A DNA stretch of 64,000 nucleotides from an uncultured Verrucomicrobiae bacterium (GTDB lineage: Bacteria; Verrucomicrobiota; Verrucomicrobiia; Palsa-1439), in contig CAWEWF010000001.1 of the NCBI GenBank assembly GCA_963812605.1, forward strand, positions 160,001 through 224,000, read 5' to 3'. Below the pieces are notes generated by a model, which was given only the letters and a program-made list of their open reading frames with translations, ran no database searches and was not told where the DNA came from. Below are positions 1-64,000 of the stretch, piece by piece (the stretch's first letter is position 1; each line of letters starts with the position of its first letter). The translations under genes and the position numbers were made by a program.

Positions 1-1223
1 TAGGAGAAATCGTCATGCGTGCCGGGATATACGAAACTGATCGCGCCGGTGTCGTTCACGTAGTGCCCATTCAGGTCCGTCCAGTGATACTCGTAAACCG
101 CGCCGAGGGTTAGTCGATGCTTGTCGAGCGGCTGCCAGTCAAACTGCGCCTCGTAGCCCAGCCAGCGGTCCAGGGTGTTTTCCGTATCCAACGTCAGCAC
201 AGGATCGGCATAGGCGAACGTGCCGCGGTAGGGATAGTCCTCGTAATAGGCCCGCAACATCAGGGTCTTATTCTCGCTGAGTTCGTGTTGCCAGCGCACC
301 TCGGCCAGATAGTAGGTATCCGCCGTTGTCGTGCGGTCATCGCCGACGATCGTACCGAACTGCCCGGTGGGGATTGTCTTCAGCCGGTCGGCGTACCACA
401 GTTGGACGAACCAGTCCTGATACTGGGCTGACAGGAAAGCGTCCGCCAGGTGCTGCCCGTCCGCGTCGTGTGCCTTGCCAAACTGGCCAAAGCCGATGTT
501 CTGCTGGCCTTCGTTTTCTTCGTAGTGCCCGCTCATCATCAAATCGAGACCCATCGGGAACTTGCTGCCATAGGTGAACACGCCGCGCCCGGATGGATTC
601 GAGTCCACCGCGGCTGATACCGTGGCTCCGTTAACGTCAGCGCCGTTGCGGGTGATGATATTGACGATGCCAAACAACGCGCTGCTGCCGTACAGCGCCG
701 ACGCGGGACCTTTGATGACTTCGATGCGGTCCACGGCATCCAGCAGATCCGGTGTTTCCTCGATGACGTATGAGTCGTAATACTTGTCATTGAGCGGCTG
801 CCCGTTCAGCAGAAACAACACCCGGCTGTTGTAGTCGGTGGGAAGGCCCAGTCCGCGCACGCCTACGTACCCGTAACCGCGATCATCCGAGATGAAAAAC
901 CCCGGCACGCTCGCCAATGCCTGCCCCAGCGTGCGATAACCATATTTCTGGATATCGTCATGGGTAATGACCGTCACAGCCGCGGGCGCCTCCGAAACTG
1001 TTTGCACGCGTCGGGACGCCGCATAGACCGGGATGTTGATCTCGAGCAGTTGCTTGAGATTGAGTTCGCCAAGTTCGTTGGTTGAAACGCTCCCGTCAGC
1101 GCTGACGGCCGGCCGTGTGATCCCCAGAAACAAAACGCATACACTCACAACGGTTGTCCCCCATAGCCCACGGCGATTGCTCCCCTTACAAAAACTACTG
1201 GCGTTATGATGTCTCAGGCCCAC
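1..1223 (-). CDS. TonB-dependent receptor, N-terminal part (runs off the window)
   Basis: Manual translation of an open minus frame: signal-like N-terminus, then plug motifs ELNLKQLLEI, EAPAAVTVITHDDIQKYGYRTLGQAL, RIEVIKGPASALYGSSALFGIVNIITR. GTG start at 1223 is uncertain. Confidence 0.9.
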   Translation of the reverse strand, partial: MGLRHHNASSFCKGSNRRGLWGTTVVSVCVLFLGITRPAVSADGSVSTNELGELNLKQLLEINIPVYAASRRVQTVSEAPAAVTVITHDDIQKYGYRTLGQALASVPGFFISDDRGYGYVGVRGLGLPTDYNSRVLFLLNGQPLNDKYYDSYVIEETPDLLDAVDRIEVIKGPASALYGSSALFGIVNIITRNGADVNGATVSAAVDSNPSGRGVFTYGSKFPMGLDLMMSGHYEENEGQQNIGFGQFGKAHDADGQHLADAFLSAQYQDWFVQLWYADRLKTIPTGQFGTIVGDDRTTTADTYYLAEVRWQHELSENKTLMLRAYYEDYPYRGTFAYADPVLTLDTENTLDRWLGYEAQFDWQPLDKHRLTLGAVYEYHWTDLNGHYVNDTGAISFVYPGTHDDFS

Positions 1224-2290
1224 GCAAATCCCAGATCCAGTGATTGGCGCAATGCCAGCCACGAGTGGTAAGCCTTCGGGGCAACCCGCGATTCCAGGAC
1301 GGTTCAAGATTCTGTAACCTCCGGGGCAACCCCCTTCTTTCTTTCCGGCGGAGATGACCTCACAGCGTTGTAGTAGCTTCGTTTCGTTTATGACGTGACT
1401 AGAACTAGCAGGACACAGACCAAAATAGGCTGGGCGATATAGGGTGTTCACCCCATGGTAGATTTCAGGAATCCAGCCTGAAAGTATGTCAGCGTGGCCA
1501 TGGACTTGGAGTAGGAGCGAGAGAGATACCAAGCCGACAAGAAACACGAACTCTACCTCGCCGGTGGATTGACGGTGCCCAGTTCACGGAACGCTACCAA
1601 CCTTTAGATGATAGGAAACGCTAGATTGAGGAAGAGCTTCTTTAAGTTGAAGCGGAGGCTGACCTGATTATGGACGGTGTTACGAGCACTAATGACTGGT
1701 CTTTGACTCAGTTGGCCATGTCATGGCCCCCGCGCTGTCAGGCAGTTCGGCTGAACATCCACAGGCAACTGAGAAATAATATTAACCCAATCAACACCAC
1801 CAAGCCTTTCTGGGAGCGAATGTCCAGAGTCGAAGTTAGGTTTGGAAAAACACGCAGCAAGCGGTTGTATCGGGTACTCTCGGATTTGCCTTGCACTCGG
1901 TTCCTACAAGCGATCACCCAAGCCAGAGCGATCAGTCGCTTCTCGGTGCGGGTATATGCGGCTAGGTCAGAATTTCCGGACTTCTTTGTTGTTGCCATAC
2001 GGCTTTCTCCCCACCCGCGTTTCACTTTGAGGACCCGCCCTTCTTGAGGCGTATTGCGCACGCAAGTATGACCATTTCTGAAAAACTGTCAATCTAACAA
2101 TCGTCCTGCAAGGCATATTTTTACTGCCTTAACAGCCGATGCGCTGCCACAGCCCAGAATCCATAACAACGATTCCGGGCAGTTCGCGCCTTGCCCACCG
2201 CTGCCGAATGGCGTTTAGCGCAACCAGATTTGAGCCAATGGACTTTCGCGGTTGTTGGCGGTAGACTTTAAAAAGAAAGAGAGGTTGTCG

Positions 2291-2527
2291 ATGAAGAATC
2301 CTACCGAAGAACAAGTCAGGAAACGCGCTTATGAAATTTATATGAGACAGGAAAACCACGGAAAAGACGTGGACAACTGGCTGGAGGCCGAACGCGAACT
2401 CAAGCTAATGCCAGAAGTTGACGCACCAGAAGCAACCGTTGCAAAACGAGAATCGACTAGAGGGGGGGAAGATGTGAACGCCACAGTCAGTTCGGGACGG
2501 AAGGAAGAATTCAAAAAAGGGTTCTGA
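2291..2527 (+). CDS. DUF2934-like small protein
   Basis: EEQVRKRAYEIY..DNWLEAEREL motif; GAGG before ATG 2291. Confidence 0.8.
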   Translation: MKNPTEEQVRKRAYEIYMRQENHGKDVDNWLEAERELKLMPEVDAPEATVAKRESTRGGEDVNATVSSGRKEEFKKGF

Positions 2528-2825
2528 CAGGCTGAACTTTGCTTCGATTGCGAATACCCGCGACTATAAAGGGGATCAGAGGCAAACCACGCCAAAGCCA
2601 CACAACTTTTCGTGTAAATGCGACGACAGCGAAGCCAAGCGCAGCGTGTAGCGGATGGTCAACTGGACACTACTCTCGATGATTCCCGCCGCGATGGCAT
2701 AGCGGGTGAGACCGGAGATCTCGTGGATGTTGAGTTTTGCCATGACCGAAGACGCGCCCTAGTCCACTCGGGTAAACTCCGCGACTGCCGTTGCCAAATC
2801 GCATCCCTGCTGGTTTACTGCGGCG

Positions 2826-3560
2826 ATGCAGTTGAGTCTTTTCAAGAGCCTGCACCCAAAGCGCCCGTGCGTGCCTGCGGTGCTGACAGTCGGCTCGCAT
2901 TCGGTGAGCGTCCTCTTCGTCCGCAATCCCCGCGCCCGTCGGTACATCCTCCGCATCGACCTAACTGGCGCGGTGCGGGTCACACTCCCAACACGCGGTT
3001 CACAGGCGGAAGCGTGGAATTTCGTGCGCCGCAAAACCGGGTGGATCAAGGAACGCATCGAGCAACACCTGACGCAGCCGCCGCGTCCGACAATCTGGGG
3101 CCACGGTACCGAGTTGCTCTTCCGCGAGGACATTGTACAACTGGCAATTCACTCCAACGCTCAAAGCAAGGCCGTTGAGTTCGCCGACCAGCGGATCGAT
3201 GTCGCGTCGGAAGCCGATGCGCGTTGCGTGGTGGAGAGGCACTTATGGAGTCTTGCACGGCAGGAGTTGACTGTCCGCACGACTGAATTGGCTTCGGAAC
3301 ACGGTTTGATGGTGAAGCACATCACGGTTCGCAATCAGAGGTCGCGCTGGGGATCCTGTTCCCGCCGTGGAACCATCTCCTTGAACTGGCGATTGATTCA
3401 GGCACCTGCGTATGTTCGCGACTACATCATCCTACACGAATTGATGCACCTGCGGGAACACAACCATTCGAGCAAATTCTGGAAGCAGGTCGAAACGGTG
3501 TGTCCTGATTACGAGGTCGCGGAGAAGTGGCTGAGACAGCATCGGCAATTGCTGGGATAG
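2826..3560 (+). CDS. M48/YgjP (DUF45)-like metallopeptidase
   Basis: RNQRSRWGSCS, DYIILHELMHLREHNHS (HExxH). Confidence 0.9.
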   Translation: MQLSLFKSLHPKRPCVPAVLTVGSHSVSVLFVRNPRARRYILRIDLTGAVRVTLPTRGSQAEAWNFVRRKTGWIKERIEQHLTQPPRPTIWGHGTELLFREDIVQLAIHSNAQSKAVEFADQRIDVASEADARCVVERHLWSLARQELTVRTTELASEHGLMVKHITVRNQRSRWGSCSRRGTISLNWRLIQAPAYVRDYIILHELMHLREHNHSSKFWKQVETVCPDYEVAEKWLRQHRQLLG

Positions 3561-3618
3561 ATGTCACCCCGTCAACGCCCCTAGACAGGCAATCTGATGG
3601 CGTGGTAAAAACACCCCA

Positions 3619-3825
3619 ATGAAAAACAAAGCCCTCCATAGAGAACTAAAGAAAGAACGGAAATCACTGCTGATAAGACTCGCTAAGGTCACCGGAATAA
3701 TCCAGGAACTGTTCGGTCCGAGCGAGTCCCCCAAGAAACGAAAGAAGATGTCAGCAAAGGGTCGGGCGGCAATCGTTAAGGCGCAGCGTGCGCGGTGGGC
3801 GAAGATCAAAGCCGCCAAGAAGTAG
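3619..3825 (+). CDS. small basic putative DNA-binding protein
   Basis: Helical N-terminus plus KKRKKMSAKGRAAIVKAQRARWAKIK basic tail. Confidence 0.7.
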   Translation: MKNKALHRELKKERKSLLIRLAKVTGIIQELFGPSESPKKRKKMSAKGRAAIVKAQRARWAKIKAAKK

Positions 3826-3891
3826 CCCAAGGCGTGAAATGCTTCGGGATTTCATCGAGTGGCGTGCGCCCAAGGTGGGTGAAGGTAGTGC

Positions 3892-4083
3892 ATGAATCAA
3901 CGTACGACACTGCTGACCTGCAAATGCCTCGGTTGTCGAACTGAAATTACCAAACCAGTTTCATGGTTTAAGAAGGTTAACTTCAAATGTCCACACTGTG
4001 ATGGGCTAATTGACGAAACGCCGCTCAAGGAATTATCTACGCATGGCGCAGCGAGCCTTAAAGTGGGGGTGCGTAGGATATGA
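3892..4083 (+). CDS. small zinc-ribbon-like hypothetical protein
   Basis: CKCLGC...CPHC; SD-like GAAGG; stop overlaps next ATG (ATGA). Confidence 0.5.
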   Translation: MNQRTTLLTCKCLGCRTEITKPVSWFKKVNFKCPHCDGLIDETPLKELSTHGAASLKVGVRRI

Positions 4084-4622
4084 ACGAACGCACAATCCTG
4101 ATCAACCGCGCCCCAGTCTTGACCCTTTGGGCAAGTATTCTTGCCGAGCGTCTTGGGTTCGACCGTAACGAAGCGCTGTCGCTTGGCAAGGCCGTTGCGG
4201 GCATGACCGCGCAGAGTAAAGGTAGAAAGCTCGGCATCTATAAGCCAATGCCGAAGGAGATCAAAAAGGCACGGGCACAAAAACGAGGCGAGGAGTTCCT
4301 CATTGAGATTTGCGGAAGACCCGTGCCTGCCATTAACACAGCCGACGGCGTCCGTGCTGTAAACAAGAACAAACCCGTCGAGCCCGAAGGCGCAGAACGA
4401 TACTTGGAAAGCAAATTTGGCAACGAACTTGGTGCGGCCCGAAAAGCGATGCAGGCTCTCGCTAAAGCCTTCAAGCCGGGCGAGCTAACGGAAAAATCGT
4501 TCCGACTGTACGAACAGTTCCGCCCATCAATCCCGGAAGGCGTCGCTGGGTGGGGTGCAAAAGGGAAATTGGATCTTGATCGGATTGGAAGGTTGGCATG
4601 CAAATCGAATCCGATCTCATGA
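4080..4622 (+). CDS. conserved hypothetical protein
   Basis: 180-aa ORF with INRAPVLTLWA and LYEQFRP..GWGAKG segments; AGGA before start. Confidence 0.75.
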   Translation: MNERTILINRAPVLTLWASILAERLGFDRNEALSLGKAVAGMTAQSKGRKLGIYKPMPKEIKKARAQKRGEEFLIEICGRPVPAINTADGVRAVNKNKPVEPEGAERYLESKFGNELGAARKAMQALAKAFKPGELTEKSFRLYEQFRPSIPEGVAGWGAKGKLDLDRIGRLACKSNPIS

Positions 4623-4823
4623 CCAAGGCCTCGGCTATCTGCAGAGCGGCGACAAGCCTCCGCGATGTCATCGCACACCGATGTTGAGCCCGTAGGCCAC
4701 GATCCACCATGACCGCTACGATGCCCGCCACGCTTCGCCAGAAGCCGACAGGGGCACGATTGCGTCGCCGAAGAGAAACCCCATCTGCGCCGAAATCGAG
4801 TGCAAGAAATTCTGAGCCGAACG

Positions 4824-4847
4824 TGTTGCAATGTTTTGTTGCAATGT
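4824..4847. repeat. tandem 11-bp direct repeat, putative integrase arm-type sites of the left element
   Basis: TGTTGCAATGT at 4824 and 4837 (13-bp period), ~130 bp from the tRNA half. Confidence 0.55.
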
Positions 4848-4974
4848 CGTGACTGAATTTGAGTAGTTTCAGGCAAACGCAAGTAAAGCTTGAAGATGAA
4901 GAAAACCCGCAGGTCTATTGGTTTTGTTGATTCAAGCGAAGACGAGCAAACACAGGCTAAGAATGTCGGCGGGA

Positions 4975-5015
<41 letters not shown>

Positions 5016-5043
5016 TCAATGTCTTACAAAAGATTTTCAACCC

Positions 5044-5067
5044 GCTTATCACCCAAACCTGTCACCC
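5044..5067. repeat. arm-type site pair, left end
   Basis: GCTTATCACCCAAACCTGTCACCC; 22/24 identical to 19267-19290; internal T(A/G)TCACCC with 13-bp period. Confidence 0.7.
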
Positions 5068-5101
5068 GACGCCCGGGACGGGCGCTCTTGTATAATGCTC
5101 C

Positions 5102-5230
5102 GTGAAGCCCGGAACTGTCAAACGCGGGGACTGGAAACAGGCGTTAAAGCGCGTCGGGGACAACCTGTATCGTTCCGACGCGACTGAAATCTACTATGCC
5201 ATCTTCAAGCGGAACGGCAAGCAGATACCC
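5102..5230 (+). pseudogene. tyrosine integrase N-terminal fragment
   Basis: KRVGDNLYRSDATEIYYAIFKRNGKQI resembles integrase N-terminal domains; TATAAT just upstream; no catalytic domain follows. Confidence 0.65.
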
Positions 5231-5428
5231 AAGCTGGATCTCCTCGGCGGTCCGCGCGTTGGCGATGGCTGCTCGCCCACCGCGTCCACCGGCCGTTTGT
5301 CCTTCTTGGTCATCCCGGCCACGAACCGCCTGCTGGCCGCATTCGGGACCGGAATCGAGGTGTCGCCAGACTGAGGGGCACGGATTCAAATTGCGCGGCG
5401 ATGCGGGGGCGGATTGTCCAAGGCGGAA

Positions 5429-6025
5429 TCATTGCTTCGTCTGATCGTAAGTCACGAGATGTGATTCGTCCGCGAGGAATCGTTTCACGTCCTCGTCGCT
5501 TAGATGCGGATCGTTCTTTGCCATTACCTTCGCCAAGGACTCGAAGCCCGAAAACCAGTCCTCGCTCAGGTTGCGCTTCCGTACGTCGTCGGCGTACGGC
5601 TTGCATGCGATCCACCAGCGATCCACATAAAAGCCCAGTTGCCCACCCACCAAGTCCCGGTCTATCAGGTCACGGCTGAAGAGAGCACCGATGTCATCGA
5701 AGGTGTCCAACACCGTCGTGTCGATTTCGTCGAATTTTTTTGGGTCGTACTGTGGGGTTAGTTGTTTCGCCAACATCCGCCTGGCACGCTTCATTTCATC
5801 AGAGTCAAATCGTTGTTGAATCTCCAGCCAGGTCTGCACGCCGAGTTGGGTTGCGCTCGCCTCCTTGGAGTCCAGGGCCATCTGATGGGTCTCGCTAACC
5901 ATGTTGCGCGTCTCCGCCGCCATCCGGTGGTTCTCCAGCGCCAACCAGATCGTCGCCGCGGCAAGGATAATGGTAGCGATTTCGAGAGTGTACTCGAAAA
6001 TCCACGAAGACCCGCGTTGCTTCAT
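5429..6025 (-). CDS. membrane-anchored hypothetical protein (DUF4760-like)
   Basis: N-terminal TM helix; RFDSDEMKRAR, VLDTFDDIG, FSGFESLA segments. Confidence 0.65.
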   Translation of the reverse strand: MKQRGSSWIFEYTLEIATIILAAATIWLALENHRMAAETRNMVSETHQMALDSKEASATQLGVQTWLEIQQRFDSDEMKRARRMLAKQLTPQYDPKKFDEIDTTVLDTFDDIGALFSRDLIDRDLVGGQLGFYVDRWWIACKPYADDVRKRNLSEDWFSGFESLAKVMAKNDPHLSDEDVKRFLADESHLVTYDQTKQ

Positions 6026-6114
6026 AACGAGAAGTCTACTGACCTGCGTCTACGTTGGCAAGACATCGAACGAACCACGTCACCGTACGGGCGACAACGC
6101 GTTCGGGCGCTTCG

Positions 6115-6813
6115 CTACTTCGCATTCGCTTCACGGGCGGCCTTCAACAACTCTGTAGCACTCAGTCGCACCTTGTAATTCGGGTCCCAGTGCGCAAAGG
6201 CAATGCGCCCGTTCTTGCCCACAATGTATACTGCCGGCACTGGCAACCAAAAATGCCCTTCGTATTGCGCGGTGAGCGGGACCTTGTAGTTCCTATACTT
6301 CTCAAGCGTCGCATCGTCCAAACCATAGGCCAGGCCGAAAGCTCCCGTGGCCTGCATGTCTGCATCCGAGAGGAGCGTATACTCCAAGTGGTCGTGATCC
6401 GCCGTGGCGCGAAGTGCCGCTACTGGGTCTGGACTGATCGCGACAATGCGATACCCAAGCGCGAGTAAATCCTTCTCGGCTTTCTGCACGTCCGCCAGGT
6501 GCGCATTGCAAAAGGGACACCATCCGCCACGATAAAAGATAACGACAGTGGGCTGCGCCAATGTTTCAGCCTTGAGGGCAAACTTCTTTCCGTCAACTGT
6601 CTGAAGTGTGACATCCGGCACCGCCGCGCCCTTGTCAAGCGGGTGTACCTTCTCGGGCGACTCAGCCAATTCCGCACGCCCCATTAATGGGACCAGTGCA
6701 ATTGCGCCGACGCCGGCCGATGCTTCCCCAGCCGATTCCGCTCGCCCCATTAACGGCAACAGCGCAACTGCGACAATTATAGAAATTAATACACAACGGT
6801 TCATGATAAACAT
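6115..6813 (-). CDS. exported AhpC/TSA (peroxiredoxin-like) protein
   Basis: FYRGGWCPFC, VAISPD, LPVPAVYIV; signal peptide; AAGGA before ATG 6813. Confidence 0.9.
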   Translation of the reverse strand: MFIMNRCVLISIIVAVALLPLMGRAESAGEASAGVGAIALVPLMGRAELAESPEKVHPLDKGAAVPDVTLQTVDGKKFALKAETLAQPTVVIFYRGGWCPFCNAHLADVQKAEKDLLALGYRIVAISPDPVAALRATADHDHLEYTLLSDADMQATGAFGLAYGLDDATLEKYRNYKVPLTAQYEGHFWLPVPAVYIVGKNGRIAFAHWDPNYKVRLSATELLKAAREANAK

Positions 6814-6972
6814 ATCCTTTCGATGCTTCCATGCTTGGCCCGATTCCATAGAATGTCCTGCAATCTCCTGCTCCCAGGAAGTACGGACGCTATCGGGCGC
6901 CTCGGGCTTCGTGATCGGCTTCAAAGTGCTGCGAAGTCGCACATCACTTCGCGTCTGCACAATGAGCTTATT

Positions 6973-7510
6973 TCATTTGGGGACTCTTTCCGGTATGGTT
7001 ATAAAGCGTCGCTCATTTTTCGCCCCTTGCATACCCGTTTCCGTTTCACGACGGCGGCGGAGTTTCCCAACCAATCCGTCCGCCGAAAACTTGCCGGGGC
7101 CAAAAACCAGCACGAGCACCGAGGTCAGTAGAAACAAGAATTCGTCCGCGGACAAAAAGGCATCGGGTTTGCTAAAGATGTTCTTCACGGTGTCCGTATC
7201 CGCCGTGAGATAGGCCACGATCATGACGCAAATCAACGGAATCGTCATGATGCGCGACCCCAATCCAAGAAGTAGCAGGAGGCCGCCAAAGCATTCCGTA
7301 CTGCCAGCCAATGCGGCGTTCAGTTTGGGCATGGGGATGTGCAGCGTCGCGAAGTAGCCGGCGATCTTCTCCAAATGCATCAGTTTGCCCTTGCCTGTTT
7401 GGAAGAATTGCCAGCCGAAATACAGCCGCAAGGATCAACAGCAACGGCGATTGGAGCTTCGCGAGCAAGCCCAAATAAATGTCATACATACCAGCCAACT
7501 TTGCTTTCAT
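6973..7510 (-). CDS. DoxX family membrane protein, frameshift near 7433
   Basis: LQSPLLLI (one frame) continues as RLYFGWQFFQTGKGKL..GPGKFSAD (another frame). Confidence 0.85.
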
Positions 7511-7776
7511 GTGTTTGCCTCCTGAAGGATTACATGAATGTGGTTATGCGTTCCGCGCGCGCGTCTCATCGAGAAAGGCTCTGCTGTTCCGGTCTCGGCT
7601 TTGCACCACTCGCGTAGGAAAGTTGCCAGTTCACGTTCGGACCGGCGGATGCGTGTCACAATGAGTCGCTCGGGATCATCGCGAAATATCTCCTTCGGTG
7701 CTTCGTCCCATCCGAAACTCTCGTACAATCTTGAAGTGTAATTGGCGTGATCATGGGTCACTTCCTGCCTGGACAT
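7507..7776 (-). CDS. hypothetical protein coupled to the sigma gene
   Basis: TGATG overlap with the sigma stop and ATGA overlap with doxX start. Confidence 0.5.
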   Translation of the reverse strand: MSRQEVTHDHANYTSRLYESFGWDEAPKEIFRDDPERLIVTRIRRSERELATFLREWCKAETGTAEPFSMRRARGTHNHIHVILQEANT

Positions 7777-8477
7777 CAGGTGGCGCAAAACTCCGTGAAC
7801 GCCGCCGCGGTTTCGGCAAATCGAGGGCGGGCCTCGATGTACGGTGACAATTCTTTCCGCAAGATCAGCCGCGCCCGGTGGAGCCGGCTCTTCACGGCTG
7901 GAACACCTTCGTGTGTAAGTTCCGCGATCGCGGCCAGGGAAAGTCCCTCCACGTCCGCCAGGATCACGGTTGTGCGGTGAGATTCGGACAGCGAGTCGAT
8001 CGCTCGGCGCATGTGTTCGCCCAGTTCACTCTGCAGTAACGCCGCATCAGGGCGTTCATCATGATTGTCTTGCACGATGAAATCGGGGTTTTCAAAGCTA
8101 TCGAGGGAAACGAACTGGCGCAAACCCCGCTGTTTGCGAAGTTGCATCAATGCGGCGTTTGCGGTGACTCGATACAGCCATGTCCCCAACTTGGCCTGGC
8201 CTCGATACGTGTCGACCTTGTTCCAGACGGCGATGAGGGCGTCCTGTACGACTTCTCGCGCGCCATCCTCGCTCCGCATAAAACGCATGGCCACGCTGTA
8301 CATCATGGAGCCGTGTCGTTCCAACAAATCGGGCAAAGCCGTCTTGTCGCGCATCCTGAGCCGACCTGCCAGTGCGCCATCATTATCGACGGATGGTTTT
8401 GATTCGACACGCTCCATGAACATGGCTCCCTGTATCTTTGGAACTTTCTCGACGGATTTGATGGTGCTACCTGCCAT
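7776..8477 (-). CDS. ECF sigma factor (A)
   Basis: AREVVQDALIAVW, TWLYRVTANAAL, AVKSRLHRARL. Confidence 0.92.
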   Translation of the reverse strand: MAGSTIKSVEKVPKIQGAMFMERVESKPSVDNDGALAGRLRMRDKTALPDLLERHGSMMYSVAMRFMRSEDGAREVVQDALIAVWNKVDTYRGQAKLGTWLYRVTANAALMQLRKQRGLRQFVSLDSFENPDFIVQDNHDERPDAALLQSELGEHMRRAIDSLSESHRTTVILADVEGLSLAAIAELTHEGVPAVKSRLHRARLILRKELSPYIEARPRFAETAAAFTEFCAT

Positions 8478-8491
8478 TGCGGTGTTCCTTG

Positions 8492-8794
8492 TTACATCGG
8501 CGCGAGTTCAACCGCTGTTGTGCGCACCGCAAGAATCGCGACCCTGGTATTGTAGAGCGCCACCGAAGCCGGTTGCACTTCAGGCGGAATAACTCTCTGG
8601 CGAACCCCCAGCAATGAAATCTTTGCAGATTGGTCCCGGGGAGACTCTGTCGGTGCTGGCGACGCAGTCTCGGTCACGGAGAACCCGATCAATGCCGTCC
8701 GTGTGTTATAACACATAGCCTCGCGCGCCTGGGTTGTCCGGCTCACTGCACCAAAAGCCAGACCTGCAACTATGATCAAGATTGAGCGTTTCAT
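8492..8794 (-). CDS. small secreted hypothetical protein
   Basis: Signal peptide MKRSILIIVAGLAFGA; strong SD AAGGAG. Confidence 0.6.
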   Translation of the reverse strand: MKRSILIIVAGLAFGAVSRTTQAREAMCYNTRTALIGFSVTETASPAPTESPRDQSAKISLLGVRQRVIPPEVQPASVALYNTRVAILAVRTTAVELAPM

Positions 8795-8837
8795 TTTGTT
8801 CTCCTTTGTGGTTTTGGGTGATTCATATGCTCGGAGA

Positions 8838-8866
8838 TTGGTCGGTGAGTCCGCGCGAACCTTACA
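8838..8866 (-). promoter_or_regulatory. ECF-type promoter copy 1
   Basis: TGTAAG-N16-CGACCAA upstream of the 8794 operon. Confidence 0.7.
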
Positions 8867-9073
8867 GTCTTTGCTTCATATGTTTCACACGGCTGGCAAC
8901 CAGCGCAGCGTGTTCGCGGGCAATCAGGAAGACGCCCGCCACCATAGTTAACAATTGTTAAAAGCAGGGTGCGGCGGTGACGATTTTCGGTTTGCTTCAG
9001 CCAGCGTACAGGCTTAGCCTAGGCGTGTGGTCGGCTTGTCAGGCAACATCCCCATGAACAGGCACTTCTACTG

Positions 9074-11086
9074 GTGGAGAATGGTGTGTCAATGTACTGG
9101 GCGCACTGCATCTCCGGCACTGCCATGAGAAGAAAATCTCTCGCGAGAAACGAATCTAACGTCGGACCGGGCGAAAGCCGGAGCGCCGAGGATTTGCTGC
9201 GTTCCATTGCGGAAGGCACGGCGGCCGTAACCGGGACGGGGTTCTTTCGCTCCCTGGTCGAGCACGTCGCGACGGGCCTGAATGTGCACTTCGTGTTTAT
9301 CGCCGAATGCCTGCCCAACTTACGCGCTCGTTCCCTGGCGGTCTGGGCGGATGGAAAGTTCGGGGCCGATTTTGAATACGATTTGCCCGGCACTCCTTGC
9401 TTTGAGGTGACCGAAGGCCGCACGTGTCATTATCCGGACCACCTTCCGGAGCTATTCCCAAAAGGCAAAGCCATGATCGACTTGGGGATCCTGAGCTTTC
9501 TCGGTGTCCCGGTACGCGATTCCTTTCAACGTGTCGTTGGCCACCTGGTCATCATGGACGACAAGCCCATGCCGCGGGATCCGATCATTCTACCGGTCAT
9601 AGAGGTTTTTGCGGCTCGGGCCGGTGTGGAACTCGAGCGTGCGCGGGCTTTCAATGAACTGCATCGGCTCCATGAGGAGAGCGAGGAGCGCTTCCGCGAT
9701 CTGTTCGACGAGGCCCCCATTGCCTATGTGCACGAAGGCCTGGATTCTCGTTTTATTCGAGCAAACCGCGCCGCAATGAGGATTCTGGGAATCACTCCCG
9801 AGGAGGTTGCCGGCACATACGGTAAGTCGTTCGCGCCCGATACGCCCGATGCCCAACGGCGTATGCGCGAGGCATTCGAGTCAATCGGCCACGGGACGGA
9901 CACCAGCGGGATCGTGCTGGAACTGCGCCGTAAGGACAACGGGAAGCCGATTTGGGTTCAATGGTGGTCGAGGCCCGATCCGGGTGGGAGCTACACTCGC
10001 ACGATGCTCATCGATATCACGGAACAAGTGCTGATGGAGAAGGAGAAGGCGCGACTCGAGGCACAGAACAAATATTTGCAGGAGGAGATCCGGGCCGAAC
10101 ACAACTTTACCGAGATCGTTGGCAACAGCCCGAAACTGCGAGCCGTGCTTCAGCAGGTTGAGCAGGTCGCATCGACCGATTCCACCGCGCTGATCTATGG
10201 TGAGACTGGCACGGGCAAGGAACTCGTCGCCCGCGCCATCCACAATCGCAGCCCCCGCAAAGAACGACCGCTCGTCAAGGTGAACTGCGGGGCGATTTCC
10301 GCAGGTCTGGTCGAGAGCGAACTCTTCGGTCACGTCAAGGGCGCGTTTACGGGCGCGCTTACCAGCCGCGACGGACGCTTTAAGGTCGCCGACGGCGGCA
10401 CAATCTTCCTCGACGAAGTCGGCGAACTGCCCCTGGAAACACAGGTGAAACTGCTGCGGGTGCTGCAAGAGCAGGAGTTTGAGCCGATCGGCAGCGATAA
10501 GTCCGTTCGCGTGGATGTGCGCATCATTGCCGCGACCAGCCGCAATCTTGACGAGATGGTTCGCGCAGGAAAATTCCGCGCAGACCTCCTCTACCGCCTG
10601 AACGTGTTTCCCATTCATGTCCCGCCGCTGCGTGAGCGACAAGGCGATGTGCCCCTGCTGGTGACATTTTTCCTGCAGCGTTTGGCCAAAAAGCTCGGCA
10701 AAAGAGTGACGCAAGTCTCTGAGGAGACAATGCAGCACCTGGTAGCCTATCCGTGGCCCGGCAATATCCGGGAACTGCAGAATGTCATCGAACGCGCTTT
10801 GATTCTCAGTAAGGGGGCTGTCCTCGCGCTTGATCGCGACTTTCAGCCTGCGGTGACAACGTCGTCTTCGCCCGTATCCGCAACATCAAGCCCGGCGACT
10901 TCCGCACCCCCAACTGCTTCCCTCAAAGACGCCGAACAGCGGCACATCGAGTCCGTACTCGCTCAGGCCGGCTGGGTGATCGAAGGCGAGCGCGGCGCGG
11001 CGAAGATGTTGAAACTACACCCGAACACGTTGCGCAGCCGCATGAAAAAGCTCGGAATTCAACGGCCACACGATCCGGCAGCGTAA
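9074..11086 (+). CDS. GAF-PAS-AAA+-HTH sigma54-dependent activator (bEBP)
   Basis: GETGTGKE, ESELFGHVKGAFTGA, FLDEVGE, WPGNIRELQN, C-terminal HTH; start may be a later ATG. Confidence 0.95.
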   Translation: MENGVSMYWAHCISGTAMRRKSLARNESNVGPGESRSAEDLLRSIAEGTAAVTGTGFFRSLVEHVATGLNVHFVFIAECLPNLRARSLAVWADGKFGADFEYDLPGTPCFEVTEGRTCHYPDHLPELFPKGKAMIDLGILSFLGVPVRDSFQRVVGHLVIMDDKPMPRDPIILPVIEVFAARAGVELERARAFNELHRLHEESEERFRDLFDEAPIAYVHEGLDSRFIRANRAAMRILGITPEEVAGTYGKSFAPDTPDAQRRMREAFESIGHGTDTSGIVLELRRKDNGKPIWVQWWSRPDPGGSYTRTMLIDITEQVLMEKEKARLEAQNKYLQEEIRAEHNFTEIVGNSPKLRAVLQQVEQVASTDSTALIYGETGTGKELVARAIHNRSPRKERPLVKVNCGAISAGLVESELFGHVKGAFTGALTSRDGRFKVADGGTIFLDEVGELPLETQVKLLRVLQEQEFEPIGSDKSVRVDVRIIAATSRNLDEMVRAGKFRADLLYRLNVFPIHVPPLRERQGDVPLLVTFFLQRLAKKLGKRVTQVSEETMQHLVAYPWPGNIRELQNVIERALILSKGAVLALDRDFQPAVTTSSSPVSATSSPATSAPPTASLKDAEQRHIESVLAQAGWVIEGERGAAKMLKLHPNTLRSRMKKLGIQRPHDPAA

Positions 11087-11093
11087 TGGATCG

Positions 11094-11363
11094 TCAATTC
11101 TTGCCTGCGGACTTGAGTTGCTCGTTGAGAAATGGCGAACAACCCCTTATCGACACGCTCCGTCGGCGCAAATCCAGCAACAGCGCCACTCCCTTTTTAT
11201 CCGCAAATGTTGCCTCAGTAACATCAAGGGTAAGCAGACGCCCCTGATTCAGAAGTTCCTCAATCGTCTTCTGCAACTCCTCCACCCACGGGCCAACGAT
11301 CTGGCCCTCAAGGCGAAGCGTCACGGCTGGTTCGTCGGATTCAGCACTGGAAATCCGTAGCAT
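11094..11363 (-). CDS. STAS-like protein
   Basis: TLRLEGQIVGPWVEEL, LDVTEATFADKKGVALL. Confidence 0.8.
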   Translation of the reverse strand: MLRISSAESDEPAVTLRLEGQIVGPWVEELQKTIEELLNQGRLLTLDVTEATFADKKGVALLLDLRRRSVSIRGCSPFLNEQLKSAGKN

Positions 11364-11368
11364 ATCCC

Positions 11369-11962
11369 TTACCCCCTTGATGATCTCTTGTCATGGTCCT
11401 TGCCCCAAGTTGGCGCAAGCGCTTTGCGCAATTGTGTGCGAGCGCGATGGAGCATCACCCATAGATTACTTTCCGAGATGTTGAGCGTGGCGCAAATCTC
11501 GCTCCCGGAACATTCCTCGATCTCATACAGTTGAAACGCCTGTGCGATGCGCGGCGGCAGGTTACCCAGCGCCAATTCGAGCGCCGCACGAAACTCCTGC
11601 AATTCCATCCGCCGGTCCGGAGTGAGACACTGCGCGGCCGATTCATGCAGCCAGACCAGCGATTCATCCATGTCGTCCACATCAGAGCCCCTATCCCGTC
11701 TGAGGTCTGCGAGTCGTGGATGACGGCACTTGGCTCGCAGACGGTCGCAAATCTTGTGTCGCAGGATACTAACGAGCCAGGTTCGTTCGCTGCACTGGCC
11801 AGCAAAGCGATCGCGTGACTTGAACGCCGCCAAAAAGGTCTCCTGCACCAGATCTTCGGCCTCGCTGGCATCGCGAAGCTGGCCGACGGCAAAATTGAAG
11901 AGAAAATCTCCGTACAAGTCCAGCCAATGGGCAGGGTTTGTACGGGGGGATTTCTCCTTCAC
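11369..11962 (-). CDS. ECF sigma factor (B)
   Basis: AEDLVQETFLAA, ERTWLVSILRHKICD, NLWVMLHRARTQLR; GTG 11962 chosen because it lies downstream of the sigma54 promoter. Confidence 0.92.
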   Translation of the reverse strand: MKEKSPRTNPAHWLDLYGDFLFNFAVGQLRDASEAEDLVQETFLAAFKSRDRFAGQCSERTWLVSILRHKICDRLRAKCRHPRLADLRRDRGSDVDDMDESLVWLHESAAQCLTPDRRMELQEFRAALELALGNLPPRIAQAFQLYEIEECSGSEICATLNISESNLWVMLHRARTQLRKALAPTWGKDHDKRSSRG

Positions 11963-12009
11963 TCCCGGTCTCGCTGTTGCCGTGTTGCTGATCACGAGAA
12001 ATACCCCTT

Positions 12010-12025
12010 TGCAATGGCCGTGCCA
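12010..12025 (-). promoter_or_regulatory. sigma54 -24/-12 promoter
   Basis: TGGCACGGCCATTGCA matches TGGCACG-N4-TTGC(A/T) exactly. Confidence 0.8.
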
Positions 12026-12126
12026 CCATTGCGACGCAAAGTGCGGCACGGCCTTGCAGGGCCGAAATTTATTGGCTTATCAGCCCACGGATTTCTTCGC
12101 GTGGCTTTTCGTTGGTGGTCTTTGCC

Positions 12127-12164
12127 CAACAAGACTTCGTGGCTGCCCACGAAAGGTCGTGGGC
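12127..12164. promoter_or_regulatory. putative bEBP enhancer sites
   Basis: Perfect palindrome GCCCACGA-AAGG-TCGTGGGC (12145-12164) plus a degenerate copy 20 bp away; ~130-160 bp upstream of the predicted +1. Confidence 0.6.
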
Positions 12165-12176
12165 TGGGTGAGTGGG

Positions 12177-12473
12177 TTACGATTCCTTCCCGCTGAGTGA
12201 GCGGCTGATTCGGTCGCGAGCTTCGGGAGAAAGGCCCACGGAATCTGGAGTCTCTGCGTCGGCGGAATGGCTGTGCAGACTGATACGGAGCCGTTTCAAC
12301 TGGCTTTTGTATCGCGAGCACCACGCGCACATCGCGAGGTGGACGCGCAGCGTTACGCGCTCCCGCCATGCGAGCGGGCGCTCTGGCGCTTCGGAGAGTA
12401 TGCGTGTGACTTCGGCACACGGCAGAATGATGCGATGCAGCCAGTTAACAGCTTTCTTGTTCAATGTATTCAC
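12177..12473 (-). CDS. zf-HC2 zinc-binding anti-sigma factor, soluble
   Basis: CAEVTRILS..LRVHLAMCAWCSRY (HxxxCxxC); no TM helix. Confidence 0.88.
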   Translation of the reverse strand: MNTLNKKAVNWLHRIILPCAEVTRILSEAPERPLAWRERVTLRVHLAMCAWCSRYKSQLKRLRISLHSHSADAETPDSVGLSPEARDRISRSLSGKES

Positions 12474-12494
12474 TGTAGTCTCACTTAACGCCCA

Positions 12495-12524
12495 TTAGTC
12501 GCGGCACAGACTCAAGACCTTACA
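12495..12524 (-). promoter_or_regulatory. ECF-type promoter copy 2
   Basis: TGTAAG-N17-CGACTAA upstream of the anti-sigma gene. Confidence 0.7.
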
Positions 12525-12615
12525 ACTCTTTGAAAACGTTGGCCGCTATTCCTTATGCAAGCAGTCGGCCCTGTACTTTCTTAGGACCCAATCGCCATCT
12601 GGCTGCATCCGAACC

Positions 12616-13239
12616 GTGGATGCAACAACAAACGAGGGAAGTGTGCGCCGCAAATTCGCAGCCGTAACAGTAGCCGCGTTGATGGCGACAACAGGGGACA
12701 GCATCCGCCTCGCTGCGGCGCTCCGTCTCGTAAACCAGGATACACAAACGAACGCAGGGGAAATGGAAATCGCTACGTTCGGGGGAGGATGTTTCTGGAA
12801 CTTGGAGGCGGCGTTTCGACAGGTCAAAGGCGTCGCCGATACCGTGGTGGGCTACGCGGTCGGCGCAGGCAAAAGGCCCACGGGCGAAGCCATATGTCGG
12901 CCTCGCACCGATTCTGTTGAAGCGTGCCGCGTTACCTTCGATCCCACGCGGATTACCTACGAGCAATTGGTCAAATACTTCTTTGCGATTCACAATCCGA
13001 CACTCACAGGCGGTGCGGGCCCCTTCGTCGGTTCGCCCGGTCGGCTGATAATCTTCTTCCACAACGCCGAGCAGGAGAGGATTGCCACAGCCGTGATGGA
13101 AAGCCAGGCGCAACCGGAAAACAACCAGCGGTCCCCGCTTGTGCAGGTCCTTTCTGAAAGCGACTTCTGTCGCGCCGATGAGGCTGACCAGCGCTATTTG
13201 GAAAAACAAGGCTTGGCAAACTGTTCTGCGAAACGGTGA
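12616..13239 (+). CDS. msrA: degenerate peptide-methionine (S)-S-oxide reductase
   Basis: FGGGCFW, VTFDP, HNPT retained; several other motifs altered; start uncertain. Confidence 0.75.
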   Translation: MDATTNEGSVRRKFAAVTVAALMATTGDSIRLAAALRLVNQDTQTNAGEMEIATFGGGCFWNLEAAFRQVKGVADTVVGYAVGAGKRPTGEAICRPRTDSVEACRVTFDPTRITYEQLVKYFFAIHNPTLTGGAGPFVGSPGRLIIFFHNAEQERIATAVMESQAQPENNQRSPLVQVLSESDFCRADEADQRYLEKQGLANCSAKR

Positions 13240-13428
13240 GCGCACCGAAACCTGCGTAAGGATTCAATGGGAACATTCAGCTCGCAAACACTATCAGCGG
13301 TAATAAATTGACAATCAACCAACTTCAACGTCCCGCGAGGGTCGCGGGAACACGTCATACGGGAAATGTCGGTCAAAGTCGGAACCCAAAACGAAAAGCG
13401 AACATCACAAAACGTGAGGAACTATTTT

Positions 13429-14175
13429 ATGAGCAATACCACATCAAAAAAACTTGAAGGAAAAATCGCCGTCGTCACCGGCGGCAATTCGGGAATGGGC
13501 CTGGCCACGGCCAAGCGATTCGTGGCGGAAGGCGCGTACGTCTTCATCACCGGTCGCCGCCAAAGGGAACTGGACGCGGCGGTGAAAGAGATCGGCAGCA
13601 ACGTCACGGGCGTTCAGGGCGACATCGCCAACCTCGCCGACATCGACCGTCTTTACGAAACCATCAAAGCAGGCAAGGGCCGGATCGACGTCCTCTTCGC
13701 CAACGCCGGCATCGGCGAGTGGGTCCCCATGGGTTCGATCACGGAAGCGCATTTTGACAAAACCTTTGACGTCAATGTCAAAGGCACGCTCTTCACCGTC
13801 CAGAAAGCCCTGCCCCTGTTCAAGAATGGTGGATCGATCATCATGACCGGCTCCGTCGCAAGCGTGAAGGGATTCCAGAATTTTACCGTCTACAATGCGA
13901 CCAAAGCCGCCATCCGGTCGTTCGCCCGGTCATGGACGACAGACCTAAAAGGCCGAAACATCCGGGTCAACGTGCTGAGTCCGGGCCCGATCGACACGCC
14001 GATTATGGACCCCCTCCCGAAAGACGCCATCGCGCAGATTGTGTCCGTCGTCCCGATGGGCCGCATGGGCACAGCGGACGAAATCGCCAAGGTCGCCGTC
14101 TTCCTGGCATCGGACGATTCCAGCTTTGTCTCCGGCATCGAGCTGTTCGTCGACGGTGGCATCGCGCAAGTTTGA
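13429..14175 (+). CDS. short-chain dehydrogenase/reductase
   Basis: [16 protein letters not shown]. Confidence 0.95.
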
Positions 14176-14346
14176 AGATCAGTAGAAAGGGCCTGGCCGG
14201 ACTCTGAGGTCGGGGTCCCGCTTGTTTGTTTCTGCACCGTAAAACGGCCTTCAAGCCCGTTTACTTCTCACCGTCGGGGCGTAACCGAGTCAAGGCCGGC
14301 AATCGTGGGGGTACGCCCCCCGAAATCATGAGCGCAGGGAAATTTA

Positions 14347-14375
14347 AGTAAGGATTCGACCGCGACCGCGACAAA
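14347..14375 (+). promoter_or_regulatory. ECF-type promoter copy 3
   Basis: AGTAAG-N16-CGACAAA upstream of 14416. Confidence 0.6.
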
Positions 14376-14415
14376 CCATCGGAACAGCTAATTGGCAAAT
14401 AACCTGTGATTTGAC

Positions 14416-14739
14416 ATGAGCATCTGGAATTGGCACCTGTGTAATCTCTTTGGTGGAAACAAGCGTCACGACTTGGAACAAAACAAGTTCAAGTGTCCGG
14501 TCTGTGGCGAGATCGTTCCGGTCGGTGAACTGCGAGCACATGCCGCGACCGACAACCAGCGTTTTCAGGACGGTTTGGTCATCGCCCGGATCAAGCAGGA
14601 TCACCCCGAGTGGGTGGAGGCCGACGGTGCGTGTCCGAAATGCATCCAGTACTACCACCAAAGAGTTGCCGTTGAGAAGATCAAGCCCCACCCCCATCGG
14701 GACGCAGAACTCGGCACACCACCTGGGGCCCGAAGTTGA
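14416..14739 (+). CDS. small Cys/His metal-binding protein
   Basis: CPVC..H and HPEWVEADGACPKC. Confidence 0.65.
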   Translation: MSIWNWHLCNLFGGNKRHDLEQNKFKCPVCGEIVPVGELRAHAATDNQRFQDGLVIARIKQDHPEWVEADGACPKCIQYYHQRVAVEKIKPHPHRDAELGTPPGARS

Positions 14740-14800
14740 CTACATCAACGGCAATGTCCGCAGGAAGCGACGGCACCAATAAGATCGTCGAAAAGACATC

Positions 14801-15556
14801 ATGAAGAACGCGATTCTTTCTCTCCTACTGCTTGGGATGCTAATTGGCGGAGCACGCAACATGGCTTTTGGAGACAACTCTACGGATGAAGCGTTCGCTG
14901 TGGTGGAATTGTTCACATCCGAAGGGTGCTCGAGTTGTCCGCCCGCAGACAAGCTGCTCGCCGAGATTGCTAAAGACGCGAAGGAGAATGGTCGACGCGT
15001 CTTCCCGTTGGAGTATCACGTGGATTATTGGAATTACCTTGGATGGGCTGATCCGTTCAGTTCAGCCGCCTACTCCGATCGCCAGCAGGAGTACTGCCAC
15101 GTCCTTGGTGTGGACCAGATTTACACGCCGCAAATGATTGTGAATGGAAAGGAGGCGTTCGTCGGCTCGGATCGCACTCGTGCGCGTAAAACCGTGAATT
15201 CGGCTCTCTCCCTCCCAGCGAAGGTATCGGTGACGATCCGGGCCATTCCGGATGCCGACGGGTCCAAAATCGAGTATCGGGTTTCCAACACTCCAAAGAA
15301 TGCCTTGGTGTGCGTCGCGGTGGTTGAATCGGATTTGGCCAGTCAGGTGCGCCGTGGCGAAAACGCCGGCCGCACGTTGCCACACACGAATGTTGTTCGG
15401 GAATTCGCGGCTGTAGCACTTGATGGCAGCGGCCTGGGTGGCGTTAGCATCAAGACGAAGCTCTCGGCGCAAGATAAGAACAAGCAGGTCATCGTGTTCA
15501 TTCAAGATCGACGCACGCTGGCGATTCTAGGAGCGGCGAGTGTTGAACCATCCTAG
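14801..15556 (+). CDS. DUF1223 thioredoxin-like exported protein
   Basis: VVELFTSEGCSSCPPAD, HVDYWNYLGWADPF, YTPQ, GENAGRTL. Confidence 0.92.
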   Translation: MKNAILSLLLLGMLIGGARNMAFGDNSTDEAFAVVELFTSEGCSSCPPADKLLAEIAKDAKENGRRVFPLEYHVDYWNYLGWADPFSSAAYSDRQQEYCHVLGVDQIYTPQMIVNGKEAFVGSDRTRARKTVNSALSLPAKVSVTIRAIPDADGSKIEYRVSNTPKNALVCVAVVESDLASQVRRGENAGRTLPHTNVVREFAAVALDGSGLGGVSIKTKLSAQDKNKQVIVFIQDRRTLAILGAASVEPS

Positions 15557-15604
15557 TGCTCCAGCTTGAGCGCCGGTTCGGTTGCTCTGTCCCGATTGTC
15601 GCAC

Positions 15605-15633
15605 TGTAAGGTTTTCCCCGTTTCAGCGACTAA
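15605..15633 (+). promoter_or_regulatory. ECF-type promoter copy 4
   Basis: TGTAAG-N16-CGACTAA upstream of thioredoxin-ccdA. Confidence 0.75.
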
Positions 15634-15690
15634 GTTTGTGACTGACAGCGGGAAGAATGCGAAGGAACCGCAGACCCAAAGGGAAAAATC

Positions 15691-16161
15691 ATGCACGACA
15701 ATTTCGAAATGGAAAATCTGCTGCCCCGGGAAGTTCACGCCGGTAAACAATACCCGATTTGCCATCGCAAAATACTGGGCGGCTGCCTGCTGGCTGTCTT
15801 CGCCGCGGTATTCACCCTCTTCACTGTTGGCGCGGTTTCCGGCGAAATCCAACCCTACGGCGAGACTGCCTTCAAGGCGGCTACGTCCGGGGGAAAAACC
15901 GTGGTGCTCGACTTCCATGCCGACTGGTGCCCCGTCTGTAGAAAGCAGGGACCACTGCTTGAGAGCCTGGCTCAAGAGGACAAGCTCAAGAACGTCGTGG
16001 TGTTGAAAGTGGATTACGACGAAGAAAGGGCGCTCAAGAAGCAGCTCAAAATCCTCAGCCAGTCCACGCTGGTGGTTTTCAAAGGGGAGAAAGAGGTTGC
16101 CCGCGCCACCGGCGTCACGGACAAGGACCAGATTCGTGAACTGATTGAGAAAGGGCTTTGA
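15691..16161 (+). CDS. exported thioredoxin
   Basis: FHADWCPVC; hydrophobic N-terminal segment. Confidence 0.9.
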   Translation: MHDNFEMENLLPREVHAGKQYPICHRKILGGCLLAVFAAVFTLFTVGAVSGEIQPYGETAFKAATSGGKTVVLDFHADWCPVCRKQGPLLESLAQEDKLKNVVVLKVDYDEERALKKQLKILSQSTLVVFKGEKEVARATGVTDKDQIRELIEKGL

Positions 16162-16880
16162 GCATGTCGTCCTTGGTGCTCGCCGTCCTGGCGGGATTGC
16201 TGACTTCCCTCTCGCCATGCGTGATTCCAGTATTGCCTCTGGTGGTAGGGAGCGCCGCCTCGCGTCATCGCCTTGGACCAGTGGCGCTGTGCGCCGGGCT
16301 GGTTGTGTCCTTCAGCGTTCTCGGTGTGGCTGTGGCGCTGGCCGTCAGGGCATTTGGATTCGATCCTGGCACTATCCGGATTGGGGGCGCGGTGCTCTTA
16401 CTATTGTTGGGTGCAGTCTTGCTCGTACCGAGAGCACAGGAGTTTCTTTCCAGCTTGCTCGCGCCCTTCGCATCACTCACGAGCCGCATAGCGCCCCAAG
16501 GAGACCGGGCTGGTCTTACGGGCAATTTTCTTACCGGAATGCTACTCGGCGCAATCTGGAGCCCATGCGCCGGACCGACACTGGGCGCGGCGATCGGTCT
16601 GGCCACGCAGGCGAAGACATCCCTGCAAGGCTTTGTACTCATGTTTGGGTTCGGGAGCGGCGCCAGCCTGCCGTTGCTCGCGGTGGCTTATGGTTCGCGC
16701 ACGCTCTTTCAGAAGAACAAGGGCTGGCTGATCGGGGTATCGGAGAGAATCAAGCCTGTCTTTGGCGCGATTCTCTTGGTGATGTCGGTGGGCGTATTGA
16801 GTGGCTACGACAAGAAGCTCGAATCGGCGGTTCTTCGCCATCTCCCCGATTCATGGGTGGACCTCACGACCCGGTATTGA
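16158..16880 (+). CDS. ccdA: CcdA/DsbD-beta transmembrane electron carrier
   Basis: SLSPCVIPVLP and WSPCAGPTLG. Confidence 0.9.
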   Translation: MSMSSLVLAVLAGLLTSLSPCVIPVLPLVVGSAASRHRLGPVALCAGLVVSFSVLGVAVALAVRAFGFDPGTIRIGGAVLLLLLGAVLLVPRAQEFLSSLLAPFASLTSRIAPQGDRAGLTGNFLTGMLLGAIWSPCAGPTLGAAIGLATQAKTSLQGFVLMFGFGSGASLPLLAVAYGSRTLFQKNKGWLIGVSERIKPVFGAILLVMSVGVLSGYDKKLESAVLRHLPDSWVDLTTRY

Positions 16881-16954
16881 TTGGTCGCACACGTATCTTC
16901 AGAACCCTTAAAGTTCGTTTTGATTTTGCCCCACCCGCCAAAACGTTTATCAAT

Positions 16955-17257
16955 TTAGTGTGGCAATTTGTTGGCGAGCACGTCGAGCTTTTCGATTGAC
17001 GGCGGTTTCGCAAGTAGTTCGGGTGCCTTGGCCATCAAGGCGGCGGCAACCTGACCGGATAAATGCGCCTGACGACCCGCCTCGTCCGGAAATGCATCAA
17101 AAATACCGAAGGTTGACGCTCCAAACCGCACCGCGAACCATGCTGTGGTGGCGGGTTCCTGCTCGACGATGGCCAATCCGCCACGAAGGAATTTCTCGAC
17201 ATCCGTTTCCTTGCCCGGCTTTGCTTCCAATCGAACGAATAATGCGACATTTACCAT
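16955..17257 (-). CDS. ABM-domain (putative quinol) monooxygenase
   Basis: VRLEAKPGKE, FGIFDAFPDEAGRQAHL; SD GGAGG. Confidence 0.88.
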   Translation of the reverse strand: MVNVALFVRLEAKPGKETDVEKFLRGGLAIVEQEPATTAWFAVRFGASTFGIFDAFPDEAGRQAHLSGQVAAALMAKAPELLAKPPSIEKLDVLANKLPH

Positions 17258-17335
17258 TTGGTCCTCCTGCTCCTATGGAGCGTTTTTCTCTCGTTGCGTT
17301 ACCACTGATTTCCACTTTAACTCATCAAATAGCGT

Positions 17336-18313
17336 TCAAAGTGTCGGATACATTTTCGCGACGTAGTTGCCATAGCCGTTGAACGGCTGCGTCTTTACCC
17401 GGTCACCGGTGTCGATCAGACGCTCCGTCGCCTGTGACCAACGTGGATGAGGAACCTTGGGATTGACGTTTGACTCAAATGGGTATTCATCTGGGGCCAG
17501 CGTCTCCCAGAACGTGGTCGGTTGTTTGTCCACGAACTCGATTTTCACGATTGATTTGATGCTCTTGTAGCCGTACTTCCACGGAACCACGAGCCGCAGT
17601 GGCGCGCCGTGCTGTTTGGGCAGCGGTTTGCCGTAAATCCCGCTCGCCATAAGTGTTAGCGGGTGCATTGCTTCATCCAGACGTAAGCCCTCCTGATAGG
17701 GCCAGGGATACTGGGGTGTACTTGCCATGCCGGGTGCTTGATCAGGCCGGTTGAATGTTTCGAAGTGAACGAACTTCGCTTCCGGTTTGGGTATGACCTT
17801 TTCGATGAGCTTGCTCAACGGAAATCCCGTCCATGGTACAATTATCGCCCACGCTTCGACGCAGCGCAGCCGATAGACGCGCTCCTCCAGATCGAACATA
17901 TCGACAAGTTCCATTGAGTCGAGCGTCAGCGGCTTTTCAACCAAGCCGGTAATTTGTAGGGGCCATGGAGCCGGTACGAATCTGCCCACGAAGCGGAATG
18001 CATCCTTGTCGGGCGAAAACTCGTAGAAATTGTTGTAGGTGCTTGCAGCTTTCTCATTCGTGAGTCGCCAGTCGGGACTGAATTCTTGATTTCGCTTCGC
18101 CGGATAACCTTTTGCGGGTATCGTCGGGCCGGTGTCTGCGGAGTTGCTGTCCGATGGTTCGGATCTGCCGCAGCCAAGCAACGTCCCCGCCACCAGGGCT
18201 GCGCCCGCGAAACCGAGTTGCCGCAAGAACTGGCGTCGGTTCAGGAATGCCGCTTCGGGCGTGACTGATCGCTCGGGTAAATGCCACGCCGGTCGATGGA
18301 TGATGTTCGCCAT
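17336..18313 (-). CDS. msrP: periplasmic molybdo-methionine sulfoxide reductase catalytic subunit
   Basis: Tat motif NRRQFL, YNNFYEF, RLRCVEAW, HGAPLRLVVPWKYGYKSIK, HPRWSQATER. Confidence 0.95.
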   Translation of the reverse strand: MANIIHRPAWHLPERSVTPEAAFLNRRQFLRQLGFAGAALVAGTLLGCGRSEPSDSNSADTGPTIPAKGYPAKRNQEFSPDWRLTNEKAASTYNNFYEFSPDKDAFRFVGRFVPAPWPLQITGLVEKPLTLDSMELVDMFDLEERVYRLRCVEAWAIIVPWTGFPLSKLIEKVIPKPEAKFVHFETFNRPDQAPGMASTPQYPWPYQEGLRLDEAMHPLTLMASGIYGKPLPKQHGAPLRLVVPWKYGYKSIKSIVKIEFVDKQPTTFWETLAPDEYPFESNVNPKVPHPRWSQATERLIDTGDRVKTQPFNGYGNYVAKMYPTL

Positions 18314-18319
18314 GGAAAG

Positions 18320-18694
18320 CTACCGCTTCTGACCCAACCAGAGGAACAACATTGGAATGATGCATCCCAACGACAACGATGCCCAGACGAGCCATTTTTT
18401 CGGCTGAAAACGCACCGCCAAGACGACGCCCAATGCCACCGTGACGATCAGTGCGATAGCCATGGCGACGACCAACCCCCGAAACAACGACGGCGAATAG
18501 GCGCTGGCGGACTCAGTCGGGTAAATTTGATCCACGTGCACGGACGTCAGCCGCGCTTTCCAATCGCCTAGGTCGCCCGTTCCCTTGTGCCGGTTCGGAG
18601 TGACAGTTTGATACCAGCCGGTCAGCACAAAGAACAACAGCAGCGGCGCGAAGAAACATCCAAGATACGCGTGCAGACGGCGCAAGGCTTTCAT
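18320..18694 (-). CDS. small PepSY-associated-TM-like membrane protein
   Basis: RRLHAYLGCFFAPLLLFFVLTG N-terminus, later LTSVH, three hydrophobic helices. Confidence 0.75.
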   Translation of the reverse strand: MKALRRLHAYLGCFFAPLLLFFVLTGWYQTVTPNRHKGTGDLGDWKARLTSVHVDQIYPTESASAYSPSLFRGLVVAMAIALIVTVALGVVLAVRFQPKKWLVWASLSLGCIIPMLFLWLGQKR

Positions 18695-18783
18695 GTAGTG
18701 ATCTTCATTCTCAGTGTCTTTGTTGTTTAGGCGTTTATTTCTTGTCGCTGCAATCCCAATTGCACATCACACCAATCTCAGTA

Positions 18784-18812
18784 TTAGTCGGGCTGAGAAA
18801 GAAAACCTTACA
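18784..18812 (-). promoter_or_regulatory. ECF-type promoter copy 5
   Basis: TGTAAG-N16-CGACTAA upstream of the PepSY-TM/msrP operon. Confidence 0.75.
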
Positions 18813-18919
18813 TACTTGTTCTGTGACAGACAGGTGCAAGGAATGCGCTGCTTCGACGACCCAACCGAAAAACTGTCTGGCAGCGTGCAATCGCCGCGCT
18901 ACGTTCCCTGGCCGTCACG

Positions 18920-19076
18920 AGCGGTTGAAGGTGGCAAGCGATGCTTGACACTCGCCTCGCTCCGCTATCTCGACACCGTCGTGAAAATAGAGGGCGTTTG
19001 GCTATTTGCGGAGCGCCTGCTCTACGTCGCTTGGTTGGAGGAGCGAGCATTGGTAAAATGGCAAAGCGCGGTCTAG
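18920..19076 (+). pseudogene. C-terminal remnant of an NTF2/SnoaL-like gene
   Basis: LASLRYLDTVVKIEGVWLFAERLLYVAWLEER with no plausible N-terminal half. Confidence 0.55.
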
Positions 19077-19266
19077 CCCTTCGACAATTACTCGGTATGA
19101 TAACCGACATAGGAGAACTATCATGACCACACCCACGATCCATCGCGAAGCCAGTTGTGGAGGTGACTCGTCCGGAGCCAAGCCGGTGCATGGTTTCTTG
19201 TAGATTCGAGTTCTAACAAGCGAGTCAATCCGGCTTGATGCTCTGACATTCATCGCGCACAGGAAT

Positions 19267-19290
19267 GCTTATCACCCGCACCTGTCACCC
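19267..19290. repeat. arm-type site pair, right end
   Basis: GCTTATCACCCGCACCTGTCACCC, same orientation as 5044-5067. Confidence 0.7.
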
Positions 19291-19427
19291 TTTGGAGAAA
19301 TCTCTGACGATTTCTGATGATCGGTGACAAAAACCCTGCGAACGGCATCGACCGCTATGCCTTATGTTGCAACGCATGGATGACCACTGGTGAAGTCTGA
19401 TTATAGCGGTGAAATTTTTTCCTTGCT

Positions 19428-19467
<40 letters not shown>

Positions 19468-19509
19468 CACTTATATTTTGCTGGCATGAACAACCATTGC
19501 GCTTGCTGT

Positions 19510-19537
19510 ATTTTATGTCCGCACTGGTTTATTGCAA
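19510..19537 (-). promoter_or_regulatory. possible sigma70 promoter facing the tRNA half
   Basis: TTGCAA-N16-TAAAAT. Confidence 0.4.
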
Positions 19538-19557
19538 TGGCTGGGGTGTTTTTCACC

Positions 19558-19689
19558 ATGAAAGTCACCCCAACGACCCACAAACATCGAAACTCGTCCA
19601 TTGTTGGCGACTGTCTCGATCGTTCAAACCGCACCGACTTTTACCGTGCGATTTTCCAACGCGACGGCAAGCAAGCCAAGCGCAGCCTC
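19558..19689 (+). pseudogene. second, more decayed integrase N-terminal fragment
   Basis: IVGDCLDRSNRTDFYRAIFQRDGKQAKRSL aligns with the 5102 fragment. Confidence 0.6.
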
Positions 19690-21266
19690 TACTCCTCAGC
19701 TGCGGCGCGCGCCAGTCGTGCTCCGATGGCCCCGTGGAGGACGCCCGTCACCACCAGTGTTCCCGCCAAAATAAAAAGCATCTCCACATCCTGCCCTCCC
19801 GGGCTCCGCATGAAAATCAATGAAATGGGCATGACCAGAAAGACCCCGCCCACGTACTGAATCGCCACCGCCAGCGGCAATGCGCCCCGTTTCATTACCA
19901 AAGACAGATACGCTGTCAGATGTAGGAACAAGATGTATTGGCTGACAGAAATGGCGAGAAACATGAGCCCTTCCGGATGGCTCGCCATCCCATCAAGAAA
20001 CTGGGAAAACTCTTTCGGTATCAGCGTGAGGCCAGCCAAACAATACAGCAGGTAGGGCGTGACCCCGGGAACGGAAGCGAAAACCTTCCGGTAAGCGATC
20101 TCTCTCACGGAAAATGGCAGCAGCACGAGCGATGAGAGCGTTTTCCACCGCACTTCGCTCTTGAAAACGCGCGACGCGTCAAGGGCCAGGCTGATGGCCG
20201 TGACTGCCAGTGATGATATCACCAGGAAGCCACCCAAAACTTCTTTCGGCGAACCTGCCTGACGCAACCAAAATCCCTTGGCGAAACAAGCGGCGGCCGC
20301 GCCGAATATCAGGAACTTCAAGGCCAACCCCCGAACGCCGCCGCCAACGAATCGAAATTCCCTCCACGCCACGGCTCCCAGGTCGTGGACCCCCTCCGGC
20401 ACACGAGCACTTCGCCTCCTGCGAAGCATTACGATTCCACGCGCAGGAGCATCCTCATGCTGGTTCCGTGTGCAGGGCTCGAATGCAACCCAAGCCAGCA
20501 GGAAGAAACCGATGCCAATCACGACATTGCTGATCACCTGAAAGCCAACGGGACCCTCGGCGAAGCCGGTTCGCAAAATCGCCGATAGCCGTGACCACGC
20601 GGACACACCGGTCGTGAACTCAAGGGACCGAATGAACACCGCGCGCCAGCCGCTGGTTGCCACGAACACGCCGGCGGCTATCGCGTCCCTGAACGCGCTC
20701 AGAATCGCCGACGGCAAGACAAATAGAATCCACACCGTCACCCCCGTCATGAGGGCGGCGACTGCGGTTCGTCGAAATACGACCGAATTGAACAAGGCAA
20801 TGTTGCAGAGCAGGAACACGTAGGCCAGCAACGTGCAATACCCGGCGGCGATCTGCCGGATGCTCACCCCGCCCAAGGTGACCGCGAGCAGTGTGAATGG
20901 CACTTGCGCCAGCAATAACATGCCCGCGCCCACCAGGCGGCTCGTGGATTTTCCCAGCAGAATTGACAAGGCGTTGAGGTCGGTCATTCGCAGCAACCCC
21001 AACATCATCTCCTCTTTCTCTTCCGTGATGGCCGACGCGAAGTAACTCAGCCCCGCCAGTGAAATGAACACAACATTGATCCACAGCACTCCCTGGAACA
21101 ATTGCAATCCTGGCGCGCTGGAGAAGCCGTAGCGTGATGTTTGCTCGACCTCAAACAATGAGATCAATAGGATGGCCAACAATGCCGCGCGCGTCCCGAA
21201 AACCGACGGCGTGCGCGCATCGACGCGCAGGGAACGCTCGAACAATGCCAGCAGCGGAATCCTCAT
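19689..21266 (-). CDS. ABC-2-type permease
   Basis: AITEEKEEMMLGLLRMTDL, LGGVS; many TM helices, internal two-fold repeat. Confidence 0.85.
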   Translation of the reverse strand: MRIPLLALFERSLRVDARTPSVFGTRAALLAILLISLFEVEQTSRYGFSSAPGLQLFQGVLWINVVFISLAGLSYFASAITEEKEEMMLGLLRMTDLNALSILLGKSTSRLVGAGMLLLAQVPFTLLAVTLGGVSIRQIAAGYCTLLAYVFLLCNIALFNSVVFRRTAVAALMTGVTVWILFVLPSAILSAFRDAIAAGVFVATSGWRAVFIRSLEFTTGVSAWSRLSAILRTGFAEGPVGFQVISNVVIGIGFFLLAWVAFEPCTRNQHEDAPARGIVMLRRRRSARVPEGVHDLGAVAWREFRFVGGGVRGLALKFLIFGAAAACFAKGFWLRQAGSPKEVLGGFLVISSLAVTAISLALDASRVFKSEVRWKTLSSLVLLPFSVREIAYRKVFASVPGVTPYLLYCLAGLTLIPKEFSQFLDGMASHPEGLMFLAISVSQYILFLHLTAYLSLVMKRGALPLAVAIQYVGGVFLVMPISLIFMRSPGGQDVEMLFILAGTLVVTGVLHGAIGARLARAAAEE

Positions 21267-22222
21267 GACCCAAGGACCGGGGGCACCCCCGGCTCCGTCA
21301 AATCCAGGAACGCTTGATTCAGATGCCGCACGTCCTCCTGGAAGGACACTACCTGGCCGCCGGTCTCCAGCACCATCCGCAAGACTGCATTCGGATCCGT
21401 CTGTTTCCGCTGAAAACTGACGCGATACCGGGGCTCGCCCTCCGTCCTGGTCACGCTGGTCACCCCCGCCATTTGACGCAGTGACTGTTCCGTAAGTGTC
21501 TGTTCAACCGCCAGCACGAGTAGGTAATCCGCTTCCTGGCCACTGCGCTGTTCCAACCCGCTCATCGGACCGCTGTATTTCACCAGGCCCCGGTCGAGAA
21601 CCGTCACGCTATCGCAAAGCAGTGCCAGTTCGCTAAGAATGTGCGAGCTGATAAAGATCGTCTTCCCCATGCGCCTCAACTCCCGCAGGATCTCCATCAA
21701 TTCTATGCGCGCCCGCGGATCCAATCCGCTGGCGGGTTCGTCGAGGAGCAACAATTCCGGATCGTGGACCAACACCCGCGCCAGGCTCACTCGCTGTTGC
21801 ATCCCGCGGGAAAGGCCCTTGATAAAATCGTTCCGCCGCCCGTCCATGTCCGTCAACGTCAGCACATCCTGGATGATTTTCACGCGTGCCGGGGCGAGTT
21901 GCCCGTACGCCGCCGCAAAGAAGTCGAGGTACTCCTGCACGGTCATCTGGCGGTACATGCTGAAATGGTCGGGCATGAACCCAATGCGCCGCCGCAATTG
22001 TTTGAAGTTGGCGACGATGTCCTTGCCAAACACCCGCACCTGACCGTGTTGCGGTCGCAGCAACGTCGCCAGAATCTTGAGCGTGGTCGTTTTGCCCGCG
22101 CCGTTCGGCCCCACGAACCCGTGAATGGAGCCGTTGTTGACCTCGAATGTCACGCCCTGGAGCGCCTGCTGGCGCTTGTAAGAATGGCGCAGATCAATAA
22201 TCTCGATCACCGGGTCGCTCAT
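21263..22222 (-). CDS. ABC transporter ATPase
   Basis: GPNGAGKT, LSRGM, LLDEPASGLDP. Confidence 0.95.
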   Translation of the reverse strand: MSDPVIEIIDLRHSYKRQQALQGVTFEVNNGSIHGFVGPNGAGKTTTLKILATLLRPQHGQVRVFGKDIVANFKQLRRRIGFMPDHFSMYRQMTVQEYLDFFAAAYGQLAPARVKIIQDVLTLTDMDGRRNDFIKGLSRGMQQRVSLARVLVHDPELLLLDEPASGLDPRARIELMEILRELRRMGKTIFISSHILSELALLCDSVTVLDRGLVKYSGPMSGLEQRSGQEADYLLVLAVEQTLTEQSLRQMAGVTSVTRTEGEPRYRVSFQRKQTDPNAVLRMVLETGGQVVSFQEDVRHLNQAFLDLTEPGVPPVLGS

Positions 22223-23991
22223 AATTTCCCTTTCTCGCCCGACGGCCTCACACAATCACGATGGTAGAGGACATATCCCACCTCGCGTCCAAAATCCTTG
22301 GCGGCGACGTTGAAACTGCTCGGGCTGCGCGCGAAAATGAAGAGTTGCATTCGGTCATCGTCGGGCGTGTGACCGGTCACCTGGTAGCGAAAGCCATCCA
22401 CTCCGCCGAGGCTCCACCCCATTAGCAGCTCGACAAATCCGGAGAAGGTGGTTTCGACATCCACGGTTCCATCCCCGTTCTCGGGGCGGCGCGCGGTGTA
22501 CGCGTACGGATTCGGTGTTGTTGTCTGGAGAAGTCTGGTTGAAGACAGGAACTGACTCAAGGGTTTGCCCGATTCTGACACCAGCACTCCATCCGTCAGC
22601 CGCATCGGATAAATAGTGTCGCGATACAACGCCCAGATTTTCAGTGGCTGCGGTGGAAAATGCGGGCCGACAGCCAGGGCGAACTCCTGATTGCGCTCTG
22701 TCGGCCACGCCATCACCTGGACCCATGTGTCATCCCCCGTCATCCGCGCCTGGTGTAGAAAAGCCCGCTGGGAATACAACGGGATATCCACGACGAATTC
22801 GCCATCCTTGCCGCTGCGGATCACGCCGTTGACAGGTTCATAATCATTGGCCGTCGCGTAGAGATTGTGTGGCGCGGCGTGACGGATGGTGTAGAAATCT
22901 CCACGCGAGACGAAGACGTTTATCCATTGCGTCACCTCATAGGTCGTGTCACCCACGGCCCGCGCGTACGACAGCGAATGCACCGCGCTGGCCTCACCCT
23001 GGCCGCGGCGGCCAAGATAGTGAAACAACAGTCCAAACCACGCCACCGCCAGCAACATCACGGCCATCACCCATCGGTAATCCTGCACCCGTTTGCCGAA
23101 AAGATAATTCCCGGGGCCAACCACCAGGATGTAGATGATGGTCAGAAGATAAATCAGCCCCCAACTGTGGCGGGGCCGTGTCAACCCCGCCAGTGCGCGA
23201 AGGATGGTTTCCGGCAATTGGTAGACAACGGTCGAGCCTTGACCGGTCTTAAGCGCGAGCGGGGGAAATCCGCTGGCAGCAAGCATGGATTCGGTGGCCT
23301 CGCGCCGCGTCACCGCATGGCGCACAACCCACCCAGCTCCCATTCGCATCCGATCAACTGAGGAATTCAACAGGGACATGTCGTCGTTGAAATCGGGGTA
23401 TTTGCCGTTGGCTCCCAACAGAAGGTGCACGGTGCCGCCGCGATGTACCCAATCCAGGAACGCCTCTCGCTTCACGGATTCCCAACGCGGAGCATGGTCA
23501 AGAACCACACTATCCAACCCATCCGCGGCGGCCACCGAGATCGGAAAGAGCTGGTCGGGAAATAATCGGAGCGCGCCACGCGCTGCAATGGCGTCGTCAG
23601 GATCGAACAAGAGCACACGGGCGGGCGGACCCTGCTTCGGCGTTTCGACGCTCATTTGTTCGTCGAGGTGCTTGCCCCACGCCAGCCGCCAGCCGCTCTC
23701 CATGCCAATGTACGGATAAAACTGGATCCACCGCTCCGTAAACGGCGCCACGTAACAGGGTTGCTCGTAGGCTGCCCCGACGGCATCGGCCAGTCCCTGG
23801 TTCTTCAGTAACGTCACCACTCCATCAAAGGGTTCAGTCGAGTCGTTCGCGACCAGGACCGACAACAGGTTGAACCGCTCCGGGACGACCATGCCATCGA
23901 ACCCCCAGCGGACCTCGCGCACCCCCAGCGCCAAAGCCACCTGCGCGACCAGTGTCAGCCCCAACAGTTGGAAAATAATTGCGCGCCTCAT
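22219..23991 (-). CDS. secreted/membrane hypothetical protein
   Basis: Signal peptide, AFLDWVHRGG, YILVVGPGNY TM pair; coupled to neighbours. Confidence 0.8.
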   Translation of the reverse strand: MRRAIIFQLLGLTLVAQVALALGVREVRWGFDGMVVPERFNLLSVLVANDSTEPFDGVVTLLKNQGLADAVGAAYEQPCYVAPFTERWIQFYPYIGMESGWRLAWGKHLDEQMSVETPKQGPPARVLLFDPDDAIAARGALRLFPDQLFPISVAAADGLDSVVLDHAPRWESVKREAFLDWVHRGGTVHLLLGANGKYPDFNDDMSLLNSSVDRMRMGAGWVVRHAVTRREATESMLAASGFPPLALKTGQGSTVVYQLPETILRALAGLTRPRHSWGLIYLLTIIYILVVGPGNYLFGKRVQDYRWVMAVMLLAVAWFGLLFHYLGRRGQGEASAVHSLSYARAVGDTTYEVTQWINVFVSRGDFYTIRHAAPHNLYATANDYEPVNGVIRSGKDGEFVVDIPLYSQRAFLHQARMTGDDTWVQVMAWPTERNQEFALAVGPHFPPQPLKIWALYRDTIYPMRLTDGVLVSESGKPLSQFLSSTRLLQTTTPNPYAYTARRPENGDGTVDVETTFSGFVELLMGWSLGGVDGFRYQVTGHTPDDDRMQLFIFARSPSSFNVAAKDFGREVGYVLYHRDCVRPSGEKGKL

Positions 23992-25703
23992 CCTTGCTCG
24001 CCCCGCAGATACCGATCGGCCCGAGTTAAACACAGCCGCCGGACATAATACAGGATGGTCCCGTAAAAACAAAAGTTAACCCCGACCAAAACCCACTTGT
24101 CCATCTCCCCAAATGAAAGCCAGTCGTTCCATTCGATCGAGAGGATGATCCCGGCCGGGCTCAACAGACATCCGACGACGGGGCCGGCCAGGTAGCCAAG
24201 ACCGAAAACCTCGTTCGCCTCCAGAACGATCAGCAGAATCAGCGGCAAGGCGCACCATCCGACAAATACCGCGACCGCCGTCATAGTCGCTCGAAATCGC
24301 GTCCGCGTCCGCAGGCCGATCCACACACTGACCCAAATGATTAGCGGCAGGTACACCAGCAGCGACAACACCGACGCAACCGCAAACAGCCAGCGACCAC
24401 TCGCGGTATCAAAACGCCACCACACCTCCATGGCAAATATCGTCAGGAACACCACGGCCAGGGCCTGCGTCAGACGCCGTAATGCCTTTGTCTTTTGGCG
24501 AACGATGTCTCGCCCGGTCATCGGCGTGGTCAGCAACACCTCCAGCGTCTGTGAGCTACGCTCCGTGCTGATCGCGTTGGCGCCCTGAACGGACAAAACC
24601 AACGTGGTCAGCGTCCATAGACCGAAAACAAGCAGGGCGGCACTTCCGTTTCCCCCGCCGCGCGAGCTGTCAGAGATCACCAGAAATCCAAGAAACGACG
24701 TTGGGACCAGCACCAGCACAAATACTCGAAATATGTAATGCGGTTTGCCGAGGGATTTCTTTGTCGTTTCCCGCCAGGCCACGGGTTCCATATCCGGCAA
24801 CGTCACCTTGTCTTTGATCAGCACGATGTTTCCAAAGTGTTTGTTGAGTCCGGTCATGAATCGGTCCAGTCGTTTGAACCATTCCAGCAACCGGTTACGC
24901 GGCCGGACGAATGCCCGCCGGGTCAGGAACGCCCGGGCCAGAAGCAGGAACAGAATGGTGGACAGCCAGACGGGAAAGGCAAACGTCGGATTCCGATTGG
25001 TGAAAAAAATCCATGGCGGAGAAAAGGAGAATGTCGCTTCATCAGGCCCCGCTAACCGATAGCCATAGTACCCATACCCCATACCCATGTACCACAGGGA
25101 CAACCAGCCCATCGGCCGAAAAAGGTAAAAGACCGCGCCGGACACATACGTTATCAAAACCGCGGCGACGGTTGTGCGGCAGAACGCCGACCACATGAGC
25201 GCGAACGCCCCGACTTGCAGACACGTCAGGAACAACAGGTAGATACCCGACAATAAATGGGCGGTGGACACGCCGCCCAATGCGTACGCCACGCCCATCA
25301 ACGGCAACGACAGCAGCAGGAATGTGAACATTGGCACCAGGCGCCCCAGGTACTTCTGCAAGAGGATGGCCCACGGCCCCATCTCCGTCAGAAACAACAA
25401 CGCCAGCGATTCACGTTCCTTCTCCGCGGTGATGACACCCGACATCATCGCCGGCAGGAAAAGATAGATGCCCAAAAATTGCAGGATCATCAAATACTCA
25501 AACATCATCCGCCCGCGCCCGAGCATGGCGGCCCAGCTTCCGGGCCCGGAATAGGAAGCATTCGTCGCCGCGTAGAACAGCCCAAATCCGACAAACAAAA
25601 GAGTGGCGTATGTCGCTCGCACCGCGTAGGTGCGCTTGCGTGCGGCCTGCTCGACCAACTCCTTGCCCAGCAGCGGCAGCCCGAATGTTTGTCCAAACTT
25701 CAC
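23988..25703 (-). CDS. ABC-2-type permease
   Basis: ITAEKERESLALLFLT and ISTERSSQTLEVLLTTP. Confidence 0.88.
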   Translation of the reverse strand: MKFGQTFGLPLLGKELVEQAARKRTYAVRATYATLLFVGFGLFYAATNASYSGPGSWAAMLGRGRMMFEYLMILQFLGIYLFLPAMMSGVITAEKERESLALLFLTEMGPWAILLQKYLGRLVPMFTFLLLSLPLMGVAYALGGVSTAHLLSGIYLLFLTCLQVGAFALMWSAFCRTTVAAVLITYVSGAVFYLFRPMGWLSLWYMGMGYGYYGYRLAGPDEATFSFSPPWIFFTNRNPTFAFPVWLSTILFLLLARAFLTRRAFVRPRNRLLEWFKRLDRFMTGLNKHFGNIVLIKDKVTLPDMEPVAWRETTKKSLGKPHYIFRVFVLVLVPTSFLGFLVISDSSRGGGNGSAALLVFGLWTLTTLVLSVQGANAISTERSSQTLEVLLTTPMTGRDIVRQKTKALRRLTQALAVVFLTIFAMEVWWRFDTASGRWLFAVASVLSLLVYLPLIIWVSVWIGLRTRTRFRATMTAVAVFVGWCALPLILLIVLEANEVFGLGYLAGPVVGCLLSPAGIILSIEWNDWLSFGEMDKWVLVGVNFCFYGTILYYVRRLCLTRADRYLRGEQG

Positions 25704-26644
25704 GCCACTTTACCCCGGGTCAACTTCATGAACGCTGTTTCCATGTCCATCGCCTCGGGTTGGAACATCTGGATCCGCGCGCCCAGCGCATGAATTCGTT
25801 CCAATAGCTCCTCCACCGCCAATTCGTCCTCGCGAATGCGAATCGCAATGCGGTCGGTATCCAGTTCCACAGCCGCCACCCCGGGGATGGCCTGGATGCC
25901 CGCGACAAGGCTGTCCGATCGGTTGGCCAATTGCACGTGCACCAGCCGCTGCAATCCCAGCGCGCGGTAAATCTCCTTCACGTCCCCCTCGGCGACGAGT
26001 TGACCCGCCTCGATGATCCCAATGCGTGTGCAAAACTGCGATAGCTCGTGCAGAATGTGGCTCGAGATCAGGATCGTCTTGCCCATGGCTTTGAGTTCCT
26101 TCAACAGTTCCCGCAGCTCGATCCGCGCCCGCGGGTCCAGTCCGCTGGCCGGCTCATCGAGCAGCAGCAACGCCGGATCGTGCAAAAGCACGCGCGCAAT
26201 CCCCAGCCGTTGCTTCATCCCGCGCGACAACGCGTCCACCGGCGCATCCGCCTTCTCCGTGAGATCCGTCAGCGTCAACACATCCGCGACGACAGCCTTG
26301 CGTTTGGCGCGCTCGATCCGATACGCCGCCGCAAAAAAATGCAGGTACTCTGTCACCGTCAGGTCCTCGTACACCCCAAATGAATCCGGCATGTAACCGA
26401 CCACTTGCCGCACACGGTATGGCTCGCGGACAACGTCAAACCCGTGCACCAGGACGGTGCCCGACGTCGGTTTCACCAACGTCGCCAGCACCTTGATCGT
26501 CGAGGTCTTGCCCGCGCCGTTCGGGCCGATGAAACCGAACACCTCCCCGCGAGGGATGCGCAGGGACAAATCGCGGACCGCTGGCTGCTTGCCGTAAAAC
26601 ACGAATAAATTGCTGATGTCGACGACCAGATCATCCTTCGACAT
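25700..26644 (-). CDS. ABC transporter ATPase
   Basis: GPNGAGKT, LSRGM, LLDEPASGLDP. Confidence 0.95.
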   Translation of the reverse strand: MSKDDLVVDISNLFVFYGKQPAVRDLSLRIPRGEVFGFIGPNGAGKTSTIKVLATLVKPTSGTVLVHGFDVVREPYRVRQVVGYMPDSFGVYEDLTVTEYLHFFAAAYRIERAKRKAVVADVLTLTDLTEKADAPVDALSRGMKQRLGIARVLLHDPALLLLDEPASGLDPRARIELRELLKELKAMGKTILISSHILHELSQFCTRIGIIEAGQLVAEGDVKEIYRALGLQRLVHVQLANRSDSLVAGIQAIPGVAAVELDTDRIAIRIREDELAVEELLERIHALGARIQMFQPEAMDMETAFMKLTRGKVA

Positions 26645-28555
26645 GGTAAACCCTCCGATACACGAGAATATCGTCGCCAGCCTGGGTCACGACCACAACC
26701 ATCCACTGGCCCGGATCGGATTCGTCCAGCACCGCCAGGTCCTCGAAGTTCCCGCCGCCCGATGGCGAGATTTGCGCCACGAGCGAGAACAACCCGTTCG
26801 AGCCGCCCGTGCACGACGCGGAAATCAATGACGGGGGCAGCAACTGGACACGCCGTTCCACATACACCACGTTCGTTCCGTGAAGGAGGAACACGTCGCC
26901 CGGAGGCTGGCGGGTTCCGAAGAGCGTGGCGCTCAATCGGTGTTCGGTGTCTGAGGATTGCAAGATGGCGAGATCGATTGCATCCCAATTGGCCATGATG
27001 GAAGTCGGTGACGGATCCAATGAAAGAATCCGGTTCAATTGCGGTTGCCACTGGTGAATCGCTTGATTCACCTGAAAACGTCCGGGGATTGCGCCCTCGC
27101 ACAAGGGTGGCGTGCTTTCCGGTTCCATCTGTCCCGGCCAGCCAAAGTGCGAGTATCCAACCTCTCTCAAATGGCCGCGTGCGAGAATAGTATGTTCCAA
27201 GGGCGCCCACAACCCGTCTTGCACGTCCATCGTTACGGACTCGTTGTGCCCGGCAAAGAGCAACTCATACCGGTCTTGCCGCAGCACGACGCCACCTTCG
27301 CCAATGTCCACAAAGACGAGGGCCCGACGGTGATCGCCGTGACCGAGGTAGCGATTGGCCATCCGCACCGTCGCGACGGTAAACGCCACTGTTATCGCGG
27401 GAAAAAGGATCCACGTATATCGGCGCCGCCGTAGCCACCCCAGGACGGCGTAGTCCACAGGCCCGATCATCAATACGAATAGCGTGAGCGTCCCCGCCAA
27501 CGCACGCAGCGGGATGAATCGTGTCTCGTGGGGAAGTAGTCCCTCTCGCAAATCGCCACCGGCAAACCGCCCGGCTTCCGTTTGATGATCGTCAAACGAG
27601 TACTGTGCATAGCCCCGGCGATTCATTTCCAGCGCTTCTTTGTAGGTGAGATTCGTATGAACTTCTTCCGCCGGTTGGACCCGCATTTTCCACAGAAAAT
27701 CCACCGCGTCCGACCAGGCCGGCGAGTTCAAATTGGTCTCGGCATTCAGGCGATTATCGATCAGCACGCAGCGGCCCAGACCGGCGTGAATTCTTCGGAT
27801 TCCGTCAACCGCCGGCCCTTCCCCAAGTGCGCTCAAAAACTCTCGCGGCTGCGGTTTCGGACCGTTTTCGGTGAAGAGACACAAACTTCCCCGGCTCTTA
27901 CCCAATGCAGCAGCGCCTGCCATTGTCGCTCACGCAAATCGGCAAACCCGCTCGCCGTAAGCACGATCAGGTCGTACGCGCAATAGGACAGCGGCTGCGC
28001 GGCCATCTCGTCCGGGGCCAGTCGGGCCACGGATACATTCACGGCTTGGGGATTGGACTCCGCGCCCAAGGTTTGAAAACGGGACGGACGAAGGCGCTGT
28101 TGAATCCGGAGCATTTGCGCGTCGGACGAGCCGGCTGAATCGCAAATGCCCATCACCATCGAGCGTTCACCGGGGCCGGAGACAAACAGGGTCGCCGTGC
28201 CAAGATCGAATCGGGACTTCGATGATGCAAATCGCATGACCACGTCCACTTGCGAGTCATACGTTGTCGGAAGCGGCGGCAGCAGCAACCCGAACCGCTG
28301 TTCGCCGCCGGTCAGCGCGATTTCCACGCTGTGGTAGCGGTTCAATAATTGGTTGTCATTCCAGAATTCCAATTCCAGCCGGCCCTCCAACAGGCCGGCA
28401 CCCGACCAGCGAAACGTGACTTCCACAGGCAGTGGCGCATGGCTCCGTCCGCGGGCTGCTGTGGGAACGAGTTGTGCCTGCAAGCGCTCGGCCGCGAGGC
28501 CGTTCCCCGGCCACCACAGCAAGGCCAGCGCGATGGCAATGGCGGTGCGTCTCAT
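26631..28555 (-). CDS. secreted/membrane hypothetical protein, paralog of 22219-23991, frameshift near 27890
   Basis: ALLHWVRAG (one frame) joins GSLCLF (another) at a G run; FVLMIGPVDY TM motif. Confidence 0.75.
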
Positions 28556-28562
28556 GATTGCC

Positions 28563-30247
28563 TCAAACCTGGACACCGTGTTTTCTCTGGAAATACCACC
28601 ACTCGACCAGCAACACCATCAAGGCGGTGAACGTCAACTGGCTCCATAACGCGCGGTCCGTCTTCACTTTCGTCGTTTCCGCCTTCACGCTCAACTGCTC
28701 GTTGAACTGGATTTTGTCGACGCGCGCCAGCGATGTCTCACTCGGCGATAACACGCCACCTGTGCCATGAGCCTCGGCCAGTCCCGCCTGCTCCATCGCG
28801 GCTTGCGCTACGTTTGCCACAAACACGGGGAAACCGACACGATACGGCAACGTCGAATGATCCGTATGAAACAATAAACCCACCGTCAGCCCGTCATCCG
28901 TGCGCCGTTCCACCATCAGCGGACCATGTTGCCCGTGCACCAGCACCTCATATCCAAGTTTTTCAGCATCGGCTTCGCCGGTCTCGCCGCGCCAGTGCGG
29001 ATCTTCCAAAATCACCAAATCGTTCATCTGTACATGCTGGAGCAACACCGACTCCCGTTGCCAATCCACTACCTGGGTTCCGTTTGTTTCCACGCGTATG
29101 AGTTCCGCAAGTTCCGTCGGCACCCGCCCCACCCAGAGCCGTGTGCGGGCTCCCACCGCTTCGTCATTGGGCTGATCACTCACGGCCAGGTCAACGGCAC
29201 TCGCGCTGTCATCCGTCACGATCACACTGCTCATTCCCGCCAACACCCGGCGGTAGCTTCCCAGTGTCTTCGCCACATAAACCCGCAACGGCCGCGCCGC
29301 GGGCAACTCCAGGCTGGCCACGTTGTCGGCAGCGAGCGAATCGAACCCGTCCGGGCGCACGTTTACCTGCAACTTCACCGCCTTGTCGCCCGGGAACGGA
29401 AACACCATCCGCTCCGCGTGTCCCTTCACCAGCGTCACCCGTTCGCTGCCGACCACCGCGCCCTCCTGCGTCACCTCGACCGTCATGGCGCCGTCCGCCT
29501 CCGCGCTGCCTTCGATCTGGACGAACACGTCCCAGCCGCCGTTCACGGCCCGCCGCGCGCTCAAGGCCGTCAGTCCAACGTTCGGCCCAGCGGGGGAAGT
29601 TGCTGGTAATTCAGCTTGAAAGGCAGATCAAAGTTCACCCGCGGAGGGAAATTCCCATCGGACACCAGCAACACTTCATCGAAGGCCGTGGTCCGCGCCA
29701 GCGCCTGCGCCAGGCGCAGGGCCTCTTCGCAATCACTGGACACGTTTTCCACCTGGATGCTCTCCAGGGCGTCGCGGAGTTCGCGTTTGTCGTTGGTAAA
29801 CCCGGTGAGCTTCCGCGCCGTTTTGCCAAAGGAAATGAAGCACAGTTCCTGGTCGCCTGCCAATCCGTCGATCAGTTCTCGCACCCGGCGCTTCGCCTCT
29901 TGCAGTCGGGTAATGCCGCCTTCCTTGTCGAGCGCGCCCATGCTGGCGGAACAGTCGATCAGCACCGGCAGACGCCGCACCAAACCCTCGCGGCCGCGCC
30001 AGTAAGGTTGCATCGCGGCCAACACCAGCAAGGCGAGAATCAGGAGTTGCAACCACAGCAGCAAATTGCGTTTGAACTTTTGAAACGGTGAATTGACGCG
30101 ATTGTCCTGGAGCACCTGCCGCCATAATGTCAGGGACGGGACCTCGAGGCGCGGCCGTTTCAACTTCAGGAAATAGAATAACACCAGCGGCGCGGCCAGG
30201 GCCGCCAGCCAGCCGTAGCTCAGTGCGTTGAAACCGCCCCAGTTCAT
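28563..30247 (-). CDS. BatA-VWA protein, frameshift near 29595
   Basis: LFYFLKLKR..VPSLTLW BatA motif, DCSASM MIDAS; LPP joins AGPNVGLTALSARR in another frame. Confidence 0.85.
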
Positions 30248-31125
30248 TCAATCCACCCCCGCCGCCGCAAGAAATCGAACAACACCCATTCCAGTGGCGC
30301 CAGGGAATCCAGCGAGACAAACCGTCCCGCCCGCTGCTGGCACAGGGTGGTCAACTCGCGCTCGTACGACGCCCGGTACTCCTGGTAAATCGCCACGAGG
30401 TCCGCGATGCTCGAAACGTCCAGTGTGTCCGTTGTCTCCGCGTCCACAAACCGCACGTCCCCGGTCACGAGTGGGTCAATCTCGCTCGGTCCGAGGATCT
30501 GCAGGCCCAGCAACTCCAGTCCCGTCGCCCGTAACCGGTTGAATCCGCGCTTCAAATCGCCGAACGTCAGGAAATCCGACGTGATCACACAGACGCCGCG
30601 CCCGCGATGGAACTTCAACACCGACTCGATCGCCGCTTCCAACGGCGTATCGCCGCCACCTTCGATCGCTTCGAGAAAGGATAACACGCGCGCCATGCTG
30701 GCCCGTCCCGTGCAGGGGGGCAAGCGGCCCGCCCCACTCGACGGGAACACGCTAACCCGCTCGTGGTTGAGCAATCCCATCACGCCGAAGGCCGCCGCCA
30801 ATTGCTTCGCCCGTTCCAGCTTGCGCTCGAACAACATGGAGGCCGACGCGTCCACCAGCAGCACCACGTGTTGCTCCTCTTCACGGTGAAATTGCTTCAA
30901 ATACGGGCGTTGCAGCCGCGCAAAAATGTTCCAATCGACAAATCGCGTGTCGTCGCCCTCGACGTAGTCACGGTAATCGCAAAACTCCGTGCTCGTCCCA
31001 CCCTTGCCGGCGAGATGTTCCCCACGCGCGCGGGACGTAAATCGCCGACCTGAACGAATGCGCAGACGCTGCAGCCGATCGAGCACAGTGTTCGGGAACA
31101 ACGACGTTAGCTGCGCTCGTTCCAT
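30244..31125 (-). CDS. DUF58 protein
   Basis: EFCDYRDYVEGDDTRFVDWN, DASASM. Confidence 0.93.
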   Translation of the reverse strand: MERAQLTSLFPNTVLDRLQRLRIRSGRRFTSRARGEHLAGKGGTSTEFCDYRDYVEGDDTRFVDWNIFARLQRPYLKQFHREEEQHVVLLVDASASMLFERKLERAKQLAAAFGVMGLLNHERVSVFPSSGAGRLPPCTGRASMARVLSFLEAIEGGGDTPLEAAIESVLKFHRGRGVCVITSDFLTFGDLKRGFNRLRATGLELLGLQILGPSEIDPLVTGDVRFVDAETTDTLDVSSIADLVAIYQEYRASYERELTTLCQQRAGRFVSLDSLAPLEWVLFDFLRRRGWIE

Positions 31126-32123
31126 TACACGGTTTCCTTGATCTGTTCGAGAATCTCGCGGATCAAATCGCCGACCCTCACATTCTCCGCCTGCCCGTCG
31201 TAATTCAATAACACGCGGTGCCCGAGCACCTCCGGCAAGAAGTGTTGGATGTCAGCGAACGCCACGTGCGCACGGCCATCCGCCAGGGCCCGCACTCGCG
31301 CGGCGCGAATCAATGCTTGCGTCGCCCGCGGACTGGCGCCCCACTTCACATAACGGCGAACGCGCTCCGTCCCAAATTCCGAATCGGGATGCGTCGCCAA
31401 CACCACCCGCACGGCGTAATCGCAAATCGGATCGGCAACCACTACGCGATCGAGTACCCGGCGCAGCGAAAGAATCCGCTCGGCATTCACGATCTTCTGC
31501 AACTCGGTCCCCTGTTTGAGGATCGTCCGGCTGACGACGTTGTTGAGTTCATCCCGACTAAGGAACGGCACGTCCAACTTGAACATGAACCGGTCCAATT
31601 GCGCCTCCGGCAGTGGATACGTGCCCTCCTGTTCAATGGGGTTTTGCGTGGCCAGCACGAAGAACGGCGGTTGAAGTTGGTACGTGGTTCCGCCGGTGGT
31701 TACCGAACCTTCCTGCATCGTCTCCAGCAACGCCGATTGGGTCTTGGGCGTCGCGCGGTTGATCTCGTCGGCCAGCAGCAATTGCGTGAAGATCGGCCCC
31801 CGCCGAAACTCGAATCGATAGGCGCCATCCGGGCCGGTGGTCATGATGTTCGTGCCGATGATGTCGGCCGGCATCAGGTCCGGGGTGAATTGTATGCGGC
31901 GAAACTCCAGGTCCAGGACCCGACCGAGCGCTTTCACCAGTTCCGTTTTCCCCAGGCCGGGCACGCCTTCGAGCAGCACGTTCCCACCCGCCACCAACGC
32001 CGTGACCGTGCCCTCGACCACGCGCTGCTGGCCGACGATGATCTTGTGCACCTCTTGTCGGACGCGTTGGAAATCTTCCCGGAATTGGTTCGCTTCGTTC
32101 TGCAACATCTCTGTCTCACTCAT
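31125..32123 (-). CDS. moxR: MoxR family AAA+ ATPase
   Basis: GVPGLGKT, RIQFTPDLMPAD, ADEINR, ATQNPIEQEGTYPLPEAQLDRF. Confidence 0.95.
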   Translation of the reverse strand: MSETEMLQNEANQFREDFQRVRQEVHKIIVGQQRVVEGTVTALVAGGNVLLEGVPGLGKTELVKALGRVLDLEFRRIQFTPDLMPADIIGTNIMTTGPDGAYRFEFRRGPIFTQLLLADEINRATPKTQSALLETMQEGSVTTGGTTYQLQPPFFVLATQNPIEQEGTYPLPEAQLDRFMFKLDVPFLSRDELNNVVSRTILKQGTELQKIVNAERILSLRRVLDRVVVADPICDYAVRVVLATHPDSEFGTERVRRYVKWGASPRATQALIRAARVRALADGRAHVAFADIQHFLPEVLGHRVLLNYDGQAENVRVGDLIREILEQIKETV

Positions 32124-35080
32124 TGCGGTTCTCCTTTGGATCGGCTGTCTTCCTGTCGCTTTCGTTTACGCGCCAGTAATTGTTCGGTCGTCGATAGCGC
32201 CTCGGTTGATGGTTCCTGTATCGGCGCAGGGGCTGTCGGTTGCGGACGGTTTCCAGTCTCCATCGTCGGTGTGAGTGGGCGCTCTCTTCGCGGCGCGGCG
32301 GTCTGCAGGACTCGCTCCTTCCGCTTCAACAACGCGCTCAGGGTTTCCGTGGACTCATCCTTGCGGGCCGCCCCAAACCAGCCGCGAATCACGCCCCAGT
32401 CCAATTGGACGCGCCGCACACCCACGTCCAACGGCACGAGGCACGCCAAAGCCAGCAAGAGCCAGTCCACGATCGACTTAGAACTCTCCCGCGGCACGCG
32501 TGCGGTGCCAAACAGTTCCTTGCCGGTCTCGCTGCCCGTCAACACCCTCCCGCCCGTGCGGCTCGCGATTTTTTTCAGCAGAATCGGGTCGGACCGGAAC
32601 CTCAAGTATTCCGGCGAATACGCCACGACGAAACCGCCGACAACCTGTTCACTGCGTCCACCCCCTGTGCCTGCGGCAACCACCTGGTATTGTCCCTTTC
32701 CCCACAAGGGAAGCCGGGCCTGATAACGGCGTGGGCCAACCTGCTCCAGCCGCACCGTTTCCGACCGCTGGTGCGGTCCCATCACCTGGGCCTCCATTTC
32801 GAGAAGGGATTCATGTGGATCGTAATCTTCCACCTGAATCACGCCTTCACTACCGCTCGCGAACGTTTGGAGGTGAAGGTCGCTATGCTGCTCCACGCGT
32901 GAAATCTCCGTGATCAGTTGTTTCACGAACGCCTCGTACCGCGGCCACCGCACCCACTCGGCTCCCCAATTCGCGGACAAATCGGAAGTGAACGCCGCCG
33001 TTGTTCCCAATCCAAACCGCCATGTCGCCAGCACGGGATCGACATCCTCGGTATCCGGCCCTTTCAAGATCGTCGTGGCCCGTGCCTTCGGCGTCGTCAA
33101 CACATACCCGCGCAATTCGGGCAACGCTTCGATGCCCTTGAGGATCGGAGAGGGGAACTGGACGGTCGGCACGAACGTTTTGTTCTGAATCATGCTCCGC
33201 TTCAGCGTCTTGGCTTCCTTGATGAAAATTGAGGGTAACTGCTGGGGGTCATCAGGGCGATAGTACCGTCCGCCCGTCGCTCCAGCCAACGTCTGCAGGA
33301 TGGAAACATCCTGTCCCCCGTGAGGGTTGATTACGACCGTCGAAACGCTGATTTTTCCCGCAACGAACAAATCCACCAATGCCGGCGGCGGTGGCGAGGG
33401 GTCGCCGTCGCTAATGATGATCATGTGCTTCATGGCCGCGTCACTGTCCTGGAGCGCTTTCAAGCCCAATTGCATAATGCTCGCGAAACTCGGCATGTCC
33501 ATCGGCTCGCACTGGTTGATCAAGGTGACCAACTTTTCGTATTCACCGGCGGGCGTGAGTGGAAACACCCACCGATCCGTGCCGTCGTATATCAGCAATC
33601 CCACCTCGTCCTGGGCCCCCAACACGCGGATCGCTTCCTTCGCAATCCGCTTCGCCCAGACATTGCCCTCCGCGAACTCACAGGTATGCAGCACAATCAC
33701 CAGCGCGCCTTTCGGCAACACCTTCTTCTGCGAGATGTCCATCGTCACCGGTAGCGCCTCTTCCACCGCCGTACGATGATAGCCACCGGGGCCGAAGCCG
33801 TTCTTCCCGCCCACCATCAAGAACCCGATGCCCTGGTGGAAGACTGCGTCGCGGACCGCCTGCAACTGCTGGGCATCGAAACTGTCGGCAGGCGCGTTCA
33901 CGAAGATCACGCTGTCGAACGGCAGCAAGGTCAACGCGTCGCGCGGAAACTCGTAGGCGCTGCGCACCTCGACCACCCTCCGGGCGGCTTTCAGCGCCTT
34001 CGTCAAATCTTCCCAATCCCGCGGGTCGCCGCCGGGATCTGTTACCACCAGTACCTTTCCCTCGCCTTTGAGATAGAGGTAATTGATGGCCGTATTATTT
34101 TCCGTCCAGCCATCCAGGCCGGCTGCCGGTTCAATCGTTGCCACGTACTCGTAGTACCCCGGCTCGCGCAAATACAAGGGCAACGTATATCGGTTCTTGC
34201 CGGCGTCGTAGGCAACCTCCTGCTCGGCGATCACGTTGCCGTTCTCCCGCAGGACCAGTTTCCCCGAGCCACGCGCCAGCGACGACAACAACACACCAAC
34301 CTCGTACGTTTCCCCGATCTTCACCGTGCGCGGCAGTTCCAGCCGTTCCAACCACACCTCATTTGGATAGGCGTACTGAATCGGCAGCACGTCGACCCGG
34401 ATTCCCCGGGTCTGCAGTTCTCCCATCACCCGCTCCACATCGCCTTCGTTCTCAACTCCGTCGCTTACCAACACGATCTGCCCCTGGTTTTCCTGGGGAA
34501 TCACCGCCGCCGCCAACGACAGCGCCTTCGACAGGTCCGTCGCATCGTGGCCCACCCGCGAGTTAATGGTTTCGAACGGGAAACTCATCCGCGGCGGCAG
34601 TTCGACAGCGGCCTCGCGTCCGAACACAACCAATCCCGCTTCGTCCTTCTCCGGTTTTGCGCTGGCCGTCTTCAAAATGTAGCTCAGCGCCTGGTCGGAA
34701 ACCTTCTCGCCCATCGAATCGGACACATCGAGCGCGTAGACCAGCGATAACGTGTGGTTTTTCCGCACCGCGCGGGGTTCTGCCAGCGCCACCACCAGCA
34801 CACCCACCACGACCAGCCGCGTTATCAAAGATACAAGCGAACGGACGCGTCCCAGCCCGCTAAAACCCGCCACCGATAACCACCACACCCAGGGCGTGAC
34901 CGCCATCAGTCCAAACGCCTTCGGATTCGAGAATACTACCACCCGCCGCCATTCCAATACCGCGCATCCGCCGCCGAACACGATGAGAAATGCCGTTGGC
35001 GTCAGGATGTTCCACCACGACACCGCGCGCCGCGGCCGGGGAAATGCGCTGAGGAGAATCCGTCGCGCGATTCCCTTCAA
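32120..35080 (-). CDS. large membrane VWA + glutamine-amidotransferase-like protein
   Basis: DVSDSM MIDAS, GGKNGFGPGGY..EEALPV, second VWA-like IISDGD; TTG start overlaps upstream stop. Confidence 0.88.
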   Translation of the reverse strand: MKGIARRILLSAFPRPRRAVSWWNILTPTAFLIVFGGGCAVLEWRRVVVFSNPKAFGLMAVTPWVWWLSVAGFSGLGRVRSLVSLITRLVVVGVLVVALAEPRAVRKNHTLSLVYALDVSDSMGEKVSDQALSYILKTASAKPEKDEAGLVVFGREAAVELPPRMSFPFETINSRVGHDATDLSKALSLAAAVIPQENQGQIVLVSDGVENEGDVERVMGELQTRGIRVDVLPIQYAYPNEVWLERLELPRTVKIGETYEVGVLLSSLARGSGKLVLRENGNVIAEQEVAYDAGKNRYTLPLYLREPGYYEYVATIEPAAGLDGWTENNTAINYLYLKGEGKVLVVTDPGGDPRDWEDLTKALKAARRVVEVRSAYEFPRDALTLLPFDSVIFVNAPADSFDAQQLQAVRDAVFHQGIGFLMVGGKNGFGPGGYHRTAVEEALPVTMDISQKKVLPKGALVIVLHTCEFAEGNVWAKRIAKEAIRVLGAQDEVGLLIYDGTDRWVFPLTPAGEYEKLVTLINQCEPMDMPSFASIMQLGLKALQDSDAAMKHMIIISDGDPSPPPPALVDLFVAGKISVSTVVINPHGGQDVSILQTLAGATGGRYYRPDDPQQLPSIFIKEAKTLKRSMIQNKTFVPTVQFPSPILKGIEALPELRGYVLTTPKARATTILKGPDTEDVDPVLATWRFGLGTTAAFTSDLSANWGAEWVRWPRYEAFVKQLITEISRVEQHSDLHLQTFASGSEGVIQVEDYDPHESLLEMEAQVMGPHQRSETVRLEQVGPRRYQARLPLWGKGQYQVVAAGTGGGRSEQVVGGFVVAYSPEYLRFRSDPILLKKIASRTGGRVLTGSETGKELFGTARVPRESSKSIVDWLLLALACLVPLDVGVRRVQLDWGVIRGWFGAARKDESTETLSALLKRKERVLQTAAPRRERPLTPTMETGNRPQPTAPAPIQEPSTEALSTTEQLLARKRKRQEDSRSKGEPQ

Positions 35081-35724
35081 CCCCACCTCGTCTGGGTGGC
35101 CAGCCAGATACTGCATCGCCCGAGCACCACGCCAAAAATCAAGTGCGCCGTCAAGGTCGCCGCAATAAAGGCCGCGCCCACCTTGATCCCAAACGCTTGT
35201 GGGTAGGGCGTGAACAGCATGGCCAACTCCAACCCCACGGCAAACGCCGTCGCCCACCACCAGCGTCCACGGAAATCGCTCCCGACCATGGCCGCGAACA
35301 TCACGCCGAACGTGGCCCCATTGCTGAAATGATAAACCCAACCGACTACATGCGCCGCCAGCGTTGTGCTGGATATTCCCAGCAGCATGGCGCCGAACAT
35401 CGGAAAGACCTTGAACAACGGCAACGCCGGCACGAAGCCCGACAATCCCCACGCTTTCGAATAAACAAAGGGCAACCGGAACGCGTCATACGCCACCGTC
35501 GCCGCCAGGCCCGCCACCGCGCCGATGAGCGCCCCCCGCCAGTGTTGTCTGATCGCCAATACCAACAGCAGCGCGGTCGCCGGGCCAAACACACACACCG
35601 CAAATGCCCGCATGGAACACCAGCCATATAATTCGACCAACAAACACCAAATCGAAGTCGCCGCCAGTGCGAATGCCACCGCCCGTTCGCGCAACGTCCA
35701 GTCGTTTGCCCGGTTCGCGTTCAC
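35077..35724 (-). CDS. membrane hypothetical protein
   Basis: About six TM helices; GWVYHFSNGATFG, AHLIFG. Confidence 0.75.
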   Translation of the reverse strand: MNANRANDWTLRERAVAFALAATSIWCLLVELYGWCSMRAFAVCVFGPATALLLVLAIRQHWRGALIGAVAGLAATVAYDAFRLPFVYSKAWGLSGFVPALPLFKVFPMFGAMLLGISSTTLAAHVVGWVYHFSNGATFGVMFAAMVGSDFRGRWWWATAFAVGLELAMLFTPYPQAFGIKVGAAFIAATLTAHLIFGVVLGRCSIWLATQTRWG

Positions 35725-37496
35725 AGTTTCAATTCCACCAGCCGTCGGTTTCCGGTGTCCGCCACCCGCAAGCGCATTTGTGAATCGATTGCGATACCCC
35801 AGGGCGTCGCAAATTGCCCTTCGCCCGCGCCTGGCCCGCCGTAACGCCCCACCAGCTTTCCGTCGAGGCTCACTTTGGTCACGCGCGCCGCGCCGTATTC
35901 GATCACATAAAACATGTCATCGCTGCCCAACCGCAAATCGTAGGGGAAATGCAGTCCCAGATTGTCAAATGACTGCACAAACTTCCCGTCGTCGGTGAAC
36001 ACTTGTATGCGATTGTTGAACGCATCCGCCACATACACCTTGCCTGCGTGCCACACAATTCCCGAGGGCCGTTGAAATTGGCCCAACCGGGTGCCGAAGC
36101 CGCCAAACGACCCGAGGAATTCGCCTTCGCTTGTGAATTTCTGCACCCGGTCGTTCGACCCGTACTCCGCCACGTACAGGTTCTCGTGATCATCCTTCGT
36201 GATCGCCACCGGATAAATGAACTCACCGTGGCCTGTCCCTTCGCGCCCGAACATCTTGACCACACGGCCCTGGGCATCGAACATCACCACACGGTGGTAA
36301 TGCGTATCGCAGACCACAACCCTTCCGTCGTTGAGCACCACCACGCCTTCCGGTTTGCCGACTGCCGTCTCCGGCATCGTCCACTGCCGCCTCAGCGCGC
36401 CGTCCGCGCCGTACACCAGCACGCGACCTGCCGTGTCGAGCGCGAATACCTCGTCATCGCGTCCGATGGCCACGCTTCGTGGCGCGGGCAGCTTGGCGCC
36501 GTCCGATGGCACCACCCAGGCATGGAATTCACGGACAGGAATCACTGCCGTTTTGTCGCCGCAACCCCAACCCATCGTCATTGCCAGTGCCACCAACACC
36601 TTCAACATTACCCGCACACCTGCGGGTAAATGGTTCGTAGCCGGCCGATGCAAAAATTTTCGCCGCAACCCCGACGGCTCGTGACGCAACTCCACCTCCG
36701 CCACCGCGCCACGAAAACGGGAACTTTCCACCACGCACTCGCCGTTTTCGACCGCCGTTACCGTCACCTGTTCGGGGCGATAACAGCGTGCCACACTCTC
36801 CTCCCGTCCCAGCCACAGTCGCGCCTCTTCCGGTTGGAGCCAGTTCGTTTCCCCCAGGCATTCGGCCAACTCCGCGGTGACCGGGCGCCAGTACAATTCA
36901 TCGAGGTCGCCCGTGTACAACAGCCGGCCTTCCTTCAGGCAGATGACCCGACGCGCCTCGCCAAGCGCGCTCCCCGGCGAATGCGTTGCGAACACCAGCG
37001 ATGCGCCGGTTGCCGCCAGGCGCCGACGAATCACTTCCCAGTATTTTCCGACCCGCGCGGAGTCCACGTTCGCCAGCGGTTCATCCATCACCAAAACGGG
37101 GGCGTCAGCCGCCAGTGCTCGCGCTACGGCCAGCCGCGCGCGTTCGCCCAGCGAAAGTGTCTCGGGAAGGCAATCGGCCCGCGCTGCCAGATCGAAGTCC
37201 TCGAGCAACTCTGCTTTTCCGACAGCCTCCAAATGCTGCCGCGCAGTCAAATGCGGCCACAGCCCGCCATCCTGTGGCGCCCAGAATAATGGCAACGCGT
37301 GCTCGCCGCGCGTGAAGCACTCGGAGAGTTGCCCGCTATCCACCGGCTCGAAGCCCACAAGCAAATTCAACAGCGAAGTCTTGCCCGCACCGGATTGACC
37401 GAGGACGGCTGTCACGCCGGGCTCAATGGTCAATGTCACGTCGCGCAACCGCGTGCCCAACGACACGCGCCGCAGCTCCCAAAGCGCCTGATTCAT
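35721..37496 (-). CDS. ABC ATPase in frame with an NHL-repeat domain
   Basis: GQSGAGKT, LSLGE, MDEP; then hydrophobic MLKVLVALAMTMGWGC; NHL repeats (GEFIYPVAI, GQFQRPSGI, GQFATPWGI). Confidence 0.85.
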   Translation of the reverse strand: MNQALWELRRVSLGTRLRDVTLTIEPGVTAVLGQSGAGKTSLLNLLVGFEPVDSGQLSECFTRGEHALPLFWAPQDGGLWPHLTARQHLEAVGKAELLEDFDLAARADCLPETLSLGERARLAVARALAADAPVLVMDEPLANVDSARVGKYWEVIRRRLAATGASLVFATHSPGSALGEARRVICLKEGRLLYTGDLDELYWRPVTAELAECLGETNWLQPEEARLWLGREESVARCYRPEQVTVTAVENGECVVESSRFRGAVAEVELRHEPSGLRRKFLHRPATNHLPAGVRVMLKVLVALAMTMGWGCGDKTAVIPVREFHAWVVPSDGAKLPAPRSVAIGRDDEVFALDTAGRVLVYGADGALRRQWTMPETAVGKPEGVVVLNDGRVVVCDTHYHRVVMFDAQGRVVKMFGREGTGHGEFIYPVAITKDDHENLYVAEYGSNDRVQKFTSEGEFLGSFGGFGTRLGQFQRPSGIVWHAGKVYVADAFNNRIQVFTDDGKFVQSFDNLGLHFPYDLRLGSDDMFYVIEYGAARVTKVSLDGKLVGRYGGPGAGEGQFATPWGIAIDSQMRLRVADTGNRRLVELKL

Positions 37497-38797
37497 ACCC
37501 TCATCCACCATCGCCGCGCCATCACCACGGCTGCCGCCATGGCCAGCGGAGCGCCAAATGTCACACAGAGCATCGCCGACAACGTCGCGGTTTGCCCATA
37601 GTGCATCAGGTTGTACAACCGCACCGTTACCGGCGTCATCGAGATCGGCGCCAGGATCGATCCTGCCGTCAGGTCCCAGTAGGCCCACGCGAATAGCAAG
37701 AACGCCGACCAAAATTGACCACGGACTTTCAACCGCCACACCAACTCCCGCCGGGCCCGCGAGCCGCCCACGAGCCGGGCCAGATACAACGACGACCCGG
37801 GTCGCCAGGCCTCAACCAACAGTCGCAACACCACGGCGAATGGCAGCAGCACCAGCATCAACGCCAGAATGACCGGCACGGGGGTATCGCGTAACGCTCG
37901 TATCACGGGCAACTGTACCGCTGCCAGAATCACCAACGATAGAACCAACGAGCCAAACATCCCGGCAAGCGCCAGGGCCGCCGCCGGCCGGCGTCGTGCC
38001 AGTACGCACGCCACACTCGTCGCTGCCACTGCGAAGACCAAGCTCGCGCCGATCTCTTTGCCCAACGCGAAATTTTGCAGCACCGCTGCCAGTCCCTCCA
38101 TTGTCCCCCTCAGGACAATGGCCGCGGGCACAAAGAACACCACTACGAACGCGACAACCAGATGCAGCCAGCCCAACCAAACGTGCCTCACCCCGGTGCC
38201 CCGGTTGGCATGCGCTTCGACGCGCGGTCGGGCGCGCCAAAGCCACCAGACTACCCAACCAACAACCGCCGCCTCGCACAACGCCGGCAACATCGTCAAC
38301 CGCAATGATTCGCCCAGCGCCAGTCCACCGGCGTGGGCGTCAAAGAGCGCCACCGTCCACGAAGGTACATTCATCAGCGACGCCATCTCGAATTCTCCAA
38401 ACGCGAAGAGAAACACCAGGGCAAAGGCAGCCATCGGTGCGCGGGCGCAACCGGCCTTCCATTGAAAGACCCAATCCTCGCGGCCCCGCAACTGTCGCCG
38501 ACAATGAAGTGCCTCCGCGGAAATGGATTGGGGCGTGAATGCGAGCACAACCGCCGCCACCGGTGTAAGCTTCAGCCACAACAGCGCTGCATAAAGCGCC
38601 CCGTTGGCCGCGGGGTGTCGCACCAGCGACAGCGAAAAGCTCCCGTAGGCGTACCCAACGAGCAACGTCGGCGTCAGATAGGGCGCCAGCAACACCGCCC
38701 AGGCCATTCGTCGCGCCGCGAGAAGCGGGCGAATTGCGTAAGCTGAACCGATGGAAAGAAAGCCGATCACCACGCTCCGCATCAAGGCCGCCGTCAT
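37493..38797 (-). CDS. FbpB-like ABC importer permease
   Basis: FLFAFGEFE, VRLYNLMHYG; many TM helices. Confidence 0.75.
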   Translation of the reverse strand: MTAALMRSVVIGFLSIGSAYAIRPLLAARRMAWAVLLAPYLTPTLLVGYAYGSFSLSLVRHPAANGALYAALLWLKLTPVAAVVLAFTPQSISAEALHCRRQLRGREDWVFQWKAGCARAPMAAFALVFLFAFGEFEMASLMNVPSWTVALFDAHAGGLALGESLRLTMLPALCEAAVVGWVVWWLWRARPRVEAHANRGTGVRHVWLGWLHLVVAFVVVFFVPAAIVLRGTMEGLAAVLQNFALGKEIGASLVFAVAATSVACVLARRRPAAALALAGMFGSLVLSLVILAAVQLPVIRALRDTPVPVILALMLVLLPFAVVLRLLVEAWRPGSSLYLARLVGGSRARRELVWRLKVRGQFWSAFLLFAWAYWDLTAGSILAPISMTPVTVRLYNLMHYGQTATLSAMLCVTFGAPLAMAAAVVMARRWWMRV

Positions 38798-39834
38798 CAC
38801 CGGTACTCCGATTTCAACCAGGCGAGACATTCCTGCCGCGCGGCGCCCACCCGTGCCAGGGGATATCCCTCGGCAGCCCAGCGTTCCAACTGCCGAACAT
38901 CCTCGGGCAAAGCCGCTTCCTCCACGGCACCCAATGGTATCTGACGCGATTTCGCGTTCGCCAACGCCATCTCGCATTCGGCGGACAAAAGATAATCCGC
39001 CAGCTTCTTCGCCGATTCGAGCCGTCGAGTGCCGGCGATAATCGCCACGGTATTGGGAATGCAAATTGTCGCCCCTCCATCCAGGCGGGCCGGCACCATC
39101 GCCACGGGTTTGCCTTCGTCGTGTGCTTCGAAGTAATCGTCCGTGTCGGTCAACCCGAGGTCACATACGCCTTCGGCAACCAGATCCTTGACCATGGCGT
39201 TGCCCGCCACCTCGCGGACTCCTCGCGCGCGCCAATCACGATGCCACGCAACGAGTTTGTCCATTCCCCAGAGTTGCCACAACGCGGTGTACTGCGCGCG
39301 GGTCGTGCCGTACAGCGGCTTGGCGATGGCCACTCGAGAGAGATCGCCGCGCAAGGCCGTGTCAATTGCATCCGGTTGCGCCGCCAGTTTGCGGGTATTG
39401 ACGATCCACACGCGCAATCGCGCCGCGAAGCCAGCCCAACGGCCATCGGGATCGCGAAACCGGTCCGGGATACGGTTGAATCCCGGGCCTTTGTAGGGTT
39501 GCAGCAGCCCCTGTTCTGCCAATTCGAACGTCCCGAGAGGCTCATTGTTCCAAAACACGTCACACCGCGGATGTTCTTTCTCCTGCAGCAACAGTTCCAC
39601 CAGGCCGAGTGACTTTGTCGCCTCGGTGTCGTACCGAATCAGGATCGGGATACCAGCGCGCTGTTCGAACTCACGAAGTATCTTTTCGGAATAGATGGCG
39701 TCGTGCGCGCAATACACCACCAACGCTGATCGTGACGGCGCCCAGATCCAATATCCCACAGCCCCCGCCCCAATGAGCACGGCAGCGAAGAGAGCAGACT
39801 GCTTACGGCTTGGCTGTAGGGATGGGGTTCTCAC
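38797..39834 (-). CDS. Fe(III)/FbpA-like substrate-binding protein
   Basis: LVVYCAHD, CDVFWNNE, GLTDTDD, IPNTVAII; start uncertain. Confidence 0.85.
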   Translation of the reverse strand: MRTPSLQPSRKQSALFAAVLIGAGAVGYWIWAPSRSALVVYCAHDAIYSEKILREFEQRAGIPILIRYDTEATKSLGLVELLLQEKEHPRCDVFWNNEPLGTFELAEQGLLQPYKGPGFNRIPDRFRDPDGRWAGFAARLRVWIVNTRKLAAQPDAIDTALRGDLSRVAIAKPLYGTTRAQYTALWQLWGMDKLVAWHRDWRARGVREVAGNAMVKDLVAEGVCDLGLTDTDDYFEAHDEGKPVAMVPARLDGGATICIPNTVAIIAGTRRLESAKKLADYLLSAECEMALANAKSRQIPLGAVEEAALPEDVRQLERWAAEGYPLARVGAARQECLAWLKSEYR

Positions 39835-41407
39835 CAAGGCTGTCAAAGTAGTGTTGAATCGTCTGATGATAGCCGGCGGGGATTTGCTCGGAAACAACCG
39901 CCTCGCTGGCTTGCTGTTTTACTTCGTCAATGGCGTGTTGGAAGTCTTCGTGGGCTTTGCCCGGAGTGGACACGTCGTGGGTTGTCCATTGCAAGAGGAT
40001 CTTGCCGGGTTGTAGCGGCGAGGCAGCTTGCTCGGACTTGTATGCAGCCGTCTGCGATTCGTCACCGTGAGGACGTTTCCCTTCCCCCTGCCCGGGTCCC
40101 AGACCATTGCCTCCTTGACTGACCGAATTGTAGAGCGACTGGTACATGGCGGCGTAGTCACCAAGATTCTTGCAGGAAGCTCCCTGCTTGCCGTCGAGGG
40201 GTTGTAGATCATTGAGACCCCGCGCCAGTTGGAGCGTTTTCAGTGCATCCTCGATTTGTTGCATGTCCTGAACCGCCTGTGCGAGTTGCTGCAGTTCCTG
40301 TTCGGTCAACTGTAATGATTCCGCGACACCTTTGAGGGCGTCCGCGGAGAGAGCGCCAATCCTGGACAGATCCAGTTGTTCGAGAGCACGCTGGACGGCC
40401 GCATTGAGCGCCGGCGAGGCCAGTTGTTGCCCAAGTCCGTCGTTGAGAGCCTGGAGACGACTGGCAATTTCCTGGCGGAGCTTGTCACGGGCCGCTGGGT
40501 CGGACGAGGCGGCGAGTTGTTGCGCCAACTCTTTCAGCTCCTCAAGCTCTTTCTTCACGCTGGACACGTCGCCCTTTTGCAAGTCGTCCTTCCATTGCTG
40601 TAGTTTGGCGGGATCGGTGGCGCCAAACCCCTGGCGTGCCGGTGCCTGCGCCAGAACATTACGGAGCTTCTCATCGTTCATCTGTTTCCACAGTTGACCA
40701 AGTTGCTGTTGCTGGTCGTTAAGTCGGGCAAGATTGGCTTGCTTATTCGCCGGTTTCATTTCGCTGAAAGTTTTCTGCAAATCCGCTACCGCTTGATCGA
40801 CGCGGTTGGAGGTGTCAGCCGCAGGCTTTTGCTGGAGCGCGGCGATACGAAGCGCCGTCGCACGGCGCGCGTCAGCAAGGCGTTCCTGTTGCGCGGACAG
40901 GGCGCGGCGCTTCTCCGCAATGCCGAACGGATCGAACCGTGGCAACCACAGCATCGCAGCAGCAAGACAGGCTCCCACCGCAACGGCGCTGGCGGTTCGT
41001 CGCTGCCATTGGTAGCGCACCACCTGCTTTGGCTGGATCGTTGCGGCGCGCTGTTCGGCATCGGCCAGCACCAGGGGTTTATACCCACCCGACGCCTGAT
41101 CGATCAGGACGGCGGTCAAAAACAAATCTTTCGTCGCCGTCCGTTCATCAATCAATCGTGCGGCCTCGTCTATCGTGGGTCGACGATGCAATATCAGCGT
41201 GCCTCCGAGCGCGACGACTGGTACAGCCAGAACTGTCCATGGCGTAAACCACGTGGAAAACAATCCGAGCAGGCGGGAGAAGCACAAAAGTGTTAGATAC
41301 GCGCTGGTGCTTACGAGGAGTGCTCTATGCAGTCGGGCAAAAAAGAGGGCAAGGCCGATCCGTTGCCCAACCCGTCCCACAAGACGCCGCACCGTGGATG
41401 CCTGCAT
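39803..41407 (-). CDS. membrane-anchored coiled-coil protein
   Basis: TM helices, Q/L/A-rich heptads, C-terminal EQIPAGYHQTIQHYF. Confidence 0.8.
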   Translation of the reverse strand: MQASTVRRLVGRVGQRIGLALFFARLHRALLVSTSAYLTLLCFSRLLGLFSTWFTPWTVLAVPVVALGGTLILHRRPTIDEAARLIDERTATKDLFLTAVLIDQASGGYKPLVLADAEQRAATIQPKQVVRYQWQRRTASAVAVGACLAAAMLWLPRFDPFGIAEKRRALSAQQERLADARRATALRIAALQQKPAADTSNRVDQAVADLQKTFSEMKPANKQANLARLNDQQQQLGQLWKQMNDEKLRNVLAQAPARQGFGATDPAKLQQWKDDLQKGDVSSVKKELEELKELAQQLAASSDPAARDKLRQEIASRLQALNDGLGQQLASPALNAAVQRALEQLDLSRIGALSADALKGVAESLQLTEQELQQLAQAVQDMQQIEDALKTLQLARGLNDLQPLDGKQGASCKNLGDYAAMYQSLYNSVSQGGNGLGPGQGEGKRPHGDESQTAAYKSEQAASPLQPGKILLQWTTHDVSTPGKAHEDFQHAIDEVKQQASEAVVSEQIPAGYHQTIQHYFDSLGENPIPTAKP

Positions 41408-41776
41408 CACACCTAATTCTCGCGCAGGTTGTTGTTTCAATAAAGCACAATCGGGTGAATACATCGTCCCTCAAAGGCTTCTTCCACCCGCCGTTCCTCC
41501 CCGTGTGAAGGGATGACAACGCCGCGCCGGCTGGGCCACCGACAACCCAGTGAGTCTGGCCCAGCACCGCAAGGAATGGCCATAACGCGCCACAAAGAGA
41601 TCAGAATTGCCCATGCTGTCTAATTAGTGAGCAGCGGCAACACGTCATTAACACTCTTTTTGCGGACTGATACCCCCATTTAATTAGCGGGCTGGTTTAT
41701 CGCTCGCTATTGTTGCCGCATGAAAAGTGAACGAATGAATGCGGTCATGGCAACAACCGCGAAAGGGGTTTCCAGT

Positions 41777-41872
41777 ATGAATCTCGCAATCTGGCTGCCA
41801 GCGATGTTTGTGTTGGGCCTTGTGTCGATGGGCCTGTGTTTCTTGTTTCTCAAGGCCTGTGAAAAAATCTGA
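41777..41872 (+). CDS. 31-aa membrane peptide of the kdp locus
   Basis: MNLAIWLPAMFVLGLVSMGLCFLFLKACEKI; SD AAGGGG. Confidence 0.7.
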   Translation: MNLAIWLPAMFVLGLVSMGLCFLFLKACEKI

Positions 41873-41876
41873 GGTG

Positions 41877-41963
41877 ATGACCATGATCTATGTGACCATA
41901 GCAATCTCCGCGTTTCTGTTCATCTATCTGTGGGTGGCCCTGATTCGGCCCGAGTGGTTCTGA
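41877..41963 (+). CDS. kdpF: K+-ATPase subunit F
   Basis: MTMIYVTIAISAFLFIYLWVALIRPEWF (YL..AL.RPE.F signature). Confidence 0.88.
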   Translation: MTMIYVTIAISAFLFIYLWVALIRPEWF

Positions 41964-42000
41964 GCAAACACAACGGCCAACCAAGAAAGGAACGACAACC

Positions 42001-42405
<405 letters not shown>

Positions 42406-42466
42406 CTATTTTGCTGTAGGAAAATGATTGATACCGCAAGGCGAGTGAGCGACAGGCCCCGTTGCC

Positions 42467-42979
42467 CTAATGCTTTTTCTTCGCCAAATAGTCGATGTAC
42501 ATCGTGAGGATCATCGACAACAGGATGGCCAGCGCGAAAACGTAAACGCCGGTTTGGGGTTCGACCTTCGCAAGTGGACCGAGTTTCACCAGCACAATCA
42601 AGATGGCCACCACCAGGACATCCAGCATCGACCATTTGCCCAGGATTCCCAACCAATGAAGCAGTTTCTGGCGTTTTCCCTCCGGCAAACGTACCGCCCA
42701 AATTACCGACAAGGCCACAAACTTGACCACCGGAAACACGATGGAAAAAAAGAACAGAACCAGGGCAAGCACGTATTCCTTGTCGTTGAATAGACCCTTA
42801 ACCCCCGTCACGATCGAATAGTCATTTTGCCAATGTTTCCATAAGATCTGTTTTTCGATTCTCATCAAGGGCAGGCACAAAGCGACCAAGAACGTTCCCA
42901 AGGAAACCAGAATTAGCAGCGGAACCTCGAAATGACGCGGGTAAATACTCATCAAGGATTGTTTTGAGCGGGTCGACAT
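42467..42979 (-). CDS. pqiA: paraquat-inducible protein A family
   Basis: FSIVFPVVK, GKWSMLDVLVVAILI. Confidence 0.85.
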   Translation of the reverse strand: MSTRSKQSLMSIYPRHFEVPLLILVSLGTFLVALCLPLMRIEKQILWKHWQNDYSIVTGVKGLFNDKEYVLALVLFFFSIVFPVVKFVALSVIWAVRLPEGKRQKLLHWLGILGKWSMLDVLVVAILIVLVKLGPLAKVEPQTGVYVFALAILLSMILTMYIDYLAKKKH

Positions 42980-42987
42980 TTGAGATG

Positions 42988-43590
42988 CTACGATTGGGGA
43001 TTTGCGGCGTTTCCTTTCGGAGCGCCACCACGCCCCAGGTAGCCTTCAAGATTTGGGAACAACGCCTGGATATAGGCATTGCGCAACAGATTGCCGATCG
43101 TGGCGAAAAAACCCGCGTCGGGATTGCCAATGTCACCACTGAGGGGAATACGGGTGGCGATCTGGTCTTTGGGTTGATTTTTCAGGATCTCAGCAACACC
43201 CGCCACAATTGTCTCCCAAAGGACTTTGAGCGGGTTTTCCTTCGCTTCTTTCCAGCGCGCTATTTCCAAGTGTTTCAGGATCGGCTTAATGTAACCCTGA
43301 ATTTTTCCGTGCTCAACCTGCATTTCAGGAAAGACGCTGAAAGTTCCCTGGGATGCGTCCACGCCGCCGGATGTCTTCTCGCGTTTAATCTGCTGGATCT
43401 GATACGCGCCGCGGAAGAGGTTGACGTAAAGTCGTCCCACCTGCGCCTGATAACCGGGAATTTTGTTCAACGTACGCAATACGTAGCTGCGAATCGCAAA
43501 CGGAAGAGTGATGTGAGCGATTACCAGAAACAATACAATCCCGCCTATAGTGAAGACCAGTTTCCTGCTCCCCTTCATCTCGCTTCTCAT
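42988..43590 (-). CDS. DUF748-like protein, apparently internally deleted
   Basis: VNLFRGAYQI and GYIKPI..KNQPKDQIATRIP..LRNAYIQAL separated by a very short linker. Confidence 0.65.
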   Translation of the reverse strand: MRSEMKGSRKLVFTIGGIVLFLVIAHITLPFAIRSYVLRTLNKIPGYQAQVGRLYVNLFRGAYQIQQIKREKTSGGVDASQGTFSVFPEMQVEHGKIQGYIKPILKHLEIARWKEAKENPLKVLWETIVAGVAEILKNQPKDQIATRIPLSGDIGNPDAGFFATIGNLLRNAYIQALFPNLEGYLGRGGAPKGNAANPQS

Positions 43591-44173
43591 TTCTTTTTAG
43601 AGGACATCAGCGTTGTCAATTACCCGGCGACACGGCAATGCCGATGATCCCGTCGCGTCCCGTCATGGCAATGCCTTTTACGCGGGTGCCTCCCAACCGC
43701 AAAAAGCATGGTCCATTGCAGATCCGGGACGAGGGAATTCTCAATACCACCATGTAGGTACCGGGAAAGTCCCCTTCAATTGCGGTCACGAACTCTCCAC
43801 GAATCGTTTCGTTGTGGAAATCGAAGGAAAGTCCCTTGTGGCTATACCGCCGCTTTATTTCTTCAATCTGTTCACGCGCTTGCTCGAGGCGGTAGGCGCA
43901 CGTTTCGGGATCGTCGAATCGTGAAGCGAACATGCTTAATCGGTCGGACCAACTGAGCAACATGATGTGCAGATGTTTCATCGTCGGGCTCCTTTCCAAC
44001 CAAAGCATACGTCCGCAGCAATATCTCGGCTACGGGCGAATCTTCTGGTTGTGGAGTGGGTGAAACTCCTACTGGCGATGAGCCAACGTCCGAATCAAAT
44101 CCTTCGCGCTGGCGCTTTCACCGGCTTCCTCATGGACGCCTTCAATCAAAACATCTGCAGCTATTGTTTCATT

Positions 44174-44401
44174 TCAATGTCGGCCGCCTTTGCGGCCACC
44201 CTTGCGCGAGGGCGCTTTGTTTGGCTTCTTCCCGCGACCCGATCCGCCCTTCTTGCCACCGCGATCCGTTTTGTTGACGGTTGCCCAGGCGCGCCGTTCG
44301 GCTTCTTTCGTGCTGACGCCCCGTTTTTCGTAGCCTTCCTCAATGTGTTCTGCTTTGCGCTTTTGTTTTCGCGTGTATTTCGATTTGTCACCACGAGGCA
44401 T
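44174..44401 (-). CDS. small basic MPRGDKS-family protein
   Basis: MPRGDKSKYTRKQKRKAEHIEEGYE..EAERRAWATVNK; SD GGGAG. Confidence 0.8.
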   Translation of the reverse strand: MPRGDKSKYTRKQKRKAEHIEEGYEKRGVSTKEAERRAWATVNKTDRGGKKGGSGRGKKPNKAPSRKGGRKGGRH

Positions 44402-44797
44402 GGTCGTTCTCCCTAGCAGAGACGAAATGAATGTCCGGAATGTTGATCGCGGTTTAATTCGGAAATATGTTGTCGGTCGATTAATCTTTTGAAGGAGCCG
44501 AGGCATGGACCAATTCGAACTCTTTCACTTTGGCTCGGGTGATCCGTTGCATCAATGAAGGGCCGACGACCGCGTAACAAATGGGTCCGAGTCCCTTGAG
44601 TGCGGTGTCATGGCATTTGCAGGTTTGGATTCGACCGGTTTGTCAGGGTTGGATTGTTGTACCCGTGATTGACGGCGTTTGTCTCGATTGTGTCATTCAG
44701 ATTCGAAATGCAGTTCTGATACATCGGCGGAGCGTCGTATCGTGCTCGTCAGTGAGGTTTGATTCGTTCCCTGTGTGTCCCTGGAACGCGATGTGAT

Positions 44798-45340
44798 TTA
44801 GTTGGAGCGCGCTTCGCCGTTGCCGTTCGTGCCGTTGTGATGGGGGATGGCGACGCTCATGGGCGAGGACTCATGAACAAGCTTGTGGGCAATGCGGGCG
44901 ATCTTTTTGCGGTGTTTGATCACCGCCGGGTGGGTGATGCCGACCTCGCGGCCGGTTTCACGCACGCCACAACCTTTCATTAGCAGGAAGAGGATTTGTT
45001 GCTGCATATCGGAAAGTTGTGGAAGAATGCGATTAGCGATCTCGTTGGTGATCCGTTCGCCCTGGATTTCGATGGAAAGAGCCGGCGAAGCGTCTGGAAC
45101 GCCGTTGTGGCCGGGAGGTTCGCGTTTCAGGGAATCGATGCCGCGGCCGGGCTTGAGGTAGTTGCGCGCGTGAAATTCACAGCTCCTCAGATACCAGCCC
45201 AATGTCTGGTCGACTTCGGCCGTTTGGATGCGGACAAGATGCACAAACATTTCCTGCATCAGGTCCTTCTGAAGATCCGGATCGGCAGTCAGTTTTCCTG
45301 CGATCTCATGCAATTGACGAACGATATGATTCTCAGTCAT
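44798..45340 (-). CDS. atypical sigma70/ECF-like regulator
   Basis: DLQKDLMQEMFVHL region-2-like; C-terminal HTH GVRETGREVGITHPAVIKHRKKI. Confidence 0.6.
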   Translation of the reverse strand: MTENHIVRQLHEIAGKLTADPDLQKDLMQEMFVHLVRIQTAEVDQTLGWYLRSCEFHARNYLKPGRGIDSLKREPPGHNGVPDASPALSIEIQGERITNEIANRILPQLSDMQQQILFLLMKGCGVRETGREVGITHPAVIKHRKKIARIAHKLVHESSPMSVAIPHHNGTNGNGEARSN

Positions 45341-45917
45341 AGTCAACACCCTGCCTAACTCGCTTTTGGTTTGATGAACGATAACAGGCTGGACGGCACC
45401 CCGGTCTCCAACCCTTACCTTAACTCCGCACCTCTCCAAGTGACTCAACTACGGTATAAACAATATCTTGGTTAGCGCCAGCCATGCCAAGAAAAATTAG
45501 GGTTTGGGGGTGGTTACCTACTGGGAAATGTAACCAACGGTCGTGGTGGAGGTTGCAATCCTGCGTCACAGGCCAACTATTTTTCCGGGACTGAATTCCA
45601 AGCCCAGCCAGGTTGGGCGAGTGTTCACTGGACTTTACACTTTGAACACCGGTGTCCAGTTGTAGTGGACACCGGAAATGTTCAGTTAATCGAACACTAG
45701 TAACCGCCAAGAGTAACCACTGCCAGAGAGCGAGCGCAATGATTTCTTCCGAGGCATGAAATGAGTACAGGATTCTTGCAGAGGGCACGACGCGAGGAAA
45801 CAGAAAGTGCTGGTGGCCGCCAATGGGCGCGAAGCCTTGAACAGCAGCAATCTTGAACGACAGCAATAAGGACTGAAGCGAACGTTACTCTTTTCCCGGC
45901 GTCCAATGGAAAGCGGA

Positions 45918-46727
45918 TCAGGACGCGGAGGCGAGGGCTGAGAAGGCCGCGCGGTCCATCCACTCGTCCAGCACATGATTGAACTTGTCCGGCTGCTCGA
46001 AGGCGACGAGATGGCCCGCATGCGGAATGATATTCAACTGGCTGCCCGGAATCGCCTGGGCCAGTTTCTCTGATTCCGTCGCTGGAATGAGCGTATCATC
46101 AGCGCCGGTAAGAACCAAGGTCGGCACGGAAATCCGGGTCAACTCCGCCGTCGCATCCGGTCGCTCGGCCATCCCCAGCAACGCGCCGATGACTCCCGCG
46201 GGTTTGGACGATGCCATGAGCCCGCGCACCTGCTCCAGCATGGTCCGATCGTGATTCTCCGGCGCGAGCATCTTGGGCGCCATTGTCTCAATAACAACCT
46301 CCACGCCTTTGGCTCGCACCTTCTCGGCGGTTGCGCGTCGCCCGGCAGCCGCTTCCGGGGTATCTTTGCCCGCCTTCGTGCCGACCAATACGAGACCGCG
46401 TACCATCTGGGGATATTGCCGTAGGAAAGCAAAAGACACGTAGCCACCCATGGAATGGCCGATCAACACCGCCGGCCCGGTAGCGAGCTGTTGGAGCATT
46501 GCGTGGAGATCGTCGGCGTATTGCGCCATCGTGACCGGCCCGGTCCCGGCCTGGCTTTCACCGAAGCCGCGGAGATCGGGCGCGATGACCCGATAGGGTG
46601 ATCGGAACTCATCGATCTGCTTCTGCCATGCGCCGCGACTGAGCGGAAATCCATGCACGAAGAGCAGCGGCACACCCCGCCCCACGTCCGTGTAACCAAT
46701 AGTGACATCGTTCATGGTCATTTGCAT
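45918..46727 (-). CDS. alpha/beta hydrolase
   Basis: HGFP, DLRGFG, GHSMGG, AGHL. Confidence 0.95.
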   Translation of the reverse strand: MQMTMNDVTIGYTDVGRGVPLLFVHGFPLSRGAWQKQIDEFRSPYRVIAPDLRGFGESQAGTGPVTMAQYADDLHAMLQQLATGPAVLIGHSMGGYVSFAFLRQYPQMVRGLVLVGTKAGKDTPEAAAGRRATAEKVRAKGVEVVIETMAPKMLAPENHDRTMLEQVRGLMASSKPAGVIGALLGMAERPDATAELTRISVPTLVLTGADDTLIPATESEKLAQAIPGSQLNIIPHAGHLVAFEQPDKFNHVLDEWMDRAAFSALASAS

Positions 46728-46802
46728 GATGGATTCCTTTACGGTTGGCGATCAACCAGCCTTGTGGCGGCATTTGAGGCTCGCACCCAACGGCGAAACC
46801 GA

Positions 46803-47084
46803 CTACGCGTGCTTCTGGTGCTTGGCGCGCTCTTCCCGCATGGCTTCCTTGCCGGCTTCGACGGCTGCGGCGATTTCCGCCTTCTTGCCCTCGATGTAGT
46901 CCTTGGCATCCTCGATGGCGTCGTGCGCTTTGCCCTTGTATTCCCTGCCCTTGGAGGCGATCAGCTTTCGCGTTTCCTCGCCTGACTGTGGTGCGTAGAG
47001 CAGGGCGAGCGTTGCCCCAGCGAGGGCGCCCACGGCGAACGCTGTCAATATGGTACCGACCGAACCTGAATTGTTCTCAGACAT
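46803..47084 (-). CDS. YtxH-domain protein
   Basis: GALAGATLALLYAPQSGEETR. Confidence 0.9.
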   Translation of the reverse strand: MSENNSGSVGTILTAFAVGALAGATLALLYAPQSGEETRKLIASKGREYKGKAHDAIEDAKDYIEGKKAEIAAAVEAGKEAMREERAKHQKHA

Positions 47085-47505
47085 GATCTGACTCCTTCGT
47101 TGTTGGGTTGTGCTGATTTCGGTGTGACAAAAACTGCAAAAAAGCGGCGATTCCCGTGCGGAAAAGATTCACATTTCGCACGAGTGAATGCACCGGCGGC
47201 TCCACGACCGAACCAATCTCATCCACAATTTTGTCAGCCCGCTTCGCCCATTGCCGGGCGGTTTGAACCACCTGGTCCACTTCATCCAGTTGTTGGTGGG
47301 CCCGCTTCGAGAGGTCCGTTACGTTTCGCACCATCGTATGGCTGTCTGCTGCGAGCGCTTCAAGTTTTTCCTTCAATTCCCCAACGGTGTTCACCAGTTG
47401 CTCCAGCTTGCGCCGCAAATGGAAGGCGACGGGGATGATGCAAAGCGCCAGGACAACGAAGGTGAGAGAAGCAATGAAAAGGGCTACCTGTAGTGCAGTC
47501 GACAT
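47077..47505 (-). CDS. DUF948/YoxC-like protein
   Basis: N-terminal TM plus coiled coil, upstream of ytxH. Confidence 0.75.
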   Translation of the reverse strand: MSTALQVALFIASLTFVVLALCIIPVAFHLRRKLEQLVNTVGELKEKLEALAADSHTMVRNVTDLSKRAHQQLDEVDQVVQTARQWAKRADKIVDEIGSVVEPPVHSLVRNVNLFRTGIAAFLQFLSHRNQHNPTTKESDHV

Positions 47506-47797
47506 TAATAGTACCTCGCCCCTAAACTACAGCCCTCTCCCTCGCGTCGCAACAGATTATTGAGGTCACGCTTGCATGGATCATCACCAGCACGGTACGG
47601 CCTGGGTTGACTCGCGACCATGGGGCAAAACCCTACCAACGATTCCGGCCGGTCGCATTGCGCCCCACGGACCGACTCGAGCGACTACCAGATCCGTCGC
47701 TTGAGATAAGGGCATCGAAACCCTTGTTGCGAGCGCAAGGATTTGGCATAGAATGAACCGATGAAACGAACGTCGACAAGATGACCCGCAGTGACTC

Positions 47798-48697
47798 ATG
47801 AATTGGAATCCCCTGAATCTTACGGTCCGAGTTGGTTGCCATCTTGCCTACGAGACCTCGGTGCCGACCCCGGCGTTTTTCGTGCTGAAACCGCGGCTCG
47901 AAGGCAAGGTTCTCGTGTACCAGGAGAAACTTTCGTTCGGGATCGGTCTGCCCTCCTATGAATTCCAGGATTCTTACGGCAATATCACCTGCCGCTCGAT
48001 GCTCATGCCGGGGCGCAACGACATCCGTCACGATGCCCTGGTCGCCGTTTCTTCCCTGCCCGACAGCCGCGAAGGAGCAGTGGACGCCGTTCCAGTGGCC
48101 CAACTGCCTACGGAGTTGTTGCGCTACACGCTGCCCAGCCGCTATTGCGATTCCGATAAGCTGCTGAATTTCGCCTGGAACCTTTTCGGGCCGGTCCCCC
48201 ACGGTCTCGCGCGGGTACAGGCCATCTGCGATTGGATCCACGCCAACATCGAATACCGCTTCGGCTCCGGGCGCACGGACCTCTCGGCCGCGGAGGTGAT
48301 CGAACGGCGTTACGGCGTCTGTCGCGACTTCGCCCACGTGGCCATCGCGTTGTGCCGCGCCTTCAATTTGCCCGCCCGCTACGTGACGGGACATTTGCCG
48401 GACATTGCGTATGTCGATCCGGGCGTGCCGATGGATTTTCATGGTTATTGCGAAGTTTACCTGGGTCGGGAGTGGTTCACCTTTGACCCGCGTTACAACG
48501 TCCCGCGCATTGGCCGCGTCAAGGTCGCCCACGGTTTGGATGCCGTGGATGGCGCATTTGGGACCATCTATGGCGAGGCCAAGCTTACTTATTTTGAAAT
48601 CTGGGCCTATCAGGTGAACCCCGAGGAGGTTTCCGTTGGCGATCCCATCGATTTGTCCAAACGCCTCGACGGCACCACGACGCTGCGTTTGCGTTAG
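47798..48697 (+). CDS. transglutaminase-like protein
   Basis: PSRYCDSD, GVCRDFAH, MDFH, WFTFD. Confidence 0.92.
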   Translation: MNWNPLNLTVRVGCHLAYETSVPTPAFFVLKPRLEGKVLVYQEKLSFGIGLPSYEFQDSYGNITCRSMLMPGRNDIRHDALVAVSSLPDSREGAVDAVPVAQLPTELLRYTLPSRYCDSDKLLNFAWNLFGPVPHGLARVQAICDWIHANIEYRFGSGRTDLSAAEVIERRYGVCRDFAHVAIALCRAFNLPARYVTGHLPDIAYVDPGVPMDFHGYCEVYLGREWFTFDPRYNVPRIGRVKVAHGLDAVDGAFGTIYGEAKLTYFEIWAYQVNPEEVSVGDPIDLSKRLDGTTTLRLR

Positions 48698-48739
48698 CAC
48701 CGCGCTTGACTGATGGGCGCATCCAGGTAGGGTTTGTTC

Positions 48740-49705
48740 ATGGCCGTTGAATTCAAAGACTACTACGACGTTCTCGGCGTGCCCCGCAACGCCAGCGACG
48801 CGGAAATCAAGAAGGCCTTCCGCACGTTGGCCCGCAAATATCACCCGGACGTTGCCAAGGACAAAACCACCGCCGAGGAAAAGTTCAAGGAAATCAACGA
48901 GGCCAATGAAGTCCTGAGCGACCCGGAGAAACGGCGCAAGTATGATGAGCTGGGCGCGAACTGGAACCGTCCGGAATGGCAACAGCCGCCGCCACAGGGC
49001 GGATTCGGCGGAGGTTTTGAACAGGGTTCTGAATTTCATTTTGACGGCACGGGTTTCAGCGATTTCTTCGAGCAGTTTTTCGGCAGTCGCGGTCGCCCAT
49101 TCGGTGGTTTCGGTCGGGAAAACGGCGGGGACGGCGAGGCCTTCGCGCAGCGCGGCCAGGACATCGAGGGTGACATCCTGGTGACGCTCGACGAAGCGCT
49201 GCACGGTTCGTCGCGAACGATCCGGCTGCAGCGCACCGATCCGCATACCGGACAATCGACCACGCAGACCTTGCGCGTAAAAATCCCCCCGGCGTCCGGG
49301 AAGCGCCAGCTCATCCGGGTCGCAGGCAAAGGCCAGGAGGGCTCCGGCGGTGGCGCTGCGGGCAACCTGTATCTGCGGGTAAAATTTGCCCAGCATCCCG
49401 ATTTCCGCGTGCGCGGCGCTGACCTGTATCATGATTTGGAACTGGCCCCGTGGGAAGCGGTACTCGGCGCCACCGTCCACATACCAACCCTCGATGGAAC
49501 GGTGTCGATGAAGATTCCGCCAGGCACCGTGGCCGAGAAACAATTCCGTTTGCGCGGCAAGGGCCTGCCCATGGGCAACGGCACGCGTGGCGACCTGTAT
49601 GCCATGGTGTCTATCCAGGTCCCGCCGCAGCTCACGACGGAACAAAAAAACCTGTGGGAGCAGTTGGCCGCAAAATCGAGATTCAACCCGAGGAAGAGCC
49701 CATGA
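48740..49705 (+). CDS. cbpA: DnaJ class B co-chaperone
   Basis: J domain HPD, G/F region, no Zn finger; compensated indel pair near 49285-49305. Confidence 0.9.
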
Positions 49706-50040
49706 GTAAACGCTCTGTTCGGGACATTCCCCCACCCGAGGCCCTGGAGTTGTTCCAATCGAAGCCGAACGTGCTGTACAGCCTCGACGACGCCGCTCAT
49801 CTCGCGGGCGTCCCGCGCCGTTCCATTCTCGTCTATTGCCGCGCCGGGCTTGTCCGACCCGTTTTTCAACCGCCGTACGGAATGATGGAATTCACCGAAG
49901 AATCGATCCACATCGTGCGGCGGATCGAACAGTTGCAGACTGTTCACGGCATCGACCTCGCCTGGGTCAAAACCATGTTCGACCTGATCGAGGAAGTTGA
50001 CCGCCTGCGCGCCGAGCTGAGCTTTTTGCGCAACCAGTAA
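49702..50040 (+). CDS. CbpM/MerR-like chaperone modulator
   Basis: ATGA overlap with cbpA; [28 protein letters not shown]. Confidence 0.8.
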
Positions 50041-50070
50041 GAAAGCAGGCCCGCACAAGACTTGTACCGT

Positions 50071-51276
50071 ATGGCCAAGAAACCTGATCAAGCCAGCATC
50101 CTGGCAATCAATGGCGGCTCGTCGAGCATCAAGTTCGTCCTCTATCAGGTCGGTGAACCACTGGAGCGGAGGCTTTCTGGGAAAGTGGATCGCATCGGCC
50201 TGAGCGGAACAAACCTGACGTTTCACGACTCGACCGGGAAACCACAGAAAAGTCGCAGCATCACCGCTTCCAATCACAAGTCGGCGGCGAAATCCCTGAT
50301 TGATTGGCTCGAAGAACAGATAACTTTCGCTTCGGTCCGGGCCGTGGGACACCGCGTCGTGCATGGCATGACGCATACCGAGCCGGAGCGAGTCACGCCA
50401 AAACTGCTCAAGGAATTGCATCGCATCACCCCGTACGACCCGGATCATCTGCCACGCCAGATCGAGCTGATCAAGCTCTTTAGACAGCGTCATCCGAAAC
50501 TGCCCCAGGTCGCGTGCTTCGATACTGCGTTTCACCGCACCATGCCGCGCGTCGCCAGAATATTGTCGATCCCGCGTCACTACGAGGCGAAGGGTGTCCG
50601 GCGCTACGGCTTCCACGGCCTGTCCTACGCCTATCTGCTGGAAGAACTCGCCCGCCTCGGCGACCCGGCGGCAACCAGGGGTCGCGTGATCCTGGCGCAT
50701 CTCGGCAATGGCGCCAGCCTGGCCGCCGTGCGCGATGGCAAAAGCATCGACACCAGCATGGGTTTTACGCCGACAGCGGGCTTGGTGATGAGCACTCGTT
50801 CCGGCGACCTGGACCCGGGACTCCTTGCGTTTCTCGCGCGCACCGAGCGAATGACCCCATCGCAATTTGGCCAGATGGTGAACCACCAGTCCGGACTGCT
50901 CGGCGTTTCGGAGATCAGTTCCGACATGCGCGACCTGCTTGCCCAGGAAGCCGCCGATGTGCGGGCGGCGGAAGCCGTGGCGCTGTTCTGCTATCAGGCG
51001 AAAAAGTGGATCGGCTCCTTCGCCGCCGCGCTCGGCGGAGTGGATACGCTCGTTTTCGCCGGTGGCATTGGTGAAAATGTGGCAATCATTCGTGCGCGCA
51101 TCTGCAAGGAGTTGGGTTTTCTCGGTATCGAATTGCAAACGGCGCGCAATACGAAGAACGCGGCGGTGATTTCCACGGATGCCAGCCCGGCCACCGTTCG
51201 CGTCATCCGCACGGACGAAGAACTGATGATTGCGCGCTCGGTATGCCGCCTTCTCAAACTCGGCGCGGGCGGCTGA
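50071..51276 (+). CDS. ackA: acetate kinase
   Basis: INGGSSSIK, GHRVVHG, FDTAFH, HLGNGAS, GGIGEN, TDEE. Confidence 0.95.
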   Translation: MAKKPDQASILAINGGSSSIKFVLYQVGEPLERRLSGKVDRIGLSGTNLTFHDSTGKPQKSRSITASNHKSAAKSLIDWLEEQITFASVRAVGHRVVHGMTHTEPERVTPKLLKELHRITPYDPDHLPRQIELIKLFRQRHPKLPQVACFDTAFHRTMPRVARILSIPRHYEAKGVRRYGFHGLSYAYLLEELARLGDPAATRGRVILAHLGNGASLAAVRDGKSIDTSMGFTPTAGLVMSTRSGDLDPGLLAFLARTERMTPSQFGQMVNHQSGLLGVSEISSDMRDLLAQEAADVRAAEAVALFCYQAKKWIGSFAAALGGVDTLVFAGGIGENVAIIRARICKELGFLGIELQTARNTKNAAVISTDASPATVRVIRTDEELMIARSVCRLLKLGAGG

Positions 51277-51287
51277 AAGAATTCCAA

Positions 51288-51572
51288 TCACTTCTCTTTT
51301 TCCCTGGATACCGGAGAATTGCTTTCCGTATTTTCCTTCACGGCGGCAACCATCGCGTCCATCCCATCCTTGATCTCGCCGACCTGCGGGTGCACTTCCT
51401 TGATGAGGTCATGTTCGATTTTGGACAGCTTTTCGATGCGTTTCCCCTGCGCGTGAAGTTGATCCAAGAACGCACTCTGTTTGCTTGAAATCCGATGCAT
51501 CCACCAAAAGCAGACAATCCAGCACAGGGTTCCAATCAAAGTCAGCCAAAAGGCGAAGTCGGTTTTATTCAT
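51288..51572 (-). CDS. small membrane hypothetical protein
   Basis: N-terminal TM helix; SD GGAG. Confidence 0.65.
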   Translation of the reverse strand: MNKTDFAFWLTLIGTLCWIVCFWWMHRISSKQSAFLDQLHAQGKRIEKLSKIEHDLIKEVHPQVGEIKDGMDAMVAAVKENTESNSPVSREKEK

Positions 51573-51762
51573 CTCCAGTTTTCCTCATGTTACGCGATGG
51601 GCCGGTTCTTGGCTAAGCTTTTACTCGCGGACCCACAGTAGGGTTACACCCCATGGTAAAAAGTCAACGTAAGCCATAATTTCCCAACCAGGATGCTGAC
51701 CGCCAAAATATTCTTGCGGTCTCAGTGACGACGAACAAAAATAAAAATCCAAAGGAACTGTC

Positions 51763-51969
51763 ATGAACACACTGGAAATTAAAGGCGACTGGAACATCAC
51801 CAAGGGCAAACTGAAACAAAAGTGGGCCAAACTGACGGATGACGATCTTCAATTCGCCGAAGGCAAGGTCGAAGAGGTCCTGGGTCGGATTCAAAAGCGC
51901 ACTGGTGAAACCCGTGAAGCGGTGGAAAAGGCGGTCAAGGAAGCCTCCGCCCACTCCTGCGACAACTAA
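51763..51969 (+). CDS. csbD: CsbD family stress protein
   Basis: IKGDWNITKGKLKQKWAKLTDDDL. Confidence 0.92.
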   Translation: MNTLEIKGDWNITKGKLKQKWAKLTDDDLQFAEGKVEEVLGRIQKRTGETREAVEKAVKEASAHSCDN

Positions 51970-52098
51970 ACTGCCCTCTGCACGGGTGGACCGGGGAAGT
52001 ATGTTCAAGGGCCGGCGCCCGTGCCGATCGCAGTGAAACTGACTTTTCAAACGTGCTGTCCCTTGGTACTCTGACGTCGAATCGACAAGGCGCAGCGC

Positions 52099-54474
52099 AT
52101 GCCAACAAACACCCTCACCTCGGAACTGCTCCAGAAGATGGACGCTTACTGGCGCGCCGCCAATTATCTGTCGGTCGGACAGATTTATCTTTGGGACAAT
52201 CCCCTGCTGAAACAACCGCTGACGCTCGCGCATGTGAAGCACATGCTGCTGGGACACTGGGGTACTACCCCGGGGCAGAACTTCGTCTATGTGCATTTGA
52301 ACCGGGTCATCAAGAAATACGATCTGGACATGATTTATGTCTCCGGCCCCGGGCACGGTGGCCCGGCCGTGGTGGCCAACACGTACCTCGAGGGGACTTA
52401 CAGCGAGATCTATCCCAACATCAGTCGGGATGAGGCCGGGATGAAGAAACTCTTTACGCAGTTCTCGTTTCCAGGTGGAATCCCCAGCCACGCGTCGCCG
52501 GAATGTCCGGGGTCGATCCACGAGGGCGGCGAACTTGGTTATTCGCTCAGCCATTCGTTCGGGGCGGTATTCGACAATCCCGATTTGGTCGTCGCCTGCG
52601 TCGTCGGCGATGGTGAAGCGGAAACCGGCCCGCTGGCCACCGCGTGGCATTCCAACAAGTTCCTCGATCCGGCCACCGACGGCGCGGTGCTGCCGATCCT
52701 GCACCTCAACGGCTACAAAATCTCCAACCCGACCCTGCTCGCCCGCATCACCCGCGAGGAATTGGAACAGTTGCTCCGAGGCTACGGGTGGACGCCCTTC
52801 TTCGTCGAGGGTCACGAGCCGGCGTTGATGCACGAAGCCATGGCCGCGACGCTCGACACGGTCGTGGAGCAAATCAAAAAAATCCAACTGGAGTCCCGGG
52901 CCCACGGCAACACCACGCGTCCGCGCTGGCCGATGATCGTCCTCAATTCGCCCAAGGGTTGGACGGGACCGAAAGTGATCGACGGTTTGCAGATCGAAGG
53001 CACCTTCCGCTCGCACCAGGTGCCGCTCTCCGACCCGGCCACCCATCCCGAACACCTCAAGTTGTTGGAAGACTGGCTGAAGAGCTACCGGCCCGGCGAA
53101 CTTTTCGATCGGCAAGGCCGCCTGAAGCCGGAACTGGCCGAGCTCGCGCCCACGGGCGCGCGGCGGATGGGCGCGAACCCCCACGCCAACGGCGGTATCC
53201 TGCTCCGCGACCTGCGCATGCCGGACTTCCGCGACTACGCGGTCGACGTGACCGCCCCGGGTGCGATCGAGGCCGGTGATACGCATATGTTCGGGCGTTT
53301 CCTGCGCGATGTGATCAAGATGAATGCGGAGCGGCGAAATTTCCGCCTCTTCGGCCCCGACGAGACGCTCTCCAACGGCCTGGAAGCCGTCTTTGAAACG
53401 ACCAACCGCCAATGGGAAGCCGGGACCGTGCCGAACGACGAATTCCTCGCGCCGACCGGGCGCGTGATGGAAATACTCAGCGAACACCAATGCGAAGGCT
53501 GGCTCGAGGGCTACCTGCTCACGGGGCGGCACGGCCTCTTCAACTGCTACGAGGCGTTTATTCACATCGTCGATTCGATGTTCAACCAGCACGCCAAGTG
53601 GCTGAAGGTCACGGCGCACCTGCCGTGGCGGCGAAAGATTGCTTCCTTGAACTACCTGCTGGCCTCGCATGTCTGGCGCCAGGACCACAATGGCTTCACC
53701 CACCAGGATCCCGGTTTCCTCGACCACGTCGTGAACAAGAAGGCCGAGGTCGTGCGTGTTTACCTTCCACCGGACGCCAACTGCCTGCTGTCGGTGATGG
53801 ACCATTGCCTGCGCAGCCGGCATTACGTCAACGTCGTGGTCGCGGGCAAACACCCGGCGCCACAGTGGCTGACGATGGACGACGCCGTCAAGCACTGCAC
53901 CGAGGGCATCGGCATCTGGCAGTGGGCCAGCAACGACCAGAGCGCCGCGCCCGACGTGGTCATGGCCTGTTGTGGCGACGTGCCCACGCTCGAGACGCTC
54001 GCCGCCGTCTCCATCATGCGCGAGCACCTGCCTGACCTGAAAATCCGGGTGGTCAACGTCGTCGATCTCATGAAGCTGCAGCCGCAAACCGAGCACCCGC
54101 ACGGCCTGAGCGACCAGGATTTCGACGAGCTTTTCACCCGGGACAAACCGATCATCTTCGCGTTCCATGCCTACCCCTGGCTGATCCATCGGCTGACCTA
54201 CCGCCGCACCAACCACGGGAACCTGCACGTCCGCGGCTACAAGGAAGAAGGCACCATCACTACGCCCTTCGACATGACCGTGCTGAACGACCTGGACCGC
54301 TTCCATCTCGTGATGGACACCATCGATCGCCTCCCGCAGACCGGCGACAAAGGTGTCTATCTCAAGCAGCAGCTTCAAGACAAGCTCATCGAGCACAAAC
54401 AATACATCAATAAAAACGGCCAGGACCTTCCCGAAGTCCGCAACTGGAAGTGGCCCGCGTCCGGTGCGTCTTAA
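52099..54474 (+). CDS. xfp: phosphoketolase
   Basis: [32 protein letters not shown]. Confidence 0.97.
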
Positions 54475-54489
54475 GCGCGATAGCCGCCA

Positions 54490-54586
54490 AAACGAACCCA
54501 TTTCACAATTCCAATTTAAAAGCCATAACCACCTCTCCCGCAAAAGAATCCAACGAAATTCTCGCTCGGACAAAATGGGTTCGTTT
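54490..54586. repeat. 97-bp element with 14-bp terminal inverted repeats (MITE-like)
   Basis: AAACGAACCCATTT ... AAATGGGTTCGTTT. Confidence 0.55.
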
Positions 54587-54678
54587 CGCAGAAACGCATG
54601 TTTTTCGCGACCCAGACCGCCGCTGTCGTCCGCGGCAAGCGCGCTGAGCGCGGTTCCGACGAAACGGATTCGCCAATA

Positions 54679-54764
54679 GTGGCGCGGGCGTCCCGCCCGT
54701 GGCTGTGTGCGCCGGTCTCTCGACCATCGCCAGTCGTTGGTAGGGACGGCTGGCCCAGCCGTCC
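54679..54764 (+). repeat. two REP-like hairpins
   Basis: GTGG+CGCGGGCG-TCC-CGCCCGTG and GTAG+GGACGGCTGG-C-CCAGCCGTCC. Confidence 0.55.
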
Positions 54765-55056
54765 GCGCCCGTCCATTCGCCACCGTTAAGATTCTGGTCA
54801 TAATTCACACGCCGACCATACCTCCATGCCACTGGACGAGTCCAGCAAAATTATCGATTACCGATACACGAATATCTTGAAGCGAAGGCCAGGGCTTAGA
54901 ATCGGCTTGTCAGCATTGTCAAAGCTGATACCATGAGCGCTCGTCTGGGTGAATGGTCGGTGATTGTCGGGAGACATAAGTCGTATGGGAAATGCCGCCT
55001 TAAAAGATGTAGCGGTCACGTGTCGAATTACAACCAAACCCGCTAGGATCTCGTAA

Positions 55057-55566
55057 ATGAATCGCCACTCGCTGTCTCTCATCGTTGGGCTTGCTGCCGC
55101 CGTTGTCGTACGACAGGCTATCGCGGCAGAAAAACAACTCTGGGCAAAATCGTTCCTTAATCAGAAAGCACCGGAACTTATAGTGGAACAATGGCTTACC
55201 AAGACTCCGGATACGCGCGGCAAATTCGTGTTGGTCGATTTTTGGGCGACGTGGTGCGGCCCGTGCCGCAAGGCCATCCCGGAGTTGAATAACATCCACA
55301 AGATGTTTGGGGACAAACTGGTCGTGATTGGATTGTCCGACGAAACGGAAAGCAAGATCCGCGCGATGCAGGAACCGAAGATCGACTATTATGTCGCGAC
55401 AGACACGCAGGCGCGCATGAAAAAGCGCGTCGAGGTGAATGGAATCCCGCATGTCATTATCATGGACCCGCAGGGTGTCGTCCGTTGGGAGGGCTTTCCT
55501 CTTCTGCAGGGTTACGAGCTTACCCCGGCCGTTGTTAAGGACATTCTCGAGAAGTATTCTCGATGA
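55057..55566 (+). CDS. TlpA-family disulfide reductase
   Basis: DFWATWCGPC, GIP; signal peptide. Confidence 0.92.
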   Translation: MNRHSLSLIVGLAAAVVVRQAIAAEKQLWAKSFLNQKAPELIVEQWLTKTPDTRGKFVLVDFWATWCGPCRKAIPELNNIHKMFGDKLVVIGLSDETESKIRAMQEPKIDYYVATDTQARMKKRVEVNGIPHVIIMDPQGVVRWEGFPLLQGYELTPAVVKDILEKYSR

Positions 55567-55599
55567 GTCTGTTGAGCGTCTGTCACGTCAGCATGCCCG

Positions 55600-56925
55600 T
55601 CATCCCGCGGGCTTCTCCGAGTTTGCCGGCTCCGGCTCTTTGTGGGAAACGCCTTTCGTCCGCAGCGTTTGAAATTGGACCAGATCTTTGTGGAACAACA
55701 AATCCAGCGTCCAATCCAGGGCAACGCGGAACTTCTTCTCGAAGCGCGGCAGTTTGCTGAGGTAGATCGTCCGCCACATCCACCACGCAATGAACCCGGA
55801 GAATTGAAATCCAAACACCTCCGCCACACCCGCGCGGCGTCCGATGCTCGCCATCGCCCCGAGTGTCTTGAAGCGAAACGGCTTCTTCTCGCCGCCGCGA
55901 ATCACAGCTAAAATATTCCGCGCCAGCACCCGACCCTGACGCAGCGCGTGTTGGGCCGTGGGCGGACACATCTTGCCCGTGGTGAGGTCGGGGACCGTCG
56001 CGCAATCGCCGAGCGACCACACGCCCGGCCACTCGGCGACCTCCATAAATTCATTCACGCACACCCGGCCGTGCTCCTTCAGACAGGGCAACGCACCCAG
56101 GTGCGGGTTCGGCGAAGTGCCCGCCGTCCAGACGATATTAAACGTGTCGATGCACTCGCCGTCGCTGAATTTCACGCCGCGTTCGGTCACGCTCGCGACC
56201 TTGGTGTTCCCGCGAATCTCCACGCCGCGCATCTTCAACTTCTCCTGCGCATAGCGCCCGAGTTTCTCGCCGAGTTCCGGCAGGATCACCGCGCCGGGAT
56301 GCACCAGCACCAGCCGCAGCATGTCTTCTTTCAGGTTGGGATAGAAACGAATCGCCGACCGAAGAAAATCGTTCACGGCGGCGATGGTCTCCACGCCGGA
56401 AAAGCCGCCGCCGGCCACCACAATGGTCAACAACGGCGAGCGTTCCGCCGCGCAACAGTCAAAATCAGCCACTTCCATGTTCTCGATGAGCTTGTTGCGC
56501 AGATAAATGGCGTCGCCGAGTGATTTCATCGTCAACGCCCGCTGCTCCAGACCGGGAATCCCATAAAAGTTCGTCACCGTTCCCAGCGCCACCACCAAAT
56601 GATCGTAATCCAGGTCGTGATGATGATGTTCCGGCCCATGCGACACGCCCACGCGCTTCTTCGCGAGATCGATGGTTTCGACATCGCCGTCGAAGAACTT
56701 CACGCGCCGCAGCAGTTTGCGGACGGGATTAACGATGTTGGTGATGTCCAGATCACTCGCCGCGACTTCATGGAGCATCGGGGTGAACAAAAAGAAGTTC
56801 TCCTTGTTCACCAGCACCACGTCGGCGTTCAACCCGCGCGCCAGGGCCTTCTCTAGTTCCAGCGCGCAATACATCCCGCCAAAACCGCCGCCCAGGATGA
56901 TGATCTGTGTCTTTTTCTCGCTCAT
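55600..56925 (-). CDS. type II NADH dehydrogenase-like flavoprotein
   Basis: GGGFGG, GGGFSGVE, GDCA, PPTAQHA. Confidence 0.92.
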   Translation of the reverse strand: MSEKKTQIIILGGGFGGMYCALELEKALARGLNADVVLVNKENFFLFTPMLHEVAASDLDITNIVNPVRKLLRRVKFFDGDVETIDLAKKRVGVSHGPEHHHHDLDYDHLVVALGTVTNFYGIPGLEQRALTMKSLGDAIYLRNKLIENMEVADFDCCAAERSPLLTIVVAGGGFSGVETIAAVNDFLRSAIRFYPNLKEDMLRLVLVHPGAVILPELGEKLGRYAQEKLKMRGVEIRGNTKVASVTERGVKFSDGECIDTFNIVWTAGTSPNPHLGALPCLKEHGRVCVNEFMEVAEWPGVWSLGDCATVPDLTTGKMCPPTAQHALRQGRVLARNILAVIRGGEKKPFRFKTLGAMASIGRRAGVAEVFGFQFSGFIAWWMWRTIYLSKLPRFEKKFRVALDWTLDLLFHKDLVQFQTLRTKGVSHKEPEPANSEKPAG

Positions 56926-57071
56926 GCTACCGCATTTGGGATGATACCATGACCCGAACCGATGCAAATGATTTTGGTTGGCGTCTTGACGGGGGCGCGG
57001 CTGTGTTAATAATCGGCTGAATTCCGCCGGATGCGGTTGCTCCATAAACGCCTATTTGCTAATCTGGCGCA

Positions 57072-57734
57072 ATGACAAAGAAGTTATTTGCGGAGGCCAT
57101 CGGGACGTTCTGCCTCGTCTTCGCCGGCACGGGGGCAATCATTATCGACGAAGCGACCCGAGGGACTGTCTCGCATGTCGGAGTGGCTTTGACCTTCGGG
57201 CTGGTCGTGCTGGCGATGATTTATTCGGTGGGGGACATATCCGGAGCGCATTTAAATCCAGCGGTGACGCTTGGCTTTTTTGTTGCGCGACGCTTCGAGG
57301 CGCGATTGGTCTTGCCCTACATCGCTTGCCAGGTTTTGGGCGCCCTTGCCGCCAGCGCAATCCTGCATCTTCTTTTCCCGCTAAACACCCTTCTCGGCGC
57401 TACATTGCCCCTCGGCTCGAGCCTGCAATCGTTCGTCTTGGAATTCATCCTCACTTGTATTCTGATGTTCGTCATATTAAGCGTCTCCACGGGAGCGAAA
57501 GAAAAAGGAATCACCGCAGGCATAGCCATCGGTGGTGTCATCGCGCTGGAGGCCCTGTTTGCCGGCCCCATCTGCGGCGCGTCCATGAATCCGGCTCGCT
57601 CACTGGCACCGGCATTGTTATCTCGGCATTTGGAACATCTTTGGATTTATCTGGTGGCGCCCGTCATCGGAGCGGTTGCCGCTGTCGTTTCGTGTCGATG
57701 CGTCCAGGAGGATGGCTGTTGCCGCGCCAACTGA
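57072..57734 (+). CDS. aquaporin/MIP channel
   Basis: SGAHLNPA and ASMNPARS. Confidence 0.95.
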   Translation: MTKKLFAEAIGTFCLVFAGTGAIIIDEATRGTVSHVGVALTFGLVVLAMIYSVGDISGAHLNPAVTLGFFVARRFEARLVLPYIACQVLGALAASAILHLLFPLNTLLGATLPLGSSLQSFVLEFILTCILMFVILSVSTGAKEKGITAGIAIGGVIALEALFAGPICGASMNPARSLAPALLSRHLEHLWIYLVAPVIGAVAAVVSCRCVQEDGCCRAN

Positions 57735-57735
57735 T

Positions 57736-58191
57736 ATGAAAAGCAAAGTCCTCTTCGTCTGCATTCACAATAGCGCCAGAAGTCAGATGGCCGAGGCGTT
57801 TCTTAATCAGATTTGCTCTGACGACTTTGTGGCTCAAAGCGCCGGATTGGAGCCGGGCAGGCTCAATCCGCTGGCGGTCAAGGTTATGGATGAAATCGGC
57901 ATCGATATTTCTCATAAGCAGACTCAAAGCGTGACGGATGTCCTCAGGTCCGGCGAGAAATTTGCCCATGTCATTACCGTTTGCGATGAAACCAGCGCCG
58001 AACGCTGTCCGATTGTTCCCGGTGGTGGAACTCGACGGCATTGGAGCTTCTCCGATCCCTCGACAACCATCGGTACTCCCGAGGAGAAACTCGTCAAGGT
58101 CCGGGCCATTCGCGATCAGATTAAGAGTAAGATTGTGTCCTGGTGCGATGAAGTATGCCGACCAACATCCTTGCTCACGGGTCGCCAGTAA
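57736..58191 (+). CDS. arsC: arsenate reductase (LMW-PTP fold)
   Basis: CIHNSARSQMAE, ITVCD..ERCP, HWSFSDP. Confidence 0.9.
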   Translation: MKSKVLFVCIHNSARSQMAEAFLNQICSDDFVAQSAGLEPGRLNPLAVKVMDEIGIDISHKQTQSVTDVLRSGEKFAHVITVCDETSAERCPIVPGGGTRRHWSFSDPSTTIGTPEEKLVKVRAIRDQIKSKIVSWCDEVCRPTSLLTGRQ

Positions 58192-58212
58192 CCTTGTAAT
58201 AATCGGGCCATC

Positions 58213-58497
58213 ATGGATCTGCAAACGGAAGACTTCCAACACGAGATTGCCGCCGCGGTGAAGAGTTACGACAAGTTCGTGGTGTGCATGGAAAAGACGC
58301 CCGATGAATTTCTTAAGAGCCTGCAATCACTGATGGCCAAGGCGATCACCGCCTTCCAAAACCGCGCCCCCGGCCTGCGTCACGGCATCGCCCTGGATCG
58401 CCACGTGACCATCATGCTCAGCCAGAATGAAGACACCCGCCCGCTCTGCGGAATCTACTTCAACCTGCACTCCCCCTTCCGCAAGAAGTCCGGTTAG
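58213..58497 (+). CDS. hypothetical protein
   Basis: High-GC3 coding-like 94-aa ORF. Confidence 0.65.
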   Translation: MDLQTEDFQHEIAAAVKSYDKFVVCMEKTPDEFLKSLQSLMAKAITAFQNRAPGLRHGIALDRHVTIMLSQNEDTRPLCGIYFNLHSPFRKKSG

Positions 58498-58723
58498 CGA
58501 CGCGACAAGATCGGTCGATGCCTCTTTGGGAAACGCAATTGGTTTGATGATGGAGGCCCGTTGCCCAAATGACTTTTCCGGTTGCAGTCGCGCTTCTGTG
58601 AAGCGCGGGTCGTTCATTTTCTCAATAAATCCGGCGCTTTGCAGAAGCGCCGCTACACCAAATCCAGTGGATTTCAATTTGGGCAACAGGCCCCAGAGAT
58701 GTGGCCCCAGTCGCTCTTTGCTA

Positions 58724-59032
58724 TCAGAGAGCGGGGCTAAGTACAGCCCATAATAGAACTGCTCCGCCCACATAACAGAAGAGACGCCAAACCCGTAATC
58801 GACGGTGGCGAAGCCAAAGACCGAAGCCAATTGTCTCTATAGCAGCCACCAAAGTCACACCTCCCAGTCTGACACATGTATTGCTTTCTGGTAAGACCCC
58901 CGTCCAAGCACTCGGTAGCAACAGCGTTATTGTCAAGCTGACCGTGATAGCACACGTAATAATTGAAGCTGCGACGAGCCACGATGTGGAGACAACTTGA
59001 CGGGGGGAAATGGGGTTAGGTTCCATTATCAA
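58724..59032 (-). CDS. possible small membrane protein
   Basis: Three hydrophobic segments in a lower-GC patch. Confidence 0.35.
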   Translation of the reverse strand: MIMEPNPISPRQVVSTSWLVAASIITCAITVSLTITLLLPSAWTGVLPESNTCVRLGGVTLVAAIETIGFGLWLRHRRLRVWRLFCYVGGAVLLWAVLSPAL

Positions 59033-59113
59033 ACCATTCGGTCTCCGTTTTCGCCTGTACCAATACTACCAACTCATCTCGTCCACCAACAACGGTTCAT
59101 CGCAGCTTCCGCT

Positions 59114-60031
59114 TCAAAACGTCACGAAACCGCGCTTCATCAAACCCAACAGGCAGGTGTATGCCTCTAGGTCCGTGCCGGGGAAAGTGTCGATCACGGT
59201 CTCCAGCGATCCGTTATGCAGCACGAGCTGAAATAACTGGATCTCTTCCGTGGCGAGATCGCGGAGGTTGCCGGGCACCGGTTCAACCACCTTCAATGTC
59301 GCGCCGTGTCGCGGTAATTTCGGTTCGATCATGCGGATCTCATCCAACTGCCGCATTCCCTCCAACATCAGCGACGTGGTGGTCTCGGTGATCTCCTCGG
59401 CCACCTGGTGCTCGCCGACGGGCTGCAGGTCGAAGGCCCCTTCCGTCCAGCGGAACATGCGATAAAACGCCTTGTACAATCTCACCAGCGGATTGCTTTC
59501 AATCTCGGCGTAATACACCTGGCCATCGCGGAGGTAAACCTTGCCGATCCCCTGGTCGGAACGAATCGTCAACACGCCGCTCTTGCGCGACCCGGAAAAG
59601 AGTTGCAGCAGATCCGGCAGCGGCATCTCGTGGATCGACCCGGAGATGAGCGGGGAAGGCGCGTCGGTTGCGCCCGTCGCCGCCGGAATCCCCGGCGCGA
59701 CGCTGGAATGCGACGTCAACGGCCTGACATCGCTGATGGATGCCAGCTTCATCGTGGATGAGCCGACGACAATTTCGTCGCCCTCCCGAAGCTCCACGGC
59801 GCCAGTGATTTTCACGCCATTCACAAAGGTGCCGTTCCGCGACGCGAGGTCCTCGATCATGACCCGGCCCCCGTGCGTGGAGATCTTCGCGTGCTTGCGC
59901 GAAATCTTTTCGTCGAGCAGCAAAAGATCGGCATCGTTGACGCGCCCGATCACGATGACCAAATCCGGCGGCAAAGGAAACTCCCGGCCCTGGTCCTTGC
60001 CCGCCACGAAACGGAGGACGTATTGCAGCAT
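59114..60031 (-). CDS. FHA + DUF4388 domain protein
   Basis: IGR..ISRKHA..SRNGTFVNG; SGSIHEMPLPDLLQL..EGMRQLDE. Confidence 0.9.
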   Translation of the reverse strand: MLQYVLRFVAGKDQGREFPLPPDLVIVIGRVNDADLLLLDEKISRKHAKISTHGGRVMIEDLASRNGTFVNGVKITGAVELREGDEIVVGSSTMKLASISDVRPLTSHSSVAPGIPAATGATDAPSPLISGSIHEMPLPDLLQLFSGSRKSGVLTIRSDQGIGKVYLRDGQVYYAEIESNPLVRLYKAFYRMFRWTEGAFDLQPVGEHQVAEEITETTTSLMLEGMRQLDEIRMIEPKLPRHGATLKVVEPVPGNLRDLATEEIQLFQLVLHNGSLETVIDTFPGTDLEAYTCLLGLMKRGFVTF

Positions 60032-60144
60032 TCGTTCCTGTACTGTTTTGTCAAGCGGCTGTCCGCAATAAAACTCTACCCAGACCCGGCAATCGGGTCA
60101 AGCTACTGTGCCCGTCGTCATTGTCTTAATTTGCATCCGCCAAC

Positions 60145-60208
60145 TGTAGCCGAAGCGTGAGCTTCGGGAATCCGCATTGCTACCACCGAAGCTCACGCTT
60201 CGGCTACA
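60145..60208. repeat. REP doublet (REPIN-like)
   Basis: Perfect 23-bp inverted repeat TGTAGCCGAAGCGTGAGCTTCGG with 18-bp spacer; each arm is GTAG + hairpin. Confidence 0.75.
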
Positions 60209-60236
60209 AAACACGAACGATGAGCGATGCGGCAAA

Positions 60237-61499
60237 TTAAGACACTACCTGCCCTGCTTCGCCGGGTTGTTTTCGCGCCAGTGTCATTATTACCGCCAGC
60301 ACCGCCACGACCATCGATCCCACTCCCAACCAGAAGAATACTGTCGGCGCCGAGGTGCGACGGAATAAATCCGTTCCGAACTGCAACCAAAACGCCACGA
60401 TCATCGTGGCCGAGGTCAACATGCCACGGGCCGCGAATACCGCGCCGCGCCGCGCATCTTCGACCTGCGCCTGGAGCCGGGCATCGAAGTAAATCAGCAT
60501 GGTCGCGATGACCCCGCCAAGCAGGATGATACCGATCGTGGCGACCCAGATGCGCACAGTGAGCGCCAATATAATGAGCGCGCCACCCATGATGACCAGG
60601 TGCGCCATGGGAAACCAGATGGATTTCGTCCACCGGTGTTGCGTGCTCAAGGACCCGATGCCGGCGGCGGCGCCCACGCCGCCAGCCAGGGCCAGATAGC
60701 CAACCTGGCTGGTAGTCAGTCCCAGTGTATCCATCGCGTAGCCGACAAATACTACCGCCAAAATGCCCACAATGAACATGAAGACACCGTTCAACAACAC
60801 CAGCGGCATCGCTGTGGGGTGCGTCCAGAGGTATTCAAGGCCGATTCGCAATTCGGTCCACCCGCTGCGGGTTCCGGGATACTGCGTCGCGGTTGTCGCA
60901 TGCGGGACCATCCGGATCCTCCAAAGCAACCCCGCGCTGACCAGGCACATCGCCACGTTGGCGAGCACGGTCGTCAGCACGCCCACTTTCTCGGCGATCA
61001 ATCCACCCAGCGTAATCCCGCCCACGGTGGCAAGGGCCAGCGTGATTCCGAATATCGTATTGGCATGAACGAGGTCGTCCGTGCCAACCAGGTTTGGCAG
61101 CAACGCGGAACGCGCAGCCAGATAGAATGTCGCAATGATCCCCAACACGCCCGTCATCCAGTAAACCAGCTGCAACCCGCGATTCTCAACGCGGCCCGAC
61201 AACAGGGGGAGCAACCAGAATGCGATCGCGAGCACCACCACCGCACGGATGACATCACTGACGATCAATACACTGCGCCGTTGCCACCGATCCAAGACCA
61301 CCATCACCAAGGGACCGAAAAGCAGACCCGGCAAGGCAACCGCAAACGACAGCTTGGCGATCTCCACGCGTTTGTCAAAGTGCTGGTGTTCGCGGAGCAC
61401 TTCCACCAGCCCCATGCGCATCAATCCATCACCCAGGGTCAGCGCAATCTGCGAAGACAACAACCACAGAAAACGGGCGTTTCTGAGCACCGCCCGCAC
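60237..61499 (-). CDS. MFS transporter
   Basis: About 12 TM helices; LDRWQRRSVLIVSDVIRA, RRGAVF. Confidence 0.9.
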   Translation of the reverse strand: MRAVLRNARFLWLLSSQIALTLGDGLMRMGLVEVLREHQHFDKRVEIAKLSFAVALPGLLFGPLVMVVLDRWQRRSVLIVSDVIRAVVVLAIAFWLLPLLSGRVENRGLQLVYWMTGVLGIIATFYLAARSALLPNLVGTDDLVHANTIFGITLALATVGGITLGGLIAEKVGVLTTVLANVAMCLVSAGLLWRIRMVPHATTATQYPGTRSGWTELRIGLEYLWTHPTAMPLVLLNGVFMFIVGILAVVFVGYAMDTLGLTTSQVGYLALAGGVGAAAGIGSLSTQHRWTKSIWFPMAHLVIMGGALIILALTVRIWVATIGIILLGGVIATMLIYFDARLQAQVEDARRGAVFAARGMLTSATMIVAFWLQFGTDLFRRTSAPTVFFWLGVGSMVVAVLAVIMTLARKQPGEAGQVVS

Positions 61500-62225
61500 T
61501 TAGGAATGCTCCTCGATGAATAGCTTCATGTCGTCGGGCAATGACGCTTGAAAGGCGCACGGCTCCTGCGTGCCCGGGTGCCGAAACGCAACGCGTTCGG
61601 CGTGCAGCGCGTGCCGCGGCAACAACAGTTTCTCCAGCATCTCGTTCGTCACGCCCTGCTCGATGAATTGCAGATACAACTTCTCGTCCGGCCCATACAC
61701 CTTGTCGCCCACGATGGGGTGACCGAGCCACGCCATATGCACGCGCAATTGGTGTGCCCGCCCGGTGCGCGGCATCAGCCGGGCAACTGTGAAGTTGCGC
61801 AACCGCTTGTCGACGGCAAACCGCGTCAGGCTGGGCTGGCCACCCGCGCCATCCACCACGCGTTTCGTATAGACGACGGAGGTTTGGCTCATTCCAATCG
61901 GTTGATCGATCACACCGCGTTCCTCGGCAAATTCACCCTGGCAAATCGCGATGTATTCTTTCTCAATTTCGCGTCGCAGGACCGCCTTGCCGAGCGTCTT
62001 CGCCGCAGCTTCGTTTTTCGCGACAACCACCAGTCCGCTGGTTTCGCGGTCGAGGCGGTTGATCATCCGCGGCGTTGGCACTCCATGCTCGCGCAGCCAT
62101 TCCGCGAGGGAGATATGCTCAGGCTGTTGCGCCGAATGGCAAACCATTCCGCCCGGCTTGTCCACCATGAGCAATTCTTCATCTTCGAAGATGACCTGCG
62201 GGGCAGCGTTGGTGAGAGCCTGCAT
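61500..62225 (-). CDS. RluA-family pseudouridine synthase
   Basis: VDKPGG, NRLDRETSG, TGRAHQLRVH, HPIVGD. Confidence 0.93.
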   Translation of the reverse strand: MQALTNAAPQVIFEDEELLMVDKPGGMVCHSAQQPEHISLAEWLREHGVPTPRMINRLDRETSGLVVVAKNEAAAKTLGKAVLRREIEKEYIAICQGEFAEERGVIDQPIGMSQTSVVYTKRVVDGAGGQPSLTRFAVDKRLRNFTVARLMPRTGRAHQLRVHMAWLGHPIVGDKVYGPDEKLYLQFIEQGVTNEMLEKLLLPRHALHAERVAFRHPGTQEPCAFQASLPDDMKLFIEEHS

Positions 62226-62226
62226 G

Positions 62227-63355
62227 TCAGCGTACACCGGCTCTATCCAAGATCGATTGCAGCACCTTCGGCGCGGCGAGTTTCTCCTCCGCCAGCTTGC
62301 GCGCCGCCACGCTGTGCGCGGCGTAATCCGCATTGATTGACTCGATCCCCTGCACCGCTTCCTCGAGGGTCGTAAACGTGAGCAAGCCTTTCCCGTCGGA
62401 AGATGTTTGCCGAAGCCCGTATCCTGCACGAGCGCGGGCCGCGGAGGCGAGATAACACGCCGTGCGGTCGCTTACCCATCCGCTCTGCGTTTTCACGTAG
62501 CCCTGCTTGGCCACGCTGAACTCCGCGCGCGATCGCTGAATATAAGAACGAAAACCGTCACGTCCGCGCGCCGCTTGGTGTGGATTCACCAGCCCCCAAT
62601 GGTTCTTCCGCAACGCCGCAAGATCATCCGTCTCGGTCTCATGGATCAGCAGCGCGAGTTCGATGGACTGCGGTGTCTTGAGCGGCAACTCCACAACCTT
62701 CAGGAATTCATCACACTTCGGTCCGTAAATCTCGTCTTTCCAAACGGCATACTGGCCGCGCCATTGCCCAATCGTTGTAAAGTTTGTCGCGTCGGTGTCG
62801 ATTTGCGCAGGCCAATACTCCAAGCGCCACGGGCGGCAGGAACGTCTGCCATTCGATCCCGCGCGAGGGTATGCCAAAGTCGGGTTGCCCGACATTGAGG
62901 CCCACGGTGAAGAAGAGATTGTGCTTGCTGAGGTCCATGTCCCATTCGTTCGCCCAGATTTGCGTGAAGCCGGGATCGAGGTCGAAATACGCGCGACGCT
63001 GGATGCGACGCAGCAGTTCGTTGTCTTTCAGCGCGCCGCAGAAATTGATTAATAACGCCGCATCACCGCAGAGCGAGTACACCGACCGTTCGTTCATCCC
63101 GAAAACTTTGCGATTGTCGTAGAGAATTGCCCAGTGATCTCCGAGCCCGAATTGTTCGCATTGCACGCGAAACCCGTCCACCATCGCGTCGAGCGATCGC
63201 GGCGCGCCCTTCTTTGGCGACCCGAGAATATCCAGCCAGAACACCTCGAAACCCAGCGCCTGCAAACCCGCGACGTAATGCAGGTTTAGCCACTGCATTC
63301 CGCCGCCTTCGAGATAGCCCGCGCCCCAGGTGCTGGTAATGATGATCTTTTTCAT
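62227..63355 (-). CDS. glycosyltransferase-like protein, frameshifts near 62825 and 62440
   Basis: GGGMQWLNLHY..DLDPGFTQ; YIQRSRAEFSVAKQGYV..SDRTACYLAS; QDTGF segment in a third frame. Confidence 0.7.
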
Positions 63356-64000
63356 GACATTGGCGCGCCGAATTGCAATTCGCACACCCGCGCATAGTGC
63401 CCGCCGCGCGCCACCAGCTCGTCATGCCGGCCGCGTTCGACAATTTGGCCGTCCTGCATGACCAGCAACAAATCGGCCTGCCGCACGGTCGATAACCGAT
63501 GCGCCACGACGAATACCGTGCGCCCCTGCCGCAAGCGTTCCAGCGAACGCAGCACCGCCGCCTCCGTCTCGGAATCGAGCGCGGCGGTCGGTTCGTCGAG
63601 AATCAGGATCGGCGAGTTCTTCAGGAACGCCCGCGCCAGCGCGAGCCGTTGCCGTTGCCCGCCCGAGAGCGTCACCCCGCGCTCGCCAATCGGCGTGTCG
63701 TACCCCTGCGGCATCGCGCGGATGAATTCATCCGCCTCGGCGGCGCGCGCCGCCTCCAGGATTTCGTCCAGCGACGCCGCGGGCCGACCGTACGCGATGT
63801 TGTCGCGCACCGCCGTCGAGAACAGCACCGGCTCCTGCGGCACGATGCCGATCTGGCGCCGCAACGAGCGATATTGAAATTCACGAATATCCTGCCCGTC
63901 GAGCAGTACGCGGCCTTTTTGCGGATCGTAGAAGCGGAGCAACAGGCTCAGCAAGGTCGATTTGCCCACGCCGCTCGGGCCAACCAACGCCACCATTTGA
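63352..64000 (-). CDS. ABC exporter ATPase domain (C-terminal part)
   Basis: GPSGVGKS, LSGGQ, ILDEPT. Confidence 0.95.
   Translation of the reverse strand, partial: QMVALVGPSGVGKSTLLSLLLRFYDPQKGRVLLDGQDIREFQYRSLRRQIGIVPQEPVLFSTAVRDNIAYGRPAASLDEILEAARAAEADEFIRAMPQGYDTPIGERGVTLSGGQRQRLALARAFLKNSPILILDEPTAALDSETEAAVLRSLERLRQGRTVFVVAHRLSTVRQADLLLVMQDGQIVERGRHDELVARGGHYARVCELQFGAPMS

Follow-up and report, generated by a model that had tools for sequence, protein, structure and literature searches.

A conserved three-helix membrane protein as a candidate redox partner of MsrP in Verrucomicrobia without MsrQ

The gene for the methionine-sulfoxide reductase MsrP in an uncultured bacterium of the Verrucomicrobiae is directly preceded by a gene for a three-helix membrane protein of 124 residues. 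We consider it somewhat likely that, in those Verrucomicrobia that are without MsrQ, this protein acts as the redox partner of MsrP in the membrane, i.e. that it is a non-orthologous replacement of MsrQ. MsrP repairs oxidised methionines of envelope proteins, and MsrQ spans the membrane with six helices and ligates haem through four histidines. The latter has so far been presented as the membrane protein that specifically passes electrons to MsrP (PMC12525009). Below, the stretch of 64,000 nucleotides that was analysed is termed the window, the gene at 18320..18694 on its minus strand together with its orthologs the small gene, and the product the small protein. An earlier note, made from the sequence of the window, had already inferred that the small protein might be an electron donor for MsrP. 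Co-occurrence with MsrP, exclusivity with MsrQ and adjacency to msrP in six genomes now speak for that inference; the same surveys reveal the adjacency to be exceptional.

The msrP gene (17336..18313, minus strand) encodes the catalytic subunit of the periplasmic molybdopterin-dependent methionine-sulfoxide reductase. By its sequence, the 325-aa product is a true MsrP and a full member of the NCBIfam family NF003767 (412.7 bits; cut-off 207), with a Tat signal in residues 24-46 (TIGR01409, 19.6 bits; cut-off 16.7) and the molybdopterin-binding domain PF00174 (122.6 bits). In alignment A2, residues R26 and R27 are invariant, as is C151 (20/20); the conserved cysteine of the molybdopterin-binding domain is presumably the molybdenum ligand. 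The Tat signal of the window MsrP is followed by a lipobox-like L-L-G-C. A G-C pair stands at this position in seven of the 20 MsrPs in the alignment, and A-C in an eighth (L087); the G-C pair suggests that the MsrPs bearing it are attached to the membrane. The C-terminal tail of MsrPs linked to MsrQ is different from that of MsrPs linked to the small gene.

As the earlier note had described, and as both the list of open reading frames and our inspection of the sequence agree, the 124-aa, three-TM gene ends close to msrP, with its stop 6 nt ahead of the msrP ATG. The two histidine motifs then singled out, RRLHAYLG and LTSVH, are both present in its translation. Judged by its open reading frame and its conservation in sequence, the small gene is a real conserved gene: out of 737 candidates (clusters at 90% identity) 653 relatives of the product were recovered at E<=0.001, and at 50% identity there are 361 clusters. 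An alignment of 60 members of this family shows His8, Pro17, Gly26, His53, Gly89 and Gly110 to be invariant, with both histidines present in 60/60 members, while Arg5 is kept in 53/60. The AlphaFold2 model of the small protein (pLDDT 85.6) has three long helices, which span residues 2-31, 69-96 and 100-121. The small protein matches no Pfam or NCBIfam family above threshold, and there is no Pfam model for its family. A profile search of the PDB sequences with the family recovered nothing below E 0.18, and hence no solved structure related to it by sequence. For a protein of three helices, structure searches started from the monomer model are uninformative: Foldseek found no match in the PDB at E<=0.001, and the best hits of a wide VIA-align search were to generic helical bundles (Z 6.5). 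Two apparent fusions among the relatives were rejected. In P0271, residues 1-97 of a close relative of the small protein are joined to MsrP from about residue 74, but this one sequence is full of errors and comes without a contig, for which reason we do not count it as a genuine fusion; P0272, which combines the LysM protein with the small protein, looks like a frameshifted read-through.

Evidence for a functional link comes from the distribution of the small gene, MsrP and MsrQ across genomes. The reported absence of msrQ from the window can be extended to the whole of its 4.17-Mb assembly, in which a search with the MsrQ domain PF01794 found no match; this assembly is 89.96% complete, and msrQ could lie in the roughly 10% that is missing. 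The same search was positive in E. coli and in four other control genomes. A survey of gene neighbourhoods and mutual exclusivity, which the earlier note had proposed, bears out its expectation. Among 151 genomes from the order of G467, 54 have both the small gene and MsrP, six the small gene only, seven MsrP only and 84 neither (the small gene in 60 genomes, MsrP in 61, 13 discordant genomes; odds ratio about 108), with the qualification that the sampled genomes are related rather than independent, such that the 54-genome overlap could reflect few evolutionary events. Five of the seven MsrP-only genomes are also without PF01794. In the window's own order, MsrP occurs in one of 47 genomes, with the small gene adjacent; two further proteins of that order match the small-gene profile, one of them a fusion with 40% identity and the other only in part. 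Likewise, the genomes hosting 23 related loci (L002-L024) encode an MsrP above the cut-off in 22 cases, and in the 23rd msrP is in two pieces.

MsrQ, for its part, is found in these samples in genomes other than those with the small gene. MsrQ-sized PF01794 genes occur in only two genomes of the 151-genome sample, G510, where a 206-aa gene follows msrP after 10 nt, and G479; both have MsrP and are without the small gene. A sample of 401 genomes from across the phylum contains 10 with MsrP. Six of these carry a PF01794 gene immediately after msrP and lack an ortholog of the small gene, one of them (G337) giving only a weak, partial match to the small-gene profile (E 3.6e-5, positions 2-28); in two (G000 and G199) the small gene adjoins msrP and PF01794 is lacking; and in the remaining two (G204 and G336) msrP is an orphan. 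PF01794 is also missing from all three of G622, G672 and G674. In all, an ortholog of the small gene was found in 0/8 genomes that pair msrP with an MsrQ-sized gene. In seven of these eight the MsrQ-sized gene is directly downstream of msrP, and in G479 both genes are at contig ends. The other PF01794 matches in the 151-genome sample lie in longer frames, of 194 to 770 aa and mostly of about 320-560 aa, which are present in 9/54 of the genomes with both genes and 17/84 of those with neither; the one that was examined is a Ferric_reduct-Rieske fusion.

Gene order presents a different picture. At the 23 related loci, msrP is next to the small gene in one, and in 21 the small gene is immediately preceded, on its own strand, by a gene for a LysM protein. 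An early reading of these loci, that the linkage was not conserved and the proposal therefore refuted, was dropped after the whole-genome surveys. Homologs not linked to msrP, which the earlier note had named as an argument against its own inference, are accordingly the rule for gene order (1/23 adjacent) but not for genomes. Where the two genes do adjoin, they do so in more than one way. In L002, msrP follows the small gene after 6 nt, as in the window, and the flanks differ on both sides, whereas G199, G622, G672 and G674, from two families of another order, have the reversed order with msrP first. The gap in the closed, 99%-complete genome G199 is 18 nt, and the pair there is flanked by ORFs that, by eye and without a family scan, appear amidase-like and glycosylase-like. 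In total, the adjacency is seen in six genomes from three orders and in both gene orders. In a tree, the msrP-adjacent small genes branch among the LysM-linked orthologs and do not form a separate paralog. More distant paralogs are found in genomes without MsrP or away from msrP (G035, G015, G367 and 25/29 loci in the order of G199), some of them with C-terminal repeat domains or loop insertions.

These observations could also be read as indicating an envelope function of the small protein unrelated to MsrP, for instance one exercised together with the LysM protein encoded upstream. The co-occurrence would then stem from shared ancestry of the clade, and the adjacencies would be accidents of rearrangement. 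The predominance of the LysM gene over msrP as the neighbor of the small gene is what such a function would lead one to expect, and so is the presence of paralogs in genomes without MsrP. Moreover, a maximum-likelihood tree of the LysM proteins requires four changes between the states with both genes and with neither, only one of which is forced by well-supported branches; hence, this tree permits a single origin of the split, and we do not take it as proof of several independent losses. Against such a function speak the recurrence of the adjacency in both gene orders and in three bacterial orders between different flanks, and the finding that the sole MsrP genome among the 47 of the window's order is also the only one with a close copy of the small gene, right beside msrP. 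The exclusivity with MsrQ-sized genes likewise counts against it. Further, seven genomes that have neither the small gene nor MsrP retain the LysM gene, with no homolog of the small gene within 1.5 kb downstream at any of the seven loci; at three of these the usual downstream genes come straight after LysM. Because the LysM gene persists where both others are missing (7/7 loci), the small gene tracks MsrP and not LysM. On balance, we regard a separate envelope function as rather unlikely.

What the MsrP-linked function might be is indicated by the similarity of the small protein to membrane proteins that bind haem. All its matches to haem-protein families fall short of the curated thresholds, but they recur across the 60 members: at E<=1, PF03929 (PepSY_TM) is matched by 51/60 (best 1.1e-5), PF01292 (cytochrome b561) by 38/60 (best 6e-7) and PF16357 by 24/60 (best 1.9e-6). 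For the window protein itself, the bit scores are 12.4 with PF03929, where the cut-off is 28.8, and 18 with PF01292, where it is 30.1. PF01794 (Ferric_reduct) gives no match to this protein at E<=1 and is also absent from the top 25 families by number of matches across the 60 members. The PepSY domain, too, finds no match in the small protein, where its place is taken by a loop of 37 residues. The nearest clusters in the ESM Atlas bear the automatic name 'PepSY-associated TM helix'. The label 'PepSY-TM-like', which the earlier note had given to the protein, therefore stands insofar as the matches are consistent and the ESM Atlas names concur, with the reservation that every match is sub-threshold.

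A complex of two small proteins, two haems and residues 62-325 of MsrP was also predicted. Its score was 0.40 (runs 0.50, 0.35 and 0.40), as against 0.00 for the best of three controls, with partner pLDDT of at least 89 and run-to-run agreement of contacts of at least 69%. The mark used for such predictions is reached by 116/157 solved complexes and 2/215 mismatched pairs, but scores of 0.60 or less include only 18/157 of the former and both of the latter. With self-made alignments and a riding ligand, the prediction also lies outside this calibration; we take it as weak support and count it neither for nor against.

Co-occurrence and adjacency would fit any dedicated partner of MsrP, and the small protein might thus serve as a membrane dock or as a helper in export or maturation, with the electrons coming from another carrier. 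The G-C pair in seven of the 20 MsrPs, with the membrane attachment that it suggests, would agree with such a role. Against it stand the consistent, if weak, matches of the small protein to two families of haem-b membrane proteins, and the mutual exclusion with MsrQ, an electron carrier whose job the small protein would be expected to share. We consider a docking or helper role improbable.

The genomic context of the pair adds a regulatory dimension. A perfect direct repeat of 40 nt, with copies at 4976..5015 and 19428..19467 (plus strand; 100% identity, 14452 nt apart), bounds a 14.4-kb oxidative-stress segment that contains the small gene and msrP and was probably acquired horizontally. A 262-bp stretch at 19428-19689 recurs across the genus, while the remainder of 14800-21300 does not. 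Judged by eye, the 40-nt repeat corresponds, in reverse complement, to the 5' half of a tRNA-like sequence; ARAGORN found no intact tRNA in the window. A scan of 18600-19800 against Rfam gave no match at E<=0.1, and among the matches listed for 17300-18950 none is RNA, all nine being DNA contigs from soil metagenomes (word share <=0.32). Upstream of the small gene lies a bipartite motif resembling an ECF-type promoter (18784..18812, minus strand), which consists of TGTAAGGTTTTC, 10 nt and CGACTAA, both the CGACTAA half and its distance having been determined by eye. As the earlier note had observed, the motif is shared: the same 12-mer recurs at 15605..15616 (plus strand), where CGACTAA follows it after 11 nt (by eye), upstream of the genes for a membrane-anchored thioredoxin (trx, 15691-16161, plus strand; PF00085) and a thiol transporter of the CcdA/DsbD type (16158-16880, plus strand; PF02683). 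Four copies of the pattern GTAAGGWTTY occur in the window against 0.27 expected, a number that 0/100 shuffles reach, and each of the four precedes a gene in the interval from 13.2 to 18.8 kb. The 12-mer thus appears to mark trx-ccdA as a unit co-regulated with the small gene and msrP.

It had been suggested on these grounds that the CcdA/thioredoxin pair might itself reduce MsrP, which would make the small protein irrelevant; apart from the promoter motif common to the two units, the evidence is adverse and we deem this highly improbable, since the known electron donor of MsrP, a molybdoenzyme, is a haem protein of the membrane (PMC12525009), the 3.9-kb locus of the G199 pair has no ccdA or trx recognizable by eye among its ORFs of at least 100 aa (without a family scan), tblastn with the window proteins found CcdA/Trx homologs around the small gene at 0/23 loci (L002-L024), and none were seen by eye in the heads of the ORFs around msrP in L044-L063. 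The natural client of an exported thioredoxin in this segment would instead be the MsrA with an N-terminal hydrophobic segment that is encoded at 12616..13239 (plus strand; PF01625, 133.5 bits), and trx-ccdA is probably a separate thiol route for this exported MsrA rather than for MsrP.

Returning to the small protein as the redox partner of MsrP, we posit the following mechanism. The pair of genes would be driven by the ECF-type promoter motif common to the thioredoxin-CcdA unit. In the small protein, the N-terminus would face the cytoplasm, helices 1 and 2 would be joined on the periplasmic side by the 37-residue loop, and the short, basic connection from helix 2 to helix 3 would again lie on the cytoplasmic side. 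His8 would thereby come to lie at that end of helix 1 which faces the cytoplasm, and His53 in the loop exposed to the periplasm, which would place one potential ligand at each face per chain. Two chains together might then bind two b-type haems, one per membrane face, an arrangement that FoxB, a PepSY_TM reductase, achieves with one chain of four helices. Electrons supplied by the quinol pool or by a donor in the cytoplasm would pass via the two haems to the molybdenum center of the periplasmic MsrP, the end acceptor, which is possibly lipid-anchored. Only tentatively do we go further and propose that a homodimer with two b haems, held by His8/His8' and His53/His53', is the smallest known transmembrane electron wire, built as a PepSY_TM half-unit, that it serves MsrP as physiological reductant wherever a lineage has lost MsrQ or never possessed it, and that the paralogs constitute a family of minimal donors.

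Were the small protein indeed the partner of MsrP, there would be a new and very small electron-feeding route to MsrP in a group of soil Verrucomicrobia, a whole order of which would run the enzyme on a different and far smaller partner. A family without a Pfam model (653 clusters at 90% identity) would gain a testable function, a two-haem membrane wire would prove buildable from a three-helix chain, and periplasmic enzymes could be wired to the membrane by a minimal module. If, in addition, the homodimer is real, the distant paralogs with other neighbors could be general minimal membrane electron donors for periplasmic enzymes.

In terms of known systems, the closest functional counterpart is MsrPQ (YedYZ) of E. 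coli, in which MsrQ is the membrane flavohaemoprotein partner of the periplasmic molybdoenzyme MsrP. As there, a full-family MsrP with a Tat signal has the gene of a small membrane protein beside it, and in G199, G622, G672 and G674 the small gene even takes the canonical downstream slot of msrQ. In contrast to MsrQ, the small protein is without PF01794, has three helices instead of six, two invariant histidines instead of four and 124 residues instead of about 200, and its gene is away from msrP in most genomes. A second point of comparison is the prokaryotic cytochrome b561 (PF01292, Ni_hydr_CYTB), whose members are haem-b membrane proteins with histidines in their transmembrane helices. The weak matches in 38 of the 60 family members liken the small protein to them, and from its sequence a haem is proposed for it as well; however, these matches are sub-threshold (18 against 30.1 bits for the window protein), it has three helices rather than four, and the profile search of PDB sequences found no relative at E<0.1.

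A third point of comparison is the PepSY_TM proteins (FoxB, FpvG and CrpH; PF03929). In FoxB, two b haems are held at the edges of the bilayer by conserved transmembrane histidines, with Arg10 binding haem propionates (10.1101/2021.01.28.428567). The N-terminal helix of the small protein, with its Arg-x-x-His ... Gly ... Thr/Ser-Gly pattern, corresponds to positions 178-203 of the PepSY_TM profile, and in its predicted topology one conserved histidine would lie at each membrane face. Unlike these proteins, it stays below the gathering cut-offs, has a 37-residue loop in place of a PepSY domain and has three helices, whereas the CrpH paper gives at least four transmembrane segments for every member that it compares. 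It amounts to one half-unit of a PepSY_TM protein, and therefore a dimer would be needed. Further, the known PepSY_TM members reduce metal chelates and not a partner enzyme; the available text of the reports on them mentions no link to MsrP, and a search of titles and abstract openings in the literature returned no paper tying a PepSY-like protein to MsrP. For three-helix 'PepSY-like' proteins, on the other hand, a role in moving electrons across the membrane has been put forward (Meheust et al. 2021, PMC8238504).

In the window, the gene for the 124-aa three-helix membrane protein (hereinafter the small gene; 18320-18694, minus strand) and msrP (17336-18313, minus strand) lie head to tail, with 6 nt between the stop codon of the former and the ATG of the latter. 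The ORF list and the sequence confirm the earlier note's observation of this arrangement. The 325-aa product of the second gene is a full MsrP, the periplasmic molybdopterin methionine-sulfoxide reductase: it scores 412.7 bits against NCBIfam NF003767 (cut-off 207), and profile scans recover its twin-arginine signal and PF00174 domain. A lipobox-like x-x-G-C closes the Tat signal in 7 of 20 aligned MsrPs (residues 40-48), namely those of the window (L-L-G-C) and of loci L048, L051, L054, L058, L061 and L086; an eighth (L087) has A-C at this position. The motif suggests that MsrP may be lipid-anchored in part of the clade.

The small gene, single-copy in this genome by genome search, is clearly a real gene. 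Its product matches nothing over curated thresholds in Pfam and NCBIfam; 653 relatives at E<=0.001 were nevertheless recovered among 737 candidates (90%-identity clusters), nearly all of 124-127 aa, and the few that are named are labelled Verrucomicrobia. At 50% identity the family comprises 361 clusters. His8, Pro17, Gly26, His53, Gly89 and Gly110 are invariant in a 60-member alignment, and Arg5 is present in 53 members. The AlphaFold2 model (pLDDT 85.6, pTM 0.75) shows three long helices (2-31, 69-96 and 100-121) and two short ones within the 32-68 loop. From the counts of positive and negative charges (N-terminus +3/0, long loop +4/-4, short loop +3/0), the N-terminus and short loop are predicted to be cytoplasmic and the long loop with His53 periplasmic. 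When the 60 members were scanned singly at E<=1, 51 matched PF03929 PepSY_TM (best 1.1e-5), 38 PF01292 cytochrome b561 (best 6e-7) and 24 PF16357 PepSY_TM_like_2 (best 1.9e-6), all under the gathering scores; at this sub-threshold level residues 5-30 of the window protein align to positions 178-203 of the PF03929 profile. The nearest ESM Atlas clusters are verrucomicrobial (scores 0.97 and 0.96) and are named automatically 'PepSY-associated TM helix domain protein family'. Fold searches and a PDB sequence search were uninformative. Variants in the wider family bear C-terminal repeat domains (a weak ankyrin-like match), long periplasmic-loop insertions or a fused asparaginase-like domain (L028 898-1869 in genome G035; proteins P0132, P0136, P0137, P0141, P0147, P0201 and P0202); G035 carries such a form and has no MsrP.

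By gene order, the homologs are mostly unlinked to msrP. Scanning one genome per species gave 23 loci with relatives at 46-77% identity, and tblastn places MsrP beside the small gene in only one of them, that of the closest relative (L002). In 21 of the 23 the gene directly upstream on the same strand codes for a protein of about 240 aa; the exceptions are L002, and L014, where the contig ends on the upstream side. Of six such genes scanned, five pass the Pfam threshold for LysM (20.9 bits), and that of L004 falls short of it with 17 bits. Farther upstream, some loci have prmC and an EPSP-synthase-family gene; downstream of the small gene the relatives' loci have ORFs of 169 aa and about 84 aa (the latter by eye ribosomal protein L31) and prfA. 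In the small-protein tree the window and L002 proteins pair (support 99/96) within a group, not resolved further, that also holds the LysM-linked genes, with the G035 fusion far outside. In L002 the pair is flanked on one side by a CpxP/Spy-like 'Metal_resist' gene and on the other by a MerR regulator (3983-4787 and 6424-9325), alongside which is a 798-aa putative metal-transporting P-type ATPase (named by eye); this is a context of metal stress, not thiol stress.

The single adjacency in 23 loci first suggested that the proposed pairing was refuted, the earlier note having named homologs not linked to msrP as evidence against it; whole-genome surveys reversed this, since the genomes co-carry MsrP even where the genes lie apart. 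MsrP exceeds its cut-off in 22 of the 23 genomes, and the last has msrP in two pieces. The 20 msrP loci fetched from these genomes have variable neighbours and no adjacent membrane partner, save the small gene in L048, the msrP locus of the L002 genome. In seven of the 20 (L046, at 2452-3873, L047, L051, L052, L054, L057 and L063) a bifunctional NAD(P)H-hydrate repair gene (YjeF_N + Carb_kinase) starts at most 75 nt downstream of msrP.

For MsrQ, the usual haem-b membrane partner of MsrP, we used its domain PF01794 as the search profile, which found matches in E. coli and four other genomes as positive controls. It has none in the whole 4.17-Mb assembly of the window's genome (15 contigs, 89.96% complete), which extends to that assembly the lack of msrQ previously noted for the window. 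Six of the 23 locus-bearing genomes have PF01794, never on the msrP contig; the one longer protein examined, of 329 aa (L064 1345-2334, genome G467), is a Ferric_reduct-Rieske fusion and is ruled out as MsrQ.

The order containing G467 was surveyed through 151 genomes, with the small gene called at E<=1e-10 and MsrP over its cut-off. The small gene occurs in 60 and MsrP in 61; 54 have both, six the small gene only, seven MsrP only and 84 neither, giving an odds ratio of about 108 across genomes that are related and not independent. PF01794 is found in 28 of the 151. Its best scores, 68.7 and 63.2 bits, come from MsrQ-sized frames of 212 and 221 aa in G510 and G479, both among the seven MsrP-only genomes: G510 encodes a 206-aa PF01794 protein 10 nt downstream of msrP, and in G479 both genes lie at contig ends. 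Four of the other five MsrP-only genomes were retested and have no PF01794. The remaining frames are longer (194 to 770 aa, most about 320-560) and spread alike over genomes with both genes (9 of 54) and with neither (17 of 84); the presence of these longer proteins does not follow that of MsrP.

In a phylum sample of 401 genomes, each at least 85% complete, ten have MsrP. Two of these, the window's genome and G199, have the small gene adjacent to msrP and no PF01794. In six (G091, G106, G169, G313, G337 and G439) the next gene after msrP, on the same strand, encodes PF01794 and there is no small-gene ortholog, G337 giving only a weak match to profile positions 2-28. These genomes support the mutual exclusivity with msrQ that the earlier note had proposed to look for in a neighbourhood survey. 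The other two, G204 (L087) and G336 (L086), have an orphan msrP with neither gene adjacent and a long PF01794 protein elsewhere. Among 47 genomes of the window's own order, MsrP is over its cut-off in the window's genome only and PF01794 in one; the small-gene profile finds the window's gene, the 40%-identical 323-aa fusion protein of G035 and a partial match in G015. The seven uncut MsrPs with an adjacent msrQ (G510 and the six just named) reach the last position of NF003767 (320), and those from small-gene genomes stop at positions 312-318; partner type and the C-terminal tail may co-vary.

The usual neighbourhood could instead tie the small gene to the LysM gene. We queried ten genomes with neither the small gene nor MsrP with the LysM-protein profile, leaving out G486 (no match), G477 (weak match) and G487 (contig ending 240 nt after the gene). 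The remaining seven loci have a LysM ortholog, and in none is there a small-gene homolog within 1.5 kb downstream (tblastn, five diverse queries, E<=0.01); in three, LysM is followed at once by genes that elsewhere lie downstream of the small gene, either the 169-aa ORF or L31 and RF1. The presence of the small gene goes with MsrP and not with LysM. A LysM-protein tree, built to ask whether these losses are independent, needs four changes by maximum likelihood, and its well-supported branches force only one; the labels show no clustering on it (in 500 shuffles, 51-57 were as low).

The pair sits in a 14.4-kb segment (5016-19427) bracketed by a perfect 40-nt direct repeat (4976-5015 and 19428-19467), by eye the reverse complement of the 5' half of a minus-strand tRNA-like gene. 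After each copy comes a short coding remnant, which we take to resemble an integrase N-terminus; Pfam finds nothing in it, and ARAGORN no intact tRNA in the window. Between the repeats stand, in this order, genes for a DUF4760 protein, an AhpC/TSA peroxiredoxin, DoxX, two ECF sigma factors, a sigma-54 activator, MsrA, an SDR, a small zinc-finger-like protein, DUF1223, thioredoxin, CcdA, a 100-aa ORF, MsrP and the small gene. G+C in 1-kb bins is 0.52-0.60 from 5 to 20 kb (0.54-0.58 over 11-19 kb, with the genes discussed) and 0.575-0.634 from 20 to 30 kb. The stretch 14800-21300 shares almost no DNA with 17 other genomes of the genus, except for 262 bp (19428-19689; the tRNA half and the upstream remnant) found at 81-84% identity in nine of them and again in the window's genome at C1:137459-137720, its first 40 nt being 100% identical in many places. 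The bracketed block is probably a decayed integrated element; given this sparse sharing, besides the repeats, gene content and G+C, the pair is part of an accessory, probably acquired, oxidative-stress segment.

The motif GTAAGGWTTY occurs four times in the window against 0.27 expected, upstream of the SDR (13256, plus), the zinc-finger-like ORF (14348, plus), trx-ccdA (15606, plus) and the small gene-msrP pair (18802, minus), with a CGAC/CGCA-type element, read by eye, about 10-18 nt after it. The shared promoter motif described earlier is ECF-type and common to these segment genes, which probably form the regulon of one of the two ECF sigma factors (7776-8477 or 11369-12049). This co-regulation might favour the earlier note's alternative of a CcdA/thioredoxin route to MsrP; that unit, however, more plausibly serves the MsrA, which has a hydrophobic N-terminus.

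The genome comparisons support both a dedicated functional tie of the small protein to MsrP and its mutual exclusivity with MsrQ. The partnership inferred in the earlier note is therefore partly supported; the usual position of the gene away from msrP speaks against it. A complex prediction with MsrP gave weak support only and is not weighed either way. On balance, we lean towards the small protein being a redox partner that replaces MsrQ. Published sources, in the portions accessible, yielded no description of the pairing.

Two known systems serve for comparison. The first is the canonical msrPQ operon. In G199, a closed genome of another family that is 99% complete, a 146-aa ortholog starts 18 nt after msrP, with an amidase-like and a glycosylase-like ORF (named by eye) flanking the pair; this is an independent adjacency in the reverse of the window's gene order, with the ortholog in the slot that msrQ holds in the canonical operon. 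The small-gene profile occurs in 23 of the 104 genomes of this order, and by tblastn msrP lies directly upstream at four of 29 loci (G199 and G622 of family f15, G672 and G674 of family f83), all in genomes without PF01794. Paralogs of 32-57% identity, with varied neighbours, occupy the remaining 25 loci, and the MsrP link is therefore claimed for the orthologous subfamily and not for the family at large. The second is the PepSY_TM group. Meheust et al. proposed a role in moving electrons across the membrane for three-helix PepSY-like proteins (PMC8238504), and FoxB, the solved PepSY_TM protein, is a bundle of four helices whose two b haems sit at the edges of the bilayer, held by conserved TM histidines, with Arg10 binding the propionates (10.1101/2021.01.28.428567). 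A specific two-haem homodimer of the small protein is a tentative model, which we consider rather less probable than the partnership itself; since the small protein, compared with FoxB, offers one invariant His per membrane face, such a homodimer would recreate the FoxB ligand set.
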